In this document: piece after piece, positions 1-64,000 of the stretch
How positions within the stretch are numbered: position 1 is the first letter of the stretch
Layout of the letters: each line of letters begins with the position of its first letter
NCBI GenBank assembly: GCA_049599475.1
Contig: JBMYOQ010000007.1
Span: 32,001 to 96,000, forward strand
Origin: Opitutales bacterium
GTDB taxonomy: Bacteria > Verrucomicrobiota > Verrucomicrobiia > Opitutales > JABSRG01
DNA length: 64,000 nt
Direction of reading: 5' to 3'
Made by a program: the position numbers and the translations under genes
The notes under the pieces: generated by a model
Database searches by the model: none
What the model saw: the letters and a program-made list of their open reading frames with translations, nothing else
What the model was told of the DNA's origin: nothing

Positions 1-2
1 CC

Positions 3-227
3 GCCATCGATGCCATGATCCCTCGCGTGCTTGATCGACTCGGTCCCGATGATCAATTCATCATCACTGCAGATCATGGTTGCGATCCGACCTTTCGCGG
101 CACGGATCATACTCGTGAGTACGTGCCCCTCTTAATCTGGAGCTCAGAGCCTACTAGGAATTTGGGTGTGCGTCCGAGCTTTGCCTATGTCGCCGAGCAG
201 GTGAGGGGCTGGCTGGACTCAAGCTAG
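3..227 (+). CDS. deoB: Phosphopentomutase, C-terminal part (5' end outside window)
   Basis: Motif [25 protein letters not shown] typical of the DeoB C-terminus; frame open from window start. Confidence 0.9.
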
Positions 228-1961
228 TTCGGTAACCCGTGGTTTCACGGATGAGATCGCCTTCTTCAACACGGCAAGCTTTACGGGTTTTGAGATGAAG
301 CCTTTCATGCCGACCTCGCGGCATGCCACTTGGTTGGCCGGTGTGACGGCTGCAGTGATCGCAATGATGGTAGGGCGGTCGTCTGGATTGATGCTTTTTT
401 CGAAAATCGCTTTGGCTGCTTCAATACCACTCAGATTCGGCATATTCAAATCCATGAAAATGATGTCATAGCGCTCCTTGCTGGCCATTTCGAGAGCCTC
501 GCTCCCGTCTTCCGCTAGGTCCGATGTGTGGCCTAGACGTTTCAGCATCATGGAAATGACCTTTTGGTTAATCTTATCATCTTCCGCGATCAGAATCTTC
601 AAGGTGCCGGTCTGGTAAGGTGCTCGGGTAACGCCATCGACCTCGTTGGCTTGGAAGGGCGCTTGAGTTGCAGCATTGATACGCTGTGGGCTTTTCGCGC
701 GTCGGAGGGAATCGACTATCTTGGAAGGCCGGATGGGGCGGTGGATCTTGGGAACCTGCGAAAATACCGGATCCTTCGTAAATTTACTGTAGGTTGCTTC
801 ATTGCCTAGGATCACAGTGGGCGTTTCACAGTGTTTGAGCTTTTCGCCCCACTTGTGTTGTTTGTCTGAAGGGCGATCGATCCATCCTGTGTCGAAAAGC
901 AATACGGTATTGGGCTTCGCAGGAGATACGAGTGTCTCGGCCAGAGCCACTTCCTCGGAGACCCAGGTGAGCTCAATTTCGCTTCGCTCAAAATACTGGC
1001 TGAGGCTTCTCCCTAAGCTGGTACTGAATGTTGCGAGGATGACTGAGGGCGGAGCCGTAAACGGAGTCGGTGTCGTTCGTTTCTCGGGGATTTGCTTAGC
1101 CTCTAGGTTGAAAAAGGGTGCGGTGAATGTGAAGGTGGAGCCCTCGTATTCCTTGCTCTCGGCCTCCAAGCGCCCCCCGATCAATTTACAGACTTTTTGG
1201 CTGATGTAGAGTCCAAACCCACCAAACAGGAAATCCTCTTTGTTGAACGCGTCGGGATCTATGGGGCTGAAAATGCGGGAAAGATGATCTTCAGAAATAC
1301 CGATGCCGGTATCTTTAATCTCGAATAGAAGATGCTGGTTTTCGGATCCTTCATTCTTCTGGGGCGCCACGCGAATTTGGATTTCACCGCTGCGTGTGTA
1401 TTTCGCAGCATTGGAAACGAGGTTTCCAAGGATAAGGCGTATGTGCGATGTGTCTGCTGCGACCGCGGTCGGTAACTCGGGATCGATGAAGAACGTTACC
1501 TCGATTGGTTTTGAGGCCAACATATCTGTCTTATCCTCGATCGTTTCTTCGATGACTTGGGAAATATTAAAACTGCTGATTTCGGACGCTTCGGAGCCCG
1601 TCTCAATACGCGAGTAGTACTGAATGTCTTTGATCAAGCTCAGTAGGTTGTCGCCCGCCAAACGGATCATTTTGACGTTTTCCTTCTGTTGTGAGTTGAG
1701 CTTGGAATCCTCCAAGACAGAAGAGAGCCCGACGATGGAATTGAGCGGCGTACGCATTTCATTCGTTGTCCGAATGAGTAGGCTTTGCAGCGGGTATGTC
1801 TGAGGAGGCGACTCTGTGGTCTTTTCGACGCTTTCGGATTTATCAGACGAATCGGCGGTGTTTCGGCGTGTGAGGAGCACGCCGATAGTGAGGCCGATTA
1901 GGGCCACCAAAAGATAGCTTAAAGTCGAGATGATCATTGTTGAATTCTTAAACTTAGCCAA
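219..1961 (-). CDS. Hybrid sensor histidine kinase/response regulator with degenerate H-box (His->Asn)
   Basis: N-terminal [16 protein letters not shown]-box lacking His; N box [11 protein letters not shown]1 DTGIGI; C-terminal receiver ILIAEDD...IIFMDLNMP...KP. Confidence 0.9.
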
Positions 1962-2188
1962 AGCCCGTTAGGGCCCTGGTGGGATTGCATACTGGTTCCA
2001 CAATTCGGCGATACCTTGCTTGCCTGAAGGCTAGTTCGACTAAAGTCGCGATATGATGTGATTTTTGTTCGTATGGATGTGGGATTTTCTGGTAACTCCG
2101 ATGAACTCTTAGATCTTCTGAGAGTCTCTTCGACCTGTTCGCACACTTTTTAATCACATCTCAGGACCCATGGATCCTGGATTCTTGT

Positions 2189-2791
2189 ATGAAAGAACTT
2201 TTAGAAAACGCTGGAATATTCGCCTGGCCTCTGGGTGTTTGCTCTATCTTGGCTTTGACAATAATCGTCGATCGCTTGATCGCCCTTCGTTCAGGGAAGG
2301 TGATGCCGGAGAAACTGGTGCAGCACTTTATCAAAGGAGATATCGAAAACATAGATTCTGATAGCAAGTCTGCCGGGGGGCGTGTGTTGGAATTTTTCAG
2401 GAGTGCAAACCCGGATGCAGAGGGGATCAAAGCCTACGCTCGCCTTGAGGTAGCGCGCATGGAGCGCGGGCTCTTTATTCTCGATATCGTGATCGCCGCA
2501 GCCCCTTTGCTGGGTCTACTAGGTACTGTAACGGGCCTTGTTACGGTATTCGAGAACGTGTCGGCGGAGACCGGCCTGCCGGATCCCTCGGGGTTTATTG
2601 AAGGCGTAGCGCTGGCCCTGACTACCACAATCCTCGGACTCGCGGTGGCGATTCCCGCGCTTGTGGGGAACTCATATCTACATCGCCGAATTGATATTCT
2701 GGCCGCGCGCTTGGAAGTGGCGGTGGAGCGATTGATCGATATCTCGAATCGCCGAACGCAGGTATCAACCGCTAAGGGATCCCAGGAATGA
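2189..2791 (+). CDS. MotA/TolQ/ExbB proton channel family protein
   Basis: AAPLLGLLGTVTGL...GVALALTTTILGLAVAIPA signature; 3 TM. Confidence 0.92.
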   Translation: MKELLENAGIFAWPLGVCSILALTIIVDRLIALRSGKVMPEKLVQHFIKGDIENIDSDSKSAGGRVLEFFRSANPDAEGIKAYARLEVARMERGLFILDIVIAAAPLLGLLGTVTGLVTVFENVSAETGLPDPSGFIEGVALALTTTILGLAVAIPALVGNSYLHRRIDILAARLEVAVERLIDISNRRTQVSTAKGSQE

Positions 2792-3195
2792 GTTTGGAGA
2801 CTTCACTACGCCGACGCCGCCGGAATCGGGATCAGATCAATCTGGTGCCGATGGTGGATGTGTTGATGGTCCTGCTGTTTTTCTTCCTGATATCGATGCA
2901 GCTAGGAGATCTCAGAGCCATAAATATCACGTTGCCCAAGATCGAGACTGCGGGTGAAAACGCCGTGGCCGACACTATGATAATCCAGATGAATTTGGAG
3001 GGTGAGATCTTTCTGAATAACGAGCCGATAACCGAGGACGTCCTCGTTGCCGCCGTTAAGGCTCAAGCTTCAGTGCAGCCAGATACTCCAGTTCTCATGG
3101 CGATGGACGAAGGTATAACGATCAAGGATATGACGCGGATTATCGATATCTGCCGCTCGAATGGCCTGCAGAGAGTGAGACTTCAATCTCAGTAG
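2788..3195 (+). CDS. ExbD/TolR biopolymer transport protein
   Basis: INLVPMVDVLMVLLFFFLI motif; ATGA overlap with the ExbB-like gene. Confidence 0.92.
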   Translation: MSLETSLRRRRRNRDQINLVPMVDVLMVLLFFFLISMQLGDLRAINITLPKIETAGENAVADTMIIQMNLEGEIFLNNEPITEDVLVAAVKAQASVQPDTPVLMAMDEGITIKDMTRIIDICRSNGLQRVRLQSQ

Positions 3196-3276
3196 AGTAG
3201 ATTCTACAGATCTGATGTAGCTTTCGCTCAAGCTCGTGGGTTTTTGGGCGAATTCTGTCGATGGATAACTCTATTC

Positions 3277-3852
3277 ATGCGACAAGCCCTGCCCATATTT
3301 CTCACCATTCCCCTGTTTTTCGGGGCTGCGAAATTGTGCGCTCATCCGGGGCACGATGCGCGCTCGCCCATGGCGTGGCTAGGCTTAGGAAAGCATAGCG
3401 ACGATTATCCAGATAAGCATCAAGGCTACCTCGAGGTCGCTCAACCAATGGGGCTGCGATTTAGCAAGACACCCGTTCGCTTCGATCGAGCACGCTTGAT
3501 TCCACTCAATTCGATTGTTCGGGTCGTTGAAATGCCCGAACCTGAGCCGGTTGATTTGCTGCCTCCACCTCCACCCATTGAAGAAGAGGAGGAAATCGAA
3601 ATCCTGATATCTGAGCCTGAAGAGGTGGAGGTCGACAACATGCCCGAGCCGATCGTCCAAGAGGATATCAATTCGATGTATAACGAGGCCGGTATGCTGA
3701 ACCCGGATGATATCTTACTCTATTTACGCGATTTCGAACCTGAAAGTTCGGGTCCGGACAATAGCCAGGAGGCTGGCGGCGCATTCCGCTTCCAGCTACC
3801 AGGAAATACGCCTCCATTACGCGGCGAAGCTACCTTTGAGCGCACACCCTAA
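3277..3852 (+). CDS. Exported Pro/Glu-rich hypothetical protein (possible TonB-like partner)
   Basis: Signal-peptide-like MRQALPIFLTIPLFFGAAKLCA; PEPEPVDLLPPPPPIEEEEE tract; follows exbBD. ATG at 3277 chosen over TTG at 3244. Confidence 0.6.
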   Translation: MRQALPIFLTIPLFFGAAKLCAHPGHDARSPMAWLGLGKHSDDYPDKHQGYLEVAQPMGLRFSKTPVRFDRARLIPLNSIVRVVEMPEPEPVDLLPPPPPIEEEEEIEILISEPEEVEVDNMPEPIVQEDINSMYNEAGMLNPDDILLYLRDFEPESSGPDNSQEAGGAFRFQLPGNTPPLRGEATFERTP

Positions 3853-3880
3853 GGCGTATTAACCCAGCCACGATCTCCCC

Positions 3881-5410
3881 ATGATACTTTGCCCACACAT
3901 TAGAATTTGCTTACTCGCACTGTCGTCGGTGTTGTCCACATCGCTTGTGTGGTCGCAAGATTCTCAATCGCAAACCCCGCGGAGTTTTCCGATGAATACG
4001 GTAAAAGACGGGGATGCTACGGAGCTTGAAGCCGGAACTCGTGAGGGGGCCGCTGCATCGTCGGATGAGCTGTCTCCCTATGAGCGCGGATTGCCCAGCA
4101 CCTACGAAAAGCGCGAGGGTGAAAACCCAGATGAGGCTCACGAGATGGTTGAGAACTGGGATGCAGAACATGCCGGAAATGCGTCGGTAGAGGAGGCTGC
4201 GGATGAGTACGAGGCCATGCACACAGGACTCGTGCACCACTACAGTAGCGCACAGGCCAAGGTGGAATTTGAACGTAGAATGCGTCAGGCTGAAGTCGCT
4301 ACAGTGACTCGAGATTTCGATCTCGCTGAGGCCATTTATACATCCATTTTGAAGGAGTTACCCTTGGACGATGAACAGCGGCGTGAAGCCATGTTGGACT
4401 TGGCGACACTTTGTAAATCTCACCGGAAGTATGGACGCATTGTCGTGGTTTATGAAAAGTTCCTGGATCAATTTCCTAGAGACCCCGAGGTGGCTACAAT
4501 CTCTATGGACTTGGGCTTGATCTACCGCTCAATGGGCGCATTTGAGTCGGCGTTGAGGAAATTCTATTCGGTGTTAAACCTCTCATTACTTCTGCCCAAA
4601 GAGCGAATTGATGCCTATCGAGATATATCGACCCGTGCGCAGATCGAGATCGCAGAAACTCATTTTCTCATGGGAGATTACGACCAGGCGGCACGCTTTT
4701 ACGAGCGTCTCTTGCGCCTCGAGTTATCCCCTCAAGAGCGGGCATCTGTTACCTTCCAGTTTGGTTATACGCACTTTTTGAACGACGATTTCCAGAGCAC
4801 AGTTTCCGTACTCAGAGACTACGCGGCGATGTTTCCAGGAGATGAGAAGATCCCGGAATCCCATTATTTATTGGCCGAGGCTTATCGAAGCCTCAATCAA
4901 ATGCAATCCGCCATGCAAGAGGTGTTGACGCTCCTGAAGACAAACGAGGTCGTAGGGGCGCAGAATCCAGCCCTGTGGCTATTCTGGAAGCAGAAGACCG
5001 GGAACCAGCTCGCCAACGCTTTCTATGAACGCGGGGATCACCTCAACGCCTTGAAGATTTACCAAGCGATGACTCCGCTGACTTCTTCGGTCACTTGGCA
5101 GGGCCCCATTATTTACCAAATCGGCCTTTGTTTTGAGCGTCTACGGATGGTGCCTAAGGCGATTGAGGCGTATAACATGTTGGACACTATGGACCAGTGG
5201 GCTGAAGAGGTCGCAAAGATGGAGAAGATGCCGGACGATTTGGCCTTTGTGCAAGAGATGGCGCGTTGGCGGAAAAGCCATCTCGAGTGGAGCCTCGATC
5301 GGGATGGTAAGCTCAATGATTTGTTCAATCGGTCGATCCTCAAAGAACCGGTCACTGAGACCTCTTCTGTGCAACCCGCAGTTGCTCCTCAAGAGCCACA
5401 GTCCTCTTAA
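3881..5410 (+). CDS. Exported tetratricopeptide-repeat protein
   Basis: Signal peptide; repeated TPR-like helices (YEKFLDQFPRDP, HYLLAEAY, YQIGLCFERL). Confidence 0.85.
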   Translation: MILCPHIRICLLALSSVLSTSLVWSQDSQSQTPRSFPMNTVKDGDATELEAGTREGAAASSDELSPYERGLPSTYEKREGENPDEAHEMVENWDAEHAGNASVEEAADEYEAMHTGLVHHYSSAQAKVEFERRMRQAEVATVTRDFDLAEAIYTSILKELPLDDEQRREAMLDLATLCKSHRKYGRIVVVYEKFLDQFPRDPEVATISMDLGLIYRSMGAFESALRKFYSVLNLSLLLPKERIDAYRDISTRAQIEIAETHFLMGDYDQAARFYERLLRLELSPQERASVTFQFGYTHFLNDDFQSTVSVLRDYAAMFPGDEKIPESHYLLAEAYRSLNQMQSAMQEVLTLLKTNEVVGAQNPALWLFWKQKTGNQLANAFYERGDHLNALKIYQAMTPLTSSVTWQGPIIYQIGLCFERLRMVPKAIEAYNMLDTMDQWAEEVAKMEKMPDDLAFVQEMARWRKSHLEWSLDRDGKLNDLFNRSILKEPVTETSSVQPAVAPQEPQSS

Positions 5411-5429
5411 ATTTTCTCGACCACCTATT

Positions 5430-5813
5430 ATGAATACAACCACGATTCTCGAACATCACCTCGAATTGAGTGAGCAGGTTCACCAGCTCTTACTGGAGGA
5501 AAATACTTTGCTCAAACAAGAGGGCGCGCTCCCCGATTCTAGCTTTTTAGAGCGTAAGCGGTCGCTCCTAGATGAGTTGTCGCATTCGCTCGACGCCGTG
5601 AAAAACATGCGCAGCACCCAAAGCGTATTCTCCGATAGTGAGAAAGAAATGATCCGGACTGCTCAAAACCGTACGATGCAAGGCCTCTATCTCGACCGTG
5701 AGAATGAGCAGCTCTTGCTCAAACACTCGGTGAGTGCGCCGTCGCCAGAGATGAAGCGGACCGTGACGGAAGATCGCTTGAAGGCCGCCTACGGCAAGAA
5801 GTCTGGTTTTTAG
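5430..5813 (+). CDS. FlgN-like flagellar export chaperone (putative)
   Basis: 127-aa helical protein with LLEENTLLK, ERKRSLLDEL, RENEQLL and C-terminal AY pattern as in FlgN; next to a flagellin-like gene. Confidence 0.55.
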   Translation: MNTTTILEHHLELSEQVHQLLLEENTLLKQEGALPDSSFLERKRSLLDELSHSLDAVKNMRSTQSVFSDSEKEMIRTAQNRTMQGLYLDRENEQLLLKHSVSAPSPEMKRTVTEDRLKAAYGKKSGF

Positions 5814-5862
5814 GAAAAACCGGCCTCAGAGCTGATTTTTTGAAAAAAAAGTCGGCCAAAGC

Positions 5863-5889
5863 TAAAGTTCGTGAGCAAGGCAGCGACTT
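5863..5889 (+). promoter_or_regulatory. Candidate sigma28 (FliA) promoter upstream of the flagellin-like gene
   Basis: TAAAGTTC-N11-AGCGACTT vs consensus TAAAGTTT-N11-GCCGATAA; good -35, weak -10. Confidence 0.35.
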
Positions 5890-6153
5890 ACGAAAGTGAC
5901 CCAATATATTCGTATCACTTATTCGTATCAATCATGTTCCTCTGGTCGGCACATTCAAAATGCTTCGAAATTTCCCTGAAGCTTCTTCGGAGAAAAATCG
6001 GTTCATTTCTGAGAAACGATTCCATTGTTGCTACCTGCGTTAGCAGCGATCGCTACTTGGCAAGGAAGCCAGTAGTGCAAGTCGCGACTCATAGGATGGC
6101 TCGATCAGCCCAAACGGTCGTCAGAAGATATTAAACTTACACCTTCTCAGTCT

Positions 6154-6912
6154 ATGTCATTCGAAATTGGCCCAAATCTACACGGGTTCCAAAATCCGTC
6201 CTATCTCAGGGAGGGGCAGGACAAAGCCATAAATAGGGGCAAAGCCCAAGCCCAATCCTCAGAACCAAGCAAAGCCACAGAAAATACCGCTGAGGCTGCT
6301 AAGACGTCTGCATCTGAAATTGAAACTCAGAGCCCGAAAGCGCGCATGAATGCGATCGCTAACCGAGCTTTCGAGAGTCAAAGCATTCAGGAAGAAGTCT
6401 CATTGTTGCAAACCCAGAACGCTGCTTTAGAAGAGGCCCTAGGGGTCCTCGAAAAGCTCGATTCTTTGGTGTCTAACTCAGATGAAGCCTCCGATATCAC
6501 TGAGGCATTCGGCGAGTTAAAGACGTCGCTAGAGTCCATCACAGACGCGTCTTTTAATAATCAGGCCCTCTTTAATGGTGGCGACGACGCAGGTGCGGTG
6601 CCTTTTAACCGGAGCATCCGCAGCTACGGCATATCGCGCCAGGATGTGAAGGAAGCTTTAGATCCCATCATCACCACCGAGGCACTGCAGAATCTTAACC
6701 CCGCATCGGTGAGATCAGCATCGAATGTTCTCAGCGAGATGGCGGGACGTGCCGGTGCCGCTGAATCGCAGATAACCGCAAATGCTATGGCAGTCATTAC
6801 CCAAGGGGATGCTATCGATCTAGGTGCCTTGTCTGGGCGTGTGCGGGAACAGCTCAACGATCAGATTCATGGAAATATCCAACCTGGAAATATTCCGCGG
6901 CTGATCAACTAG
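6154..6912 (+). CDS. Divergent flagellin-like protein lacking canonical D0 termini
   Basis: VSLLQTQNAALEEALGVLEKL...ASFNNQALFNG resembles the flagellin N-terminal D1 helices; SASNVLSEMAGRAGAAESQI resembles the C-terminal D1 helix. Confidence 0.6.
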   Translation: MSFEIGPNLHGFQNPSYLREGQDKAINRGKAQAQSSEPSKATENTAEAAKTSASEIETQSPKARMNAIANRAFESQSIQEEVSLLQTQNAALEEALGVLEKLDSLVSNSDEASDITEAFGELKTSLESITDASFNNQALFNGGDDAGAVPFNRSIRSYGISRQDVKEALDPIITTEALQNLNPASVRSASNVLSEMAGRAGAAESQITANAMAVITQGDAIDLGALSGRVREQLNDQIHGNIQPGNIPRLIN

Positions 6913-6938
6913 AGTCGGATTCAGTCAAGCGGGTGGTC

Positions 6939-6965
6939 TCAAGCCCCAGCACAATCAGCCGATTC
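6939..6965 (+). promoter_or_regulatory. Candidate sigma28 promoter
   Basis: TCAAG-N14-GCCGATTC ending 7 nt before ATG 6973. Confidence 0.55.
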
Positions 6966-6972
6966 ATTATTT

Positions 6973-7539
6973 ATGAGCGAGTTCAATATTCGAGATTTGT
7001 TGGATACACCGCAACCTCCGGTTAAGGTGACTCCGCTGCAATTTCTTCGTGTGTTTGAGCTTGAATGGCTGAAGGAGCTCTCGCGCGTAGAAGACTTTAA
7101 GAAGCGTAATTTTGCGACTCAGCGGATGGCTAACTTCCGTGAGAACATGGCCACTTTGCAGATTTGGGAAACCATTGAAAACGAGGAGGAAATTCACACA
7201 GATTTAGTCTCTACGGTGGAAGCTCAGTTGATTCCTCAAAAAAATGAACTCTATGCGATCCAGTATGTGCTTTGGCACCTGCCCACAGATCGCTCACGGC
7301 GTTTTTTGAGTATCCTCAGTGAATTGGATTATTTGCCAAGCGAAGCTGCACGAGCGGCTGTTATTTTAAACGGTCTCTTAGATGATGAGTACCGTCCATC
7401 TTTGGACATTTCGGAGCTCGCGGATGCCTCGGTTAAGAGCAAGCGAGGTCGATCCATCACCCGGGAGATGCGTGAAGAGTCGGGAGGTGCCATGTCGACG
7501 CGCCTCGCCGAAGAGATCATGGGATTAAAAAAGGAATAA
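6973..7539 (+). CDS. Hypothetical protein
   Basis: 188-aa ORF, ATG start, fits operon spacing; no motif recognised. Confidence 0.7.
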   Translation: MSEFNIRDLLDTPQPPVKVTPLQFLRVFELEWLKELSRVEDFKKRNFATQRMANFRENMATLQIWETIENEEEIHTDLVSTVEAQLIPQKNELYAIQYVLWHLPTDRSRRFLSILSELDYLPSEAARAAVILNGLLDDEYRPSLDISELADASVKSKRGRSITREMREESGGAMSTRLAEEIMGLKKE

Positions 7540-7560
7540 TCGTAAAAAACTTTGATTCAA

Positions 7561-7839
7561 ATGAAGACCGGAAGGCATTTGAATATTCGCATCGGTGAGG
7601 ATCCCGAAGAGCTCGCGAAGTTAACACGTCCACCGATTATTACGGAGGCAAAGAAGGCTCCCAAAGGAAACCCGTTTCTCGGCATTCATTTTGTCGATTG
7701 CCATGTTTACGGGCGGGTCTACAGGAATAGAGAAGGCACCCACTATGAAGGTGCATGCCCTAAGTGCCGGCGCTCGGTAAAAATTCGTATTGGTCCTAGT
7801 GGATCTACGACCCGCTCCTTCAAAGCGTTCTGCGATTAG
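7561..7839 (+). CDS. Small conserved putative Zn-binding protein
   Basis: PFLGIHFVDCHVYGRVYRN...YEGACPKCRR; CxxC plus upstream C/H ligands; start could be 7552 (TTG) or 7561 (ATG). Confidence 0.7.
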   Translation: MKTGRHLNIRIGEDPEELAKLTRPPIITEAKKAPKGNPFLGIHFVDCHVYGRVYRNREGTHYEGACPKCRRSVKIRIGPSGSTTRSFKAFCD

Positions 7840-7850
7840 GCGGAAGCTTT

Positions 7851-8435
7851 TTACTGAGAAGGGTATTTGCGCGTCTTCAGCTCGTCGATTTGCGGCTTGA
7901 GCACCTTGTCATAATAGTCGGGCTCGATGCCATGCGAAAGCTGAATGTTCAGATGGCGGGCCATGAATTCTTCGATGGTTTGCCAACCCTCATCGGGGAT
8001 ATTGATCTTCTTTGTATACGCGCAGATCGTAAGGATATTCTCCAGGTTCTGCATGCGAGAAGTCGACTGTAGTATGCGATCGGCCACCTTTAATCGGATT
8101 CCGAGAGCGCTCCGGTCGAGAGGTTTTTTCAAAAAATCATCCACACCGCGTTCCATGGCATAGTGGTAATTACGCTCCTGGTCAGTATTAGCGGTGAGCA
8201 GTATGAAATAGGTGTAATCGGTGTTTGGGCGATTCCGGATCTTATCACAGAGCTCGAGGCCATCCATACCGGGCATCAGCCAGTCGCTCACCACGATGCG
8301 GCTAGGGTTTTCGTCAAACTGCTCCCAGGCACTCTCACCATCGTTGGCCGTGCTCACCTCGTAGCCAAGCTTTTGCAAGTGGCTTTGGAGTAGCTTTTGT
8401 GGGATCGGATTATCTTCGGCGATAAGAACGTTCAT
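7851..8435 (-). CDS. Response regulator (receiver + short C-terminal ICxY...SHGI domain)
   Basis: VLIAEDN, VVSDWLMPGMDG, DDFLKKP; tail ILTICAYTKKI...WQTIEEF...LSHGIEPDY. Confidence 0.9.
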   Translation of the reverse strand: MNVLIAEDNPIPQKLLQSHLQKLGYEVSTANDGESAWEQFDENPSRIVVSDWLMPGMDGLELCDKIRNRPNTDYTYFILLTANTDQERNYHYAMERGVDDFLKKPLDRSALGIRLKVADRILQSTSRMQNLENILTICAYTKKINIPDEGWQTIEEFMARHLNIQLSHGIEPDYYDKVLKPQIDELKTRKYPSQ

Positions 8436-8497
8436 AGGGTCTCTGAAAGTGTTCTCTAGTGTCTTAAACCGCAATATACGGCAAATTTTAGTCTAAC

Positions 8498-9037
8498 CTA
8501 ACGCTTGGGGCGAAATACCTCAATTTCTGAGGGGTTACATTCGATAACAGGGCCCTCAATGAGTTCAATACAATAGGGGATTGCGGGAAATACAGCCTCC
8601 AAGCATTCACCGATAGCTTTGGGTTTTCCTGGAAGGTTTACGATCAGACCTCTTCCGCGAATACCGGCAGTCTGGCGCGATAGAATCGCAGTGGGCACGT
8701 ATTTCAAAGAGGTTGCACGCATGAGTTCGCCAAAGCCTGGCATCATCTTTTGGCACACCGCCTCGGTGGCTTCAGGTGTGATATCGCGCGGGGAGGGGCC
8801 GGTGCCCCCTGTCGTCACGACGAGGGAGCAGTGCTCATCGTCGATAAACCGGATAAGGGTCTCTTCAATTTGATCCTGCTCATCTGGAATAACAGCATAG
8901 ACGGTCTCGAAGGGAGTGATAATCCACTTGCTGAGAAGGGCTACCGCTGCCTTGCCGGGAATATCTTCGTAGACTCCGGCGCTGGCGCGATCCGAGATGT
9001 TGATGACACCTATTCTTAGGGGAGATGGGGACTTCAT
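8498..9037 (-). CDS. mog: Molybdopterin adenylyltransferase
   Basis: SDRASAGVYED, TTGGTGPSPRDITPEAT, AILSRQTAGIRG, NLPGKPKAI. Confidence 0.95.
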   Translation of the reverse strand: MKSPSPLRIGVINISDRASAGVYEDIPGKAAVALLSKWIITPFETVYAVIPDEQDQIEETLIRFIDDEHCSLVVTTGGTGPSPRDITPEATEAVCQKMMPGFGELMRATSLKYVPTAILSRQTAGIRGRGLIVNLPGKPKAIGECLEAVFPAIPYCIELIEGPVIECNPSEIEVFRPKR

Positions 9038-9043
9038 TACAGG

Positions 9044-9472
9044 TCAGGGGGTATCGAATTCGACAAAGGGTTTGGGCAATAGATCCCTTAAGAGCCAGAC
9101 TTTACTAATCCCTTGTGCGTTACCCGAGAATATTGGGGTCGTGGGTGAGCAAAACTCCGCCATCACCTGAAGACAAAGGGCGCACGGAACGGTCGCTGTG
9201 GGTTCCCCGGTCACGATAACGATACTCTCGATTTCAGGTTTCCCGAATTGGGCACAGGCGGCGAATATCGCGGTGCGCTCAGCGCACATCGTTGCCCCGT
9301 AGCTGGCATTCTCCACATTGCATCCCGGTATGATAGCTGCGCTTCCCTTTATGCGTATCGCAGCGCCGACTTTGAAGCCAGAGTAGGGGGTATACGCATT
9401 CTCTCGAGCTTTGATCGCGACACGCCAAGCTGCTTCTACCTCGGGCGAAATTTCTGTGGTATGGGTACTCAA
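9044..9472 (-). CDS. cdd: Cytidine deaminase (homotetrameric type)
   Basis: AYTPYSGFKVGAA, GCNVENASYG, CAERTA, PCALC. Confidence 0.93.
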   Translation of the reverse strand: MSTHTTEISPEVEAAWRVAIKARENAYTPYSGFKVGAAIRIKGSAAIIPGCNVENASYGATMCAERTAIFAACAQFGKPEIESIVIVTGEPTATVPCALCLQVMAEFCSPTTPIFSGNAQGISKVWLLRDLLPKPFVEFDTP

Positions 9473-9481
9473 AAATGAAGC

Positions 9482-10051
9482 CTAGCGTTTAAGAAGAAAC
9501 CCGAAAACAGCGCCGCATCCCCCGCCAACGAGGTGAGCAAACTGGGATACGTTGTCGTCGTTTGCGATAGCTGCAAAAATTTCGCTGCCTCCGTATAGTA
9601 TCGCGACAAGAAGAAAGGTCATTGGAATGGCCCCAGAGCGCATGCCAGAGAGGCTGCTCAGTAGGATCATCATAAAGGCGATACCGCTGGCACCGAGGAG
9701 GCCTCCGCTAGCGAAGACCGAATGGAGGAGCCCAGTTATCAGGGCGGTGATCACTGTCATCCCCAGCATCCGGCCGCTACCATATTTTTCTTCAAGAATG
9801 GGGCCGACCAGAAGGATAATGGTAAAGTTGGAGGCGAAGTGAGCCCAGCTGCCATGACCAATGATGTGGCTGACCCACTGGAAGTAGGCTAGAGGACTGC
9901 TCCAGTCCATGGGCGCGTATACCGTAAACGCCAAGCGGCTTGATGCGCCATCTGTAATCGCCGCAACCACGGTCGCCACAAACACAATAAGGGTGAAAGT
10001 CAGCGTAAACGGTGCGTTGTAGGAAATTTGAATGTTCTTGGGGAACTGCAC
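9482..10051 (-). CDS. Rhomboid family intramembrane serine protease
   Basis: H..HFASN, GASG catalytic Ser, AHLVGG catalytic His; multiple TM. Confidence 0.9.
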   Translation of the reverse strand: MQFPKNIQISYNAPFTLTFTLIVFVATVVAAITDGASSRLAFTVYAPMDWSSPLAYFQWVSHIIGHGSWAHFASNFTIILLVGPILEEKYGSGRMLGMTVITALITGLLHSVFASGGLLGASGIAFMMILLSSLSGMRSGAIPMTFLLVAILYGGSEIFAAIANDDNVSQFAHLVGGGCGAVFGFLLKR

Positions 10052-10183
10052 TGTCGAAAGTGATTCAGGACCTCATCGAAAAGGCAATAGTGCACCTGCT
10101 AAAAATACGGTTTCGACGTAAAAGTGGTATTGATCGGCAGAGTGAATTGGGTCGAAGTGGCGGGTATAAGCTAGGATCTCGCG

Positions 10184-10211
10184 TTGACAGATCCTCATCC
10201 GCGTCGATGCT
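10184..10211 (+). promoter_or_regulatory. Candidate sigma70 promoter for the 10325-16059 gene run
   Basis: Perfect TTGACA at 10184, 16-nt spacer, GATGCT -10-like hexamer. Confidence 0.35.
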
Positions 10212-10324
10212 AGAGCGTTAGTTCCTCGAAGCCTCTCGGACCCCATTGAAGGCTAGAGCCTAAGCAGAGCACGTGGCATGCAGCTCGCTAATGGGAACCC
10301 ATCGGCGCCCCGATCAATTGCATC

Positions 10325-11839
10325 ATGGACTTTCAGAGCCAATTTCAAACGGAATTCAAAAACTTAGCACTCAGAGGCAGTAGCCTCGCAGAAGATCTAG
10401 AAGCAGGCCAGGCAGCAACTCCTTTTGGTGATGCATTCCGTCAGCTGAACGATGCCTCGGGCGGTCGGGTCGTAAAAGCTGTGGTTCTTGGCATGGATGC
10501 AGATGCGACAAACGCGGCGCTTTCATGCTTACTGGGTCAAGACTACAATCTGTGCAAAGTGTGCATGCCTTCGCGACTAGGATACAGCGAGATTTCCCTG
10601 CAAGAACGCGGTTTCTTGCTGGAGGATGGCGATCAAAAATTGGAGTTTGATGATGTAGAAGCATTCGCAAGTGCGATTCAGGAGTCCAATGGTCCCTCGG
10701 CTCAGGAGAGAGTCAATTGGATGGACCCTGTGCGTCTCAAAATGAAGGCGCCCGCTCATCTCAGCGGCCTTTGTCTTCTCGTCCCGGATAGTCTGGAGAG
10801 TATCGCGGAGAAGCCCGCATTGCTATCAACCTTAGCAGATCAGACGGACTGGGCCTTCATCGCGGGCTACCCTGATCGCGATTTTTCGGCAGACCAAGTG
10901 ACTCATGTTCAGTTGATTCTGGATCAAGTCGTAGGATTTCAAGGACTGTTGATTCCATCCATGGAAAGGGAATCCGGTGACTCAGTCGCATGGTGGAAGC
11001 GGTTTCGAGCAGGTTTATCCCTCGGGGCTGTGAATACCGAGTCTGATCTACTACCTCGGCGATTAGCGATGCTGACCCATCGTCAGAGTGAGCTACGCCA
11101 ATATATCTTGGAGTCACGGGGTGCAGGAGATTTCAAAACGCATCTGAGACTGCTTAAAGACACTCTCGACCAGCAAGAAAAACAGCTGGCGGGCAAGCGT
11201 CGTATTATCGAAGGAAATGCTGAGGACGGCGTACAAGAGCGAGGTAGCACGCGTAAACAGGGGGACCCCCTACGCAATCGCTTGAAGGAGGATTCCGAGA
11301 GTATCAAATCGGCTGTGGAACGGGATACGAAACGCGATTTATCCCCTGAAGGTGCTCTTCATCAGCCCCTCAAGCAAGCGGCAGATGCATTCTCCGAGGC
11401 GGATATCGAGCAGACCATAAGCGGCTCGAAGATTAAACTGGGAGTGAATGCTGAGACGCGCACTTCCTACGGCACTCTGCTCGCGCAACTAGCCACAAAG
11501 CAAATCGAGGAAGATCAGCAGCTCTTCCAGGAAGGCCTGACAAGCACTCGAGAGTCTGTGGAGACAGAGCTCGAAGCTATTACAGGATTTCGCACTCAAT
11601 TGAATCTAGAGCCCTTGGACATGCGTGAGCTCCGGGATTCGGTTGAGGCTCTGGCATCTCCGGAGATTCAATATCGCGGAGAGATGGATAGACCCACTTT
11701 GATGAAGCGTTTCCAATCTGCCCGAAGTGGTATTATGGGCTTGATGATGGTTGGTATGATTGGGACTGGCTTTGCGGCCCTAAGTGGAGACTCGGAAGCG
11801 GGTGGCGGTGATTTTCGTACAATGCTCTACGTGGCATGA
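10325..11839 (+). CDS. Dynamin-like membrane protein with degenerate GTPase motifs, N-terminal part (probable frameshift at ~11833)
   Basis: AVVLGMDADATNAALSCLLGQD sits where the dynamin G1 (VVG.FS.GKS.LINALLG) would be; HLSGLCLLVPDSL at the G3 (DTPG) position; long helical stalk; TM near end. Confidence 0.55.
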   Translation: MDFQSQFQTEFKNLALRGSSLAEDLEAGQAATPFGDAFRQLNDASGGRVVKAVVLGMDADATNAALSCLLGQDYNLCKVCMPSRLGYSEISLQERGFLLEDGDQKLEFDDVEAFASAIQESNGPSAQERVNWMDPVRLKMKAPAHLSGLCLLVPDSLESIAEKPALLSTLADQTDWAFIAGYPDRDFSADQVTHVQLILDQVVGFQGLLIPSMERESGDSVAWWKRFRAGLSLGAVNTESDLLPRRLAMLTHRQSELRQYILESRGAGDFKTHLRLLKDTLDQQEKQLAGKRRIIEGNAEDGVQERGSTRKQGDPLRNRLKEDSESIKSAVERDTKRDLSPEGALHQPLKQAADAFSEADIEQTISGSKIKLGVNAETRTSYGTLLAQLATKQIEEDQQLFQEGLTSTRESVETELEAITGFRTQLNLEPLDMRELRDSVEALASPEIQYRGEMDRPTLMKRFQSARSGIMGLMMVGMIGTGFAALSGDSEAGGGDFRTMLYVA

Positions 11840-12276
11840 TTCCGTTCTTGGTGATAGGTTTTTTCTGGACCTACATTAGCTTCCGTAAAAAGGAGCAGGA
11901 GACCCTTCTGAAAGAAGTAGAAAAGCTACAAACGGGCGTACTTTCTGAATTGCGTCGATTGATGGCCGACATTTTGCGCCAGGCCCAGGGCCAAATTGTG
12001 CAGCACTACAGCAAACAGATTAAAGAAATGCAGAATCAGGTGAGCGCCTCGCTGGAGAGCTTCGAAGAACAGCGCCTCAAAGAGAGCACTGTGAAAAAGA
12101 AGAAGGCTCAGGAGCAAAAGCAGTCGGTCGAGAAGCGCTCGCGTCAACTCAAAGACTTTAAACGCGAGCTTGAGCGGTTGGCCCGTGAATCTGATGGGCT
12201 GGATACGCTTCAACTCAAATGGCTCCAGGACTGGATAGGGCGATTTAATCAGGGAAAACTCCCTCCACTTCAATAG
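11836..12276 (+). CDS. C-terminal part of the dynamin-like protein (TM + coiled coil)
   Basis: Starts mid-hydrophobic helix MIPFLVIGFFWTYISF, then charged coiled coil; one extra G at 11833 would fuse it with the upstream ORF (650 aa). Confidence 0.6.
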   Translation: MIPFLVIGFFWTYISFRKKEQETLLKEVEKLQTGVLSELRRLMADILRQAQGQIVQHYSKQIKEMQNQVSASLESFEEQRLKESTVKKKKAQEQKQSVEKRSRQLKDFKRELERLARESDGLDTLQLKWLQDWIGRFNQGKLPPLQ

Positions 12277-12347
12277 GTCCGAGCTGAGCCTGGGCCTACG
12301 CTCGGCGTCCTCAAATTTAAACAACTTACTTCAACCTTATCTAAATC

Positions 12348-14165
12348 ATGGCAAAGCAAAACGAGACAGATTCGACCACGGAACAGGCGAAACAAGCTGC
12401 CTCTGCGGCGAGCGAACAGGCCCAAGCATCCGCCCAAGATGCTAACCTGGCCGCACAGGAAGCTGCTGGATTTAGTGACTTAGCTTCCCAGAGTGCTTCT
12501 ACCGCGGATAGCCTAATGCGGCAAGCCGGCGAAGCGGCATCGTCGGCCGAGACGCAGGCTTTCGAGAGTCGGCAATCCGCCGAGACTGCTCAGCAGGCTT
12601 CTGCAGATGCGATGGACGATGCTGCTGCGAGTGCTTCTAGCGCCCAGGATGCTGCCTTCAAAGCAGGTGCTGCCGAAACTTCAGCGGCGCAGTCCAGTGA
12701 CAGTGCCGACCTCGCAGCTAGCCGAGCTACAGATGCAGGGCAGAGTGCAGATGATTCACAGGCAGCTGCGACGGATGCCACACGATCTGCCCGCGATGCT
12801 GGCGATGCCGCTACAGATGCTCAATCCGAGGCGGAAACTGCCTCGGACTCCGCGACTAGCGCGGAAAACAGCGCAGACTTCGCCGCTCGACAAGCCTCCG
12901 ACGCTTACCGCGCCGCTGAATTCGCCGAAGATCAAGCCAGAGACTCTGCGGCCTATGCCAACTATGCGAGGGAGCAAGCCTACGATGCCGCCGAGTATGC
13001 AGACATTGCTGAACAGCAAGCCGCGGATGCTAAGGACTCTGCTGAGGAGGCATTTGATCAGGCCGAGGCGGCTACTGATTCTGCAGATGAGGCCGCTGAC
13101 CAAGCCACGATCGCTACAGATCAGGCAAAAGCAGCGACAACCCAAGCAGGAATCGCAGAGGAGCAAGCGAAGGCTGCTACCGACTCTGCAGAAGTCGCTG
13201 CAGATCAGGCGGACAAGGCTACAGAATCGGCCAAGGATGCTCATGAGCAGGCTGAATTAGCAGCGGATTCAGCGAGCGAAGCTGCAGACTCTGCAACGAT
13301 CGCATCGGACTACGCGGAAGCCGCCATGTCGTCCAGTGCTGAAGCTGCCGCATTTGCAAAAGATTCTGAAGACGCCAGTGTAGCCAGCCAAGCATCGGCT
13401 GCTGAGTCTGCTGAAGCGGCTAAACTTGCCAAGGAAGAGCTTGCCGATGCAGTAGAAGCGAGTGAGCTGACCGATGAAGAATTAAAGGAAGCCACTGAAG
13501 CGTCGGATCGCGCTCAGGAGGAAATGCGCGAGGCCTCTGATGCTTCCGATGATGCCCAAGCAGAGGCCAAAGAGGCTGCAGAAGCCTCCGATGATGCTCG
13601 CGTGGAAGCTCAAGATGCTGCGGATGCCGCAACGCGTGCTGAATCTGAAGCCAATCAAGCCTCTGCAAGTGCGACTGCGGCAGATGGCTCAGAGGCTTCT
13701 GCCGCCAGCTCTGCCTCTCAGGCCGCGAGTTCAGCCGCGCAGGCTCGGGCCCAGTCAGCCGAGGCGGATAGCGCAGCCAAGATGGCGGAAAGCTATGAGA
13801 AAATGGCCAGCAGTGCATCGAGTACTGCAGAGGACTTTTCCGATGATGCACGCGGATTTGCTGATGTAGCACGACAAGAATACCAGAAAGCCGCGGGTCA
13901 CGCCAGCGACGCCTATGATGAGCTGAAGGATTTGCGCGACCTCAAGCTCGAGGCCGAAGACATTATCGATTTCCTCAAATCTGCGAAGGCCTCTGCTGAG
14001 ACTATGATCAACGAAATCGGCGATTTCCATACACGCGCTGAGGAGGCTGCTCTGAAAGCGGAAGCTGCTGCCGAGCGCGCAGAGCAAGCCGCGAGCACCG
14101 CTGGCGAACATGCCAATGCAGCCGACCGTTGGGCAGACATCGCCAAAGATCAAGCCATGGGCTAG
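12348..14165 (+). CDS. Alanine-rich acidic heptad-repeat coiled-coil protein (605 aa)
   Basis: Near-continuous AxxAxxx periodicity; A/S/D/E/Q-dominated; no signal peptide or TM. Confidence 0.85.
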   Translation: MAKQNETDSTTEQAKQAASAASEQAQASAQDANLAAQEAAGFSDLASQSASTADSLMRQAGEAASSAETQAFESRQSAETAQQASADAMDDAAASASSAQDAAFKAGAAETSAAQSSDSADLAASRATDAGQSADDSQAAATDATRSARDAGDAATDAQSEAETASDSATSAENSADFAARQASDAYRAAEFAEDQARDSAAYANYAREQAYDAAEYADIAEQQAADAKDSAEEAFDQAEAATDSADEAADQATIATDQAKAATTQAGIAEEQAKAATDSAEVAADQADKATESAKDAHEQAELAADSASEAADSATIASDYAEAAMSSSAEAAAFAKDSEDASVASQASAAESAEAAKLAKEELADAVEASELTDEELKEATEASDRAQEEMREASDASDDAQAEAKEAAEASDDARVEAQDAADAATRAESEANQASASATAADGSEASAASSASQAASSAAQARAQSAEADSAAKMAESYEKMASSASSTAEDFSDDARGFADVARQEYQKAAGHASDAYDELKDLRDLKLEAEDIIDFLKSAKASAETMINEIGDFHTRAEEAALKAEAAAERAEQAASTAGEHANAADRWADIAKDQAMG

Positions 14166-14192
14166 GCCAGGTAGACTGACACACTCTCACAC

Positions 14193-14501
14193 ATGACACC
14201 CGAAGAAGCATATAGAATTTTAGGCCTCGATCCCTCTGCTACGGAAGCTGAGCGGACCTCGAAAATGAAGGAGCAGCGCGAAGCTCTGGAAGCGAAACTC
14301 GCGCGCGCCCCCACGGCAGGTCTCAAGGAAAAATACCGCAAACATCTTCAGCAATTAGAAACGGCTGCAGAGGTCTTGGAGTCGAGCGAAGATGGATCGT
14401 CTTTACCGACCTTGGCCCCGGAGGCGCCAATTGAGCCACCGAAAGAGGTGGTGCGCAAAGCGCTTGCTCTTGGAAGCGCGTGCTCAAGCGCAGCGAGATA
14501 A
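14193..14501 (+). CDS. J-domain-like N-terminal fragment lacking HPD (probably frameshifted into the ankyrin ORF)
   Basis: MTPEEAYRILGLDPSATEAE is a J-domain helix I signature; no HPD; Pro-rich linker. Confidence 0.6.
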   Translation: MTPEEAYRILGLDPSATEAERTSKMKEQREALEAKLARAPTAGLKEKYRKHLQQLETAAEVLESSEDGSSLPTLAPEAPIEPPKEVVRKALALGSACSSAAR

Positions 14502-16059
14502 GCCCAATGTTGAGCGCTGGAAGGCGGAGGTCGCCAAGGAGAATTCTGGAGCTCTTTACGGAGCAGCGGATAAGGGAAATCTCAATGAAGTTCGCGGATT
14601 ACTTCTTGTAGGGGCGAATCCGGATGGAGGTAAATATTCAAAACCTCTTTCGGTGGCCCTACGTAGAGGGCACAATGATATCGCTACATTGCTGCTCAAG
14701 CGTGGGGCTAATCCGACGGATACGTATCCGTGGAGCAGTTTGAGCTCGGGGCGTCCATCTATCGATATGGTGAACGCGCTGCTCGACTCGGGGGCAAATC
14801 CGAATGAGGGCAACGTATTGAATGTGTATCGGACCATTCAAAAGCGAAATGCTTCTGAAGCGCTTAAGGTATTTGATGCGATGCGTGAGGTCGGAGGCAA
14901 TGGCTTCGATGAGGCTTGGTTTGGAAAGCTTATGGTCTTGGCGATGAACACCCGTGATAGAAAACTCATCGATTGGTTGGATGGGGTAGGTGTTACTTTA
15001 AAAGATCCTATGCGTGATTTTTGGGCGCATGAAACAGATGGAGTGTCTACCTTGGCATGGGCTGCTCAGGGGGGCGAATTGGAGTTTTTCAACTATGTGA
15101 AAGAAGCCACCGGAGGCACGCTGATGGAAGGCGAGCGCGCGGGGCAGGAGATCCGTTATGCCATGGCCGGAGGGAATTGGAACATCTACCAATATTTCCT
15201 GGAGCTTGGGCAAGATCCTATGAAATGGGATGACCAATACGTGAAAGATTTTTTCAACAGCGAAACGGGCGGTGGGCTCTGGGAGCTGTATATGGAGAGG
15301 AGCCATGTCGGAGAGCTGGCCGGACCGGTAGGCTTGGCAGTGCTCGGGGGCAATTTGGATATCCTGAAAGATATCCTGGAGCGCGGTGGGGATATTAATG
15401 AATTTTCTTCGTTAGCGTGGCAGGGGCCCGCGGGAAGCATGAATCTTTACCGTCCTTTAGCGGGAGCCTTGGGCGCTATTTGGGGGCCATCCACGGGAGG
15501 CCGGCGCGGGAAACTTTACCATAGGGAAATTGCGGTCTATTTGCTCGATCAAGGGGCCACACCGTTTGTCGATACCGTTACCGGACGCGGAAATCCCTAT
15601 CGCATGGTAACTGAATTTCTGGGAGCAGTTCGCCTGAAGGATCGAGAGCTCGTTAAGCGATTTTTAGATCTTGGTGCCGATCCCCTGTGGGTAGGAGAGC
15701 ATATAGATGAGTCCTCGCATACACCTTATCGGAACGCTGAGCGCTTGGAGCTAAACTGGGCAGTGGACATGATGCGCCCCAAGGTAGAAACTCCCGAATA
15801 CCTCAAGATCGTAGACAATTTTCGAAAAATCGAAGCCGCGCGCGTGGCTTATTTCAAGAAACATCCTAAAAAATGGCAGGGTATCAATTTTGAGGATCTG
15901 TCGAAGGAACCCGAAGGTGCCGAACTAGCAAAAATGGAATCAGTCTTGGGAGAGAATTACGCCAAACGCTTTTCTTATTTGGGCAAGAGCGAACCTTGGG
16001 GGTACGACATTTACGATAAGACTGGCCGGTTTTATTCCATTCCCTTGAGCGAGCTCTGA
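14392..16059 (+). CDS. Ankyrin-repeat protein (probable C-terminal part of a J-like/ankyrin fusion)
   Basis: ALYGAADKGNLNEVRGLLLVGANP, PLSVALRRGHNDIATLLLKRGANP, LAWAAQGG, LAVLGGNLDILKDILERGGDIN; first ~20 codons of the ORF look out of frame. Confidence 0.85.
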   Translation: MDRLYRPWPRRRQLSHRKRWCAKRLLLEARAQAQRDKPNVERWKAEVAKENSGALYGAADKGNLNEVRGLLLVGANPDGGKYSKPLSVALRRGHNDIATLLLKRGANPTDTYPWSSLSSGRPSIDMVNALLDSGANPNEGNVLNVYRTIQKRNASEALKVFDAMREVGGNGFDEAWFGKLMVLAMNTRDRKLIDWLDGVGVTLKDPMRDFWAHETDGVSTLAWAAQGGELEFFNYVKEATGGTLMEGERAGQEIRYAMAGGNWNIYQYFLELGQDPMKWDDQYVKDFFNSETGGGLWELYMERSHVGELAGPVGLAVLGGNLDILKDILERGGDINEFSSLAWQGPAGSMNLYRPLAGALGAIWGPSTGGRRGKLYHREIAVYLLDQGATPFVDTVTGRGNPYRMVTEFLGAVRLKDRELVKRFLDLGADPLWVGEHIDESSHTPYRNAERLELNWAVDMMRPKVETPEYLKIVDNFRKIEAARVAYFKKHPKKWQGINFEDLSKEPEGAELAKMESVLGENYAKRFSYLGKSEPWGYDIYDKTGRFYSIPLSEL

Positions 16060-16225
16060 TCGAAAGAAAGTGAGTTCTTTACGGTTTCTCAAAAAGGGTT
16101 CTCGTTTGTTCTGGTAAATCCACTCTTTCGAAAGGGAGGAGTGGCAGGCCGAAAATAGTTTTTGAGCAAGGGGCTAAAGAGGGTAGGCCTTCGTCGCCTG
16201 TACCCAAGCCTTTGTATTTAGTTTT

Positions 16226-17737
16226 TCAGTACTTTAATTTCAGCGCCTGAAGCTGGCTATATGCATCTGAAAGGTCGGCTGAGCCGTTCTGAGAGAACTG
16301 ACGCTCGACAGAAGCGCCGGTCTTTCCGTCTCGGGCGTGAACGGTGACCCTTCCGGTATCGTCGTACCCCATTTTTATCTCTACCGGGTAGTTTATCTCT
16401 GGGGAGCGTATTGGGCCGAAGCTAAATTTCCCAAGTGACTCAGGAGATGAGAAAGGGTCCTTTCGCTGAAGGATTTCTAACGAAAGTGTATCTTGCGTGC
16501 CATCTTGAGTGTAGACCGTGGTAGAACAATCCGTAGGCACCGGAACGTTCTTTTCGATCATTGGGTGGAAAATCGGTTTATTCTGTTTCCGATCGAAAAT
16601 GCGAATTCCCAGCTCATTCGAAGTCACCATCTGCTTGAGGGGAGGGGCGGCGGTCTTCTTTTGTCCGTGTAATTGCTCGGCGAGAAGTGCTGCGCCGTAG
16701 GCCACGGAAGCGTGGGGCTGAACACGCTTTATCCGGTCAGCAGACAATCCCGACATTGTGCGTGCAGCACGTTCCACACAGGGGACGAGGCTGGAGCCCC
16801 CGGTCAGAACAAGTTCGTCGATATCACTCCAGGTGAGTTGCTGGTGCTCCAGGGCGCGCTCGCAGACTTCTTGGCAGGCCTCCAACCAAGGTTCCGCAGC
16901 GGCTTCGAATTGTTTTCGGGTAAATGTAACCTTGAGCGAGCGGCCTCCTAGGATAAGTGCCTGGCTTATGATTTCCGTGCTGGGGTCGGATAATTGTATC
17001 TTGGCATCCGTGGCAAACATTCGCAGGCGTTGCATCGCTTCTGTGTCCGAGCGAATGTCGCTACGAAATTGTCCCTGATACTGCTCTGCGACGATATCAA
17101 TGATGACTTCGTCAAAATTTTTCCCGCCAATGTTATCCGACCCCTCGGTGGCAATTGCGTAAAGGCCATCCGGGGTTGCCGAAAGAATCGTGGCATCGAA
17201 TGTCCCGCCGCCGATGTCGAAAACGAAGATCAAACGCTCGTCGTTTGAGGAATTTAAGCCGAAATAGGTAGCGGCGGCCAGGGGCTCTTCGACGAGACCT
17301 AAGACGGGAATGTCGGCGAGCCGTCCGGCGTTCACAGTGGCCAGGCGCTGTGCTTCATTGAAATGAGCCGGGACAGTAATCACTGCTCCGGTCATGGACT
17401 CATTGCATGCCGCCTCGGCGTCTTCCTTCAGTTTTTTGAGGATCAAGGCAGATATTGCCTCAGGCGTATATGTGCGTCCCGAAGAGTCGGTAAAGGCAGG
17501 AGGGCCGTCTTCCCCCATGCTCAGTTTTGCAAATCTGCATATAGGGAGCAATGAATCCTCCTCGAGAATATTCTCAACGAGATCTCCAACGACGCATGTT
17601 CCGTCTGCTATGTGAACGACGGATGGGGTCTGGAAGCGTTTAGCGTCCTCTTTGCTGGGGCACAAAGTAGGCGTGCCGGAAGCATTAATGTAGCTGACGA
17701 GCGAAAAGGTGGTTCCGAGATCAATTCCTACAAGCAT
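16226..17737 (-). CDS. Specialised Hsp70-family protein (no alpha-helical lid)
   Basis: GIDLGTTFS, TVPAHFNEAQR, EPLAAA, DIGGGTFD, LTGGSS; SBD-beta present; ends at 503 aa. Confidence 0.93.
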   Translation of the reverse strand: MLVGIDLGTTFSLVSYINASGTPTLCPSKEDAKRFQTPSVVHIADGTCVVGDLVENILEEDSLLPICRFAKLSMGEDGPPAFTDSSGRTYTPEAISALILKKLKEDAEAACNESMTGAVITVPAHFNEAQRLATVNAGRLADIPVLGLVEEPLAAATYFGLNSSNDERLIFVFDIGGGTFDATILSATPDGLYAIATEGSDNIGGKNFDEVIIDIVAEQYQGQFRSDIRSDTEAMQRLRMFATDAKIQLSDPSTEIISQALILGGRSLKVTFTRKQFEAAAEPWLEACQEVCERALEHQQLTWSDIDELVLTGGSSLVPCVERAARTMSGLSADRIKRVQPHASVAYGAALLAEQLHGQKKTAAPPLKQMVTSNELGIRIFDRKQNKPIFHPMIEKNVPVPTDCSTTVYTQDGTQDTLSLEILQRKDPFSSPESLGKFSFGPIRSPEINYPVEIKMGYDDTGRVTVHARDGKTGASVERQFSQNGSADLSDAYSQLQALKLKY

Positions 17738-17775
17738 GTAGCGCGTTTAGGAAATCTGTGTTGGTTTCCGAGACC

Positions 17776-18120
17776 TCAAAAGGGCACGTCGTCTTCTGCT
17801 GAGTAATCCGTGGTGTCTTCTGGAATGGGAGGCTCGTCACCGCCTGATTGCGCCGCTGCGCCTTTCTCGAGTTTCCAGGCATTGAGATTTACATAGTAGC
17901 GACCGTTGTATTCGCGCCCCGCGATATCGAAATGGACGGTCACCTCTTCGCCCTCCTTTACATCGTCGAGCATGGATGTCTTGTCCTTCAAAGCTCCGAA
18001 GCACAGATCCTGCGGATACTTGTCGGGCACAGTTACCACGAATTCACGCTTCGTGAATCCGCTGTTGAAAGTCTGCATATCAAAAATCTTCTTTACGGTA
18101 CCAGAGGTGGAATAAGCCAT
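17776..18120 (-). CDS. DUF3127 family OB-fold protein (SSB-like, acidic DDVPF tail)
   Basis: GFTKREFVV, YPQ, GREYNGRYYVNLNAWKLE, C-terminal EDDVPF. Confidence 0.85.
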   Translation of the reverse strand: MAYSTSGTVKKIFDMQTFNSGFTKREFVVTVPDKYPQDLCFGALKDKTSMLDDVKEGEEVTVHFDIAGREYNGRYYVNLNAWKLEKGAAAQSGGDEPPIPEDTTDYSAEDDVPF

Positions 18121-18286
18121 TGGTCTAGCCAAGCAGCTTCACGAAAACTGCCAAGCGCGGAATCGTGAAAAATGAGTTTGCAGGGAATGGGCTAGCCGAA
18201 GTGAGGCTAGGCTCCAGGTGTTCAGAAAAATCATTTTCGATCCAATTGATCGGCTAGAGCCGCATAAAACACCGATACGACACTTA

Positions 18287-20188
18287 CTAGTTGAGGTTTT
18301 CTCCTAAAAACTCGAGCACGCGCTCGTAGTATTTGATCCGGTTTTTCATCGATGCGACACCATGTTGCTCTGCGGGAAGGTAGAGGGTTTCCGGCGTGTT
18401 TCCGGCTGATTTTAGTGCACTCGCCATGTCTCGAGTTTGTTCTACGTCGACAACGCGATCCGCCTTACCATGAGCAAGGAGAACAGGCTTGTTTATTTTG
18501 TGGGCGTTGTGCCTTGGCGAAATTGATCGGATGTAGTTTTGCTCCTCATCGGGATCTCCGAGGATTTCGACCCACTTGTCATAGGCGTAAGTCCCCTGTC
18601 TATGTTTCCAAAACGAATCCTGCCAGTTCTCAATCTGTTCTTCCATATCGAACACTCCCGCATAGGAGATGGAGCACTGGAACAAACCGGGCTCGAACAT
18701 CTGCGCGGCGACGGATGCGTAGCCTCCGAAACTGGCTCCCATGATCGCTAATCGATTACCGTCGATCCACCCTTTCTTCACGAGCTGTTGGGTGCCGTCT
18801 GCGACATCTTTCACCATGTCTTCGAAGTCACCACTATATCTGCCCGAATTCGATCTGCCGTATCCTGAGGATCCTCTAAAGTTTAGCTGAAAGACTGCGT
18901 AGCCTCTGTTTGCGAGCAATTGAACTTCCTCGTCATATCCCCATGTGTCGCGTGACCAGGGGCCCCCATGAACAAGTGCGACCATCGGATAGGGTCCTGC
19001 GCTGGGAGGACCTGGGAGCGTGAGGTAGCTTTGTAGTTGTACGCCATCGCGCATTTTCAGGCCGAGCGCGTATTGTTGATTTAAAAGAGCCTTATCGATG
19101 TCTGAATTCTTCTCTAGCTCAAAAACCAGTGCTTTTTTCGATAGATCGATCACGCGATATATGCCTGGATGCCGATCAGACATCGAGTAAATCAAAATGC
19201 GATTCTTTGATTTAGAAAAACTGGTGATGCGATTGATCGTATCGGGAAACAGTTGGTCTACGGAATTTTGTATGGCTTCCATATCGCGATCGAACCAGAC
19301 GGTAGTAGGTCGTTTCTTATGGTAGTTTAATCCTAAAACTTCACCGGTGTATGGTGATTGTACGAGATAACTCGTATCCCAAATATCGAATTCTTCATCT
19401 GACCACACTTTGGTGACTTCTTGGTTGCCCGTTAGAGAGACGGAAAATAGGGAGGCATTGTTGGCGTCGCTCTCATAGGCGTTTATCCAAAATGTTTTTG
19501 CCTAGCGATCATAGCCGAGCGTTTCATATCGGGTTCCGACATCGTTGAGCTTGTCGAATAGGTGCCACGTCCCTTTCGCTTCATCGTGGTAGTAGACATC
19601 GATTTCTCCTTCCTTGTAAATCACTGAACATGCAAGGTCGCCCTTTCCATCGGACCACCAGCTCAACTGTTTGCCGCCGATTTGATCGGCACTATCTAGT
19701 TTGCGAGTATGACCATTTTTTGCATTAAAGTTTACGGTTCTCGGGTTACCGGAGACTGTTGAGTAGAGTCGTGTGAGCAGAAGACTCTCATCGCCTGGAA
19801 GAGGCTCTAGAATACCCAGTCCATCATACTGATTAAGCATCCTTACTTTACGAGAACCTGCTTTGGCAACGAACAAGCCGCCTGCGTATTTGTTCTTTAA
19901 AAGCAGGTTGAACGCTACCAATTCGTCACTCACCCAGTGTATGGTATTTACATCATCGCTATTGCTGCCTTTTAGCTTCTGAGCATCATTTTTCTCGAGA
20001 TCCCAAATGATTGCATCGATCCGGTCTTTGGATGGGTATTTGAATGCAATGTAGTCTCCATTTGGGGACAACTCGGCCCCAGCAATTGAGTCGGGTTTGA
20101 ACAAGTCCTCTAGCTCCATGGTTTTGGCGCTGCAGTGCAACGCCGCGCAGACTCCAAAGAGGTACAATAGTTTGTTAAAAGTTCTCAT
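18287..20188 (-). pseudogene. S9 (prolyl oligopeptidase) family peptidase interrupted by in-frame TAG at 19502-19504
   Basis: ORFs 19502-20188 and 18287-19408 share a frame with no other stop between; signal peptide, beta-propeller, VHGGPW, GASFGGY, HGKADRVV, EQHG triad. Confidence 0.85.
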
Positions 20189-20248
20189 AACTTTGTTTCG
20201 GGTTTTAAAGCAATACAGCTAGCTATTCGTCTGCCAAACCTTGGATTC

Positions 20249-21352
20249 TTAACCCAGGCAGCGTATTGCTGTTTCGCGCATTACGGTGTGTTGCTCTGTG
20301 GGTCGGCTGAGGATCTGCTCGAAGGCTTTGGAAAACTCTAATTGGAAGTCGATGAGCTTCTTGAGTTTGAGGCGTTCTGCGGTCTTTGCCAGCATGCCGA
20401 CATACCAGGCGTTTTGCGTGAAAATGTTAAAGCCGCTTTTGGTGTTATCCGATCCGAAAGCAGTTCCATAGCGGCGCTGAGCGGATTCCCAGGAGGATTT
20501 ATCAACACCGCCGCGTGGGCCACCGCTGAGCCGGATGGCCTTGGCGTCGAGCAGGGTGCGGATCTGGATGAGCAGGCGGTTGCGGCCTTGGAGGTTGCTG
20601 ATGAGGCCCCGGGCATCGCTAAATGTGAAGAAATGGCGATCGAGGGCTATCAGTGTTTTCTTGAGATCTAAGGTGTAGAAAGCTTCAGCCGCTTCGAAGA
20701 AATCGGTGTCTCCAAAAACGGGAACATGCTCGTGGATATGTTCTTCGCTCACAGTCCCTCCTGGGCCTACCATGGTGGCCACTTTCGCAGTCTCGTTTTC
20801 GACCACGCGGGCATTGCCGGAAACCTTGGCGATGAGAATTTCGCGCGCGTTTCCGGAGAAGGTGACTTTGGCTTCGTTTGCGATCTTCTCGATCAAAGCA
20901 TAGAGCGGCCCCAGGTTTTTGCCATCGAAAGCTAGGTGGTCGCCTTTACCCTGTTTAAAGAACCATTTGTATCCAGCTCTTCGGCGATCTACGGGGGTCG
21001 CTGAGATGAGTAGGCGAGCGCTTTCACCATCTAGAGTATCTATGGTTGACTTCAGGCGGTCCAGGAGATCTTGAGTTCCTTGGGCGCGGCCTGTTACAGA
21101 GTCGGCAAAAAAGTTAGCGTTGCGGATCCAGACAAGTTTTGCGCCTCCGAAAAGGGACATTGCTTGTAGGCTTCCGACCGCTTGAGATATGACGCTGTCG
21201 ACGTCGCTCACGTTGTTCGCGCGTCCGTCGATGATCTCAATAGAGTATTCATCGGCACCCGTCTCGGCGATCCAGGTATCCCATGTCTCCTTCGCTCGCT
21301 GCGTGAGCAAGTAGTCATCATCGCCGGAATAAAACTGGAATCCATTCGCCAT
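20249..21352 (-). CDS. holA: DNA polymerase III subunit delta
   Basis: FYSGDDDYLL, MSLFGGAKLVWIR, VENETAKV pattern of HolA; size fits. Confidence 0.85.
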   Translation of the reverse strand: MANGFQFYSGDDDYLLTQRAKETWDTWIAETGADEYSIEIIDGRANNVSDVDSVISQAVGSLQAMSLFGGAKLVWIRNANFFADSVTGRAQGTQDLLDRLKSTIDTLDGESARLLISATPVDRRRAGYKWFFKQGKGDHLAFDGKNLGPLYALIEKIANEAKVTFSGNAREILIAKVSGNARVVENETAKVATMVGPGGTVSEEHIHEHVPVFGDTDFFEAAEAFYTLDLKKTLIALDRHFFTFSDARGLISNLQGRNRLLIQIRTLLDAKAIRLSGGPRGGVDKSSWESAQRRYGTAFGSDNTKSGFNIFTQNAWYVGMLAKTAERLKLKKLIDFQLEFSKAFEQILSRPTEQHTVMRETAIRCLG

Positions 21353-21552
21353 TAGATCCAGAAGGCTGTGGATCGCTGAGTCGCCGATCAAGGATTAAGG
21401 GGCCGAATGCCGCGAAAACGCTTTTTCCACCGTTCGGAGAACCGCGGCTACCCTTATTTTGCTCTGATAGTATCCATATTCGAGCGTCCGTGCTTTTGCT
21501 CCGGCAATTACGGACATAGCTTCCGTTACGCGATCCGTGGACTCCAACAACC

Positions 21553-22611
21553 CTACGAATTGGGTTCTTCTTCTGGAGCTTCGGGCTCGGGCTTTACCAC
21601 AAATTGTTCGAGGCTCTCGGGGAGTTGCTCGAAGTTGAAACTGGTGATTTCCAGAGCGTATTTTGCGAAGATGTCTGTCCAGAGAGGTGATGCTTTGGTT
21701 TGCTCGACGATGAGGTAGGGGGTGCCGGCAGGGATGTCCTCTTGAGGATCCTCGGCTGATTCCTCCGAAGCGTCCGCTTCGTTTTCCTCTTTTTCGGGTG
21801 CTTTTACTTCGGGGCGACGGCCGAATTTGAAGGTGAAGCTTTCGCCGGATTCAAGGGTGACGGAGTAGGTCATCGCGTGTTCCATAGCCTCGGCCACTTC
21901 TGCGTTTCCTATGGGGGCGAGATCCTGGAAGCGGAGATTCGTTAGGCGGCTAAAGGCGGTTTTCAACTCGGTTTGCTCCAGTGCCGATTCAGATCCAGCA
22001 ATAGAGAAATCGGTCTCTGCATTTTCCCTTTCGAATGTGTAGTCTGAATTTGAAATAGCGGTGACGGAATCCCATTCGAAATCCCAGGCGGTGCTCACGG
22101 ACCAGTCTTCGGGATCTGTTTGGATGAAGGGTTTTTCCTCTGCGAGCACTACTTTGCTGCTTCGATCCACTCGAGTGAAGTAGCCTTGAGTGTTGCCTTC
22201 TTTGCCGAAGGAAATGTCGGCGAGCGTTTCTTCTCCCTTTTGGAAGACGACTCGGGTTTTGCCGATGTTGAGCGTTTGGATTCGGTCGGGATTGTCCGTG
22301 ACCGCGCGAATGATTTTAGAGTCTGCAAGCTCGTTCACCAAATCGCTGATCTTGCTGAAATCTGCAGGGAGGCCATAGCGGCCGGGGACGGTCCAATCAT
22401 CGCCACTTTTGGTGATCTCCACAGAAGGGCTGTCTGATTGGTCTTCGAATACTTGAATCGTGTTGGCCTCGGCTATCGTCTGTGTGTCGAGCAGGCCTTC
22501 TCCAACGAGCTCAGATTGGATCGGGCCACCTTTGGACGCTTGGGCGATCCAGAGAATACCTGCGATCACGGCGAGCACTGCGGTTAGTATGCTGATGTTT
22601 TTCAGGTTCAT
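21553..22611 (-). CDS. DUF4340-type membrane-anchored protein of a Gld-like ABC operon
   Basis: N-terminal TM; W-x-V...PAD..KI..LV..L pattern; last gene of the ABC operon. Confidence 0.7.
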   Translation of the reverse strand: MNLKNISILTAVLAVIAGILWIAQASKGGPIQSELVGEGLLDTQTIAEANTIQVFEDQSDSPSVEITKSGDDWTVPGRYGLPADFSKISDLVNELADSKIIRAVTDNPDRIQTLNIGKTRVVFQKGEETLADISFGKEGNTQGYFTRVDRSSKVVLAEEKPFIQTDPEDWSVSTAWDFEWDSVTAISNSDYTFERENAETDFSIAGSESALEQTELKTAFSRLTNLRFQDLAPIGNAEVAEAMEHAMTYSVTLESGESFTFKFGRRPEVKAPEKEENEADASEESAEDPQEDIPAGTPYLIVEQTKASPLWTDIFAKYALEITSFNFEQLPESLEQFVVKPEPEAPEEEPNS

Positions 22612-22644
22612 TTTCCGAAATTGGGTAAAGTGTGTAAGTGGGGT

Positions 22645-24540
22645 TTAACTTTCGCGCTTTCCGCGACGTCCGAAGTAGAATGCGCCTAGGGCGAGCACGA
22701 TGACGGGGCCTGCCACCAGGTTTATCGATGCGAGGGTAATCTCGAGGGCTTCGATATCCTCGCGCATGGTTTTGCGGATCTCACGCAGGTTGCTGCGGAG
22801 GTTGGCTTCGTCATTGCGCAGATTTTCTATGGCTTCGAGGACTTCGGGAGTTGCGATTAACAGGCGTTGATCTGCCTGCTGAGATTGTAGCTGCTGGAGC
22901 TGTTGCGTGGTCTCGCGCATCTTGTTTTCAATCTCTTCGGCGGCCGCCTGAAATTTCTCCTGTGCCGCGAGTTCCATTTCCTCAACGCGGGTAAACGTGC
23001 GGAAATTGCTCCCCTTACCTCGAATGCCCATGAGCTGATTGCCTCCGGCGAGGTAGTCGACGATGTTGGAGAAGAACGCCAAGTTGTCATTCATCGGTTG
23101 GTAGGTCTCCATGCCGGGAAGGAAGCTCACGCGCTGGGCGACAAACTGGTCGAAGATCAAGTCCGAGTCACTGAGTACAAAGATCTGCGCATTCTCGGTC
23201 GATTGCACGAAATCCATATCTACCAAGGGCTCGATGGTGAATTGCGTGAGGTCTTCGTCGCCAGTCTCTTCTTCCGGTTTACCTTCAGGAAATGCGGATT
23301 TGAGTGACCCCGAAAACCGTGCGGCGACGACGCGTTGCTCACCATCGGTAAGAATCTGACGCGGCAGTTGCGATGGTTGCACGAACTGTAGGGCGTTGGC
23401 CATCATTTGACCCGAGCGTTCGGAAGTCTTTAGCAGAGCTTCCATTTCGAGGGTAGATTCGGAATTGAGCCCAAGGCTTCCAGCCTCAAAGACCCAGATG
23501 TCCTGAAGCTGTGCCATGATGGGCGATTCGGAGTCTATATCGTTGATCGAAATAAAAGTCGGATTGCGGAATGGGAGACCATTGGCACCTGCACCTGTTT
23601 CCAAACCGTTGACGAGATCTCCGACAACATCGGAGCTCGAGAAATCAATTCCGTAGGCCTCAGTAAGTGCGTCCAGATTACTTGGACTGATCCCAGGAGG
23701 GCCGGCCATTGGATTGCTGGGCTGTTGGCTGAGGCGTTGATATGTGGACGAAGGATCGATCGCGAAGAGGGCAGGGCGACCGTTCATGATGTATTGGTCA
23801 ATAGCGTAAAGGGCGGCTTCTCCCAAAGGCGACGGGTGTATCACTGCCAATACATCGATGTCGTTAGGAATTTCGGTGAGAGATGCTTCCAAGAATTCCA
23901 GGTCGTAGGTGCGCTGAAGCTCTTGAACGATGAGCCATGGTTCGCTGCCTTGCTGGGGCATTCCCATCATTGCTGGCATTTGTGGGGTGCCTTCCATTTC
24001 GCTGAGGCTGGTCAGAATCCCGAGTTTCGGCTTCAGCAGGCGTGTAGACTCGTAGATGATTCGAGAGATATCGTACTCTAGGTAGCTCTCACGCTGCGGC
24101 TGGAAGAAGGGAATGGTGGCCTCTTGGTCTGCCTGAAAGACATGCAGGCCGAGCATGATATTGTCGCCACTGGGCAAAGTCTGGCGATTGAGTCCAATGC
24201 GAATCGCAGCTTCCTCCTCTTCGGTGTCAGGGCGTGGGTCGATCGACTCAAACTCTACCATGGCTCCCCCGATGCGGGCGTATTGACCTAGCAAAGCCTT
24301 CACGCGCTCGGCGAAGTTTTGAAACGATACCGGCAGTCCCTCGGATGACTCCGTGTAATAAAGGCGGATGTAAACAGGTTCTTCCAATTCCTCGAGCAGG
24401 GCACGTGAGCCCTCCGAGAGCGTATATTGATTTTCCGATGTAAGATCCCATTGGCCAGGAATCATCCGGCCAATCCAGTTGAGCAGGACGAAGCAAACGA
24501 GCAACAGTCCCATAAGAATCCATTTTTGTGACTTATTCAT
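22645..24540 (-). CDS. GldG-like ABC transporter auxiliary protein
   Basis: DLTSENQYTLSEGS, LEYDISRII, YAIDQYIMNG, DNLAFFSNIVDYL; N- and C-terminal TM. Confidence 0.9.
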   Translation of the reverse strand: MNKSQKWILMGLLLVCFVLLNWIGRMIPGQWDLTSENQYTLSEGSRALLEELEEPVYIRLYYTESSEGLPVSFQNFAERVKALLGQYARIGGAMVEFESIDPRPDTEEEEAAIRIGLNRQTLPSGDNIMLGLHVFQADQEATIPFFQPQRESYLEYDISRIIYESTRLLKPKLGILTSLSEMEGTPQMPAMMGMPQQGSEPWLIVQELQRTYDLEFLEASLTEIPNDIDVLAVIHPSPLGEAALYAIDQYIMNGRPALFAIDPSSTYQRLSQQPSNPMAGPPGISPSNLDALTEAYGIDFSSSDVVGDLVNGLETGAGANGLPFRNPTFISINDIDSESPIMAQLQDIWVFEAGSLGLNSESTLEMEALLKTSERSGQMMANALQFVQPSQLPRQILTDGEQRVVAARFSGSLKSAFPEGKPEEETGDEDLTQFTIEPLVDMDFVQSTENAQIFVLSDSDLIFDQFVAQRVSFLPGMETYQPMNDNLAFFSNIVDYLAGGNQLMGIRGKGSNFRTFTRVEEMELAAQEKFQAAAEEIENKMRETTQQLQQLQSQQADQRLLIATPEVLEAIENLRNDEANLRSNLREIRKTMREDIEALEITLASINLVAGPVIVLALGAFYFGRRGKRES

Positions 24541-24559
24541 TTCTTAGGATAGATGGGTG

Positions 24560-25285
24560 TTAGCGTTCGAGAACCAAGATGTTGATGGACAGACACAGAA
24601 AGGTGACTGCTGCGAAGAAGCAGATACTGCCGGCAGTGATGAGACCCGAGGCCATAAGGTCGAAGTGGTAGGTCACGCTCAGGCTGGAAATCAGTCCGAC
24701 GATTTCGGCGGGCACTTGTAGGTTTTCCAAAAGGGAATTGAAGGGGCCAAAGCCTAGGAGGACCAAAACCAGGCAGATGATAACACTCAGGACGAAGGCA
24801 ATGACCTGGTTTCGCGTGAGCGAAGAGGCGAGGGAACAGATGCTCAAGAAAGCAGCCGCAGTGAATGCCGCGCCTAGGTATCCGCTAAACATCGGGCCTA
24901 AATCTGGAGAACCGAGATAAAAGACGGTCGCCGGGACGGTGAGTGTGAGTGCTAGATTGATCCCAACGAATGCCCACGCTGCCAGGAATTTGCCGATCAC
25001 GGCTTCGGATGGACTGATCGGGCTGGTAAACAGGATTTCCCAGGTCCCTGATCGAATCTCTTCAGACCAGAGGCGCATACCGACCGCGGGGATCTTGAAC
25101 ATGAAGACCCAGGGTAGGAAGGTGAAAAAGATCTCGAGCGAGGCTTGATTCGCGTCGAAAAAACGGCCGATGAACCAGGGCAGGCCCACTGCCGACAAGA
25201 TAAACGCGGCCATGAATACGTAGGCCACTGGCGTGCGGAAATAGCCCATGAATTCACGCCAAAAGATTGCAGAAACTCCGTTCAT
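24560..25285 (-). CDS. ABC-2 type permease (GldF-like)
   Basis: REFMGYFRTPVAYV, MRLWSEEIRSGTWEILFTSP, GKFLA. Confidence 0.92.
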   Translation of the reverse strand: MNGVSAIFWREFMGYFRTPVAYVFMAAFILSAVGLPWFIGRFFDANQASLEIFFTFLPWVFMFKIPAVGMRLWSEEIRSGTWEILFTSPISPSEAVIGKFLAAWAFVGINLALTLTVPATVFYLGSPDLGPMFSGYLGAAFTAAAFLSICSLASSLTRNQVIAFVLSVIICLVLVLLGFGPFNSLLENLQVPAEIVGLISSLSVTYHFDLMASGLITAGSICFFAAVTFLCLSINILVLER

Positions 25286-25315
25286 AATCGTGAAAAGGTT
25301 TTATATGATTGGCAC

Positions 25316-26245
25316 CTACGCGGCGTCTTTTTGGGTCATGCTACGGAAAACATCCTCAAGCCTTGGGCGTGCGAGTTCGACGCGCTCGAGCTGGATCTTC
25401 TTTTCCGTCACGGTCGAAAGCACTTTGCTCTGGATATCCTGACCATCTGCGGGTGAAAGCACGAGAAGCTGTTTCTTGGGGCGGCGGACTTTCTTGATCC
25501 AATTCACGCCCTGAATCGCAGTTTCAAAGGCTTTAAGGGACTCCTCACTGCCCTGAAGGGTAAGCTCGTTATACTGCGGGTGCTTCTTGAGAAGGTCTGC
25601 CGGAGTGGCATCTACCTTTACCGTTCCTCGGTCGATAATGATCACGCGATTACACATCGCGGAAACCTCTTCGAGAATATGCGTTGAAAGGATGATGGCC
25701 TTGTCTTTAGCCATTCCCGAAATCAACTTGCGCACCTCGTCTTTTTGGTTCGGGTCGAGGCCATCGGTGGGCTCATCAAGGATGAGACAGGGTGGATTGT
25801 GCAAGATAGCCTGTGCCAGCCCGACACGTTGGCGGTAGCCCTTACTTAAGGTATCTAGAGTTTGATAGACGAATCCATGCAGGTGGCAGGTCTCAATAGC
25901 CTCTTCGACTTTACTGGATTTCTGAGCCCCCGAAAGGCCACGCATATCTGCGGTAAAATTCAGAAACTCTGAAACGGTCATCTCTGGATAGAGAGGTCCG
26001 GTCTCCGGTAGGTAGCCAAGCTGACTCTTGGCGGATTTCGCTTCGGTCGCGACATTCTTCCCAGCGATGAACGCTTTGCCGGAAGTTGGGCGAAGGAAAC
26101 CGGTGAGCATTTTCATAGTGGTCGACTTCCCGGCGCCGTTGGGGCCGAGGAATCCGAGAATGTCACCTGGGTTTACTTCGAAGCTTACTTGGTTCACTGC
26201 GCGAAAGGCGCCGTAATCTTTGGTAAGGTTTTCTGCTCTTATCAT
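25316..26245 (-). CDS. ABC transporter ATP-binding protein (GldA-like)
   Basis: GPNGAGKST, LSKGYRQR, ILDEPTDGLDP, STH. Confidence 0.95.
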   Translation of the reverse strand: MIRAENLTKDYGAFRAVNQVSFEVNPGDILGFLGPNGAGKSTTMKMLTGFLRPTSGKAFIAGKNVATEAKSAKSQLGYLPETGPLYPEMTVSEFLNFTADMRGLSGAQKSSKVEEAIETCHLHGFVYQTLDTLSKGYRQRVGLAQAILHNPPCLILDEPTDGLDPNQKDEVRKLISGMAKDKAIILSTHILEEVSAMCNRVIIIDRGTVKVDATPADLLKKHPQYNELTLQGSEESLKAFETAIQGVNWIKKVRRPKKQLLVLSPADGQDIQSKVLSTVTEKKIQLERVELARPRLEDVFRSMTQKDAA

Positions 26246-26587
26246 TGGGTATGTAGGGTCACTGAAACGTGGTATTGGACAGATGAAAATTTTCCTGTTC
26301 CGAAAAAAATCAACATTTTCTGTACGTTTTTTATCACCGAACAGACCGTTAGGGATTTTTCTGATTCTTTTTGCGAGTTGAGGCCAGTCGAAAACGAAGC
26401 CTCTTTTCGAAAGTCGCTGTTAGTAATCTATTTACGCGTTTCAGTAACGCTGAATCCCAGTGATAATGGTTTCTTAATACCTGATAATTAGGTGTTTATG
26501 ACAAATTTTTTAAGATTTAATGTTGTGCTTTCTTAAATTTTTTTTACGTTAGAGACAATCAAGCACAACCTCTGCTTTTTGCGAGTT

Positions 26588-26833
26588 ATGGGAAAACACT
26601 TTAGCGAATTAAACGAAAAGATTAAAGCACTCCGTGGAATCAGCATGATCCAACGGACCTGGGCTGATGTAGCCTACATGATGAGTGAGGAAGATCGCTC
26701 ACGCTACCTACTGATGCTAGACACCGCTAAGTTTTTCATGATGCGCAACAACTTTGTCCGTGTGAACCGCGAGTATCGCGTGATCCACAACTTTCTCCAG
26801 ACCGTGCAGTCACGCGGTAAGGATACTGTATAA
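26588..26833 (+). CDS. Small hypothetical protein (81 aa)
   Basis: ATG ORF after an AT-rich promoter region, converges on lipB; plausible codon usage. Confidence 0.6.
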   Translation: MGKHFSELNEKIKALRGISMIQRTWADVAYMMSEEDRSRYLLMLDTAKFFMMRNNFVRVNREYRVIHNFLQTVQSRGKDTV

Positions 26834-26835
26834 CT

Positions 26836-27516
26836 TTATCTCCAACTCTTCTCTCCCTCCAAAGCTCGCCTGAGTCCACTGAAGTGGCAGGCGAGCTTTA
26901 CTTTTGCCTCATTCAGAGTGGGAGCCTGGTCCATTTCTTTGGCCAAAGAGGTGACGGTGCCGTCGGTAATCCCGCAAGGCACGATGCCCGAAAAGTGGCC
27001 TAGGTTGGGATTCACGTTCAATGCGAAGCCGTGGTAGGTGATCCAGCTCTTCACGGCGACACCGATCGCGGCGACTTTGCGCTCACCAAACCAGATGCCT
27101 GTTTTGCCTTCGCGGCGCGTCCCCGATAGGCTAAAATCTGAAAGTGTCTGGATTAACAGGTCTTCAATGGCCCGCAGGACTGCATGAAGATCCCCTCGAG
27201 CTCGTGCATCGCAGATAACATACCCGACAATCTGTCCTGGCCCGTGGTAGGTGACATCTCCTCCGCGATTCGACTTGATGAGCTCAATTCCGTGCTGCTT
27301 GCGCGTGCTCTCATCCCAGATCAGATGCTGCTCAGCACCTTTCCGGGCTCCGAGCGTATACGTTGCAGGATGCTCGAGCAGAGCTAGGGTGTCTGGGCGT
27401 TTTCCCGCTTTGCGTTCCTCGACATATTGAAGCTGTCGAGACAAAGCTTCCGAGTAGTCCACGGTTCCCCAATCTTCGACAATCCACTCGTCTTTGAGCT
27501 GCTCAATTGTATCCAC
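26836..27516 (-). CDS. lipB: Lipoyl(octanoyl) transferase
   Basis: LLEHPATYTLG, RGGDVTYHGPGQ, KVAAIG, HGFALNV, IVPCGI. Confidence 0.95.
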   Translation of the reverse strand: MDTIEQLKDEWIVEDWGTVDYSEALSRQLQYVEERKAGKRPDTLALLEHPATYTLGARKGAEQHLIWDESTRKQHGIELIKSNRGGDVTYHGPGQIVGYVICDARARGDLHAVLRAIEDLLIQTLSDFSLSGTRREGKTGIWFGERKVAAIGVAVKSWITYHGFALNVNPNLGHFSGIVPCGITDGTVTSLAKEMDQAPTLNEAKVKLACHFSGLRRALEGEKSWR

Positions 27517-27602
27517 GGCTAAAGTGTCACCATGTCTCGCCGTGTTTCAAACATGAAACGAGGGCTTGTCCTTCATCAAACGCTACTACAAATTCCGCCG
27601 CG

Positions 27603-28889
27603 ATGCGTGTTCTGCTGACTTCCCATGGCTCCACTGGAGATATTTACCCTGTTATTAGACTGGGACGCGCTCTGGTCGACGCGGGCCACGAGGTAAAGTT
27701 TGCCACGGTTACGCTGTTTAAGGAGGAAATCGAGGCTGCCGGAGTCGAATACGTATATCTGCCCCCAGATTGGGACCAGTCGGGATTTGCCGAGGCGATG
27801 CGCGATCTGGCTCAGGTGAAAGATAACCTCCAACTGTTAAAATCAATTTACGGGGAAGCAGTTCCCTATCTTCAAGAGATCATAACGAATCTCACTGAGC
27901 ACATGCCGTGGTGTGATTTGATGGTGTCCAGCTACGTCTTTTCGCCGCTCAAATCTCTGGCTGATAAATTTCATAAGCCTTTTGCTACGCAGCTGTTTGT
28001 GCATGATTTTATCCCCTCCCGGCGCGTTACTCCGCACCCCATTTGGGGGCTACGAGGTTGGCCGCGGGGAGTGCAGGATGCCTGGAATGCGATGTGGTGG
28101 CGTATCATCGACCGGGTACTCGTGAGTGCGATTCATGAGGTGTTGGGCACTGAGCTCAAGGCCGCGGGTCTAAAACTACCTGAGAGTTTTCTGCAACATC
28201 CGGCAAATTTGAGCCTTGTGACACTCTCCGGTGATCTCTTTCGCCCAGAATTTGAGGAGCATCCGGATCAGTTCCAGTATTCCGGCTACCTGCGCTGGCA
28301 GGCGAAGGAAGATCCCGAGTTGGATAAGGAAGTCGAAGCCTTCACTGAGGGCGAGCCCGTCCCGATTTTAACATTTGGTTCGGTGACTTTCGAAAAACAG
28401 CGCCGCGTGATGTCGCGCTTCATGAAGCATTGGCCCAAAGGCAAAAAGATTATCGTCCAGGAGGGCTGGGCGGGGCTGACTGTTGCTCGACCTCGACCCG
28501 AAATCAAAGTCGTCGGCAAGGTGTCGCACGACCAGTTGTTTAAGCACGCCTCAGTGATCATCCACCACGGAGGATCGGGGACGACGGGAACCGCCTTTCA
28601 CGCCGGGAAGCCACAGATCGTGATTCCGCATTTCGGCGATCAATACTTCTTTGGAGATGAGGTAGAACGCCTCGGCTGCGGTTATCATTTGAAGCGCCGC
28701 CGCTGGCCAGAAAATCTACCGAGCGTAATCCGTAAAATTCACCGGCATACCCGGTTTGCCGATCGAGCTAAAGAAGTCGCCGACATCTTGGCCAAGGAAG
28801 ATGGACCCGGAAATGCCGCTAAGATTCTCGAAAAATACGCCGAAGAAGAGCAGGAGCGGATCGACGAAGCGGTCGGGGAGGAAAGGTAG
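27603..28889 (+). CDS. GT1-family (UDP-glycosyltransferase) glycosyltransferase
   Basis: GSTGDIYP N-terminal motif; TFGS; IHHGGSGTT...PHFGDQ. Confidence 0.92.
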   Translation: MRVLLTSHGSTGDIYPVIRLGRALVDAGHEVKFATVTLFKEEIEAAGVEYVYLPPDWDQSGFAEAMRDLAQVKDNLQLLKSIYGEAVPYLQEIITNLTEHMPWCDLMVSSYVFSPLKSLADKFHKPFATQLFVHDFIPSRRVTPHPIWGLRGWPRGVQDAWNAMWWRIIDRVLVSAIHEVLGTELKAAGLKLPESFLQHPANLSLVTLSGDLFRPEFEEHPDQFQYSGYLRWQAKEDPELDKEVEAFTEGEPVPILTFGSVTFEKQRRVMSRFMKHWPKGKKIIVQEGWAGLTVARPRPEIKVVGKVSHDQLFKHASVIIHHGGSGTTGTAFHAGKPQIVIPHFGDQYFFGDEVERLGCGYHLKRRRWPENLPSVIRKIHRHTRFADRAKEVADILAKEDGPGNAAKILEKYAEEEQERIDEAVGEER

Positions 28890-28890
28890 T

Positions 28891-28962
28891 GAAGGATGAA
28901 GGATGAGGGATGAAGGATGAAATTTTAGCGCGTCAGCCTTTCATCCTTCATCCCTCATCCTT
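28891..28962. repeat. Heptamer (GGATGAA-like) tandem repeat forming a perfect 24-bp inverted repeat
   Basis: 28899-28922 AAGGATGAGGGATGAAGGATGAAA pairs with 28939-28962; 16-nt loop; lies between convergent genes. Confidence 0.9.
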
Positions 28963-28968
28963 TAAAAA

Positions 28969-29379
28969 TCACCCAGACTGCAGCCGGATGTCTCGGATCG
29001 CGTCGCATTCCGGGATGGCCTTGATCTTTTTAAGGATCGTCGCCTTCTGAAATAGGATTTCGTTGCGGAGGCTAGCGTTGCTTGTGGCGATGAGTAGGAC
29101 GCCTTGGGTGGTTATTTTCACGGGGCTGCAACGGTGTGCAAAGCGTCCCCCCATGATGTCTCGCCAGTGCTCCATGAGTACCCGTTCTGGTTTGGTTTGC
29201 TCGATGCCATACTGTTTAAACAAAACATCTACCAAGTTCTCGATTTCCATGGTCGACCGCATACGTGCCCGGGTCGGCTTGTAGGACACGCCCTTAAAAT
29301 CCGCGATAGTCTTGATCGCAGATTTTGAGAAGGGCAGGCCGCCTTCGGGGCTATGTTGCGGATTCCTGTTTTGGGACAT
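28969..29379 (-). CDS. DUF721/DciA family protein
   Basis: W.DIMG..FA..C.P......GVLLIATSNASLRNEI.F.K..IL..I pattern. Confidence 0.8.
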   Translation of the reverse strand: MSQNRNPQHSPEGGLPFSKSAIKTIADFKGVSYKPTRARMRSTMEIENLVDVLFKQYGIEQTKPERVLMEHWRDIMGGRFAHRCSPVKITTQGVLLIATSNASLRNEILFQKATILKKIKAIPECDAIRDIRLQSG

Positions 29380-29559
29380 GTAGTGCAGGTGGGTTGAAAA
29401 TACTCCTCAGGCAACTTGTTGGAAGGACAAACGTAAATCGATTCGAGTGTCGCTTGAAATCGGTGAAAGAACTGCTGTAAAAATCTTGCTATGAAAATGC
29501 CTAGCTTTTGTGTCTGATCGAGGCCTTTGCCTAGACTGCAACTTACCAACTGATTCCTA

Positions 29560-30600
29560 ATGAAAAATATAATTCGAGCGTTAAATGTTATTATTGCTGG
29601 TTCGAGCCTAATGTTTGTGGGCTGTGTTACCACGTCCTATACCGAAGCCAATGTTTGGACGGGTTCCGGCTATCGAGATCAGAATATTCGGCACAATGTA
29701 GTGGCAGTATCGACGATAGGCCACGCATCGGAGCAACAGGGGCGTCTCAGTGATTTTGTCATGTTGCGCGGAGCTGAATTGGCGATAGAGCGCGGATACG
29801 AATACATCACTGTTATTGCTTCTGAAGGCTTAGAAGGTGTCGAGCGTGAGGACGTCGGGGGTGATTCTTCTTTTCAATGGGGTGGTCGTGGCGCTGTGGC
29901 AGTCTTTGCGCTCTTGCATGAGCAGCATGCCCATTTTGAAAACGAATTTAATGCTAAACAGTTGGCGGCTACTTTGATTACTCGATGGGGGTTGGACGTA
30001 TCGCCCTCGTCCGGAGCCTTTGATCCAGGGACTGTCGAGCTCGAGGCTGAGTTGTTTCCAGGAATGAATGAACTGCCGGCGAAAGACGCAAAAGACGTCA
30101 TCGTCTTTACCGATCCGACGCTTGCGGGCTTTGAAGGCATATCTATAGGGATGGTCTCTGATTTCGAAAACCCGTTTGTCTCAGATTTTGATCTAGAACT
30201 TGAATTGCGTCGCCTTGCAGCTGAGTCTGGTGCAGATGCTGCAGTTGTTGGCTTTCCCCCTTACGGTCCTGAAGCAATCGTGGAAGCGCCTGCACTTACC
30301 ATGAAAGCGAGCCTTTTGCTCATTCCAGATGCCGCGTTTGGTATCCAGTGGGAGCCGGGCGAACTTGCTCTAAGCAAATATGAAATACGTCGATTTGCTG
30401 AATACAGCCGTGCGGATGATGCAGGGCTGTTGATTGGTGATCGTGTGCTGCAGATCGAAAACGTTGATATGCTGGACACGCTCGCATTCCACAAATTGTG
30501 GTTGAGCTTGAAGCCTGATCAAGAGGTCACCTTTACGGTATCGCGCGAAGGCAAAGAGATGAAGATTAAAGCCCCAGTCACCGGGAATCTGATCAACTAG
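29560..30600 (+). CDS. Lipoprotein with C-terminal PDZ domain
   Basis: Lipobox FVGC; FGIQW...SRADDAGLLIGDRVLQIEN...FTVSREG PDZ signature. Confidence 0.8.
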   Translation: MKNIIRALNVIIAGSSLMFVGCVTTSYTEANVWTGSGYRDQNIRHNVVAVSTIGHASEQQGRLSDFVMLRGAELAIERGYEYITVIASEGLEGVEREDVGGDSSFQWGGRGAVAVFALLHEQHAHFENEFNAKQLAATLITRWGLDVSPSSGAFDPGTVELEAELFPGMNELPAKDAKDVIVFTDPTLAGFEGISIGMVSDFENPFVSDFDLELELRRLAAESGADAAVVGFPPYGPEAIVEAPALTMKASLLLIPDAAFGIQWEPGELALSKYEIRRFAEYSRADDAGLLIGDRVLQIENVDMLDTLAFHKLWLSLKPDQEVTFTVSREGKEMKIKAPVTGNLIN

Positions 30601-30623
30601 AGGAGTCGCCAGAATTTCAAAAG

Positions 30624-30654
30624 AAAAGGTCGCCCGATGATGGGCGACCTTTTT
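30624..30654. terminator. Bidirectional rho-independent terminator
   Basis: AAAAGGTCGCCC-gatgat-GGGCGACCTTTTT between convergent genes. Confidence 0.88.
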
Positions 30655-30678
30655 CGTATTCAAATTTTGCTTACTATT

Positions 30679-32508
30679 TTAGTCTTCGGGAAGAGTTCGA
30701 TCAGCGATGATGCCGAGGAGTTCCGTGAGGAATTCTTCCGGTTTCTTGAGACCCTCGAGTGCTTTATTGGTTCGAGAGTTTACCTTTATGAGCCCTTCTT
30801 CAGCTTCCTTTTTACCCAGTACGAGGAACGTCGGCACTTTGTCTACGTGGCACTTGCGGATCTTCGCTCCTAGTTTGTCGGCAATAGCATCGACCGTTAC
30901 GCGAATCTTAGCAGCCTTTAGGAGCTTTTCGATTTCGCGTGCTTGCGGAACAAGGTCGTCATTCATCGGAAGGATACGCACTTGTTCTGGGGCCAACCAT
31001 ATCGGGAAATTGCCTGCAAAGTGCTCGATCAATACTCCGGTGAAACGCTCAAGCGATCCGAACGGAGCCCGGTGAATCATAACCGGGCGGTGCTTCTCGT
31101 TGTCCGGACCAATGTATGTGAGGTCAAAGCGTTCGGGTAGATTGTAGTCGACTTGAACAGTACCCAACTGCCACTCGCGGCCCAAAACATCTTTGACCAC
31201 GAAATCGATCTTGGGACCATAGAATGCGGCTTCTCCAGGCTCCTCGGTGTATGGGACTCCGAGCTCGCGGACAATTTCGCGAAGCGCGTCTTCTGCTTTG
31301 TCCCAAGATTCGGGTTCGCCGACATACTTTGAGCTGTCAGGATCGCGCAGAGAGACGCGGACGCGGTAGTCACCCATATCTAGGGTTTGGAAAACGGTTT
31401 TGACCAAGTCTAGGCAGCCCCGAATTTCGTCGGCCAGCTGTTCTTCTGTACAGAAAATGTGGGCGTCGTCCTGAGTGAAGCCCCTTACCCGAGTCAGGCC
31501 GTTGAGCTCTCCAGATTGTTCCCAGCGATAAACAGTGCCGAATTCGGCGAGGCGCACGGGTAGGTTGCGATAGCTGTGTGGCTCCGAATCAAAGATCTTG
31601 ATGTGCATCGGGCAGTTCATCGGACGGAGCATAAAACCATCCATTTCACCGCTCTCGAGCTGGCTAGCGTATTCGCCAGCAGTGACACCGCCTTCAGCAA
31701 CTTTGTCAAAATCATCGCGTTCAGGAATCGCTGCGAATTGGCTTTCCTTGTAATAAGGGAAGTGGCCAGACGTGCGGAATAGATCGAGTTTTCCAATGTG
31801 TGGGGTGTAGACGATCCCGTAACCAGCGTTGCGTAATTCCTCGGAGATAAAGTCCGTAAGTGCCTCACGGACAATAGCGCCTGCGGGTTTCCATAGGATC
31901 AGGCCTTGTCCCACCTCACTATCGATTGTGAATAGCCCCAGTTCTTTGCCCAGTTTGCGGTGGTCGCGCTGCTTGGCTTGTTCGAGCTGTTCGAGATAAG
32001 TCTCCAGTTCTTCCTTTGTTGGGAAGGCAGTGCCGTAGATGCGTTGGAGCTGCTTATTGTTCTCGTCGCCACGGTGATAAGCACCTGCGATCGAAAGCAG
32101 CTTAAAGGCTTTGATCTTCTTTGTGTATCCCACGTGCGGCCCTGCGCACAGGTCGACGAATTCACCGTTTTGGTAAAAAGAAATGGTGTCGCCTTCGGGA
32201 ATGTCGGCGAGACGGCCCAGCTTATAGGTTTCCTGGCCAGCTTCCTTAATGATAGCGGTCGCTTCCTCGCGAGATACTTCGCGGCGTTCAAAGCGCTGGT
32301 TCTCTTTCACCACCTTCTTCATCTGAGCCTCGATCTTCTCGAGGTCCTCGAAGGTCAGCTTGTGGTCCAAGTCGATATCGTAGTAAAATCCCGTGTCTGT
32401 AGGCGGACCGATATCGAGCTGTGCCTCGGGGAAGACCCGAAGAACGGCTGTAGCTAGGACGTGAGCGGCCGAGTGGCGAAGCTCCTCAAGCGGAGACATG
32501 TCTTTCAT
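30679..32508 (-). CDS. thrS: Threonine--tRNA ligase (short form without the N-terminal TGS domain)
   Basis: LRHSAAHVLA, DLCAGPH, RDHRKLG, PMNCPMH, RVRGFTQDDAH, AFYGPKID, HRAPFGSLERF. Confidence 0.98.
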   Translation of the reverse strand: MKDMSPLEELRHSAAHVLATAVLRVFPEAQLDIGPPTDTGFYYDIDLDHKLTFEDLEKIEAQMKKVVKENQRFERREVSREEATAIIKEAGQETYKLGRLADIPEGDTISFYQNGEFVDLCAGPHVGYTKKIKAFKLLSIAGAYHRGDENNKQLQRIYGTAFPTKEELETYLEQLEQAKQRDHRKLGKELGLFTIDSEVGQGLILWKPAGAIVREALTDFISEELRNAGYGIVYTPHIGKLDLFRTSGHFPYYKESQFAAIPERDDFDKVAEGGVTAGEYASQLESGEMDGFMLRPMNCPMHIKIFDSEPHSYRNLPVRLAEFGTVYRWEQSGELNGLTRVRGFTQDDAHIFCTEEQLADEIRGCLDLVKTVFQTLDMGDYRVRVSLRDPDSSKYVGEPESWDKAEDALREIVRELGVPYTEEPGEAAFYGPKIDFVVKDVLGREWQLGTVQVDYNLPERFDLTYIGPDNEKHRPVMIHRAPFGSLERFTGVLIEHFAGNFPIWLAPEQVRILPMNDDLVPQAREIEKLLKAAKIRVTVDAIADKLGAKIRKCHVDKVPTFLVLGKKEAEEGLIKVNSRTNKALEGLKKPEEFLTELLGIIADRTLPED

Positions 32509-32613
32509 GGCAATAGATGCAGGTTGAGTTAAACGCTAGGGCGTAACACAGGAGGACGCTTCTGCCAAGGATTGGATGCAAAGAAGCGCCGCTTTCAAGG
32601 GAGGGGCCTGTTC

Positions 32614-32637
32614 GGGAGGGACGCTGTCCCAGCGTCC
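32614..32637 (+). repeat. REP-like palindrome (GGGAG foot + 8-bp stem)
   Basis: GGGAG-GGACGCTG-TCC-CAGCGTCC; same family as the copies flanking the RAYT at 41.3/42.1 kb. Confidence 0.75.
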
Positions 32638-32675
32638 GTTCGGCGTGGTCATGGTCCGCTCGCACCCCCTCTTCA

Positions 32676-33854
32676 CTAGAATTGTGGGAAACCGGGGTCG
32701 TTATTCTCAACGATGGCTAGGCCCTCAACTTCGATGAGCCAATCTGGACGGCATACCGAGCCCGCGACGATGATACTGGGCGTATCGCCCATGCGTATTT
32801 TCCATTCTCTTTTGATTACTCTAGAATCTGCAGGGTCGCGTAAATAAATGAGCCAATGTTGCATGTCGCTGAGGCCTGCCTTGGCTTCTTTCAGGAGCGC
32901 ATCCACATTCTCGATCGCACGTGCGAGTTGGTTCACCACATCGTTTTTGTGCAATACTTCGCCATTAGAATCTATACTTGCGGTGCCTGATATGAAGATG
33001 TGTTTGCGGTCCTGGTAACTTATGGCTGTGGCTCGTTCAAAGCGCACGCCGTAGCGGTCTGTTCGGCTAAGGTAGTCCGCCGCTTGCAAGTATTGTATCT
33101 GGCCTTGAGATAGTCCCGATACGGAATAGGTATCCATGGATACACGGGCCTGTGGATGTGCGAGACGCGCTTCGATACCGGTGCTTGCGATGTAATGAGA
33201 ATGCGGGTTCAATCCCTCTCGATCAAACACTTCATTGCGACCACTTACGACGCCGGCGTAATTGTGGTCGACATCGCGGACGTGTAGCCATGTGCGCACC
33301 GCCTCGTTTAAGAGAGTGCCGCGGATATGAGAGAGTTCATGTGTGTATTGATCGAACACCGATACCGTTTGCTCGTGGGTGGAGTGTTCGCCGGGATCAG
33401 TGAGTCCGGTGCTCCAAACGTGTTGCAACTTGCCCCGAGTGCGTTTCCAAGTGCTCTTTCCGATCTGAGTAATGTCCGAGTCATTATCTACGACATGATA
33501 TGCTAAAAGCACCATCTTACTGCCATTCATGGGTGCCTGCCCGATCATTGAGACCGCACATTCCTCTCTCGAGCCTAGAGGGTGTCGCTCTAATTCGATA
33601 CACTGGTTAATCACATCGCTTAGGAAAAAGCGTCTCCAGATGGCAGATCCATTTTTAATGCCCAGTTGTTCAAGAGTCTTTAAATAGACGGTCTGAGTCG
33701 TGTCTAGTTGCTCGGAAAAACTCCCTGTAGCGAGTGGTTTTACGATAATATGAAACTCATTCGCGGTTGAGGAATTTCCGAATCGTGAAATCTCCACTTC
33801 GGCTCGAGGGTCATCAAATTTTATGCTGAGCTTCATCTTTTTAAACGGATTCAA
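32676..33854 (-). CDS. Rid/YjgF-fold hydrolase, long chorismatase (FkbO/Hyg5)-like form
   Basis: RTWLHVRDVD, ASTGI, FERATAI, ISGTASID, VCRPDWLIEVEG. Confidence 0.8.
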   Translation of the reverse strand: MNPFKKMKLSIKFDDPRAEVEISRFGNSSTANEFHIIVKPLATGSFSEQLDTTQTVYLKTLEQLGIKNGSAIWRRFFLSDVINQCIELERHPLGSREECAVSMIGQAPMNGSKMVLLAYHVVDNDSDITQIGKSTWKRTRGKLQHVWSTGLTDPGEHSTHEQTVSVFDQYTHELSHIRGTLLNEAVRTWLHVRDVDHNYAGVVSGRNEVFDREGLNPHSHYIASTGIEARLAHPQARVSMDTYSVSGLSQGQIQYLQAADYLSRTDRYGVRFERATAISYQDRKHIFISGTASIDSNGEVLHKNDVVNQLARAIENVDALLKEAKAGLSDMQHWLIYLRDPADSRVIKREWKIRMGDTPSIIVAGSVCRPDWLIEVEGLAIVENNDPGFPQF

Positions 33855-35641
33855 AGAGTGTGGACGTATTCAATAAGTTGATCCAATTCTTCGGAAGAGA
33901 GTTGATCGGTCTCTCCGTGCATGTGCTCTGGGTTAAATCGTGTCATGGATTCATGGATGCTTGTTGCGCGCCCGTCGTGTAGGTAGGGGGCTGATCGCCA
34001 AACTTCTCGTAGAGTAGGTACATCGAATTTTAACTCACTTTCATCGTCGATTCCGGTTCCGACCCACTCGAGAGCCTTGTTTGTGTAGTTGTTGCCGTTG
34101 TGGCATTCCGCACATCCCGCTTTACCGCGAAAGAGGCGTTTCCCTTGTTCAGCGCTTGGGCTCAGGTTTCCGTCGATTAAATAGGGGCTAGGTGTTTGGC
34201 TGAGTGAGCTCAGGTAAAAGTCGATCGCCTGGGCATCCGACTCAGGCATAGCACTCCTTAGGAACTTGATTCCAGCACGCACGGAAGTCTCTGCATTGGG
34301 TCTGATCCCAGTGACGGTTGTCGGAGGCGTCTGGTGTGCAAGCAGGAGAGATTTTGCCTGGCGTGGGGTGCCTACGCCGTCATTCTCTAAGTCCCAGTTC
34401 AAGGCATCGGTTCGAGCATCTGGGTGGCAGCTCGCACATGACATCCAGTTCTGAAAACTATGCATAGCGTTGTGAAAATGAAATTCTCCCTGACGCGAAG
34501 CTCTTAGAGCTTTGGGCGGAAGTTCAAGTGATATTTCGGATTCAGACGAGCTGAACCTTTCGACTGCGTTGTTAAAGTAGGACGCGATTAGTAGACTATT
34601 ACTTTGAGGGTCGAAGGATAAGGCTCTTGGGCCGAGGCCCTTCAGGTCGAAGCGCCTCTTCCATGCATAGCCGAGGCGTAAATCATAGCCCATTTGCTCG
34701 CGCTCTTGCTCGGAGAATGACTCTAGAGTTTGAATAAGTGCGGGATAGTCTATCTCAATGATCTGGTGCGTCCCAGATAGGCTTACCCAGGCTTTTGTAT
34801 CGCTTATTTGAATATCCCATGGATTGGCCGCGCCACGATACAGATCATCCAGTAACAAGGTGCCGAGCATCTTAGCATTGTCTAAATCGATTACGGACAA
34901 GCCGTTTTTAATGATCCATCCACGTTCGATTTGCGTGGCCGGCACGCGATGGCTTCCGATCGTCATGGCTGATAGAGCGTAGCGCTTGTCAGGAGTGAGT
35001 GCGAGTTTGCGGGCACCAGAGCTGCCATCCTCGAGTGGGATTTCCGTTATGCGACCATTGCGTGTATTGAGCTTCGCGATACTCACGCCGGTCCAGTCTG
35101 CATTTGCGGACCGATCGCTGAGGTGATGAAGTACGACGAGTTCACTATCGTGTCTCCAATGGAGGTCGACGGGTTCGCGCAATACGGGGTGCTTTGCGCT
35201 TATTTGCCAGGTGCGCGCATCGTAGATCCAAACTTCGTTTTTAAAGCGCTGAGAAATTGCGAGCTGAAATCCGTCGGGACTGAAACAGGGGGCCTGAGGG
35301 CTGTGTCCAGCTTTGAAGGATTTCTTAGTCTTAAGCGATTTTGATTCGAGAATGTGTATATATCCGGTTCCTACGCCGCCGGTGACAATCAAAGATCCCG
35401 AATCTTGGGAAAGAGTCATACCCATTGGAAGGGCGGGCAGGGTGGTCCTGGCGATTAATTCATTGTCCCTGGAGAACCGATAGATCTCGTTGGTCAGGGA
35501 TGCTGCAAGATAGTATGATCCATCCGAAACCTGCAGAATATTTTCGAGACCCCAGTCGCCCTCGTATTCCGTATTCCCGTAAAGGCCAGCGAGCATGAGC
35601 CCGAAGGATAAAGCAGTGACCTGGAGCCATTTTAACATCAT
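33851..35641 (-). CDS. Exported YVTN-type beta-propeller fused to a di-heme cytochrome c (CCP/MauG-like) domain
   Basis: Signal peptide; propeller repeats (AGHSP, REP, GAANPW, GLGPR); CASCH and CAECH; FDVPTLREVWRSAPYLHDGR. Confidence 0.88.
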   Translation of the reverse strand: MMLKWLQVTALSFGLMLAGLYGNTEYEGDWGLENILQVSDGSYYLAASLTNEIYRFSRDNELIARTTLPALPMGMTLSQDSGSLIVTGGVGTGYIHILESKSLKTKKSFKAGHSPQAPCFSPDGFQLAISQRFKNEVWIYDARTWQISAKHPVLREPVDLHWRHDSELVVLHHLSDRSANADWTGVSIAKLNTRNGRITEIPLEDGSSGARKLALTPDKRYALSAMTIGSHRVPATQIERGWIIKNGLSVIDLDNAKMLGTLLLDDLYRGAANPWDIQISDTKAWVSLSGTHQIIEIDYPALIQTLESFSEQEREQMGYDLRLGYAWKRRFDLKGLGPRALSFDPQSNSLLIASYFNNAVERFSSSESEISLELPPKALRASRQGEFHFHNAMHSFQNWMSCASCHPDARTDALNWDLENDGVGTPRQAKSLLLAHQTPPTTVTGIRPNAETSVRAGIKFLRSAMPESDAQAIDFYLSSLSQTPSPYLIDGNLSPSAEQGKRLFRGKAGCAECHNGNNYTNKALEWVGTGIDDESELKFDVPTLREVWRSAPYLHDGRATSIHESMTRFNPEHMHGETDQLSSEELDQLIEYVHTL

Positions 35642-36538
35642 CTAGAAATTTTCTTCTGAGAACGGGTGCCCGTTGGGCAGATAGGCGATGCCTGCGACTT
35701 TGTCATACCCGTCTAGGTACCAAGAGTGCACGATCTTTTTGAGATTTGGATCGAATTCGAAAAGGTCAGGAAGGTCTTTGTGCTTATGCCATGTGGCGAC
35801 TAAGAGATTGCCCCCTGGAAGTAATGTAATCCCTGTCGCCGGCACCGCTTTTGCCAGCCCGAGGTCTTCGGAGAACTTTAGCGTCCATTCGTGATTTCTA
35901 CGCTTATCGAAGCTGGCTAGTGCATTGCGGTAAGCGATGAATGTGCCGCCATCTTCCCGGCGAAGAGCTGAGGTGATTGTAGGGAGGTTTCGAATCTCCC
36001 ATATTACCTCGTGAGTGTCGGGGGCGATCTCGCGAAACACGCCTGCATTTGTCATGGGGACGAGTAAATTGCGACCTCCTTTAACGACATAGCGGAATTG
36101 ACCGTGGGTCTTTGATTTGAGTGGGGACACACGAGTGGTTCGAATTGCCGCGCCATTGTGATCGAGCGTGACCAGTTCACCTTTACCCTCATGGGCAATG
36201 AGGTATTTCCCTTTTTCTAGGGTGAGGGCAGTCGCGTTTTCAGCTCCGGCAGGGACATGGTAATTCCAAATGGGTGAGCCATCTCTTGCGAGAAGCCTGG
36301 CACCGTCGATAGTCGCACAAAAGATCTCACCTGTTTCGGTGGTGCTGACCTGCTGCGGGTGCTTGAGGCCCTGCTGAGAGCGCCATACGACATCTCCTTC
36401 TCTATTTATTGCGAATAGGGCATCTGGACTATGGCTCGTCAGTAATATGTGGTCGCCTTCAATTAGCTGCCCCTCATACGCCATAGCGGAAGTAATCCAT
36501 AAACAGGCGGCTCCGAATAGATGCTTTAGCATGCTCAT
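35642..36538 (-). CDS. Exported beta-propeller protein (PQQ/arylsulfotransferase-like blades)
   Basis: Signal peptide; repeated G.VVW/IW blade motifs; abuts or overlaps its neighbours. Confidence 0.7.
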   Translation of the reverse strand: MSMLKHLFGAACLWITSAMAYEGQLIEGDHILLTSHSPDALFAINREGDVVWRSQQGLKHPQQVSTTETGEIFCATIDGARLLARDGSPIWNYHVPAGAENATALTLEKGKYLIAHEGKGELVTLDHNGAAIRTTRVSPLKSKTHGQFRYVVKGGRNLLVPMTNAGVFREIAPDTHEVIWEIRNLPTITSALRREDGGTFIAYRNALASFDKRRNHEWTLKFSEDLGLAKAVPATGITLLPGGNLLVATWHKHKDLPDLFEFDPNLKKIVHSWYLDGYDKVAGIAYLPNGHPFSEENF

Positions 36539-39500
36539 TTGTTATCTTTCTCTTCGATGACTATACGGAAGCCCACGTCGTGAACTTTTTGCCAAGCATG
36601 GTATGCTAGGCGGTAGGAGGCTGTGGCTCTGTAAGGGCGATCTCGATACGAACCACCACGCACGACTCGACGCAATTGGGGATCGTCAGCACTGGAAGAA
36701 TTTGAATCCACAAAGGGGTAAGGGCGATTTACAGAACGGGTCCATTCGGCTACGTTGCCGTGCATGTCGTAGAGACCCCAAGGGTTGGGTAGGTATGTGC
36801 CTGGAGAGGTCTGTATTTGCTGACCGTCGTTTACTCCTTCGATATAGGGTATCCACATCTCATGGCGGTTGGGATTAGTCATAGTCACGATCTTGGTGTA
36901 GCGCGGGCTGCCGGAAGCGGTATTTTCCCCGAAGCGTTTCATGCTCGCGTCGCTCAGGTTCGCAAATGTCGAGAAGTCTGTATTCAATTCCCCATACCAA
37001 AAGCTGCTCTCCCGACCCGCTCTTGCGGCCCATTCCCATTGTGCTTCTGAGGGAAGGCTTACACAGTAGCCAGTTTTCTCGCTTAGCCACTCACAGAACG
37101 CCATTGCGGTTTTCCAGGAGACACGAACTGCTGGAAGTTCATCGCCATTTACAGAGATGCCCTCTTGTCCAAACTGTAGATTCAGGCGATCTTCCATGCG
37201 AGAATTGTGGTCTAATACGAAGTGACGCAATTGCTGGTTCGTAATTTCCTTGGAGGACATCCAAAATGCCTTTTCGATTTTTACGGAATGGCGAGGAGCC
37301 TCAGCTTGGGTCTCAAGATTAGACCCCATTGTGAAAGTGCCTGAAGGGATTGGAAGCATGTCGATCAGCTCGCCATCGCCTAGGTCGATTTGAATCGACG
37401 TTGATTGAGTGTCCGTTACTTCAACGCTGAAATCTGATTGCTCCGCACTTGGAGTATTGGGGGCAGTCACTGGGTTCTGTATATGTTTTACCAATACAGC
37501 TTTTGCCTCTGGAGGATCTAAATGGACGAAATTGTCTCGACCCGCGTATTTTTGGCTGAGTTCATTGCCTCGTGCAAAGGTCCGCTCCAACTTTTCGCGA
37601 TTGATGGTACGGTGTTTTATATCCTGAACGAGATCTCTGCGATAGCCGTGAAAGGGAGCGTTGTAGTCCATCCACGTTTTGAGATGAAGCAGCTCCTTTT
37701 CAGTCAGAACAACACCGTGGTGTCCTTTTTCTAGAATTTGGGTCAGCTCAGAGACAATTGCACCGTACTCACCCGGATTGGGGACATCCATTGGGCTCTC
37801 GGTCCCAGGGTGGCGAACGAGGCTATGAAGGGTCATGTAACTCTCTGTGAATTTGCCTCCGTAGATGGGGTTTGCAGCACCACCCGAGCGGTTTTCGTAA
37901 TCGTTTATAGGGGTTGCTCGGAGGTCGGGTATGCCATCCGCGAATTCTGGACGCCGGGTGGTGAATCGCCCATTGCTGGCTTGGCCGTCGTGACAGCTTA
38001 CGCAGTTTGCATCGAGTATGGGCTGTATTTCATGGGCGAAGCTTATGGGACGTGCAATATCGAGCCAGGTAGTGAGGGGCTTGGGCTCTTGGATGCTTGC
38101 TAGAGTTGCTGTGGGGCGCGGCATATCGCTCGCAGGTTCGTGACAGCCGACACAGCTCATGCGTTCTCCTCCCATTGCTGTGGCCCAAGAACGCATGCCT
38201 TGCAGGGCCTGACCATGTTTATCCAGGGGTTGAAAAAACAGAGGTGTTTTCGAAGGGATTTTTGCCGTGAGAGAACCGTCTTCATTGACAGGGGTTACGC
38301 CGATCACCGTTTTTACATCCCAACCGCTATCAACACCGATTGTCCCCGGATGACCTCCGGCTCCGCCATGGGGTGAGAATTGATAGGTCCCGATACGGAG
38401 TTGTTTTACGGTGCCTCGAGGAATGTCTTTGAGGCCGGGGCCGTGATAGATGTCTTGGACGTAGATTGTAGCCTCGTCGCTATCGGGTTTTATGAGGGAC
38501 GGAATGACCGGGGGCTTTGTTTGCTTGCGCAAGGGGATCGGTTCCAGAAAGCCTTTACCTTCTTCTTCCCAGAGTAATACCGCATTGTCATAGATATCTA
38601 CGAGATATATGCCGCGAAGCAGGTCGAAATCACGTTGCATGCTTACGAGAAAAAACTCGCCTGCGCCCGCATGCGTCCCTTCCTGGGCGAGTGGGAAGGG
38701 GTGTAGGATTTGAGGCATCACATCGTGCATAAGGGGATCCTTTACGACACGCTTTACCTTCTTGTTGTAACCAGGTAGCTCCCGGACGACTGCTTTTTCA
38801 TTTTGAGTGTGTACCGCAGGATCAATTACAATCATACGACCGACACGCATGGGCCCGTGGTGACCGCTGATCGTGCCAACAATTTGACTCGGGTGTCCTG
38901 GAATGGGGCGAGCGTAGAAGAAGCTCGCGGGGAAATAGCTGTTGCTGAAAGCGATACTCTTTTGGCCGGAACCGTCGGGATTCATGACCATCAAGACGCG
39001 ATTATTACTGTGCTGCATATCGCTATATTCCCAGCGCGTATACATAACACGCCCGTCTTGGAGCATTGTAGGATACCATGATGTGTCTTGGTCGAAGCCC
39101 AGCTGTCGGACTGTTTGACGATCCTTTTCCATGCGATAGAGGCTCGCCATTCTCGGTATCCCGTTGATACAGGGCATGCCTAAAAATGTGGCGGTGGATG
39201 CGAAAATGATGCCGCCATCTGGAAGATATACACCGTCGAAGTGGTCTACGTCGCTTCCATCATCGGGGCCGAGCTCCACAGGGGAACCTCCGCGTAGATC
39301 CATTTCGAACAGGCGGTAAGCTCTGTCCTTCGGTCGTGACATGGAAAACATAATACGCTCTGCATCGTAGTGTAGGTCGACGTAGTTAATGTTTCCTCCG
39401 TGTTCAGAATGATAAACCGTCTCACGCTCAACGGTATCCGAAAAAACGTTCTTCAGCCGTATAATACTCGTGTCCCACCCATTGCGCTGGGACTGGGCGA

Positions 39501-39879
39501 GGCTATTGTAATTACCCTTAGCTAAACCTAAGTTCCTTCCATCTGCTTCGCGGGCTCTCTCTCCCAATACGCGTTCGATTAAAAGAATGTCTGTGAAATC
39601 GAGGGATGGATTGGAGAGAAGTGCCTTACGTTGAAGGTTTTTAATGGCATAATAATCCGCGTCGGAGAGCGTCGCGAGTTCTTCGAGGAAGCGTTCGCCA
39701 GGATAGGCGTCTTTATGAGTTTCTTCGATAGCGAGAATGGCTCGTGTCAATGTGGTCCTAATTTCAGACGCGGTTCGTGCGAAATAGTAGCCGTCAGCTG
39801 CTCGCGTTGAGCCTGCGGCGATCAGGAATATGGCCCACAGCGCACATATGCTTTTGGGGCTTCGATACATAGCTAGCAT
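36535..39879 (-). CDS. HzsA-like (hydrazine synthase alpha-like) di-heme protein with C-terminal FGE/SUMF1-type domain
   Basis: TolB-like propeller (YLPDGGIIFAST, GRVMYTRWEY, MNPDGSGQ); FQPLDKHGQALQGMRSW...SCVGCHE; SF..EIQPILDANCVSCH; FTMGS...LPSEAQWEWAARAG, NPWGLYDMHGNVAEW, RGGS, GFRIV. Confidence 0.85.
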   Translation of the reverse strand: MLAMYRSPKSICALWAIFLIAAGSTRAADGYYFARTASEIRTTLTRAILAIEETHKDAYPGERFLEELATLSDADYYAIKNLQRKALLSNPSLDFTDILLIERVLGERAREADGRNLGLAKGNYNSLAQSQRNGWDTSIIRLKNVFSDTVERETVYHSEHGGNINYVDLHYDAERIMFSMSRPKDRAYRLFEMDLRGGSPVELGPDDGSDVDHFDGVYLPDGGIIFASTATFLGMPCINGIPRMASLYRMEKDRQTVRQLGFDQDTSWYPTMLQDGRVMYTRWEYSDMQHSNNRVLMVMNPDGSGQKSIAFSNSYFPASFFYARPIPGHPSQIVGTISGHHGPMRVGRMIVIDPAVHTQNEKAVVRELPGYNKKVKRVVKDPLMHDVMPQILHPFPLAQEGTHAGAGEFFLVSMQRDFDLLRGIYLVDIYDNAVLLWEEEGKGFLEPIPLRKQTKPPVIPSLIKPDSDEATIYVQDIYHGPGLKDIPRGTVKQLRIGTYQFSPHGGAGGHPGTIGVDSGWDVKTVIGVTPVNEDGSLTAKIPSKTPLFFQPLDKHGQALQGMRSWATAMGGERMSCVGCHEPASDMPRPTATLASIQEPKPLTTWLDIARPISFAHEIQPILDANCVSCHDGQASNGRFTTRRPEFADGIPDLRATPINDYENRSGGAANPIYGGKFTESYMTLHSLVRHPGTESPMDVPNPGEYGAIVSELTQILEKGHHGVVLTEKELLHLKTWMDYNAPFHGYRRDLVQDIKHRTINREKLERTFARGNELSQKYAGRDNFVHLDPPEAKAVLVKHIQNPVTAPNTPSAEQSDFSVEVTDTQSTSIQIDLGDGELIDMLPIPSGTFTMGSNLETQAEAPRHSVKIEKAFWMSSKEITNQQLRHFVLDHNSRMEDRLNLQFGQEGISVNGDELPAVRVSWKTAMAFCEWLSEKTGYCVSLPSEAQWEWAARAGRESSFWYGELNTDFSTFANLSDASMKRFGENTASGSPRYTKIVTMTNPNRHEMWIPYIEGVNDGQQIQTSPGTYLPNPWGLYDMHGNVAEWTRSVNRPYPFVDSNSSSADDPQLRRVVRGGSYRDRPYRATASYRLAYHAWQKVHDVGFRIVIEEKDNK

Positions 39880-39895
39880 AGGGGAAATTTTTGAG

Positions 39896-41047
39896 TTAAG
39901 CGGCAGATTCTAAGATTTTCATTACATCTTGGTGACTGTAGTCGCTGATGCCCCAACGTTTACCTAAATCGATTGCGTCGGTGGCAATCGATGGAATTTC
40001 GTTAATCGGAATTTTACCTTCTGTGAGCGTAGTTGGACTGTCGATACTCCGGAACCATGCTTCCAGAGCGTCGATGCCCGCTGCGGCCGAATCCAGACCA
40101 AACACTTCACGGGCGAATTGTGTCAGTTTTGAGGCATAGCGGTCTTGGACGTATCGCATCCACGCGGGCATTACGATAGATAGCCCCGCTCCGTGAGCGA
40201 TATCGTAGCGACCGCTTAGAGGGTGCTCTATCATGTGATTTGGGAAACCCATATTGCCGACCCCGGATACGCCCAAACCATTCCATGCAAGCGTGGCAGC
40301 CCACATCATTGTGGATCGTGCTTCGATGTCTTGCGGATCCTTCATTATGCGGTCGGTGGTTTCGATAATCGTTTTCACGAGCCCTTCCACGTATCGGTCT
40401 TGAATCGGTGTCCACCGGGCATCTCCAGTGAAGTAGCCTTCAATGAGGTGCGATATCGCATCGACTCCAGCATAAGCGGTGTAGTCTAAGGGAATGGTGA
40501 GCGTGAGCTCAGGGTCCATCAATGCTGCTTTAGGGAACAGATGCTCGGAAAAGAACCCAAATTTCTCTTTTGTATCATCATTGGTGATGACTGAGCACGA
40601 ATTCATCTCGGAAGCCGTCGCTGGAAGGGTGGGCACTGTGATAATGGGCAATCCGGTTTGTGGTGTAGCTTCGCCGCTGTAGAAATCCCAAGGATCTCCC
40701 GCATGGTGAACGCCTACGGCTATTCCTTTGGCTTCATCCATTACGCTGCCACCTCCTACAGCGATGATGACATCGACTTGAGAGGAGCGTGCACGATCAA
40801 TGCCTTCGCGTAAATGAGAGAGCGACGGGTTCGATTTTACACCGGAGAATTCTGTTACCTGCCCGAAGCCTACTGAACGCAGCGACTTTAATATTTTTTC
40901 GTAGGTACCATTCTTTTTGATACTCTGTTTTCCGTAAACAAGCAACGCGTGGTTACCGTAGCTCGCTGCGATGGGGCCAACTGAATCGGATGCGGCACCT
41001 TGTGCAAAAACAACTTTGGTGGGATTATAGAACTCGAATGCTTTCAT
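39896..41047 (-). CDS. Iron-containing alcohol dehydrogenase (BdhA/YqhD-like)
   Basis: FEFYNPTKVVF, AVGGGSVMD, TLPATASE, DAISHLIE, HMIEHPLS, HGAGL. Confidence 0.93.
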   Translation of the reverse strand: MKAFEFYNPTKVVFAQGAASDSVGPIAASYGNHALLVYGKQSIKKNGTYEKILKSLRSVGFGQVTEFSGVKSNPSLSHLREGIDRARSSQVDVIIAVGGGSVMDEAKGIAVGVHHAGDPWDFYSGEATPQTGLPIITVPTLPATASEMNSCSVITNDDTKEKFGFFSEHLFPKAALMDPELTLTIPLDYTAYAGVDAISHLIEGYFTGDARWTPIQDRYVEGLVKTIIETTDRIMKDPQDIEARSTMMWAATLAWNGLGVSGVGNMGFPNHMIEHPLSGRYDIAHGAGLSIVMPAWMRYVQDRYASKLTQFAREVFGLDSAAAGIDALEAWFRSIDSPTTLTEGKIPINEIPSIATDAIDLGKRWGISDYSHQDVMKILESAA

Positions 41048-41293
41048 GAGATCATGGGCTTATCGGGGGGATTGGATATATGCTGTGGATTGTGCGGTGT
41101 GTCCTTGTTTCACCACTTACACAGGAAAATAACCCTATGATCTTACTCTTGAGACATTGTGTTTTACATCCGCGAGCGTTGTTAATTGGCTTAATTTATT
41201 TGATTAGTATGGCTAATCGTGAAGCCCTACTTGATAAGGCTTATGAATGCGGTGCTCGTCGAACTGAGTCTGAGAATTTCGGATGTTTATGAA

Positions 41294-41365
41294 GGGAGGG
41301 GCGATGTCCTCAGCGCCTTGGTTCGTGGCAAAGGTTCAACGGACCATGAGGACATGGTCCCTCCC
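41294..41365. repeat. Inverted REP doublet (REPIN-like) next to the RAYT
   Basis: GGGAG-GGGCGATGTCCTCAGCGCC (41294-41317) and the reverse copy GGACCATG-AGGA-CATGGTCC-CTCCC (41341-41365). Confidence 0.8.
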
Positions 41366-41385
41366 GATGAGATCTTGTTAATGTA

Positions 41386-41856
41386 TCACCAACGAAGCTT
41401 CGTAATTTCCCCATGGTAGGGCCATTCATCAGGTTCATCCACTAACCCGGCTCGAACTGGGTTCTGTTTAGCGTACTCCCATTGAGTCGAATAGTGTTCT
41501 CCGTTGCGCATCTGCGTATCCCAACAGCCTTTCAGCCAAAGGTCTCTCTGGCTTTGGAATTCAGATGCCTTCGAAACAAGGGTTTTCCAATATTTGATCC
41601 AAAGGTTGAGCGGTACTCTATCTACCCTCGAAGGTGAACAGAAAAGGTGGATGTGATCGGGCATTAAAACATACTTTCCTACAGCCCAGTGGTCCGCTAT
41701 TGCCCACGCTTCGACGAGGCATTTATGAGCTTCTCTGTTATTGAATGCGGGTCGACGATTTTTCGAGCATACCGTGACGAACAGAATATTCGGTCGACCT
41801 GCGATATCTAGAATCGAATTTTTAGAGGGGCTTTTTCGTTGAACGCTCTGACTCAT
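41386..41856 (-). mobile_element. REP-associated tyrosine transposase (RAYT, IS200/Y1 HUH family)
   Basis: FVTVC, YVLMPDHIHLF (HUH), W...WD..MR, YAKQNPVRAGLV...WPY. Confidence 0.9.
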
Positions 41857-42097
41857 GCAAATTGAGACGCCGGCGCTCTTCTGAATTTCAGTTCAATTTC
41901 AATCCCACCCAAAGGTCGCTGGGGACTTCGGACGGAGGCTTGCCGGAGATGGCGAAGCAATGGCGCTGCATTTAGGGTGATGTCATCGGTAGCGGCCGAT
42001 TTCCGAGCGGCCGAATGCGGCGTATCAGCTGGGCGAGATTGCTGTCTTCCACCGCTCGGAGATGGGTGGCTACCCCTATTTTTCTCTAAAGCGCTAT

Positions 42098-42116
42098 TGG
42101 GGACAGCGACCCTCCC
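42098..42116 (-). repeat. Degenerate REP copy upstream of the RAYT
   Basis: Minus strand GGGAG-GGTCGCTG-TCCCCA; right arm decayed. Confidence 0.55.
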
Positions 42117-42194
42117 TGGAATTCTCAAGGGCGCAATGTATCTTTCGGACAGCCTAAGAGACAGTCCCTTTCAAAAGGCACTCTTACCCCTGTT

Positions 42195-43256
42195 TTACTT
42201 TGTAGCGACGTAGGCTGGCTCGGTGAGGCGCTTGGGCTCAAATTCTCCTGCGGCCCAGCTGCTGATTTTGCCTTTGAGGTAGTCTACCCATTTGGGGTGG
42301 AGGTTGAGGCAAGGGATCATTTCGAAGGATTCACCGCCCGCTTCCATAAAGGATTCTGCACCTTCCTCGGCGATTTCTTCGAGGGTTTCCAGGCAGTCTG
42401 CGGTGAACGCTGGGCACATGATTTTGACCTTTTTGATCCCTTGCTCAGGTAGCGACTCGAGAGTCTTGTCTGTATAAGGTTGGAGCCAGGGTTCGCGACC
42501 GAGTCTAGATTGGAAAGTAACCATGTATTTTTCCTTCGGCAGCCCAAGCTTTTCCACGAATTTCTCCACCGTCATAACGCATTGATGGCGGTAACAGGTG
42601 GCATGCGCGGGGTGGCACGTATTGCAGCAATCAGGAGTCTGCATGCAATGCTTGTGTGAAGGGTCACCCTTTACCAAGTGCCGTTGAGGGATACCGTGGA
42701 AAGAGAAAATAAGTTTGTCGTAATCCTCTTCGAGATAGCTCTTCGCGTTCTCGACCATGGCATCGATGTAGCCAGGATCATCATAGTAGGGTTGCAGCAG
42801 CGTTGTCTTGAGATCGGGTTTTATCTTACGGATCTCGTCCATCGCATAGACAACTGCGGTCTCATAGCTAGACATTGCATAGTGAGGATACATCGGCATG
42901 ATGTAGAGCTCGTCTACGCCCGCATCGAGGAGCTTCTTCACGGCGTCTGGAGTGGATGGGCTTCCATAGCGCATGGCCATCTCGATGGGGAAATCGAAGT
43001 CTTTTGCGACGAGTTCACGGAGCGCCATGCTCGTAATGATCAAGGGCGAGCCTTCCTTTTGCCAAATGCTTTCGTAGGCCTCTGCTGATTGCTTCGGACG
43101 AAACGGCAGGATAAAGGCGTTGACGACCAGTTTCCGTATCAGCTCTGGAGAATCCAGAACCCGTTCGTCCATCAGAAATTCTTTGAGATAGCGTCGCACG
43201 TCAGCCACGTCAGTGGAGTCCGGCGAGCCAAGGTTGAGCATAAGTACGCCACGCAT
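42195..43256 (-). CDS. hemH: Ferrochelatase with internal Cys-rich insertion
   Basis: [54 protein letters not shown]. Confidence 0.97.
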
Positions 43257-43352
43257 TGAGAGAATGGAGATTCAGAAACTTATGAAGTTCAAGATTTAAA
43301 GGTGGTTTCCGGGGAGCTGGGAAGCGCTGAGCTTAGAATTGGAGGAGTTTAT

Positions 43353-43379
43353 TAAAGGTGAACGAAGAGCGGGCGATTT
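43353..43379 (+). promoter_or_regulatory. Candidate sigma28 promoter for the chemoreceptor
   Basis: TAAA-N15-GGCGATTT about 80 nt upstream of the MCP start. Confidence 0.4.
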
Positions 43380-43460
43380 TTGGAGCGTTCTGCGATGTTA
43401 ATCTGTGTTCGGTTCTAGGGAAAATTCAATTTTCTTACCGCGCATAAACTTGATCGTATC

Positions 43461-45503
43461 ATGAACATTAGACAGACCAGCCTCCTTCTATCTTCGATTC
43501 TCGCCCTATCCTTTGTCTCGATGATCAGCTATAAGCTGGTGGGACTCTATAACTCGAAACTGGAAAGCCGGGACACACAGTCGAGTATCCAGGCGACGAG
43601 TATTCTCAGCAAAGCAATCATTGAGCTGTCGTTGGAACGTTCCGTGATGCAGGTAGCTTTGAATTTGGATGAGCCGATAAACTCAACTTTCGAGAGTCTT
43701 CTCAGCCAACAACGGCGAATTTCGGATGAAGGGTTTGACGAAGTCGAAGGAATTGTCAGAAGGGATGATTCTTTCGACTCTGCTGACTCATTCCTAGAGA
43801 AATTGAATGATCTGCGCGATCGGATTGGAAGCATTCGTGAGGCAGCAGATCGAAATATTCATTCTAAACTTGAGAGCCGGGCCGCTGATGCTGTTCGCTC
43901 ACTTCCAGTTGATATGAAGGATTCTATAGCGGAAATGGCTTCGCTTCCTCTCAAGTTAACTCCTCTCAACTCGAGTATCCCGGCGGAGATTAATGCTCTT
44001 AAAATTGTCCAACAGTCTGCTTGGGAAATTCGTGAGTATGGAGGCCGCGAGCGCACTTACCTCGCGATTGCAACAGCTAGTGGAAAGCCATTTAGCGAAA
44101 TCGTGCGTGAGGAAATGATCAAAGACCACAAGAGAGCACTTGAAGCAATGTCGCGCCTCGAAAAAATTGCTGAACGCGGAAAAGTCTCTGAAGAAGTCGC
44201 TAAGGCAATTCAAACCACGAAGTCTACATACTTTGAAGACTATAGAGTGACCCGCGAATCGATCATAAATGCATCGGAACGTGGTCAGCCTCTCCCGATA
44301 GGTTTCCAGCAATTTTTTAATGAATCCTCCGATGCCTTGGCAACAGCTGTGAGTTTATCTTACCTGGCAGGGGATGTTATGACAACGGCGGTCGAAGAGG
44401 AGAGGGCTGCATCGACTACGCTCTTCTTTGTATTTCTTGCAGCGCTCTTCGGGGTAATAGGGATCTGTGGGTTTCAGATTTATTACAGTCAATTTCGAGT
44501 TTCGAATCGAATTCTCACCTTGTCGGACCTTATGATGGACCTATCTCGAGGTAATGTTGAAATCGATTTGGAAGGACTAAAATCATCTGATGAGCTTGGC
44601 CAGATTGCACGTTGTGTGGAAGTCTTTAAGGAAAACGCCATTGAGATGAAGCGACTTGAGAACGCGGCAGATGAGATGGCCAATGAATTTGAGGAAAATG
44701 TCTATGGTATCGTGAGACGTGTTGAAGAAGCATCCAAGCGGACAAACGGGGTTGCACTTGAGCTTTCTGGAAAAATCACTGAGTCAGCTTCTCTGTCCTC
44801 GACTGCTGCGATGGCCTCTGACAGTGCTGCCAAAGACGTTCAGACTGTAGCAGCTGCCGCTGAGGAAATGTCATGTTCACTATCAGAGATACCTAATACA
44901 GTGTCCCAGACCGCGAGTCGGGCTCGAGGGTGCTCTCAACTGGCTAGTTCGACGCAATCTAAACTGGCTTTATTGAAAAGCGCGATCGCTGAGATTGACA
45001 ATGTGACCCAGACTATAAGTGGGATTTCTTCGCAGACCAATTTGCTCGCATTAAACGCATCGATCGAAGCTGCTAGTTCCGGTGAAGCTGGTAAGGGATT
45101 CGCAGTGGTTGCTAATGAGGTGAAAACTTTGGCAAATCAGTCACATCTGATGACTGATGAAATTTCTAAGAAGATCGAAAGTATCAAAGAGAGCGCCGAA
45201 CAAACCATCGCAGGGGTAAATGATATTATAGGGGAAATTACTTCTGTTGATCAGCAGACAAATGAGATGTCCTCAGTGATAAGCGAACAGGTTCAGACTA
45301 CATCAGAGATTAGTCGGAGTGTGACCTCTGCAGCTTCACTGACCGATGAAGTATCTCAAAACATAGGCGTAGTATGCCAAGCTTCAGGCAACAGTGAGAG
45401 TGCTACCGCAGAGTTGAAAAAAGCAGCGACCGAAATGATCCAAGAGTCCCAGAACCTGAAGACATCCGTCGACGCGTTCTTAAAGGGTATTCGAAGTAAA
45501 TAG
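43461..45503 (+). CDS. Methyl-accepting chemotaxis protein with NIT-like periplasmic sensor
   Basis: 2 TM, HAMP ([14 protein letters not shown]), tip [29 protein letters not shown]; sensor motifs ELSLERS and REYGGRER. Confidence 0.92.
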
Positions 45504-45528
45504 TAAATACCTTTGGGGACCGACTGTT

Positions 45529-46065
45529 CTAGCTCTGAGGCTTTGGTGATAAGCGACCTAAGCTGAGCCTGTAAGGCAGGAGAAGGAATGCCGCCATGAA
45601 TAACTTGGCCACAAGGTCGCCGCCTGCGAGGGTGAGCCAGTTGAGCCCGGTGCCTGCAAAAGCTAGCGAGAAGAAGATAAAGGTATCCAAAATTGAGGCC
45701 AGGATCGACCCGAGTAGTGGGGCCTGCCACCAGATTCGGCCCCTGAGTTTATTAAAGACCAAAATATCTAAGAGTTGGGAGCAAATGAATGCGGTGCTCG
45801 AGGCCAGAGCTATCCGCATCGGTGCAATGATAGCTGATATGATGAGTCCGATTACCAAGCCGGCGTAAGCGATCTTACGTGCGTCTTTAGGCCCCGCCCA
45901 GCGGTTGGTGAGGTCGGTGACATAAAACGCGAGCGGATAGGTGAATGCCGCGATAGTCAGCCATTCGTTTATGGGGAACTGAACGAGGAAGTTGGAAGAG
46001 GCGATGACTGCGGCCATGCCCACCAGTGGAATCCAAAGGGGCTTTGTTTCGTATTTGGCTGTCAT
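45529..46065 (-). CDS. VUT family (YhhQ-like) queuosine precursor transporter
   Basis: SNFLV, FTYPLAFYVTDL, RIALAS..AF..SQLLD, SILDTFIFF.LAF. Confidence 0.88.
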   Translation of the reverse strand: MTAKYETKPLWIPLVGMAAVIASSNFLVQFPINEWLTIAAFTYPLAFYVTDLTNRWAGPKDARKIAYAGLVIGLIISAIIAPMRIALASSTAFICSQLLDILVFNKLRGRIWWQAPLLGSILASILDTFIFFSLAFAGTGLNWLTLAGGDLVAKLFMAAFLLLPYRLSLGRLSPKPQS

Positions 46066-46076
46066 GGGACGGACTG

Positions 46077-47111
46077 TTAAACGACGAGAACTTGTTCGCG
46101 TGCGGCTTCGAGCCAAGACTTTTTGGTGTCTAGACCTGCACTTATGGGAAGCTGCGCGACTCCGATAACGCGCCGTAATACCTCGATGCCGCGCAGTGCC
46201 TGAACGATACTCAGATCGAGTTCAGTTTTCAGCCGGTAGGCATTTAAGAATGTTTGCTCCAGGGAATTTTGACAGCCAGCCATATCAAAGTGGGCCAATG
46301 CTACCGCGACATCGAATGACGAGTGACCGTTAAAGGCGAATTCGGGGTCGATCACCAAGATTTCGTTTCCTCTGCGCAACCAGCTTCCGGGGAAATAATC
46401 GCCGTGCAAAAGGGTTTCGCCGTCGGCCAAATAGTATTCCTGGCCCAGCTCGCGGGCTTTATTCGAAAGTTGACCATCTTCGGTGATATCTTGAGCGACC
46501 TTTTGAAGGCCGGGGGTGATCGCATCCAGATCGATTCCGTTGTGCGGCCGGAAGGGAATATCGAAAATGTGCTCGTGGTTCAGCGCGCGCATATCTCGAT
46601 TGGTGATTCGAGGCACTTTTTCGTGATCGAATTCTGTGCTGTGTAGCGTCGCGAGCCACTCGGCTGCTGCGATAGCGTGCTCCTCTTTGAACACCTCTGG
46701 GTTGCTGTAGATGTCTGAGCAATCCTGAGTGTTCGGTTCGAAGCGGAACAAAAGGGTGCGATTTCCCAGATCCATATCGAGCAGCTGAGGCATTCTGCGC
46801 GAAAGTTCCTCGATTGGCTCGACCGCCTGATAAAAGGATGCTTCGCGAATGCTGCGATCCCACGGGGCGGTAATTGATGGATATTTGGCGACCCAAGGCA
46901 CGCTCTGCTTCATGACCAATGTGCCCACATTTGTCTTCAGGAGACGGGTGATGTTCATATTCCCGTCGCCGAGCGATTGCTTGGACTCCACTGCTATATT
47001 CTCCAGTCCAGAGATTTTCCTGCGTCGCAGATAGTCGGTCAGCTGGTTGGCTTCCATTTCATCAATGAATAGGAAGCCTGGGAAATCTGAGTGAAGAATT
47101 TGGCGGTTCAT
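46077..47111 (-). CDS. Aminoglycoside/choline-kinase-fold phosphotransferase, methylthioribose kinase-like
   Basis: GDGNMN, MKQSVPWV, LLHGDYFPGS, VIDPEFAF.G. Confidence 0.8.
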   Translation of the reverse strand: MNRQILHSDFPGFLFIDEMEANQLTDYLRRRKISGLENIAVESKQSLGDGNMNITRLLKTNVGTLVMKQSVPWVAKYPSITAPWDRSIREASFYQAVEPIEELSRRMPQLLDMDLGNRTLLFRFEPNTQDCSDIYSNPEVFKEEHAIAAAEWLATLHSTEFDHEKVPRITNRDMRALNHEHIFDIPFRPHNGIDLDAITPGLQKVAQDITEDGQLSNKARELGQEYYLADGETLLHGDYFPGSWLRRGNEILVIDPEFAFNGHSSFDVAVALAHFDMAGCQNSLEQTFLNAYRLKTELDLSIVQALRGIEVLRRVIGVAQLPISAGLDTKKSWLEAAREQVLVV

Positions 47112-47180
47112 GCGGAAATTGAACCGGAACGCTCACTGATTTCTGGGAGAAAGCAAAGACTATATCTTCAAAAAGGTCGA

Positions 47181-49265
47181 TTAACTGACCGGCATCGGGG
47201 GTCTTGTGAGCTTTTCGGCGATTTCTTCGCGCTCAGATTCTTCGATATCTCCCAGGATGTCCATGATCGTAATGATGCCGACAGTCTTCGAATCCTCGGT
47301 GACCATCACTTTGTTGGCCCCCTCGCGTACCATGATTTCGAGGGCTAGGCTCACCTCGGACATGGGGTGAACCTGTGGTACATCGCGCAGGTTTAGCGCG
47401 CTCAGATCAGAAGTCTGTGTGACGCCTTTTTGCTTGATGTAGTCGTAGAAATCGTCGCGACGGAAGACGCCTAGAAGTTTCTCAGTCTCCGGCTCGGTTA
47501 CGGGATAAATAGTGTGGCGGGTTTCTTTGAAAATCGAGAGGGTCTGCGCCACGGTAGTATTGCTCGGGATCGAGCTGACCTTTGGAATCATCTGCTCGGA
47601 AACAGGACTGCTCAGGAGGCTGTCGGGCAGCTGCTCGAACATCGATTGCAGATCCTCGGTAGTGCGATATTGCTGGGCTGAGCGCTTAAGTAGGCGTTGG
47701 AAATAGGTAGAGGTGCCCATGACTGCCTTGAACTCTCCACTGCTCAGGGCAATGAGGGTTGTCGCTTGTTTGGCTACAGCCTGGAAGCGCCAAGTGTCGT
47801 CTTCGAAAAGGGCACGTTCACCGAAGAATTCTCCTGCGCGGATCGTCTTGATCAGCTCGTCGCCATCGACGATGTCAATGCGTCCTGTCTTAACGACGTA
47901 GAAGGAGAATGCTGGTTCGCCCGGGTTGAATAGAATATTGCCTTCTTCGAGATAGACTTCTTGAAGCGAGCGGGTGTAGCGCGGACTGATTACATTTATG
48001 TCGCGCGGGAAAAATAAGTCCAAGGTCCAGTCGATCATGACCCGTAGCTTTCGGTCGACACCTGGCAATTTGCTAAGGTAGATACTCCGCCACATGAACC
48101 AGGCGATAAATCCTGAGAAATTGATGCCCATCACACTCGCCACGGCTGTCCGGTGACCAATCGCAGCCAATTCTCCAAGTCCGGTGAATTTGAAAGGCTT
48201 CGGCTTCTTGTCCCGTTGTAGGGCTACAAGGTTCTTTCCGAGTAAAACGCCCTGACGCATCGCGAACTGAGCGGTGGGCGCACAGGTTTCTTCCGATTTC
48301 CACAAGGGTACTGCGGCGCAGTCCCCGGCAGCATACACATAATCGGTGCCGACCACCTTCATGGTGTTGTCGGTCTCGATACGGCCACGGAAATTTTTAA
48401 TATCAAATTTGTCGCACAGGTCGCGGATCACGGAGTGAGGTGCAGTACCAACCGTCGATACGACACAGTGGCTCTCAATGATATCTCCATTATCCAGATA
48501 CACCTGTTTGGAGGTCAGCGCTTTCACGCGTCGGTTCAGAAGGATATCGAGGCCGCGTTGCCGCAGCATCTTTTCCGCATAGCGGCCCAACTTCTCTGAA
48601 AGGGTCGGCAAAAGGACGTCCCGACTGTGTATCAAGACAACTCTAAATTCATCCTCCGAAATGTTTGTATAGAATTTGGTGATACCATGAAACAAGTCTA
48701 CGATCTGTCCCGCTGTTTCGACCCCTGAATATCCCCCGCCAACGACGACAAAGGTAAGCAGGCGTTTTTTGATCTCCGGATCTGTCTGGATGTTTGCCTC
48801 TTCAAAACGCCCAATGATGGTGGCGCGCAGTTTCATAGCATCACCCACGTTTTGCATCAAAAAGGCGTGTTCGGGCATGCCGGGCACGCGGCTCAGGTCG
48901 ATTTCTGCGCCGAGCGCTAGGACAAGGCGTTTAAATTTTAGGCTCACCTTGGGCGAGAAGCTACCTGCGTTGAGCAGGACTTCCTTTTTCTCGTAATCGA
49001 TTTCCTTAACGCGACCTTTGAAAACACTCACTCCGCGGCAGAAGGTCCTCAGTGGATTGACCACAGCATTCGATGCCAGGGCCGATCCCGCGACCTCCGG
49101 TAGCATCGGCTGGAAGACGAGATAATTGTCTTCAGAAATGAGCGCCGTAGTCTTGGCCTCTTCAGGCGGGAGCATCTGACCAATGGTCTTAGCGCAGTAT
49201 GCACCCGCGAACCCGCCCCCCAGGATTACGGTGTCCATAGTAATCGTCTTAGTCGAATCGCTCAT
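47181..49265 (-). CDS. Type II NADH dehydrogenase-like flavoprotein fused to cNMP-binding and CBS domains
   Basis: ILGGGFAG, VVGGGYSGVETAG, AAGDCA, PTAQFAMRQG; GEFFGERAL cNMP motif; two CBS-like repeats ending VGIITIMDIL. Confidence 0.9.
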   Translation of the reverse strand: MSDSTKTITMDTVILGGGFAGAYCAKTIGQMLPPEEAKTTALISEDNYLVFQPMLPEVAGSALASNAVVNPLRTFCRGVSVFKGRVKEIDYEKKEVLLNAGSFSPKVSLKFKRLVLALGAEIDLSRVPGMPEHAFLMQNVGDAMKLRATIIGRFEEANIQTDPEIKKRLLTFVVVGGGYSGVETAGQIVDLFHGITKFYTNISEDEFRVVLIHSRDVLLPTLSEKLGRYAEKMLRQRGLDILLNRRVKALTSKQVYLDNGDIIESHCVVSTVGTAPHSVIRDLCDKFDIKNFRGRIETDNTMKVVGTDYVYAAGDCAAVPLWKSEETCAPTAQFAMRQGVLLGKNLVALQRDKKPKPFKFTGLGELAAIGHRTAVASVMGINFSGFIAWFMWRSIYLSKLPGVDRKLRVMIDWTLDLFFPRDINVISPRYTRSLQEVYLEEGNILFNPGEPAFSFYVVKTGRIDIVDGDELIKTIRAGEFFGERALFEDDTWRFQAVAKQATTLIALSSGEFKAVMGTSTYFQRLLKRSAQQYRTTEDLQSMFEQLPDSLLSSPVSEQMIPKVSSIPSNTTVAQTLSIFKETRHTIYPVTEPETEKLLGVFRRDDFYDYIKQKGVTQTSDLSALNLRDVPQVHPMSEVSLALEIMVREGANKVMVTEDSKTVGIITIMDILGDIEESEREEIAEKLTRPPMPVS

Positions 49266-49380
49266 AGTAGTTTGTATTTGCAGAATGGTGTCGTCGAAAC
49301 GCCGGGAAATCTCAGCAGATAAAGGCCCAAAGGCTGGGCATCCAGGATATAAGTGCGATTAATGAGAATAATTTCGCATC

Positions 49381-50232
49381 TTATGATACTTTGTATTTCG
49401 CCAGGTCATGAATGATCTTATTCTTGGCTTCTGTAACGTCGCCGATGATGGAAAATAGGTCGGTGTCTTCCGGTGAAATGACTCCCCATTTTTTGAATTT
49501 GTCAAAGTCGATTAAGTCATTCCAGAAGTCCGAACCGTAGAGGATGATCGGTAGCTTCTTGGTGATCTTCTGAGTCTGTATGAGGGTGAGTACCTCGAAG
49601 AGTTCGTCCATAGTTCCAAATCCTCCGGGGAAGACGACGATCGCCTTAGCCGGGTAGAGGAACCAATACTTGCGGACGAAAAAGTAATGGAATTCGAAAT
49701 TCAGCTCTTGGGGGATATAGGCATTATTGGATGCTTCGAAGGGTAGGGAAATGCCGAGGCCGATGGAGCGCCCGCCCGCTTCGTGGGCACCGCGATTGGC
49801 GGCTTCCATAATGCCAGGTCCGCCACCGGAGCATACGTAGTAGCGGTCTTTGGGCTCGTGGGCTTCTTGACTCCATTGGGTGAGTTGTTTCGAGAGCTCG
49901 CGTGCGTCTTCGTAGTAACGAGACACTTTCAGCTGTCCCTCTAGAAACGCTTTCTCTTCAGAAAGGTCGGAGTCGCCTCCCTCCTTTTCCAGAGTCTCGA
50001 GTTTTTCTTCGATGGTCGCGATGGGCTGGATCCGTGCCGAACCGAAGAAGACGATGCTATTGTTTACCGACTGGTTTTTGAATCGGTAGTAGGGCTCGAG
50101 TAACTCGCATTGGACGCGGATATGGCGAGCGGCTGTGCTGTTCAGAAAATCTGCGTTGCGGTAGGCTTTAGGTGGTTTGCTCCCAGAGGAATCTGAGATG
50201 CCGAAGGGTTCAGAGCTAGAGTAATTATCCAT
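49381..50232 (-). CDS. LOG family protein (TIGR00730-like nucleotide phosphoribohydrolase)
   Basis: FFGSAR, SGGGPGIMEAANRGA, FHYFFVRK, FPGGFGTMDELFE. Confidence 0.92.
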   Translation of the reverse strand: MDNYSSSEPFGISDSSGSKPPKAYRNADFLNSTAARHIRVQCELLEPYYRFKNQSVNNSIVFFGSARIQPIATIEEKLETLEKEGGDSDLSEEKAFLEGQLKVSRYYEDARELSKQLTQWSQEAHEPKDRYYVCSGGGPGIMEAANRGAHEAGGRSIGLGISLPFEASNNAYIPQELNFEFHYFFVRKYWFLYPAKAIVVFPGGFGTMDELFEVLTLIQTQKITKKLPIILYGSDFWNDLIDFDKFKKWGVISPEDTDLFSIIGDVTEAKNKIIHDLAKYKVS

Positions 50233-50274
50233 AGCTCCAAATGTCGGCAGAATACCGCCTAAATTGAATTGGTG

Positions 50275-51177
50275 CTATTTCGCAACTTTCTCAAGCTCAG
50301 CAAAATAGAGACTCGCCAATGCTTGAGTGCCTTTCATCGCATAGCCCGACTCTGCGAGGGCTTCATATTGGGAAAGAGAGAGCTCTAAACCTGGGAGATG
50401 TAGGCCCATATCCTGCGCGCTCGATAGAGCAATACGCATGTCCTTGATAAAGTGATGAACGAAGAAGCCTGCCTCGAGATCGTCCTTCAGAATGCGCGGT
50501 GCAAGGTTGTCCATGCTCCAGCTCCCGGCAGCGCCTTTTGAAATGCTCTTAAGGACTGTCTCGGGATCGAGCTTGGCAGATTTTGCAAAAGTGAGCGCCT
50601 CGACCATTCCCAGCATTCCGCCACCGATGGCGATTTGATTGCACATCTTGGTGTTTTGGCCTGCGCCTGCGGGACCTTGGTAGACGATGTTGGCGCCCAT
50701 TTTTTCAAAGAGCGGCAGGGTCTTTTCAAAAGATGGTGCCTCGCCTCCGACCATGATGGACAGCTTGCCATTGCGCGCTCCGAGGTCGCCGCCAGATACC
50801 GGGGCATCGAGCACGCTGACTCCCTTTGCCGCCCCAACTTCGGCAATTTTCTTAGCAAGTGCCGGGGACGATGTGGTCATATCTACCGCGATGGCTCCGC
50901 TCTCAAGGGCATCGATGATTCCTGGCTGGCTCAGGTAGACGGATTCAACATCAGTCGGGTCCCCGACGATGGTAAACACGAAATCAGCACCTTTGGCAGC
51001 TTCAGCGGGACTGTCTTTCCAAACTGCGCCTTTTTGAATCAAATTCTCGGCCTTGCTCGACGTGCGTGTAAACACCGCCATCTGGCAACCTGCATCCAGT
51101 AGATGTCCGGCCATTGAGTTTCCCATTACGCCGAGTCCAATGAAGGCGACGCGTGTTTCGCTAAAATCGATGCTCAT
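50275..51177 (-). CDS. Beta-hydroxyacid dehydrogenase (3-hydroxyisobutyrate dehydrogenase family)
   Basis: FIGLGVMG, DAPVSGGD.GA, GAGQNTKMCNQ, HFIKDM. Confidence 0.92.
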   Translation of the reverse strand: MSIDFSETRVAFIGLGVMGNSMAGHLLDAGCQMAVFTRTSSKAENLIQKGAVWKDSPAEAAKGADFVFTIVGDPTDVESVYLSQPGIIDALESGAIAVDMTTSSPALAKKIAEVGAAKGVSVLDAPVSGGDLGARNGKLSIMVGGEAPSFEKTLPLFEKMGANIVYQGPAGAGQNTKMCNQIAIGGGMLGMVEALTFAKSAKLDPETVLKSISKGAAGSWSMDNLAPRILKDDLEAGFFVHHFIKDMRIALSSAQDMGLHLPGLELSLSQYEALAESGYAMKGTQALASLYFAELEKVAK

Positions 51178-51226
51178 AAAAACGAGTGAGCACGGATCAT
51201 TCGCGTTTGAAAGGAAGAAAGAGAAA

Positions 51227-51820
51227 TTAGTGAGAAATTGGGCTCGCGGCCGGGGCTGGGCTAAAGGTCCATTCCTTCAGGAGGTCTATTGGTGCACCGA
51301 GTTTGCATGCTTGGGTCGCGCGGCCTATGGCCATGGTGCCCTGTAGGGTATTATTCCAAAGCTCGGCGAGGGTTTTAGCATCGTAATCTGCGGAAATCTC
51401 GCCGGCTTGTTGAGCTGCTTCAATGATATCTTGAATGCCCTGTGCAGAAGCGATGATGAAAGTTTTTAGCTCTTCGCGGACATCTTCGGGGAGTCCGTGG
51501 AATTCTCCAGACATGGCTCCGCAGATGCAAATTTTACTACATCCTAGGGTGCCATCGAAAATGTCCAAAAGTGCCTCAAATTGGGCTTTGGGACTGTCGT
51601 GATTGGCCTTTACCTCGGCAATCAAATTTTCAAAGCAGGCACGGTAGCTCTGGATTAAGGCGATGCCCAGATGTGCCTTGGTGGGAAAGTGGTAGTGAAT
51701 GCTCGCCGTTGTAATGCCCACAGCCGCGCTCAAATCGTGAAAGCTAAAGCCTTGATACCCTTTCTCCTGAACGAGGGTCTGGGCGACTTCGAGAAGCTTG
51801 TCTTTGTTTTTGGAAGGCAT
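51227..51820 (-). CDS. TetR/AcrR family regulator (NemR-like)
   Basis: GYQGFSFHDLS..VGITTASIHYHFPTK HTH; CSKICIC in the C-terminal domain. Confidence 0.92.
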   Translation of the reverse strand: MPSKNKDKLLEVAQTLVQEKGYQGFSFHDLSAAVGITTASIHYHFPTKAHLGIALIQSYRACFENLIAEVKANHDSPKAQFEALLDIFDGTLGCSKICICGAMSGEFHGLPEDVREELKTFIIASAQGIQDIIEAAQQAGEISADYDAKTLAELWNNTLQGTMAIGRATQACKLGAPIDLLKEWTFSPAPAASPISH

Positions 51821-51842
51821 GAATGGCTTGGATTAGGATATA

Positions 51843-52673
51843 TTAGGCGGATGTTGCGGCTTCGACTTTATCATTAGATCCCGCTGGCTCGCTTTCCTTC
51901 CCGGCAATTTTCTGAAGAATCTGAGCTGCGGCCATAAATCCCATAGTCCCAGTGATTGCTGATAGGGTGCCGAAGCCGTTGTCGCAGTTGAGTCGGTAGT
52001 CTGCGCCTTTTTCCCGGCGTTCACAGACGGTGCCGTCCTCTTTTGGGTATTTCGGCTCTTCGGGAGTGAACACGCAGTCTACTTTGAAACGCCAGCGGCG
52101 CGCGCGTGGAAAGTCGTGTTTTTGGCGAAGCCGCTTACGAGTCAGGCTGAGTAGGGGGTCGTTAAAACTCTTGGAAAGGTCGACGATCTGAATCTGCCCG
52201 GGATCGGTGCGGCCTCCTGCGCCGCCCGAGGTGATGACAGGGATGCCCCGCTTTCGGCATTCGACGATCAAATGGCATTTGTGCGGGATGCTGTCTATCG
52301 CATCGAAAACGTAATCGAAGCCCGGCTCCAGAATCTGGTCTGAGGTGGATTCGGTGTAGAAGGATTCTTCTAGGTGGAGATCGATCACCGGATGGATGGC
52401 ACGGATGCGGTCACCCATGGCCTTTACTTTGGGCTGACCAATGGTGCCATCCATTGCATGGATCTGGCGATTGACGTTGGTGATGCATACTTCGTCGGCA
52501 TCCACAAGGGTCAGGTGGCCTATCCCAGAGCGGGCCAAGGCCTCCGCAGCCCAGGTGCCTACGCCACCGATGCCGATCACGCACACCCGCGCAGACGCAA
52601 TGCGCTCAAAGCCTTGCATACCATACAGGCGCTGTATGCCACCGAATCGGAAATGGGTCTCGTTCTCTGTCAC
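51843..52673 (-). CDS. tcdA: tRNA threonylcarbamoyladenosine dehydratase
   Basis: RFGGIQRLYG, GIGGVGTWAAEALARSG, TNVNRQIHA, DAID, GGAGGRTDP, LNCDNGFG. Confidence 0.93.
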   Translation of the reverse strand: MTENETHFRFGGIQRLYGMQGFERIASARVCVIGIGGVGTWAAEALARSGIGHLTLVDADEVCITNVNRQIHAMDGTIGQPKVKAMGDRIRAIHPVIDLHLEESFYTESTSDQILEPGFDYVFDAIDSIPHKCHLIVECRKRGIPVITSGGAGGRTDPGQIQIVDLSKSFNDPLLSLTRKRLRQKHDFPRARRWRFKVDCVFTPEEPKYPKEDGTVCERREKGADYRLNCDNGFGTLSAITGTMGFMAAAQILQKIAGKESEPAGSNDKVEAATSA

Positions 52674-52698
52674 TTGGGTTTTGGTTTCATTCGATTTG

Positions 52699-52767
52699 TC
52701 CGCAGATTACGCAGATTACATGGATTCTAAAAAGGAAAAATCTGCGTCCATCTGCATAATCTGCGGA
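52699..52767. repeat. Nonamer-based palindromic element (CGCAGATTA units)
   Basis: TCCGCAGATTACGCAGATT...ATCTGCATAATCTGCGGA; 11-bp perfect terminal inverted repeat. Confidence 0.85.
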
Positions 52768-52857
52768 TAAATACCCATAGAGGGGGGGATATTTGATTCT
52801 TTTAATAGATTATACTTTACCTTGAGCGGCAAATCTGGCTTTTTCTTCCGCTTCATC

Positions 52858-53055
52858 ATGATCAAGACACGCAAATCCATCGCAAAGCGATTCAAGGTAA
52901 CTGGAACAGGCAAGCTCAAGCGCCGCAGCCCCGGTTTCCGTCACTTGTTGCGTAACAAGTCAACCAAGTCGCGTCGCCGCGCAGGTCAGGACAAGATCCT
53001 CCCTGAGAGCCACGCACAGGTGCTTCGTAACGCTATCAGCCCAGGACGCAAGTAA
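52858..53055 (+). CDS. rpmI: 50S ribosomal protein L35
   Basis: KTRKSIAKRFKVTGTGKL...HLL..KS. Confidence 0.96.
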   Translation: MIKTRKSIAKRFKVTGTGKLKRRSPGFRHLLRNKSTKSRRRAGQDKILPESHAQVLRNAISPGRK

Positions 53056-53145
53056 TCGCTGGTCATCAAGAGAAACTAAACGCACTGGGTAAAACGAACA
53101 GGCGACCCAGCCGTTTCATTAATCATACTAGAAAGAGAGTAAAAC

Positions 53146-53517
53146 ATGCCTAGAGCTACTAATGGACCCGCGACGCTGAAGCGCCGCAAACGCACGGTCA
53201 AACAAGCCAGCGGACAGTTCGGCAACGCAAGCCGCCTTTACCGCTACGCACGTCAAGCAGTCACACGCGCTGGACAGTTCGCATACCGCGACCGCCGCAA
53301 GAAGAAGACTGAAATGCGTCAGTTGTGGATCGTCCGCATCAACGCAGCATGCCGCGAAGAAGGCATCAGCTACAGCCGCCTTATCAATGGCCTCAAGCTC
53401 GCTAGCATCGAGTTGAACCGCAAGGTTCTCTCAGAGATCGCTATCCACGAGCCAGAGCAATTCAAGGCACTTTGCGAAAAGGCAAAAGCTGCTTTGGAAG
53501 CAAAGACCGCTGCTTAA
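53146..53517 (+). CDS. rplT: 50S ribosomal protein L20
   Basis: AYRDRRKKK..RQLWIVRINAA, YSRLINGLK, LNRKVLSEIA. Confidence 0.98.
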   Translation: MPRATNGPATLKRRKRTVKQASGQFGNASRLYRYARQAVTRAGQFAYRDRRKKKTEMRQLWIVRINAACREEGISYSRLINGLKLASIELNRKVLSEIAIHEPEQFKALCEKAKAALEAKTAA

Positions 53518-53542
53518 TCGACTGATCTAAGCCAAAAATTTC

Positions 53543-53576
53543 AAAGCCCGCATCTTTCGAGATAGCGGGCTTTTTT
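53543..53576 (+). terminator. Rho-independent terminator of rpmI-rplT
   Basis: AAAGCCCGC-atctttcgagata-GCGGGCTTTTTT. Confidence 0.88.
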
Positions 53577-53604
53577 GTGTCTGAATAACTGGGTGGCTTT
53601 TTAA

Positions 53605-53680
53605 ACCACAGATTACATTGATGGCACAGATTGAGTAGCTTCTCTAAAACCGTATCCGTGTTTTCTGTGAAATCTGTGGT
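53605..53680. repeat. Second nonamer-based palindromic element (CACAGATT units)
   Basis: ACCACAGATT...GCACAGATT / ATCCGTG...AATCTGTGGT; 10-bp terminal inverted repeat. Confidence 0.8.
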
Positions 53681-53694
53681 CAGCCAAGATAATC

Positions 53695-54057
53695 TTAAGC
53701 AAAGGGCTTATAGATGCCGGCGAAGGAAGCGACACCTCCCAGGACGAGTAGGGTGAAGAACCAGACTTTGTTCATCTCGGGCTTCTTATTGATCAATGCG
53801 ACCATTCCTCCAAAAATGACCCAAACGACGACCTTGATGATCATCCAGATGGAAGCGTAGCTATATCCCATTTTGGCCATCATTCCGAATCCGCCTAGTA
53901 GGACCAGGAACAGTCCGATGCCACTGACTATCGCCCCGAATTTACGAAGAGCTTTGTCGTCGCTTCCCAGCGCTGCGCGAAAGATGAGACCACCGTAGCT
54001 GATGTAGATCGCGAAGATACCAATAAAGTGCAAGAGTTTGTAGAAAGGATAAGGCAT
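53695..54057 (-). CDS. Small 4-TM membrane protein (SirB2-like)
   Basis: YK.LH, GLFLVLLGGFG, W...K, C-terminal YKPF. Confidence 0.75.
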   Translation of the reverse strand: MPYPFYKLLHFIGIFAIYISYGGLIFRAALGSDDKALRKFGAIVSGIGLFLVLLGGFGMMAKMGYSYASIWMIIKVVVWVIFGGMVALINKKPEMNKVWFFTLLVLGGVASFAGIYKPFA

Positions 54058-54210
54058 AGCCGTGAACGATGGAGGGCTTGAAATTTTAGATCCAGATCAA
54101 TCTGCGAATTAGTCGAGAATTCTTATCTCGGTATGCAGCTCAAGTGCTTTCGGTTTCTCGATTGCTGATACCGATTGCCAAACACGATATCTTTTATTGA
54201 ATGGCGGTTT

Positions 54211-55974
54211 ATGGATGCCTTGGTCACCGCTCCCGCAATTGAGAAAATCGCCGTATTTAATGCCCGCAATTGGCTGGTGCTGCAGAGGCGTGTAGGCACA
54301 TCTGAGTGGGGACTGATCCCTTTGGATTTAGAGAAGGTGAGCATTGATCGAAAAGGGCGTTCTATTCTGGAAATTAGTGAATCGATCCGCTCAGTGGTCG
54401 CCCTAGTCCCAGGGACAACAATCGGGTTCGCCAGGCTGGAAGATCCTTCAGACGATCTGCCGACTGCAGATGGCTGGGAGTCTCGTTGTTTTACTTTCAG
54501 GGAGCTATGGTTGAAATCCGAGCCGGGTGACGAATACCACTATTTGAGAGAGTCTCTTGAGAGCATGCGCCCAGAGTTGGCTAAGGTGCCTTATTTGAAT
54601 TTCGGCCGTCATGATTTCATCTACCGTTTCCGATCCGACAAGGAGCGCAACAGCGCCGCGTACACGATCGACGAGGAGTCCGCGGCTTTGTACCAGAGCC
54701 GGATATGTGCGTTGATCAAGGCTGCAAAGCGACAAAAGGAGAATTCTGCAGGGAAGCCGGCGTTTATAGATTTTGGACCCCTTCAATATGTGATTCCAAG
54801 CCACTTCGGCTTTTGTTTAGGAGTCCAGAATGCGATCGAGCGTGCCTATGAAACGCTGGCAGCCAATCCTGGTAAGCGCGTCTTCATGTTGAGTGAATTA
54901 ATCCATAACCCGTTTGTGAACGAAGATCTTCAGAAACGAGGTTTACGTTACCTTCAATCAGATAAGGGCAAGCCTACGATCGATGCCGAGACGGGTCGTT
55001 TGGCTTGGGATACGCTTAGCTCGGATGATGTCGTGATTATTCCGGCATTTGGTGCGACTCGTGAGGACAAGGCGCGCCTGGTGGAGCATGGATTATCTAT
55101 TTCTGAAAATGATGCTACCTGCATGCTTGTTGAAAAAGTATGGAAGGCTGCGGCTCGCTTTGGGGAAGCCGGATATACCGTGGTGGTTCATGGAAAAGCA
55201 GAGCACGAAGAGACCAAAGCTACCTTTTCGCATGCGTCTCAGTGGGGGCCGTCTTTAACGATTCGCAACTTCGAAGAGGCGCTAGTACTTGAGAATATGA
55301 TACGCTCCAAAGTCGATGCAGAGAAGCGTTCGTTGCTGACATATTTTGCTGGGCGTCACTCTGTCGGTTTCGATCCAACGAAGGATTTGGAGAAAATCGC
55401 TTTTGTGAACCAAACGACCTTATTGCGCAACGAGACGCTCAAAATCATTGGGCACTTCCGAGATCTATTTACTGAGCTGTATGGCGCCGATGGCGCGGCT
55501 GAGCGTGTGAACGGTAAGGGGCAGGGAGACACGCTTTGCTACGCTACGCAGGTCAATCAAGATGCTTTGCACCTAGCTCTGGGTGGCGATGTTGACTTTG
55601 CTTTTGTCGTTGGAGGTAAGAATTCTTCCAATACATACCAGCTGTTTAGAGTGTGTGAGTCAAAGCTCGGAGAGGCTGCATACTTTATTCAAAACGAAAA
55701 AAATATCGGAGATACTGCGGTCCGCCATTATATTTTCCCTCAAGACCCTAAGGATAAAAAGCAGGGGGTTTATGTAGAGCGAGCATTCGACTTTGGAGCT
55801 AAAGTTCAGTCTCTCGGGCGCCCGTTGAAAGTATTGATAACCGGTGGGGCTTCGTGCCCAGATGGTATTATTCAGCAAGTAATCACCCGAATAAACGGTA
55901 TGCTGGCTTCCGACGGGCAGACGCTTCGCGCGGTTGATGAGGTCCTTGCTGATTTCGAAGAGACTGAAAGCTGA
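54211..55974 (+). CDS. ispH: 4-hydroxy-3-methylbut-2-enyl diphosphate reductase with long N-terminal extension
   Basis: FGFCLGV, ELIHNP, PAFG, DATC, HEET, NQTT, DTLCYATQ, VGGKNSSNT, GASCPD. Confidence 0.93.
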   Translation: MDALVTAPAIEKIAVFNARNWLVLQRRVGTSEWGLIPLDLEKVSIDRKGRSILEISESIRSVVALVPGTTIGFARLEDPSDDLPTADGWESRCFTFRELWLKSEPGDEYHYLRESLESMRPELAKVPYLNFGRHDFIYRFRSDKERNSAAYTIDEESAALYQSRICALIKAAKRQKENSAGKPAFIDFGPLQYVIPSHFGFCLGVQNAIERAYETLAANPGKRVFMLSELIHNPFVNEDLQKRGLRYLQSDKGKPTIDAETGRLAWDTLSSDDVVIIPAFGATREDKARLVEHGLSISENDATCMLVEKVWKAAARFGEAGYTVVVHGKAEHEETKATFSHASQWGPSLTIRNFEEALVLENMIRSKVDAEKRSLLTYFAGRHSVGFDPTKDLEKIAFVNQTTLLRNETLKIIGHFRDLFTELYGADGAAERVNGKGQGDTLCYATQVNQDALHLALGGDVDFAFVVGGKNSSNTYQLFRVCESKLGEAAYFIQNEKNIGDTAVRHYIFPQDPKDKKQGVYVERAFDFGAKVQSLGRPLKVLITGGASCPDGIIQQVITRINGMLASDGQTLRAVDEVLADFEETES

Positions 55975-56081
55975 GCTTTTGACATCAAAAAAGGTGAAAA
56001 TATCGCAAATTGGTCCGATATCCAGGGTGCGCTTCAACTTGGAGCTTCACACGAGGAAATAGTCTCTTTTTGTCTTTAAGT

Positions 56082-57179
56082 ATGTCCCCAATCGAACTCT
56101 TCGATCAGATCCTTACCCTTGCAGTAGAAAACAAGGCGAGTGATATTCATATAAAGACGGGCAAGCCCGCTTTTTTTCGCCTACATGGCCGACTTGAATC
56201 AGTGGAAATGGAGGAGCTGTCTGCCGATGCGATTCGCGAGTTCGTCGACAATACGGTCCCCAATCAATTTGCTGACGATTGGAAGTTGAACGCTCAAGTG
56301 GACTATTCTTACAAGGTGGAAGGGTGTGGTCGTTTCCGTGTAAACGCCTTTCACCAACGTTCTACGCCGAGTATCGTTTTTCGGCATGTGAATGATAAGC
56401 CGCCAACATTTGAGGACTTGAACCATAAGCCCGAGGTCTTCGAATCTCTGTGCAACGAGAAAAATGGGATTGTTCTGCTCTGCGGTGCGACGGGCTCTGG
56501 TAAAAGTTCCACGCTCGCCGCCATGTTGGACTATATCAACCATAAGTATGATAAGCACATAGTCACTTTGGAGGACCCTATCGAGTTTACCTACACGGAT
56601 GACCGGTCTGTATTCAACCAGCGTGAAATCGGGATTGATACGCCGAGCTTTGAAATGGGAATGAAGGCAGTCCTGCGCCAGGACCCAGATATTATTCTGG
56701 TAGGTGAGATGCGGGATAAAAGTACGTTTGAGACCGCGATTAAAGCTGCTGAAACGGGGCACTTGGTCCTGGGGACCCTGCACGCGTCTAATTCGCAACA
56801 GGCCGTCCAGCGTCTCTTTGAATTTTTCACTCCTGAGCAAGTCTCAACAATGCGCCGCCAAATCGCGGGTGCGCTCCGGGCAACCATTTGTCAGCGGTTG
56901 GTGCCTGCTATTGAAGGAGGTCGAGTCCCCGCGACCGAATTCTTGGTGGTGGATTCCTTGGCGCGGCAAACCATCGAAGAAGGTGAGTTCCAGAAAATCG
57001 GAGCGGTCATTGATGCGGGGGAAGACAATGGATCAAAGACTTTTAATAAGGATCTGTATCGCCTGATAAAAGACGGGACGATCTCCAAGGCTGACGGGCT
57101 CAATTTCTCCGATAATCCTAAGCAGTTGGAGATGAACCTGAAGGGTATCTTCCTGAGCTCAGGCGGTATTGTCAGTTAG
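56082..57179 (+). CDS. PilT/PilU family type IV pilus retraction ATPase
   Basis: ASDIHI, RFRVNAF, GATGSGKSST, TLEDPIEF, LRQDPDIILVGEMRD, AAETGHLV.GTLH. Confidence 0.95.
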   Translation: MSPIELFDQILTLAVENKASDIHIKTGKPAFFRLHGRLESVEMEELSADAIREFVDNTVPNQFADDWKLNAQVDYSYKVEGCGRFRVNAFHQRSTPSIVFRHVNDKPPTFEDLNHKPEVFESLCNEKNGIVLLCGATGSGKSSTLAAMLDYINHKYDKHIVTLEDPIEFTYTDDRSVFNQREIGIDTPSFEMGMKAVLRQDPDIILVGEMRDKSTFETAIKAAETGHLVLGTLHASNSQQAVQRLFEFFTPEQVSTMRRQIAGALRATICQRLVPAIEGGRVPATEFLVVDSLARQTIEEGEFQKIGAVIDAGEDNGSKTFNKDLYRLIKDGTISKADGLNFSDNPKQLEMNLKGIFLSSGGIVS

Positions 57180-57264
57180 TGATCCGATTTTTGAGTAATT
57201 CTCGTAAGGTTCGGCGGACTTGCAAAAGAGGGCGTTCTGGAACGGCGCTGGCTGAAAGCATTTC

Positions 57265-57876
57265 GTGGAAGAGTTAAACGCCATTATTGTCGGAATTGGG
57301 CTTGCTGCCTCATGTGGCTTCCGAGTTTTCCTGCCCATGTTCGTAGCAAGTTTGGCTGCGAATACTGGAATCGACGCGTTTGGAGGTTTTAATTTCGAGG
57401 ACCTACTCGGGGAAAGCTATCAGTGGTTGGCAAGTACTCCGGTGACTATAACCTTGGGCGTGGCTACTGTTGTTGAGATTGGTAGCTATTATGTCCCGTG
57501 GATAGACAATTTACTGGATACGGTAGCGAGTCCATCTGCGGTGATCGCGGGCACCTTTTTATCAGGTGCGATGATGCCTGAGTTCGTGGGGGATGGAACA
57601 TTCAAATGGCTCGTGGCTCTGGTCTCTGGAGGAGGAACGGCTGGAATCGTGCAGAGCGCTACTGTCATAACGCGCGGAGCTTCCTCTGCGACCACGGGAG
57701 GAATCGGGAACCCGGTGGTGTCCACTGCGGAGCTAGGTGGTTCGATTGTTACGGCGGTTCTCGCTGTAGTGATACCTATCTTGTGCGCGATAGTTGTATC
57801 GATCTTATTGTTCTTCGTGCTGAGAACAATCTTCCGCTTTTTCAAGAAACGGAAAACCCCGGATCCTGCGGTCTAG
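57265..57876 (+). CDS. DUF4126 family membrane protein
   Basis: GIGLAASCGFRVFLP, YYVPWIDNLLD, TTGGIGNPVVSTAE. Confidence 0.88.
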   Translation: MEELNAIIVGIGLAASCGFRVFLPMFVASLAANTGIDAFGGFNFEDLLGESYQWLASTPVTITLGVATVVEIGSYYVPWIDNLLDTVASPSAVIAGTFLSGAMMPEFVGDGTFKWLVALVSGGGTAGIVQSATVITRGASSATTGGIGNPVVSTAELGGSIVTAVLAVVIPILCAIVVSILLFFVLRTIFRFFKKRKTPDPAV

Positions 57877-57884
57877 GCATCAGA

Positions 57885-58925
57885 TTACGCAAAGCGTCCG
57901 CAAATTTGTTCCCATAGAACAGCCGCGCGTTCGGCGAAAGTCGTGCGCACGCGATCGACTTCGGCCATGCGCGATTGAAGGTTTTGGTTCGCTATTTCTG
58001 CGAGATCTTTGAGATCATAGAGGAATACGTTGTCCATATCCTGTACGCTAGGATCGATGTCGCGCGGCATCGCTAAATCTATCAGAAAGTGCGGAATGTA
58101 GGGACGCTCGTTCTGCGCTTTTTCGATATCCTCACGGTGAAGGACGAGGTCTGGAGCGGACGTCGATGCCACGATGATATCGAAATCTGCCAGATGTTTG
58201 CTGAAATGTTTGAAGTCTAGAGCGGCTCCCGCAAAACGATCAGCCAGGGCCCGGGCGTTCTCATAAGTCCTGCTGCTCACTGTTATATGTTTCACGCCAC
58301 GGCCATGAAGAGCTTCGATCGTTTTTTCGGCGACTTCGCCGCTGCCGAGGACTAAGACGCGGCTCTTGTTGAGCTTGCCGTAAATGCGAGATGCCAGTTC
58401 GACGGCGACCATACCAATGCTGGTCTGTCCCTTGGCGATTCCGGTGTGCGTGCGTGCCCATTTGGCATGTTGGAATGACTTTTGAACAATGCGATTGAGG
58501 ACAGGGCCTACTGCAGATGTCTTCTGGGCCTGAGCGTATGAATCCTTTACCTGTCCCAGAATCTCGTTCTCCCCGACCATCATAGAATCCAGACCGGCCG
58601 AGACTTCGAAAATATGCTGGATTGCGGCATCGTTTTGTAGGGAAAAAGCCTTCTGCTCAAGAGCTCTCGGGTCCAGGCCTCGGAAGGAAGGTAGGTATGA
58701 GGCGAAATCGCGTGGCCCTTCGCTATCGCGACAGACCCCGTAGAGCTCGACGCGGTTGCATGTGTTTAGGAGCATACACTCTTCTACTCCGTTTAGTTCG
58801 CGGAAGTAGGCGTAGGCGTCCAGCATGCGGTCGGGCTCGATACTCAAGCTCGCTCTCAGGTCCTCGGGGGTGGTCTTATGGGTGGCTCCCCAGGCAAAAA
58901 GGTGAAGATTTGCGCTGCTAGCCAT
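57885..58925 (-). CDS. hemA: Glutamyl-tRNA reductase (short form lacking most of the C-terminal dimerisation domain)
   Basis: LNTCNRVELY, GLDSMMVGENEILGQVK, LGSGEVA, IDLAMPRDID. Confidence 0.95.
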   Translation of the reverse strand: MASSANLHLFAWGATHKTTPEDLRASLSIEPDRMLDAYAYFRELNGVEECMLLNTCNRVELYGVCRDSEGPRDFASYLPSFRGLDPRALEQKAFSLQNDAAIQHIFEVSAGLDSMMVGENEILGQVKDSYAQAQKTSAVGPVLNRIVQKSFQHAKWARTHTGIAKGQTSIGMVAVELASRIYGKLNKSRVLVLGSGEVAEKTIEALHGRGVKHITVSSRTYENARALADRFAGAALDFKHFSKHLADFDIIVASTSAPDLVLHREDIEKAQNERPYIPHFLIDLAMPRDIDPSVQDMDNVFLYDLKDLAEIANQNLQSRMAEVDRVRTTFAERAAVLWEQICGRFA

Positions 58926-59772
58926 TGGTTTCCAAGAGAGGTTGTTCTCCCAGTTCGTCCTTCGGATCGCCGCTTACGGGGCCGAGTGAAATGAGGAGAC
59001 CCGCAAACAGTGTAATGCTTGCCATTGCGAAGCGTTGCGGGCGGAGAATATTTCTCCACTTCAGGATAAACACGACAATGTAGGCAATCCAGAGGGCAGT
59101 CGTTACGCCAAACTTGCTAATCGACACCGTATCAGGGTCCTTCAAAATGAAGTTGAAGCCGACGCCCAGGGCGAATGTCATCAATATAATTCCGGTGATC
59201 AGAAGACGGCTGCCCACCATATCAAGCTCTTGGATTGATGGCAGAAAATTGAAAATGGGTTTGGAGCGTTTGGCTTTCAGGCCGCGTTGCTGGATCAAAA
59301 ACATGATCGAAATGAGAGCGAGCACTCCCAGCATTCCGTAGCTAAACATGGCTAAGGCTGCGTGTAGCTCGATCCATGGATTTCCACCGAAAACACGTTC
59401 TTCGTAAGAATAGTCCCATCCAGGCACAGCCAAAGATAGAATGTTCAAGATTGAGGCAAACCCTGCTACAAAGATCCCGAGCAGGTTTAATCGATAGAAG
59501 GGAAAGGTGACTAGAAAGAGAAAAACTGCGGACCAGGTCAGGAACTGAATGATTTCCATGGGATTGCCCAGGGGGCAGCCTCCTATCTCCTTGCCACGTA
59601 CGCTGAGAGCCATGAATTGGACAATGAATGCGCCCCAAAGTGCGATGTATTTTAGGGGCCTACCATAGCGTTCATTGCGGAACAGTTGCCCAAGCGAAAG
59701 CAGAAATACCCCAGTGTAAATAGCTGTGGATAAAACCAGGAGCGCTCGGTCGTCTGTGAACCAGTCTAGCAT
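58918..59772 (-). CDS. ccsA: Cytochrome c assembly protein (CcsA/YpjD-like)
   Basis: About 8 TM; GCPLGN, WIELHAALAMFSY, LPSIQELD; overlaps hemA. Confidence 0.8.
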   Translation of the reverse strand: MLDWFTDDRALLVLSTAIYTGVFLLSLGQLFRNERYGRPLKYIALWGAFIVQFMALSVRGKEIGGCPLGNPMEIIQFLTWSAVFLFLVTFPFYRLNLLGIFVAGFASILNILSLAVPGWDYSYEERVFGGNPWIELHAALAMFSYGMLGVLALISIMFLIQQRGLKAKRSKPIFNFLPSIQELDMVGSRLLITGIILMTFALGVGFNFILKDPDTVSISKFGVTTALWIAYIVVFILKWRNILRPQRFAMASITLFAGLLISLGPVSGDPKDELGEQPLLETNG

Positions 59773-59962
59773 ACTTGTAATCGAGAATATTAGCTCAGCG
59801 TGGGCCAAGCTTCAATATGAAATAAGTGAGCGTGGGGAAGAGGTGCAATCCCCATCGATGTCATCTGTAGAGGTTAGCTTATTCGAAGGAAGGAGTTCCG
59901 CTGAGTTGGAAGAGGTGCGTTTTCGAAACTGCCACCCCTTGTGGTCCTGATCAAAAATTTGT

Positions 59963-60652
59963 CTAGCTACAGAATGTATCCCATACGGAATCGGTATCCT
60001 CTAGGTTTTGAAATGTCACGCTGGGGGAGTGTTTTTCGAGCTCTACAAAAGTGGATTTACCCGTGGCGACGGCGAGGGTGCGGGCTTTGATGTGTTTTCC
60101 ACAGGATATGTCGTGGGGGGTGTCGCCGATCACCCAGATATCTTTGTCTTCGTTGAAGGCATTGCGTTCGGCAGCGGAATTTTTGGCTGCTTGAGCTATC
60201 TCATCGCGAATCGGAGAGACATTTGCGAAGCCACCAAAGGGGAAGAATTCCCAAAGACCGAAATGCTGCAGTTTTACTTGTGCTCCGGCGACCATATTGC
60301 CTGTAAGCAGACCTTGGGTGAATCGGGGGTCGGACGCCGCACGCTCAAGAAGCTTACGCACGCCGACGAGTTCGATCGCGGTTCCGGCTGCCATTTCCTC
60401 TACTAGATATTGGAGATATGCATCGACGACCTGAGCGATCGTTTCTGCGGATTTGGGAGCCCCGATGTGATCTATCAAGAGTTCGGAGATCATGCGGTCG
60501 GTTCTTCCTGAGTAGTCGATATCAGCCATACTCACAGTTTTTCCGAAGACCGTCTTGATTGCGCGTTCGAAGGAGCGCTCACCGGCTCCGCCGCTCCAAA
60601 TGAGTGTTCCATCGATATCCCATAAAAGGCAAATCTTGCGTTCCATAAGCAC
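59963..60652 (-). CDS. HAD-family hydrolase
   Basis: LWDIDGTL, GRTD, LLTGN, VIGDTPHD. Confidence 0.92.
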   Translation of the reverse strand: MLMERKICLLWDIDGTLIWSGGAGERSFERAIKTVFGKTVSMADIDYSGRTDRMISELLIDHIGAPKSAETIAQVVDAYLQYLVEEMAAGTAIELVGVRKLLERAASDPRFTQGLLTGNMVAGAQVKLQHFGLWEFFPFGGFANVSPIRDEIAQAAKNSAAERNAFNEDKDIWVIGDTPHDISCGKHIKARTLAVATGKSTFVELEKHSPSVTFQNLEDTDSVWDTFCS

Positions 60653-60675
60653 TCACTACAAAGCTGCATGTAAAG

Positions 60676-61137
60676 ATGGGGACAACTTCGAAATGCCTGA
60701 GCTTAGGTTGTGGATTGGCAATTGGGCTCTTTTTTACCGCGTGTGGGACCACTCAGGACCACCGTCGACGTCAGTATTCAGGAGCGTTTTCCGAGCAAGC
60801 GGTGTCCGTGCAAAATCTTATCGAGCAGGGTAAGATCTCCGTGGGTATGTCCCCGGAGGCTGTGTATGTTGCGCTCGGAGCCCCATTGAAAAACGGCATA
60901 GAGATGTTTATGCCCAATGTCCCGGAAAACGGATTTGATCGGTGGTATTACCGAGGCGTATTTGAACAGAGCGGGGAAACAGCAGGGGATGAGTGGATTC
61001 GTTTTCTGTCTCAATTCGAATCTGTTCTACCGCGTGCAGACGAATTACAATATCTCGTCGTCGACTTTTTGGACGCCGAAGTCGTGAAAGTTTGGTTGTT
61101 GGGGCAGGGAAGTGAGGTGATACGCGTTTGGGAGTGA
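60676..61137 (+). CDS. Hypothetical lipoprotein
   Basis: Lipobox FTAC; GMSPEAVYVALGAP (SmpA-like) motif. Confidence 0.7.
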   Translation: MGTTSKCLSLGCGLAIGLFFTACGTTQDHRRRQYSGAFSEQAVSVQNLIEQGKISVGMSPEAVYVALGAPLKNGIEMFMPNVPENGFDRWYYRGVFEQSGETAGDEWIRFLSQFESVLPRADELQYLVVDFLDAEVVKVWLLGQGSEVIRVWE

Positions 61138-61143
61138 CTCCGC

Positions 61144-61635
61144 TTAGGACAGTTCCTCGATGGTATAGTGTCCCGGGCGCAATTCTCCGTCGCTTAAAAT
61201 GCGTGCGCGTAAGCCTCCTTTACCTCTAAGGAATTTTTCTGCTCCTTCGGCGACGGCGTAATCCATCCAATAGCAGGGACGGCATTCCTCGACTCCGATA
61301 AACTGGATGCCTCCTAGCGAGAAAGTTTTACCGATTAGGGTATTTAGATCGATTCCGCGTGTTATGAGATTTCTGCGGAATTTGGCCGGGTCGATTTCTG
61401 GGATTTGTAATTCTTTCTCTAACACAGAAATTTGCTCGCGCTCAAGAAACGAGATTTGGCCTTTGTAGTTCTCCTTGTATCCAAAAAAACGATCACCTTC
61501 GATGCCCTGGCCTGTGCGGCATTGGACGGTTTTGGAGAGAACAGCAAGGTGTTGGCTGGGCTCCTTTCCGTGATGTCCAAAGAAATTATGACCGGGGGAG
61601 ATGTAGCAGGCTTCTATCTCTATTTGATGGTTCAT
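61144..61635 (-). CDS. MOSC domain protein
   Basis: GIEGDRF, FRRNLITRG, ECRPCYWM, GGLRARIL..G. Confidence 0.9.
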   Translation of the reverse strand: MNHQIEIEACYISPGHNFFGHHGKEPSQHLAVLSKTVQCRTGQGIEGDRFFGYKENYKGQISFLEREQISVLEKELQIPEIDPAKFRRNLITRGIDLNTLIGKTFSLGGIQFIGVEECRPCYWMDYAVAEGAEKFLRGKGGLRARILSDGELRPGHYTIEELS

Positions 61636-61647
61636 CTGAGAAATATA

Positions 61648-62262
61648 TTATGGGTTGGCTGGGTGCACCTGTTCCTTGATTTTTAGATACTCCTGGTGAG
61701 TATTGCATGAATGCAGCCACCTGGGATCCTCTGTATCAAGCATTAGAGTGTTCACTGATTGCAAGAACTTCCGTGGGCTGCGGAGGCCTTCTTGATAGGC
61801 TTGTTCTGCCGATTGGGTCGCTGAAGGTGTAAGGAGCGCTATTTGCGGGTCGGGAAACGAGGAATCGGTCGCTCGAAAGCACATTGCCTCCGCTGGTGAG
61901 GAATTGTTTTTTGGGGATTCGAGTAATTTAGATAGGGCTCTCGGGCTGACTAATGGGAGATCGCAAGTAAGCAAAAGCCAGTGTGCTGATGGAGCGATCT
62001 TATAAAGCTTGGACCAGGGATGAAACGGGCCAGCAGCTTCCTCAGTATCTATAATTGCCTTAGCGGTGGGTGCTGTGTCCCAACTCTGGCTGGTGTTTTT
62101 GGATATGAAAATATCACTACAGAATTTTTGAAGAATCTGTGCAGTCCATAGCCACTGTGCGGTCCCGTGGTAATTGAGTAATGCTTTGTCGTGGCCCATT
62201 CTCAGCGATTGGCCACCGGCTAGCACGATGCCATTGAGAAGATAGCCCCGAGGTGTATTCAT
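61648..62262 (-). CDS. mobA: Molybdenum cofactor guanylyltransferase
   Basis: VLAGGQSLRMGHDKA, TCDLP, NT..EY. Confidence 0.88.
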   Translation of the reverse strand: MNTPRGYLLNGIVLAGGQSLRMGHDKALLNYHGTAQWLWTAQILQKFCSDIFISKNTSQSWDTAPTAKAIIDTEEAAGPFHPWSKLYKIAPSAHWLLLTCDLPLVSPRALSKLLESPKNNSSPAEAMCFRATDSSFPDPQIALLTPSATQSAEQAYQEGLRSPRKFLQSVNTLMLDTEDPRWLHSCNTHQEYLKIKEQVHPANP

Positions 62263-63197
62263 TGAAATACGACAATCTCTGGGGTGATGCGTTGTCTGCA
62301 GCAGTCGTGGGCTAGGCCGATGAATGTTTCCTCTAGGAGATTGAGCTGACGTCCCTGAAGGGAAAGAATACCCCAGGTGCGGCTAATATTACCGTATGGT
62401 GTGGGGATGGTGTCGATCGTGCCATCAAACATCTCTTGGCTCAAAACCCATTCGGGGAGCAGGGCCACGCCTTGACCGATTTTTACGAGTTCTTTGATGG
62501 TTGATACGTTTCCAATTTCGGTAAAATTACGGATGTTGACTCCGTTTTCTCGGAAGAAATTCAGCATTTTCCGGTGCGTAAAGCTGGATTGAGCGTAGCA
62601 GAGGAAAGGGCTGTTTTCGATGTCGCGTCGGTTCAGGCGTTTGCGTTCTAGCCATGGATGGTTGGGCATGACGGCAAACACTAGATTGTCCGTGAAAATT
62701 TTCTGGAAGAAAAAGTCTTTATCTGCAGGGCCGCTCTCGAGCGATATGGCCAGATCCACTTCATTTCTCAGCAGGAGAGAAGGGATCATGGGAGAGTCCG
62801 CCGCGGTTAGCCGAATCTCGCATTGAGGAAAGCTCTCCTTGAATTCTCTCAAGATTTCAGGGACGAGATATTCGCAAATGGAGGCAGGTGCAGCAATGCG
62901 TAAGCGCCCAACTCCCCAGCTGTTGCGATTGCGTAAACGCTCTCGCGAGGAGTTCATCAGGTTCAAGATTTGCGTGGCGGAGCCGAGTAATGATTCACCC
63001 TGGACCGACAAAAACACCTTTTTTCCGATGCGTTCGAACAGTTTGCACCCTAGATCTTCCTCCAGTGATTTGATTGAGTGGCTGATCGCGGATTGGGTCA
63101 GATTGAGCAACTTAGCAGCTTGCGTGAAGTTCCGTGTTTCGGCGAGAGTGACGAAATTCACCAGCTGGCGACTATCTATGGGATGAAAGTTCTGCAT
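62259..63197 (-). CDS. LysR family transcriptional regulator
   Basis: FTQAAKLLNLTQSAISHSIKSLEEDLGCKLFER HTH plus substrate-binding domain. Confidence 0.96.
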   Translation of the reverse strand: MQNFHPIDSRQLVNFVTLAETRNFTQAAKLLNLTQSAISHSIKSLEEDLGCKLFERIGKKVFLSVQGESLLGSATQILNLMNSSRERLRNRNSWGVGRLRIAAPASICEYLVPEILREFKESFPQCEIRLTAADSPMIPSLLLRNEVDLAISLESGPADKDFFFQKIFTDNLVFAVMPNHPWLERKRLNRRDIENSPFLCYAQSSFTHRKMLNFFRENGVNIRNFTEIGNVSTIKELVKIGQGVALLPEWVLSQEMFDGTIDTIPTPYGNISRTWGILSLQGRQLNLLEETFIGLAHDCCRQRITPEIVVFQ

Positions 63198-63212
63198 GGT
63201 AGGCTCGCTTAA

Positions 63213-63229
63213 TTGGTTCGTTGCTTGCT
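63213..63229 (+). promoter_or_regulatory. Candidate sigma54 (-24/-12) promoter
   Basis: TTGGTTCGTTGCTTGCT: GG at 63215-16, exactly 10 nt, GC at 63227-28. Confidence 0.65.
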
Positions 63230-63280
63230 AAGTGGGTGATCAATCGATTCCACTCATGGATTAGATTAATTACGACAAAT

Positions 63281-64000
63281 TTGAAGACTTTTCTCAATAT
63301 AGGATACATTCAGTTGTGCGATGCCGCGCCAATCATTATGGCGGGCGAGCTCGGATATTTCAAAGATGAAGGCGTCGCCGTGAAATTGACGCGGGAAGTG
63401 GGCTGGGCCTCCATCATCAATAAGCTGATCATGGGCCAGCTTGATTTCGCACACGCACTTGGTACCGCACCGCTTGCGGCGACGGTGGGGATGAACAACC
63501 GTCCAGTGCCCTGTGGTACCGCTTTGGTGCTGAATGCTGGGGGAAATGGCATCACTCTGTCCAAGGCTGTTTGGGAGCGTGGGGTGAACAATGCGGAGGA
63601 TTTTCGGGCAGAAGTGCGCTCTTCGCGATGGTCTCGGACATATACTCTCGGGGTTGTGAGTCCGATTTCTACACACCGCTACATACTTTCCAAATGGTTG
63701 GAGTCCTGTAACCTGAAGGAAGGGGAGGATGTTCAGATTGTGACGATCCCCCCAGGGCAGGCTATGCGGAATCTGGCTGCTGGCACTCTGGATGGCTTTT
63801 GTGTGGGAGATCCTTGGCACTCTCTTGCTGTAAAGCAGGGAATCGGTTGGACGGTAGCGCTCGGCGAAGAGTTGGTGCCGGGGGCAGCGGAAAAAGTCCT
63901 GATGGTACGTAAAGAATTTGCCGAAAATAGAGCAGAGGAGCATGCCGCCGTCATCCGGGCTGTGCTCAGAGCCTGCGAGTATTGTCAGAATCCGGAAAAC
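63281..64000 (+). CDS. CmpA/NrtA-family nitrate-binding protein, NasS-like (partial, runs off the window; absent from the ORF track)
   Basis: My translation: MKTFLNIGYIQLCDAAPIIMAGELGYFKDEG...GWASIINKL..GQLDFAHAL...GNGITLS...VTIPPGQAM...GFCVGDPW; no signal peptide. Confidence 0.88.
   Translation, partial: MKTFLNIGYIQLCDAAPIIMAGELGYFKDEGVAVKLTREVGWASIINKLIMGQLDFAHALGTAPLAATVGMNNRPVPCGTALVLNAGGNGITLSKAVWERGVNNAEDFRAEVRSSRWSRTYTLGVVSPISTHRYILSKWLESCNLKEGEDVQIVTIPPGQAMRNLAAGTLDGFCVGDPWHSLAVKQGIGWTVALGEELVPGAAEKVLMVRKEFAENRAEEHAAVIRAVLRACEYCQNPEN

Follow-up and report, generated by a model that had tools for sequence, protein, structure and literature searches.

Four genes in the window, the 64-kb stretch of DNA analysed here, form a conserved unit found across several Verrucomicrobiota lineages, and in all probability they work as one. 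They encode a dynamin-fold protein without the canonical GTPase motifs (gene A), an alanine-rich rod (gene B), a protein that begins with a J-like domain free of the HPD motif (J*, gene C) and a lidless Hsp70 (Hsp70*, gene D). From its gene content, the cassette suggests an undescribed chaperone-powered membrane response. The first-pass annotation gave the open reading frames (ORFs) at the positions at which they are called here, and grouped those of the plus strand into three co-oriented units. The co-orientation stands; since genes A and C are both broken, the three units are actually five ORFs:

10325..11839, plus strand: gene A, 5' part (504 aa), a P-loop-less dynamin-like G-domain, helical neck and stalk, and first membrane-hairpin helix
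11836..12276, plus strand: gene A, 3' part (146 aa), the return stalk helix, preceded by the remaining portion of membrane helix two
12348..14165, plus strand: gene B (605 aa), an acidic alanine-rich heptad rod
14193..14501, plus strand: gene C, 5' part (102 aa), with the J-like domain J* at residues 1-77
14392..16059, plus strand: gene C, 3' part (555 aa), an ankyrin-repeat outer domain (Pfam Ank E 1.4e-12)
16226..17737, minus strand: gene D (503 aa), the lidless Hsp70 (Hsp70*), intact (Pfam HSP70 E 1.5e-84)

Homologues of the four genes co-locate elsewhere far beyond chance, and their treatment as one conserved unit is borne out both by linkage within loci and by co-occurrence among 400 genomes. 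Of 28 A loci, 18 have J* beside A and the remaining ten are cut short; counterparts of B are present in 16 and Hsp70* in 12. For all three genes the misses fall at contig or flank ends, except in L018, where Hsp70* lies more than 10 kb from A, elsewhere in the genome. Gene order and flanking genes vary between loci and the gene set persists. The convergence on the Hsp70 gene described at first pass holds in the window and is not a conserved orientation, as Hsp70* is co-oriented in L017, L019, L020, L021, L027 and L028. Among 400 genomes sampled from the phylum, A occurs in three; strong J* matches (E<1e-30) fall in the same three, Hsp70* in two of them and in none of the others, and weak J* matches (E ~1e-6) appear in two more genomes, G246 and G298. 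Hsp70* was present in all five further genomes checked (one match partial), and A in one of 40 relatives. Homologues were also named in Gammaproteobacteria for A and for Hsp70*, and an intact set encoding P0002 and P0187 comes from a cultured species. A search for P0041 in 72,556 plasmid records and 50,697 phage records gave no match; on viral contigs, the matches listed include only Hsp70s, at no more than 35% identity. Across 12 loci, correlations between the identity matrices for A, J* and Hsp70* run at Spearman 0.61-0.80; these are not counted as evidence, because kinship alone would yield them.

The intact family form of the gene A product is a dynamin-fold protein of about 650 aa with a membrane hairpin. 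The fold predicted for the protein at 10325 was examined on an intact relative, P0002, whose AF2 model (pLDDT 82, pTM 0.54) confirms that A belongs to the dynamin superfamily by predicted fold, with a G-domain, a helical neck and stalk, and a membrane-contact tip. Foldseek matches the model to BDLP (E 1.8e-12) and IniA (E 2.7e-12), and every match listed, LeoA included, is of the dynamin superfamily; VIA superimposes it on mitofusin-2 over 340 aligned residues (Z 17.2, rmsd 10.5). Whole-chain TM-scores to dynamins are low, at 0.2-0.33. The model and its Atlas neighbours give the domain order as N-terminal neck helix, G-domain, stalk, membrane hairpin and return helix, and in a scan for transmembrane (TM) helices residues 470 and 503 mark the hydrophobic hairpin.

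In bacterial dynamin-like GTPases, G3 reads DxxG and G4 reads [NT]KxD. The G1 P-loop, GxxxxGK[ST], is present in one of 149 members of the A family, in agreement with the loss first noted in the window; D[TSL]PG occurs in three and [NT]KxD in six. In the P0002 model, the first strand (49-55) meets helix 58-69 via two residues. Among the 149 members, 93 have a loose DxxG at some place in their first 300 residues, and none of the alignment rows listed has an Asp at strand 148-153, the expected place of G3. Pfam returned two coiled-coil-type matches and no Dynamin_N or any other dynamin or GTPase match in 77 distant members, and the A ORFs of the window are recognised by none of Pfam, NCBIfam and PADLOC. 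A profile of 112 A sequences had no dynamin match among PDB sequences, and a single-query genome scan with P0002 gave zero matches. Neither the loci nor the window's genome showed a gene for an active dynamin partner.

In the family alignment, J* of the window's gene C shows the motif A-P-T-x-G-L-x-x-K-Y-R and no HPD. Within the first 110 residues, HPD was found in one of 120 J* proteins, upholding the reported loss, and an AKAPTPGL-type motif in 119 of the 120. E. coli DjlB and DjlC keep an HPD-type motif. The J* profile has weak matches to the J-domains of Sec63 and DnaJ (E 0.003-0.07, positions 3-64), the Pfam DnaJ model gives a sub-cut-off match in 2 of 19 J* proteins, and hhalign of J* against E. 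coli DnaJ gives a weak probability of 22%.

Hsp70*, as shown by alignment of its family, retains the predicted ATP site and has altered nearly every predicted DnaJ contact. D8, G10, T11, T12, E171, D194, G197, T199, D201, K270, G341 and G342 are kept in 115 of 115 members, and the equivalent of K71, assigned by eye to K70 since the automatic alignment has a gap there, is invariant (94 of 94); N13, E230 and R345 are changed. R167, N170, T173, E206, E217, Q378, V389, L392, D393 and D477 are kept in none of the 115, and the contacts named for DnaJ are R167, Q378, E206, E217, D477 and linker residue L391 (PMC8215388). The docking site is not wholly changed, as P419 is kept in all 115 members and L390 in 98. 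The linker is replaced and the chain ends at about 503 aa without a helical lid, so that the absence of lid and linker noted at first pass is real; the curated DnaK and HscA models score Hsp70* far under cut-off. The counts for A, J* and Hsp70* support the view that the loss of canonical motifs, already described for the window, is family-wide and not a product of decay. J* and Hsp70* are likely to be a cognate pair. Specialised Hsp70s can also shed DnaJ contacts without a matching partner.

As a rule, gene C appears to encode a predicted single-pass receptor whose outer domain varies and is sometimes diversified by a DGR; the first-pass annotation missed this. Its J-like/ankyrin description holds for the ankyrin match (Pfam E 1e-12), and ankyrin is one of many swappable outer domains. 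All 109 J* proteins of at least 400 aa have one predicted TM helix after J*, at about residues 108-135 in C relatives, followed by a variable C-terminal outer domain: PEGA, FGE, Sel1, PDZ, TonB-C or ankyrin. An intact J*-TM-ankyrin relative lies at L011:13670-14755. Loci carry one to four C-type genes; paralogues within one locus are 53-87% identical in J*, and in seven of nine same-locus pairs the last 250 aa have no BLAST match. L019 has a DGR with a reverse transcriptase (RT; RVT_1 E 1e-16) and bAvd (E 2e-15). Its template repeat and the 3' end of a J*-PEGA-FGE gene disagree at 17 of 143 positions, and all 17 mismatches fall on template adenines. This is the one locus with a verified DGR target; in L026 a second RT and a template-like repeat lie directly upstream of A, and the surroundings of the window's module showed no DGR. 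The outer domains scanned included no toxic or enzymatic effector, which counts against the explanation we favour below.

PADLOC gave no convincing model match for A or Hsp70: scores on the window ORFs are weak or ankyrin-only, and P0002, P0187 and the B and C proteins of L036 have no match at 1e-5 (PADLOC-DB, 2023). Clear defence neighbours occur at only two or three of 18 loci, and most flanks look like housekeeping genes.

The alanine coiled coil of 605 aa was correctly recognised in gene B, with 33% Ala, a net charge of -91 and an Ala autocorrelation that rises from 0.37 at lag 7 to 0.45 at lag 14. The TM scan found no TM helix, and a short Leu/Ile-rich segment lies close to the C-terminus. 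Complete B proteins range from about 360 to 605 aa. An Atlas search with B reached scores of 0.76 at most, with a poor model.

The best explanation, to which we give somewhat less than even confidence, is a membrane-remodelling system for conflict, gated by receptors and driven by Hsp70. The four products would form one inner-membrane machine, with J* in the cytoplasm and the variable domain in the periplasm. J* and Hsp70* would be a private pair whose interface has been rewired away from HPD and R167, and this rewiring would insulate them from DnaK and DnaJ. On meeting an envelope ligand, the outer domains may cluster the J* domains, which would recruit Hsp70*; its ATP cycle might then open, polymerise or recycle the GTPase-dead A on the membrane, replacing the lost GTP motor. 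B would be a cytoplasmic rod serving as scaffold, spacer or second client. That A is a client of Hsp70* has an even chance of being correct. Envelope conflict (phage entry, contact with a predator or competitor) would be the most likely purpose because receptor arrays and the DGR point to a changing ligand; we consider it about evenly balanced. A new class of transmembrane signalling in which an Hsp70 takes over from a dynamin's GTPase motor, running from variable and in places DGR-mutated envelope receptors through an HPD-free J-like domain and a private lidless Hsp70 to a pseudo-dynamin polymer switched on the membrane against an invader, is a more doubtful proposition.

The same machine could instead serve housekeeping, with A patching or stabilising the inner membrane in envelope stress and membrane repair, like IniA/IniC or DynA, and the outer domains sensing damage to cell wall or membrane. 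The nearest folds (IniA, BDLP and mitofusin), the mostly housekeeping flanks, the description of PEGA and Sel1 as peptidoglycan-associating (PMC7159879) and the precedent of HscC with DjlB/DjlC as a membrane-linked stress pair (PMC8215388) all agree with such a role. However, A is rare among both the sampled genomes and the relatives, and a constant stress signal hardly explains tandem receptors with unrelated outer domains and adenine-specific DGR mutagenesis. We consider this reading rather unlikely.

Slightly less probable again is a system of biogenesis or display, in which Hsp70*, A and B would fold, cluster or deliver the receptors (in tubes, vesicles or contact sites, for adhesion or tethering) and J* would be a sorting tag and not a domain for signalling. 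The same J* begins every variable protein, as expected of a targeting tag; the top fold matches include mitofusin and the tethering Cj-DLP pair, the lengths of complete B proteins could be those of a ruler, and DGR-diversified FGE domains are also phage-tail adhesins (PMC7159879). Against this, the helix after J* is of the kind usual for inner-membrane anchors, and the cassette was not seen to travel with any export or outer-membrane gene.

A separate question concerns the window copy, which is probably a decaying remnant, a probable pseudogene pair, not recognised as such at first pass, in which A and C are broken by changes of frame. The A halves lie in different frames and join at an ATGA overlap (11836-11839). 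The frameshift is not an assembly error, because run X1 and run X3, the latter from another study, both span the junction gap-free (contig 11573-11908); the C junction is covered by X1 alone, possibly the source run. Gene C breaks near 14450, leaving the ankyrin part out of frame with J*, and no membrane helix was found in any of the three frames. One-frame repair of this gene would not restore the helix. Continued function as split genes, in which A would consist of two chains with coupling at the ATGA overlap and J* would act free and soluble, would fit several features of this copy: the A break sits in the membrane hairpin and costs no residue, the 3' part carrying on the family alignment; the nearest intact relative shares about 50% identity with each half; the break recurs in the second study's run; and B and Hsp70* are intact. 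We consider it improbable, as A is a single ORF in all 24 close relatives (638-687 aa) and no second split was seen among these or in the locus set, C has lost its membrane helix as well as its frame, the adjoining S9 peptidase gene has an in-frame stop, and split genes are uncommon in the window's genome (of 1192 ORFs with paralogues, 16 are candidates, and some half of these are probably natural two-gene forms). No sigma-70-like promoter was found in 10000-18300, and no upstream motif common to the loci was seen by eye.

That two units without contact, a receptor pair (Hsp70*/J*) and a structural pair (A/B), are merely neighbours is very improbable: the unlinked Hsp70* of L018 and the variable gene order would allow it, but the same few of 400 genomes are marked by A, J* and Hsp70*, which remain together through rearrangements, and of 30 distant A clusters at least 5 putatively share a contig with a listed Hsp70*.

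By the feature that defines each, the module is not a member of any described system tested. It shares its predicted fold and domain order with BDLP, IniA, Cj-DLP1/2, LeoA and the mitofusins; unlike bacterial dynamin-like proteins, A lacks G1 (all but one of 149) and any Dynamin_N match (77 scanned). In the cyanobacterial 'chaperone clade' of BDLPs, a DnaK-domain gene stands beside the dynamin-like gene and linked activities were suggested (PMC5827413), a neighbourhood resembling that of the 12 Hsp70*-bearing loci. These BDLPs have an extended P-loop, whereas A has no such motif, and the available text of PMC5827413 is silent on J-like receptors, alanine rods and variable outer domains and describes no assay of function. 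E. coli HscC is a specialised Hsp70 encoded beside the membrane-anchored DjlB and DjlC, which serve HscC only (PMC8215388), a similarly private arrangement. DjlB and DjlC each have a tail anchor (PMC8215388), whereas J* proteins have a mid-chain TM helix and large variable outer domains, and the module also differs in an Hsp70 that ends at about 503 aa and in including a dynamin and a rod.

Predicted NTP-dependent conflict systems, namely the MoxR-vWA ternary systems (iSTAND, VMAP) and DO-GTPase/GAP1, have the same grammar of a constant chaperone-type core, TM-preceded PEGA, Sel1, PDZ and FGS domains, and links to DGRs, and some GAP1-N2 loci contain an Hsp70 and a DnaJ fusion (PMC7159879). No MoxR, vWA, DO-GTPase, GAP1, tubulin or GrpE was seen in our locus maps or Pfam scans, and the word 'dynamin' occurs 0 times in the main text of PMC7159879. 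The anti-phage dynamin systems Eleos/LeoABC and DynA likewise have a dynamin-fold membrane protein, LeoA being among the fold matches of A, but are GTPases with intact motifs. LeoBC gave only a weak coiled-coil score among the window ORFs (E 0.048). The Eleos/LeoABC and DynA systems are not known to have an Hsp70. Chloroplast Hsp70 acts on VIPP1 oligomers, a working precedent for Hsp70 control over the assembly of a membrane-remodelling polymer; VIPP1, however, is ESCRT-III-like and not a dynamin, and the Hsp70 is a general one, with no receptor array in the available account (PMC12798727). The first-pass annotation knew of no system of this make-up, and our search of the mostly open-access literature likewise found no description of this four-gene system, although loci of this kind could figure in the supplements of PMC7159879 and PMC5827413. 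The gene system appears to be new and its mechanism is what we infer from it; the pairing of a dynamin gene with an adjacent Hsp70 gene had been noted earlier (PMC5827413).

If the proposed reading is true, A would be a bacterial dynamin family working without GTP, and J* and Hsp70* would be a natural orthogonal Hsp70/J pair without HPD, the motif reported necessary in every system tested (PMC8215388). It would also give a role to one truncated bacterial Hsp70 derivative, a group whose functions have been called an open question (PMC13580251). With the intact P0002 and P0187 set in a cultured species, tests of these possibilities are within reach.

The nearest relatives of the window that carry a name belong to Opitutales and other Verrucomicrobiota. 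With a rhomboid gene on one side and a DUF3127 gene on the other, five plus-strand ORFs and one minus-strand ORF make up the region of interest. Two pairs of these ORFs each represent a single gene, so the six ORFs read as a four-gene unit: a dynamin-fold gene (A), an alanine rod (B), a receptor-type gene with an HPD-less J-like N-terminal domain, J* (C), and a lidless Hsp70, Hsp70* (D). The three co-oriented units and Hsp70 of the first-pass annotation thus stand as four genes, with the correction that A and C are each broken into two ORFs:

10325-11839, plus strand: 5' half of A, pairing with 11836-12276 as halves of a single gene
11836-12276, plus strand: 3' half of A; both halves together fill the family alignment end to end
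14193-14501, plus strand: first frame of C, whose other frame is 14392-16059
14392-16059, plus strand: second frame of C, whose other frame is 14193-14501

All 24 close relatives of A are undivided proteins of 638-687 aa. Gene A is not named by the family libraries Pfam, NCBIfam and PADLOC, and a profile search at E up to 0.001 retrieves 471 clusters (50% identity), of which 144 reach 1e-30 or better. The dynamin fold proposed for the 10325 protein is borne out by a model of an intact relative, P0002 (pLDDT 82, pTM 0.54). The best Foldseek matches are the bacterial dynamin-like proteins BDLP, IniA and Cj-DLP (E 2e-12 to 6e-12), the best VIA-align matches are mitofusin-2 (Z 17.2) and Fzo1 (Z 16.2), and in the ESM Atlas the protein sits next to Dynamin_N clusters (0.94). 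Whole-chain TM-scores against dynamins are low, 0.2-0.33, which may reflect differing hinge angles. The tip is a hydrophobic helix pair (residues 470 and 503). Dynamin-type GTPase motifs follow the patterns GxxxxGK[ST], D[TSL]PG and [NT]KxD; these occur in 1, 3 and 6 of the 149 members of 560-770 aa, and the P-loop position of the model is reduced to just two residues. On these counts, the GTPase motifs are lost across the whole family, as had been suspected for the P-loop. Conservation is highest in the N-terminal helix and at the stalk base adjoining the membrane hairpin, which suggests selection on interaction surfaces rather than on a catalytic site. A dynamin-related pseudoenzyme has reportedly been found in mitochondria (10.1101/2023.10.03.560745). 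Further unnamed clusters of ~540 aa hold Atlas ranks 2, 3 and 6 for P0002, two of them commonest in Verrucomicrobiota; with MMR_HSR1 in 19-29% of members at most, or none, they are possibly other degenerate dynamin families.

Gene B encodes an acidic protein with 33% Ala and no membrane helix. Strong periodicity at 7 and 14 residues, common to the four relatives tested, supports an extended alanine-rich coiled coil or helical rod. Complete counterparts span about 360 to 605 aa; the B-type ORF of locus L008 is shorter (273 aa).

The first 77 residues of C make up the J* domain, which at least 186 proteins share and whose resemblance to J domains is weak and comes from sequence profiles. The loss of HPD is general, the motif occurring within the first 110 residues in 1 of the 120 listed proteins, while 119 carry an AKAPTPGL-type motif. 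By a hydropathy window with a threshold set in this analysis, a membrane helix is predicted in all 109 listed proteins of at least 400 aa; in 108 its first residue falls at 108-135. Beyond the helix lie PEGA, FGE-sulfatase, Sel1, PDZ, TonB-C, CXXCXGXG zinc-finger, ankyrin or unknown domains; the absence of HPD stated in the earlier J/ankyrin description holds, and ankyrin is one of several outer domains in relatives. Loci carry 1-4 J* genes, and paralogues within a locus are 53-87% identical over J* and lack any match over the last 250 residues in 7 of 9 pairs. At L010, L011, L012 and L015, several HPD-less J* proteins terminate in a CXXCXGXG zinc finger, as in the DnaJ central domain; this finger sits across the membrane helix from J*, and PF00684 is found in many family matches. 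Two ORFs inside the module, L024:13634-14278 and L028:3049-4239, have no Pfam match, and the latter may be the out-of-frame rest of a short J* ORF (2188-2952).

Hsp70* forms a distinct Hsp70 family, 115 of 120 listed members having 490-540 aa, mostly 501-506; the genome of the window also carries an ordinary DnaK, separate from D. Compared with E. coli DnaK, these 115 members conserve the ATPase residues and keep none of R167, N170, T173, E206, E217, Q378, V389, L392, D393 and D477. P419 is kept in all 115 and L390 in 98. According to PMC8215388, the HPD aspartate pairs with R167 and Q378, the histidine with L391 and the proline with P419, while E206, D211, E217 and D477 make electrostatic contacts. 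Hsp70* therefore mirrors the missing HPD of J* by a loss of DnaJ-contact residues.

The genes co-localise elsewhere, as the first-pass annotation anticipated. Among 28 loci around A homologues besides the window (L003-L029 and L036, repeats of the same stretch counted once, L025 retained though apparently a duplicate of L022), 18 contain J*, 16 contain B and 12 contain Hsp70*. The 10 loci without J* all stop inside A or at most 1.4 kb past it, and the 12 without B all stop within 2.7 kb. The complete set occurs at L003, L011, L012, L015, L020, L021, L024 and L036; L019 has all four genes, with B cut off at the contig end. L018 is the sole long locus without Hsp70*, which is present elsewhere in its genome. 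Hsp70* was found in all five genomes checked genome-wide, one match covering residues 1-87 only. Gene orders vary (A-B-C(n) facing D; D-C-A-B; A-C-x-B facing D) and flanks are unrelated. Among 400 genomes sampled from the phylum, G102, G397 and G424 have A; all strong J* matches come from these three, two weak ones from other genomes, and Hsp70* is in G102 and G424, the G397 assembly consisting of about 240 contigs. Of 40 genomes related to that of the window, one has A. Outside the phylum, the named sources include Simiduia for an A homologue and Aliikangiella for an Hsp70*; as indirect evidence, 5 of 30 more distant A clusters come from contigs equal in length to the contig of one of the 120 listed Hsp70*.

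Locus L019 contains a full diversity-generating retroelement (DGR), with reverse transcriptase (RT), accessory protein bAvd and template repeat, which targets a J*-PEGA-FGE gene at its end. Template and gene differ at 17 positions, every one at adenines.

L019:712-10116: DGR region, within the module
3558-4919: RT
3197-3568, strand opposite to the RT: bAvd
2852-2994: template repeat
4656-4798: second template-like copy

Two J*-PEGA-FGE genes end in variable repeats, and the bAvd-RT stretch lies between the copies of a 48-base direct repeat (3113 and 4905). At L026:318-1850, an RT and an AAC/AAT-rich template-like repeat lie directly upstream of A, with the target off the contig.

The window's copy is probably decaying. 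The break in A is genuine, being seen in the probable source run (X1) and in a 336-base contig from another study's run (depth 2.7); each half shares about 50% identity with the L036 protein, so it looks recent. The break in C is covered by X1 only and, as a membrane helix is missing in all frames, is probably a deletion instead of a one-base slip. A third broken gene inside 10 kb, near A and C, encodes an S9 prolyl-oligopeptidase-like protein (18287-20188, minus strand), with one in-frame TAG at 19502-19504 and its halves in the same frame. A paralogue-based screen of 1192 ORFs of the genome gave 16 candidate split genes, roughly half of them resembling natural two-gene forms; so few split genes, yet three breaks in 10 kb, suggest local decay. 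Paralogues also point to about seven more probable broken genes, on contigs C1, C2, C18, C49, C71, C87 and C91. A short sequence between C and D (16092-16156) has look-alikes on several other X1 contigs and may be a terminator or some repeated element.

Among published systems, the cyanobacterial 'chaperone clade' of PMC5827413 comes closest: P-loop dynamins with a DnaK-domain gene downstream, whose two activities the authors suggest to be linked; the nearest chaperone pair to J*/Hsp70* is HscC/DjlB/DjlC. Tests for the P-loop, HPD, linker/lid and PADLOC systems were negative, so the unit is a member of neither the chaperone clade, nor HscC/DjlB/DjlC, nor the PADLOC systems. No description of the four-gene unit was found in the main texts of the openly available papers searched.

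Given the established linkage, folds, motif losses, receptor architecture and DGR at one locus, a mechanism may be proposed. J* would lie in the cytoplasm with the variable domain in the periplasm, J* and Hsp70* would form a private pair, and A would be the Hsp70* client. A dynamin without a GTP site would require a different switch, and Hsp70* is the unit's sole NTPase. Hsp70 is reported to control VIPP1 oligomers (PMC12798727), a precedent for such working. The lid retards dissociation, according to PMC8215388; a lidless Hsp70 would therefore be expected to bind and release fast, which would suit polymer remodelling.

The purpose of the module may be biological conflict: predicted conflict systems, as outlined in PMC7159879, show the same pattern of a constant core with variable receptors. 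A scan of the neighbourhoods at 18 loci covered 69 proteins (61 out of 79 selected, those dropped being mostly flanking genes already represented, plus 8 added). In this uncontrolled scan, defence-like neighbours appear only at L016, where an island adjoining A (835-9869) encodes a PtuB-like HNH nuclease, a PDC-S14 protein and a type I restriction subunit, at L006 (a TIR domain) and perhaps at L019 (a Dam-type methylase and the RT); the remaining matches resemble common enzyme domains. Their occurrence at so few loci counts against a defence role, as does the lack of a toxic effector among the outer domains scanned. The window's copy of the four-gene system is broken; the system itself is real, rare and undescribed, with a clear testable logic.

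Follow-up and report, generated by a model that had tools for sequence, protein, structure and literature searches.

Introduction

What might an operon that encodes distant relatives of anammox hydrazine synthase (HZS) do in a bacterium that shares its class with Akkermansia muciniphila and so does not belong to Brocadiia? The operon lies at positions 32676-41047, on the minus strand, of the window, the whole stretch of 64,000 nucleotides from an Opitutales bacterium analysed here. The answer bears on the origin of hydrazine synthase and on the role of its non-anammox relatives. These are not unreported, as might have been thought, since hzs-like genes of Phycisphaerae (PMC10732223, 2023) and non-anammox clusters of HZS homologues in clades I-IV (Hägglund et al. 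2025, PMC12758564) have been described, both with function unassigned. The family is also common, occurring in 44/201 genomes of the phylum, and risks being mistaken for an anammox marker.

Results

The five ORFs, whose coordinates we checked, encode an iron-containing alcohol dehydrogenase (Fe-ADH; 39896..41047, 383 aa, PF00465 match), an HzsA-like protein (α; 36535..39879, 1114 aa), a Mala_s_1/arylsulfotransferase-like propeller (35642..36538, 298 aa), an HzsB+HzsC-like fusion (βγ; 33851..35641, 596 aa) and a chorismatase-like protein (32676..33854; 392 aa from TTG, 386 from ATG); these and all features below are on the minus strand. The ORF coordinates confirm the gaps of 16, -4, 0 and -4 nt between these co-oriented genes that a sequence-only reading of the window had given, and this spacing suggests translational coupling. 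The value of -4 for the last gap assumes the TTG start of the chorismatase-like gene; an ATG located six codons downstream (33836), which the ESM Atlas entry uses, makes it +14. Four haem motifs, CVGCH, CVSCH, CASCH and CAECH, likewise stand exactly where that reading placed them, and they do not reflect chance, since only about 0.003 CxxCH are expected per protein at generic amino-acid frequencies and both motifs are kept in 64/64 and 99/100 homologues. By a hydropathy heuristic, the three middle proteins have hydrophobic N-termini, in agreement with the signal peptides proposed for them, and are likely exported, and no signal-peptide-like hydrophobic N-terminus was found on the outer two (Fe-ADH and chorismatase-like). 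The Fe-ADH, earlier taken for a partner in the operon, is probably a co-oriented passenger, as a homologue occurs at only 1/80 βγ loci, about 6 kb from βγ.

By profile and model, the 1114-aa protein is a true homologue of HzsA. It matches PF18582 (93 bits) and PF03781 (147 bits), its profile aligns to 5c2v_A with E 2.5e-36, and its AF2 model (pLDDT 91.7) has 5c2v_A as the top Foldseek match (TM by target 0.62). It comprises a likely signal peptide, a helical domain, a β-propeller, the HZS_alpha middle domain, two c-haems and a C-terminal FGE-like domain; the propeller, middle domain and haem sites had been recognised from the sequence before, but the FGE-like domain had been overlooked. The motif of haem αI (CVGCH, 38140..38154, residues 576-580) aligns to CSGCHY of HZS and reads CVGCH-EPAS in context; a Tyr at His+4, which would stand for αTyr591, the proximal ligand of this haem in HZS, occurs in 1/100 and 0/49 homologues. 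Because no Tyr follows CVGCH, haem αI probably has ordinary His ligation. The motif of haem αII (CVSCH, 37990..38004, residues 626-630) aligns to CAMCH of HZS, and His720/His721 (37717..37722) to αHis772, the distal ligand of this haem, with H720 kept in 100/100 and 48/49 homologues. Two further residues, Cys237 of the propeller (39169..39171) and His341 (38857-38859), are invariant in 100/100 and 49/49 homologues and are candidates for a metal or modification site. At the position of αCys303 no equivalent was seen, α having no Cys in 238-575, a stretch that the profile leaves unaligned; the invariant Cys237 could fill this role from another blade.

The FGE-sulfatase-like domain of α (36559..37362, residues 840-1107, PF03781) has no Cys beyond residue 939, and two Cys after GGS[WYFA] were found in 0/100 α homologues. 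In FGE the GGS motif is followed by the catalytic, copper-binding Cys pair, and the domain, lacking the pair, is likely a binding module. The NCBI label 'SUMF1/EgtB/PvdO family nonheme iron enzyme' on homologues stems solely from this domain, and α homologues thus risk being mislabelled as non-haem iron enzymes.

The 596-aa protein, with a seven-bladed propeller and a di-haem domain, is by the same kinds of comparison an HzsB+HzsC fusion homologue. Its profile matches 5c2v_C (E 4.6e-23) and 5c2v_B (E 1.7e-13), the latter being also the top Foldseek match, and its VIA match has Z 41.5, rmsd 2.1 and 332 aligned residues (next row Z 32.0), the support for the γ fold coming from the sequence profile only. 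The homology to all three HZS subunits that had been proposed is thus borne out by profile and Foldseek matches to 5c2v. The β sixth-blade insertion (34907..34957, residues 229-245, family consensus PTTQLERGW) contacts α in the predicted complex. Within it Gln237 (61/64 homologues) takes the place of βGlu253 of the HZS sixth-blade loop, with a numbering offset inferred from the structural alignment. Haem γI (CASCH, 34424..34438) has no equivalent of γCys165, which forms a third thioether in HZS, or of γAsp168, as βγ has no Cys in 406-509 and 0/64 rows have Cys or Asp in columns 450-463. Haem γII (CAECH, 34100..34114) lies in the same di-haem domain. On its distal side is His575 (33917-33919), which aligns with the MHG histidine of HZS γ and is His in 57/64. 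By alignment, therefore, the distal His is kept at both electron-transfer haems, αII and γII. At the inter-haem Trp position of CCP/MauG, which is that of γHis144 (position taken from PMC12758564), βγ has Val443; the four commonest residues in this column (V24, I16, S8 and A7, together 55/64 rows) do not include Trp.

An interface among the exported proteins had been anticipated, and one was predicted for the α–βγ pair, with a score of 0.74 against 0.01 for the best of three controls; the mark for this score is reached by 116/157 solved complexes and 2/215 mismatched pairs. Contacts agree to at least 93% between runs, partner pLDDT is at least 84 and the interface comprises 98-105 contacts, although this result possibly reflects the predictor's memory of 5C2V. 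In the prediction α is contacted by the β sixth-blade loop and by the γI domain, an arrangement like that of HZS.

The 298-aa propeller had been taken for the β subunit, but profile searches returned a Mala_s_1/arylsulfotransferase-like match and no HzsB match; the β equivalent makes up the N-terminal portion of the 596-aa protein. A homologue of the 298-aa propeller, with 28-31% identity, is fused to the C-terminus of an α-like protein in L105 (E 2e-22) and L191 (E 1e-30), and stands alone adjoining α or βγ in four (L014, L029, L042, L075), which points to an accessory module of α.

The cytoplasmic Rid/chorismatase-like enzyme is indeed present, although its weight had been under-rated, for it is the partner with the tightest co-occurrence. 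It has a Rid fold, is related to Hyg5/FkbO and scores 50.9 bits against TIGR04444, below the cut-off of 325. Y199, R206, R274, G290, C368 and E375 are invariant in 54/54 homologues and align to Y155/R162/R228/E338 of FkbO and G240/C327/E334 of Hyg5; the Tyr and the two Arg correspond to the residues with which chorismatases bind their substrate. The Hyg5-type G226, G290, C368 and E375 are all kept. PMC7170507 gives the signature of Hyg5 (EC 4.1.3.45) as catalytic Glu334 with Gly173/Gly240/Cys327. These residues suggest that the enzyme would most likely convert chorismate to 3-hydroxybenzoate and pyruvate.

Synteny is conserved, as had been expected, with an α gene in 54/80 βγ loci. Homologues occur in Planctomycetota and Bacteroidota, again as foreseen, and among 201 genomes of the host phylum α is found in 43, βγ in 44 and both in 41. 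The chorismatase-like gene is present in 43/44 genomes with βγ and 36/157 others, counts that include kin and are hence not independent; in 32 of those 43, spanning 14 families, it lies within 8 kb of βγ, and 5/5 genomes in which it is missing at the βγ locus carry a copy elsewhere. The three genomes richest in α have α:βγ:chorismatase-like copies of 59:3:1, 23:1:2 and 15:1:1. Glycan-binding-type domains are fused to α in 6/46 proteins scanned and in further homologues (F5/8, NPCBM, LamG or CBM35-like domains). A. muciniphila has the same three-gene order in a single-copy operon, Amuc_1290-1292, with 35% identity each. In the supplement rows of PMC11480725, all three proteins are detected, and the three transcripts change in concert, with log2FC at mid-log versus end of growth of -1.41, -1.31 and -1.48 (next genes -0.58 and -0.09).

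Discussion

The explanation that we favour, as plausible rather than probable, is a modular exported haem enzyme on the HZS scaffold, with a βγ activator that is shared by α proteins and needs a home-made hydroxybenzoate. Its parts are the homologues of HzsA and HzsB+HzsC with two c-haem motifs each, and the predicted docking of βγ on α is of the HZS kind, with the γI domain and the loop of the sixth β blade at the interface. The bis-His haem γII would supply electrons and the open haem γI would activate a small molecule, and its product or the redox equivalents would reach haem αI by way of the interface. The specific substrate, probably organic and carbohydrate-derived, would be held on α by swappable modules, here the FGE-like domain and the separate 298-aa propeller, elsewhere the F5/8, NPCBM, LamG or CBM35-like domains, so that a single βγ would serve many α paralogues. 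The chorismatase-like enzyme would make most likely 3-hydroxybenzoate and pyruvate, and the hydroxybenzoate might then be exported as a redox mediator, ligand or cofactor precursor. Substrate, product and activity of α/βγ are proposals from genes and models. Against this explanation, the TIGR04444 score is far under the cut-off and the chorismatase-like subfamily is mostly away from α/βγ (βγ in 2/80 and α in 1/80 loci anchored on it). Glycan enzymes are not enriched beside α paralogues in the one genome compared (G254; 13/65 neighbours versus 4/35 control, p 0.40), 40/46 α proteins scanned have no recognised glycan-binding domain, and mucin induction is absent from the A. muciniphila transcripts (log2FC -0.20, -0.22 and +0.33; PMC11480725). 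Val443 at the inter-haem Trp position also speaks against activation of the peroxidase type.

A rather unlikely alternative is that βγ is a MauG-like maturase that visits α once to form a cross-link or aromatic cofactor at Cys237/His341, after which α works alone. The ratio of one βγ to many α, the CCP_MauG fold of the γ-like domain and the invariant Cys/His of α would all agree with this. Yet the inter-haem Trp of MauG is replaced by Val443, and haem γII has His575 where MauG has a Tyr ligand. The large predicted interface also resembles the stable interface of HZS. The abundance data would suit a maturase as well as a shared activator: in the supplement rows of PMC11480725, A. muciniphila βγ is 4- to 80-fold below α by iBAQ, a rough measure, at similar transcript density, with ratios that we computed of at least 4 in 14/14 samples.

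The neighbours of the chorismatase-like gene fit another role, as a helper in haem supply or cytochrome c maturation, with the redox reaction of α/βγ proceeding without an aromatic. In its own-anchored loci the gene adjoins ResB/CcsA genes in 10/80 and a di-haem DHOR in 13/80, and in one locus (L085) it is followed by ahbC (above cut-off) and ahbD-like genes. Set against this are the invariance of all Hyg5 signature residues, a DAHP synthase (above cut-off) beside the gene or its βγ neighbour in 3/16 regions (L194, L201, L203), CxxCH in 0/10 of its PSCyt2/PSD1 partners and no hemH linkage among the loci searched. We consider this helper role improbable.

Nitrogen-oxide chemistry, be it NO or hydroxylamine reduction, detoxification or N transfer to an organic acceptor, seems to us quite doubtful for α/βγ. 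The HZS-type scaffold, the interface loop, both electron-transfer haems and the many anaerobes among the hosts would suit it, but equivalents of γAsp168, γCys165, αTyr591 and αCys303 were not seen, 59 α paralogues in one genome fit one inorganic substrate poorly, and the recurrent neighbour clusters of the loci scanned hold no nitrogen-cycle gene. The N-N chemistry of the HZS kind once suggested for this operon, and hydrazine as its product, are unlikely, as the operon proteins lack the residues with which HZS carries out catalysis. A real hydrazine synthase in a host with anammox potential has homology alone in its favour and virtually no chance of being right, given that the scores against NF052339-NF052342 are far under their cut-offs (43.2/800, 53.4/560, 86.9/625 and, for βγ against NF052342, 119.8/1250 bits) and that orthologues occur in a mucin fermenter in the class of the host; the host has three ORFs with at least five CxxCH, and an octahaem search with PF13447 gave no match in it or in any control.

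Returning to the modular haem enzyme, we speculate, with low expectation, that an ancestor-like form of HZS persists in PVC and Bacteroidota as a large class of periplasmic haem enzymes, in which a single βγ activator, together with a dedicated chorismatase, would produce or load a hydroxybenzoate-derived cofactor to power dozens of α proteins, each with its own substrate, and the same aromatic would serve imelysin-DHOR and PSCyt2/DUF1501 systems. If true, this would amount to a new cofactor pathway of the envelope that anaerobes, among them Akkermansia of the gut, have in common. The near-strict co-occurrence of the chorismatase-like gene and the pattern of many α to one βγ offer two direct handles on the reaction, and Amuc_1290-1292 provides a single-copy three-gene operon in a culturable gut commensal that makes all three proteins.

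Comparison with known systems

The γ-like domain shares the fold and two CxxCH with the di-haem CCP/MauG family (PF03150) but lacks Trp where the alignment places the inter-haem residue, is fused to an HzsB-like propeller and has His, rather than the Met or Tyr of CCP/MauG, at the second haem. Residues 840-1107 of α share the fold of FGE, PvdO and GldK/PorK (PF03781; Foldseek TM by target about 0.7), whereas the catalytic Cys pair is absent and the domain is fused to a haem protein. With Hyg5/FkbO/XanB2 (TIGR04444; PDB 5AG3, 5A3K, 4BPS) the chorismatase-like protein has in common Tyr/Arg/Arg, the catalytic Glu and Gly/Gly/Cys; its N-terminal ~185 residues are unaligned by sequence, the alignment to Hyg5 covering the C-terminal ~200 only, and its gene sits with exported proteins instead of polyketide or pigment clusters.

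The clusters of PMC12758564 share with the operon an α gene beside a fused βγ and the loss of key residues. The operon has neither FG-GAP nor ABC binding-protein genes, its βγ carries two haems and αII is present, a haem pattern unlike those of clades I-III, and by elimination it probably belongs to clade IV; unlike clades I-III, to which the residue analysis of that paper is confined (Fig. S7 legend), its family keeps the αHis772 equivalent and has no CCP/MauG Trp. Rows for Akkermansia, A. lusitana and Bacteroides stand near each other in the text of Fig. S4, and the main text does not contain 'chorism', 'sulfatase', 'carbohydrate' or 'Akkermansia'.

The closest characterised system is HzsABC of 'Ca. 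Kuenenia stuttgartiensis' (PDB 5C2V/5C2W), with which the operon shares the α, β and γ folds and four c-haem motifs (motif scan, profiles, Foldseek): an α propeller and middle domain with two c-haems, a βγ-type propeller with sixth-blade loop, a CCP-like di-haem domain, the distal His of αII and γII and, by prediction for the operon, docking through the β loop. The fusion of β and γ is also seen in HZS of 'Ca. Scalindua'. Identity in the structural alignment is only 16-18%, and the operon has no equivalents of αTyr591, γCys165, γAsp168 (the proton donor proposed in PMC12607021), βGlu253 or γHis144, nor was one seen for αCys303, a zinc ligand that is not universal in anammox bacteria. Beyond HzsABC, the operon family adds an FGE-like domain, the expansion of α to dozens of copies, a chorismatase-like partner and non-anammox hosts.

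The operon encodes relatives of the hydrazine synthase subunits

The operon consists of five minus-strand ORFs (32676-41047), with gaps of 16, -4, 0 and -4 nt and four CxxCH motifs, exactly as the sequence-only reading had described, although a start of the chorismatase-like gene at ATG 33836, as in the ESM Atlas form, would turn the last gap into +14. A hydropathy heuristic places hydrophobic N-termini on the middle three proteins and on neither of the outer two. That reading had proposed a comparison of the folds with the Kuenenia hydrazine synthase (HZS), and both large proteins find this structure. The 1114-aa protein (α, 36535-39879) is a homologue of HzsA. It carries a PF18582 domain at residues 489-581 by Pfam, a profile of 49 α N-terminal regions retrieves 5c2v_A (E 2.5e-36), and the top Foldseek match of its AlphaFold model (pLDDT 91.7) is also 5c2v_A. 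The 596-aa protein (βγ, 33851-35641) is a fusion homologue of HzsB and HzsC, since its profile matches 5c2v_C (E 4.6e-23) and 5c2v_B (E 1.7e-13), and its top Foldseek match is 5c2v_B, with a VIA Z of 41.5 vs 32.0 for the next row. The α protein also ends in an FGE-sulfatase-like domain (residues 840-1107) that had been overlooked. FGE activity of this domain is rejected, because the catalytic Cys pair is missing in 100 of 100 rows.

The operon is certainly related to HZS, and we are almost sure that it does not encode a hydrazine synthase. All its scores against the NCBIfam HZS models fall far under the cut-offs. With residue roles as given in the accessible parts of PMC12758564 and PMC12607021, no equivalent of αTyr591 follows the first haem motif of α (Tyr occurs at +4 in 1 of 100 homologues), and the βγ family alignment holds no equivalents of γCys165 and γAsp168. 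The position of βGlu253 is Gln in βγ, and Val443 takes the place of His144 in HZS and of Trp in CCP/MauG. Other features are retained, including the sixth-blade loop of βγ and, at haem γII, the distal ligand His575 (in 57/64). HZS His772 pairs with His720/721 of α in the profile alignment, which makes bis-His ligation of haem αII probable. Two residues of α, Cys237 and His341, are invariant in 100/100 and 49/49 aligned homologues, and no Cys occurs in α residues 238-575.

The sequence-only reading had also named an interface among the exported proteins as a check, and one is predicted between α and βγ. An ESMFold2 run of α 92-600 with βγ 24-490 gave a score of 0.74, compared with 0.01 for the best of three controls. 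Among solved complexes 116 of 157 attain the pass mark, against 2 of 215 mismatched pairs; this calibration is rough, since our own alignments were used. At least 93% of contacts agree between runs, partner pLDDT is at least 84, and the predicted interface involves the β loop (229-245), residues 318-325 and γ residues 394-397. The pass may reflect likeness only, because 5C2V is already solved. Overall, α and βγ probably form a complex.

Two assignments of that reading did not hold. The 298-aa propeller (35642-36538), taken there for the β subunit, is not HzsB; it is Mala_s_1/arylsulfotransferase-like. Its type adjoins α or βγ in 4 of 80 loci, with two further weak matches, the search profile having been built from those same four loci. 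Two further genomes encode α-like proteins with a homologue of this propeller fused at their C-terminus, and we therefore regard it as an α accessory. The Fe-ADH (39896-41047), thought to come with the complex, is rejected as a partner, as a homologue occurs in just 1 of 80 βγ loci.

Genomic setting in the host

The host genome (4.68 Mb, 96.6% complete) has a single copy of each operon gene. It falls in one class with a genome whose proteins match Akkermansia muciniphila entries identically, so the host is a verrucomicrobium, probably of the Opitutales; its assembly contains no 16S gene. A PF13447 search for HAO gave no match in the host or in any control. The closest relative of the window's βγ, at 57% identity, comes from an Opitutales MAG, and the operon was present in none of six same-family genomes. 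Operon GC equals that of the flanks (0.51), so there is no compositional sign of recent transfer. A promoter and terminator scan found no more signals than shuffled sequence gave (8 vs 10.0 and 9 vs 12.1).

Haem housekeeping genes lie at 42195-43256 and 57885-59808: the ferrochelatase gene hemH, and hemA preceded by a gene of the CcsA/CcmC family. The upstream hemH is rejected as a member of the system, being linked in 0 of 80 βγ loci and separated from the operon by a REP-associated tyrosine transposase (41386-41856; NF047646 79.8, slightly below the cut-off of 80). Within 41294-42117 the transposase is flanked by inverted repeats that resemble one another (41294-41312/41347-41365 and 42098-42117), and a hairpin occupies 41988-42074. 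Elsewhere in the window are an unusual, regulated form of type II NADH dehydrogenase (694 aa, 47181-49265), fused to cNMP-binding and CBS domains, and a 599-aa ORF (54175-55974) with a LytB/IspH domain at 209-573 and about 200 extra N-terminal residues without a Pfam match. Seven host contigs (C14, C18, C40, C41, C47, C54, C107) carry nine ORFs of 1500-2600 aa, an expanded giant di-haem family; each ORF has two CxxCH motifs and matches the βγ profile over one domain (E 1e-23 to 1e-43).

Conservation and probable dependence on the chorismatase-like gene

The system is real and conserved. Searches returned 1344 βγ-like matches among 7996 scored and 3868 α-like matches among 7988 scored. In 80 βγ loci from named genomes of Verrucomicrobiota, Planctomycetota, Hydrogenedentes, KSB1, Acidobacteria and others, an α gene is present in 54, which bears out the conserved synteny that the sequence-only reading asked for, and a chorismatase-like gene in 27. 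The latter lies directly downstream of βγ in 25 of the 68 loci with enough flank; of the 53 βγ-locus genomes lacking it nearby, five were searched genome-wide, and all five have it elsewhere. Among 201 genomes of the phylum, all at least 90% complete, 43 have α, 44 have βγ and 41 have both. The chorismatase-like gene occurs in 43 of the 44 βγ genomes vs 36 of the other 157, and the sole exception is an assembly of 370 contigs. These counts overstate independence, because two of the 14 families involved supply 21 of the 44 βγ genomes. In 61 closer relatives, a single-protein query placed the chorismatase-like gene in 7/8 βγ genomes vs 4/53 others.

The dependence is one-way: α and βγ would need the chorismatase-like gene, not the reverse. 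When 80 metagenome loci were anchored on the window's chorismatase-like subfamily, βγ was found in 2 and α in 1, imelysin/DHOR di-haem genes in 13, ResB/CcsA in 10, and DUF1501 and PPC genes in 9, of which 7 had PSCyt2/PSD1. At least one such partner occurs in 26 loci and none in 54, many contigs being short. Given these diverse partners, the product seems, from gene neighbourhoods, to serve several exported systems. It does not always serve c-type cytochromes: CxxCH was found in 0 of 10 PSCyt2/PSD1 partners, so what these systems share must go beyond haem c.

The chorismatase-like protein itself (392 aa, 32676-33854) aligns with Hyg5 and FkbO along its C-terminal half and scores far under the TIGR04444 cut-off. 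Tyr199, Arg206, Arg274, Gly290, Cys368 and Glu375 are kept in 54 of 54 close homologues, and Gly226 is nearly invariant. These conserved positions match the catalytic Glu334 and three Hyg5-type residues described in the available portion of PMC7170507. A DAHP synthase scoring above its cut-off adjoins the chorismatase-like gene or its βγ neighbour in 3 of 16 regions.

Several neighbourhoods recur. One cluster (L127, L135, L151, L153, L163, L173, L185, L200 and others) runs porin, imelysin, DHOR di-haem, porin, mono-haem lipoprotein, chorismatase-like gene and ResB/CcsA, some examples having hemerythrin and LuxR genes or FecCD iron transport. Another (L107-L120, L196-L198, L219) joins PSCyt2/PSD1, DUF1501 and PPC genes, usually with the chorismatase-like gene last. 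Haem synthesis genes (ahbC and ahbD-like) immediately follow βγ and the chorismatase-like gene in two loci (L085:11431-15067; L024:4332-6512). A second architecture, in three genomes of the host's order (L094, L095, L195), combines βγ and the chorismatase-like gene with a di-haem propeller of about 1050 aa, itself unlike α, and with two separate FGE-like genes; an FG-GAP gene is close by in two.

Substrate clues and the Akkermansia operon

The clues to the substrate are weak. In a domain scan covering 46 of 79 α candidates, 22 have an FGE-like domain and 6 have F5/8, LamG, NPCBM, CBM35-like or GH2 sugar-binding domains. Around 12 α paralogues of one many-α genome, glycosidases or sulfatases make up 13 of 65 neighbours vs 4 of 35 in control regions; by region the comparison is 8/12 vs 4/8 with unequal sizes (p 0.65), so glycan-locus enrichment is not significant.

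An A. muciniphila genome encodes α(FGE), βγ and the chorismatase-like protein in the same order as the window, each about 35% identical, and its βγ carries a third CxxCH. The operon corresponds to Amuc_1290-1292; a name match identifies 1291, and for the other two genes name and position agree. In the accessible text and supplement of PMC11480725, all three proteins are detected, their transcripts rise jointly about 2.6-fold at the end of growth, and by iBAQ, with ratios computed by hand, α is at least 4 times as abundant as βγ in all 14 samples. Induction by mucin is rejected, since it is absent from the RNA and iBAQ data there; the 83.6-fold protein ratio given for Amuc_1292 comes from an LFQ floor value of 1290000, and in one soy/mucus table that lacks replicates the values are 8.2, 2.4 and 0.48. 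RNA-run contigs at this locus extend through the flanking genes too. Just upstream (L188:4660-5931) is a U32-family gene, TrhP/UbiU-like but below the cut-offs, which may be chance. Hydroxylases of the U32 family use prephenate, which also derives from chorismate. A PF18582 match above the cut-off in Bacteroides thetaiotaomicron provides a second genetically tractable host.

A possible mechanism and comparison with known systems

The three genomes richest in α, picked for having many candidates, hold 59 α vs 3 βγ, 23 vs 1 and 15 vs 1 copies. The best mechanism that we can offer, tentatively and at somewhat less than even odds, is that one shared βγ activator would serve many substrate-specific α subunits and that a chorismate-derived aromatic would feed the α/βγ system.

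No function for the α/βγ family was found in the literature, nor, in main texts, any chorismatase link or mention of Amuc_1290-1292; subscription papers fell mostly outside this scope, and Tables S3-S7 of the Hägglund supplement may list these neighbours. The portion of PMC8862662 available held nothing relevant to the family. We likewise found no published account of the dependence on the chorismatase, of the copy-number pattern, of the clade residue profile or of the Akkermansia test case. The cluster type itself is already published: the accessible text of PMC10732223 places hzsA upstream of a fused hzsBC in Phycisphaerae and proposes that the family is broader and its members use other substrates. 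PMC12758564, in the part available, defines clades I-IV with loss of key residues, and its residue alignments leave out clade IV, to which the present operon would belong by elimination.
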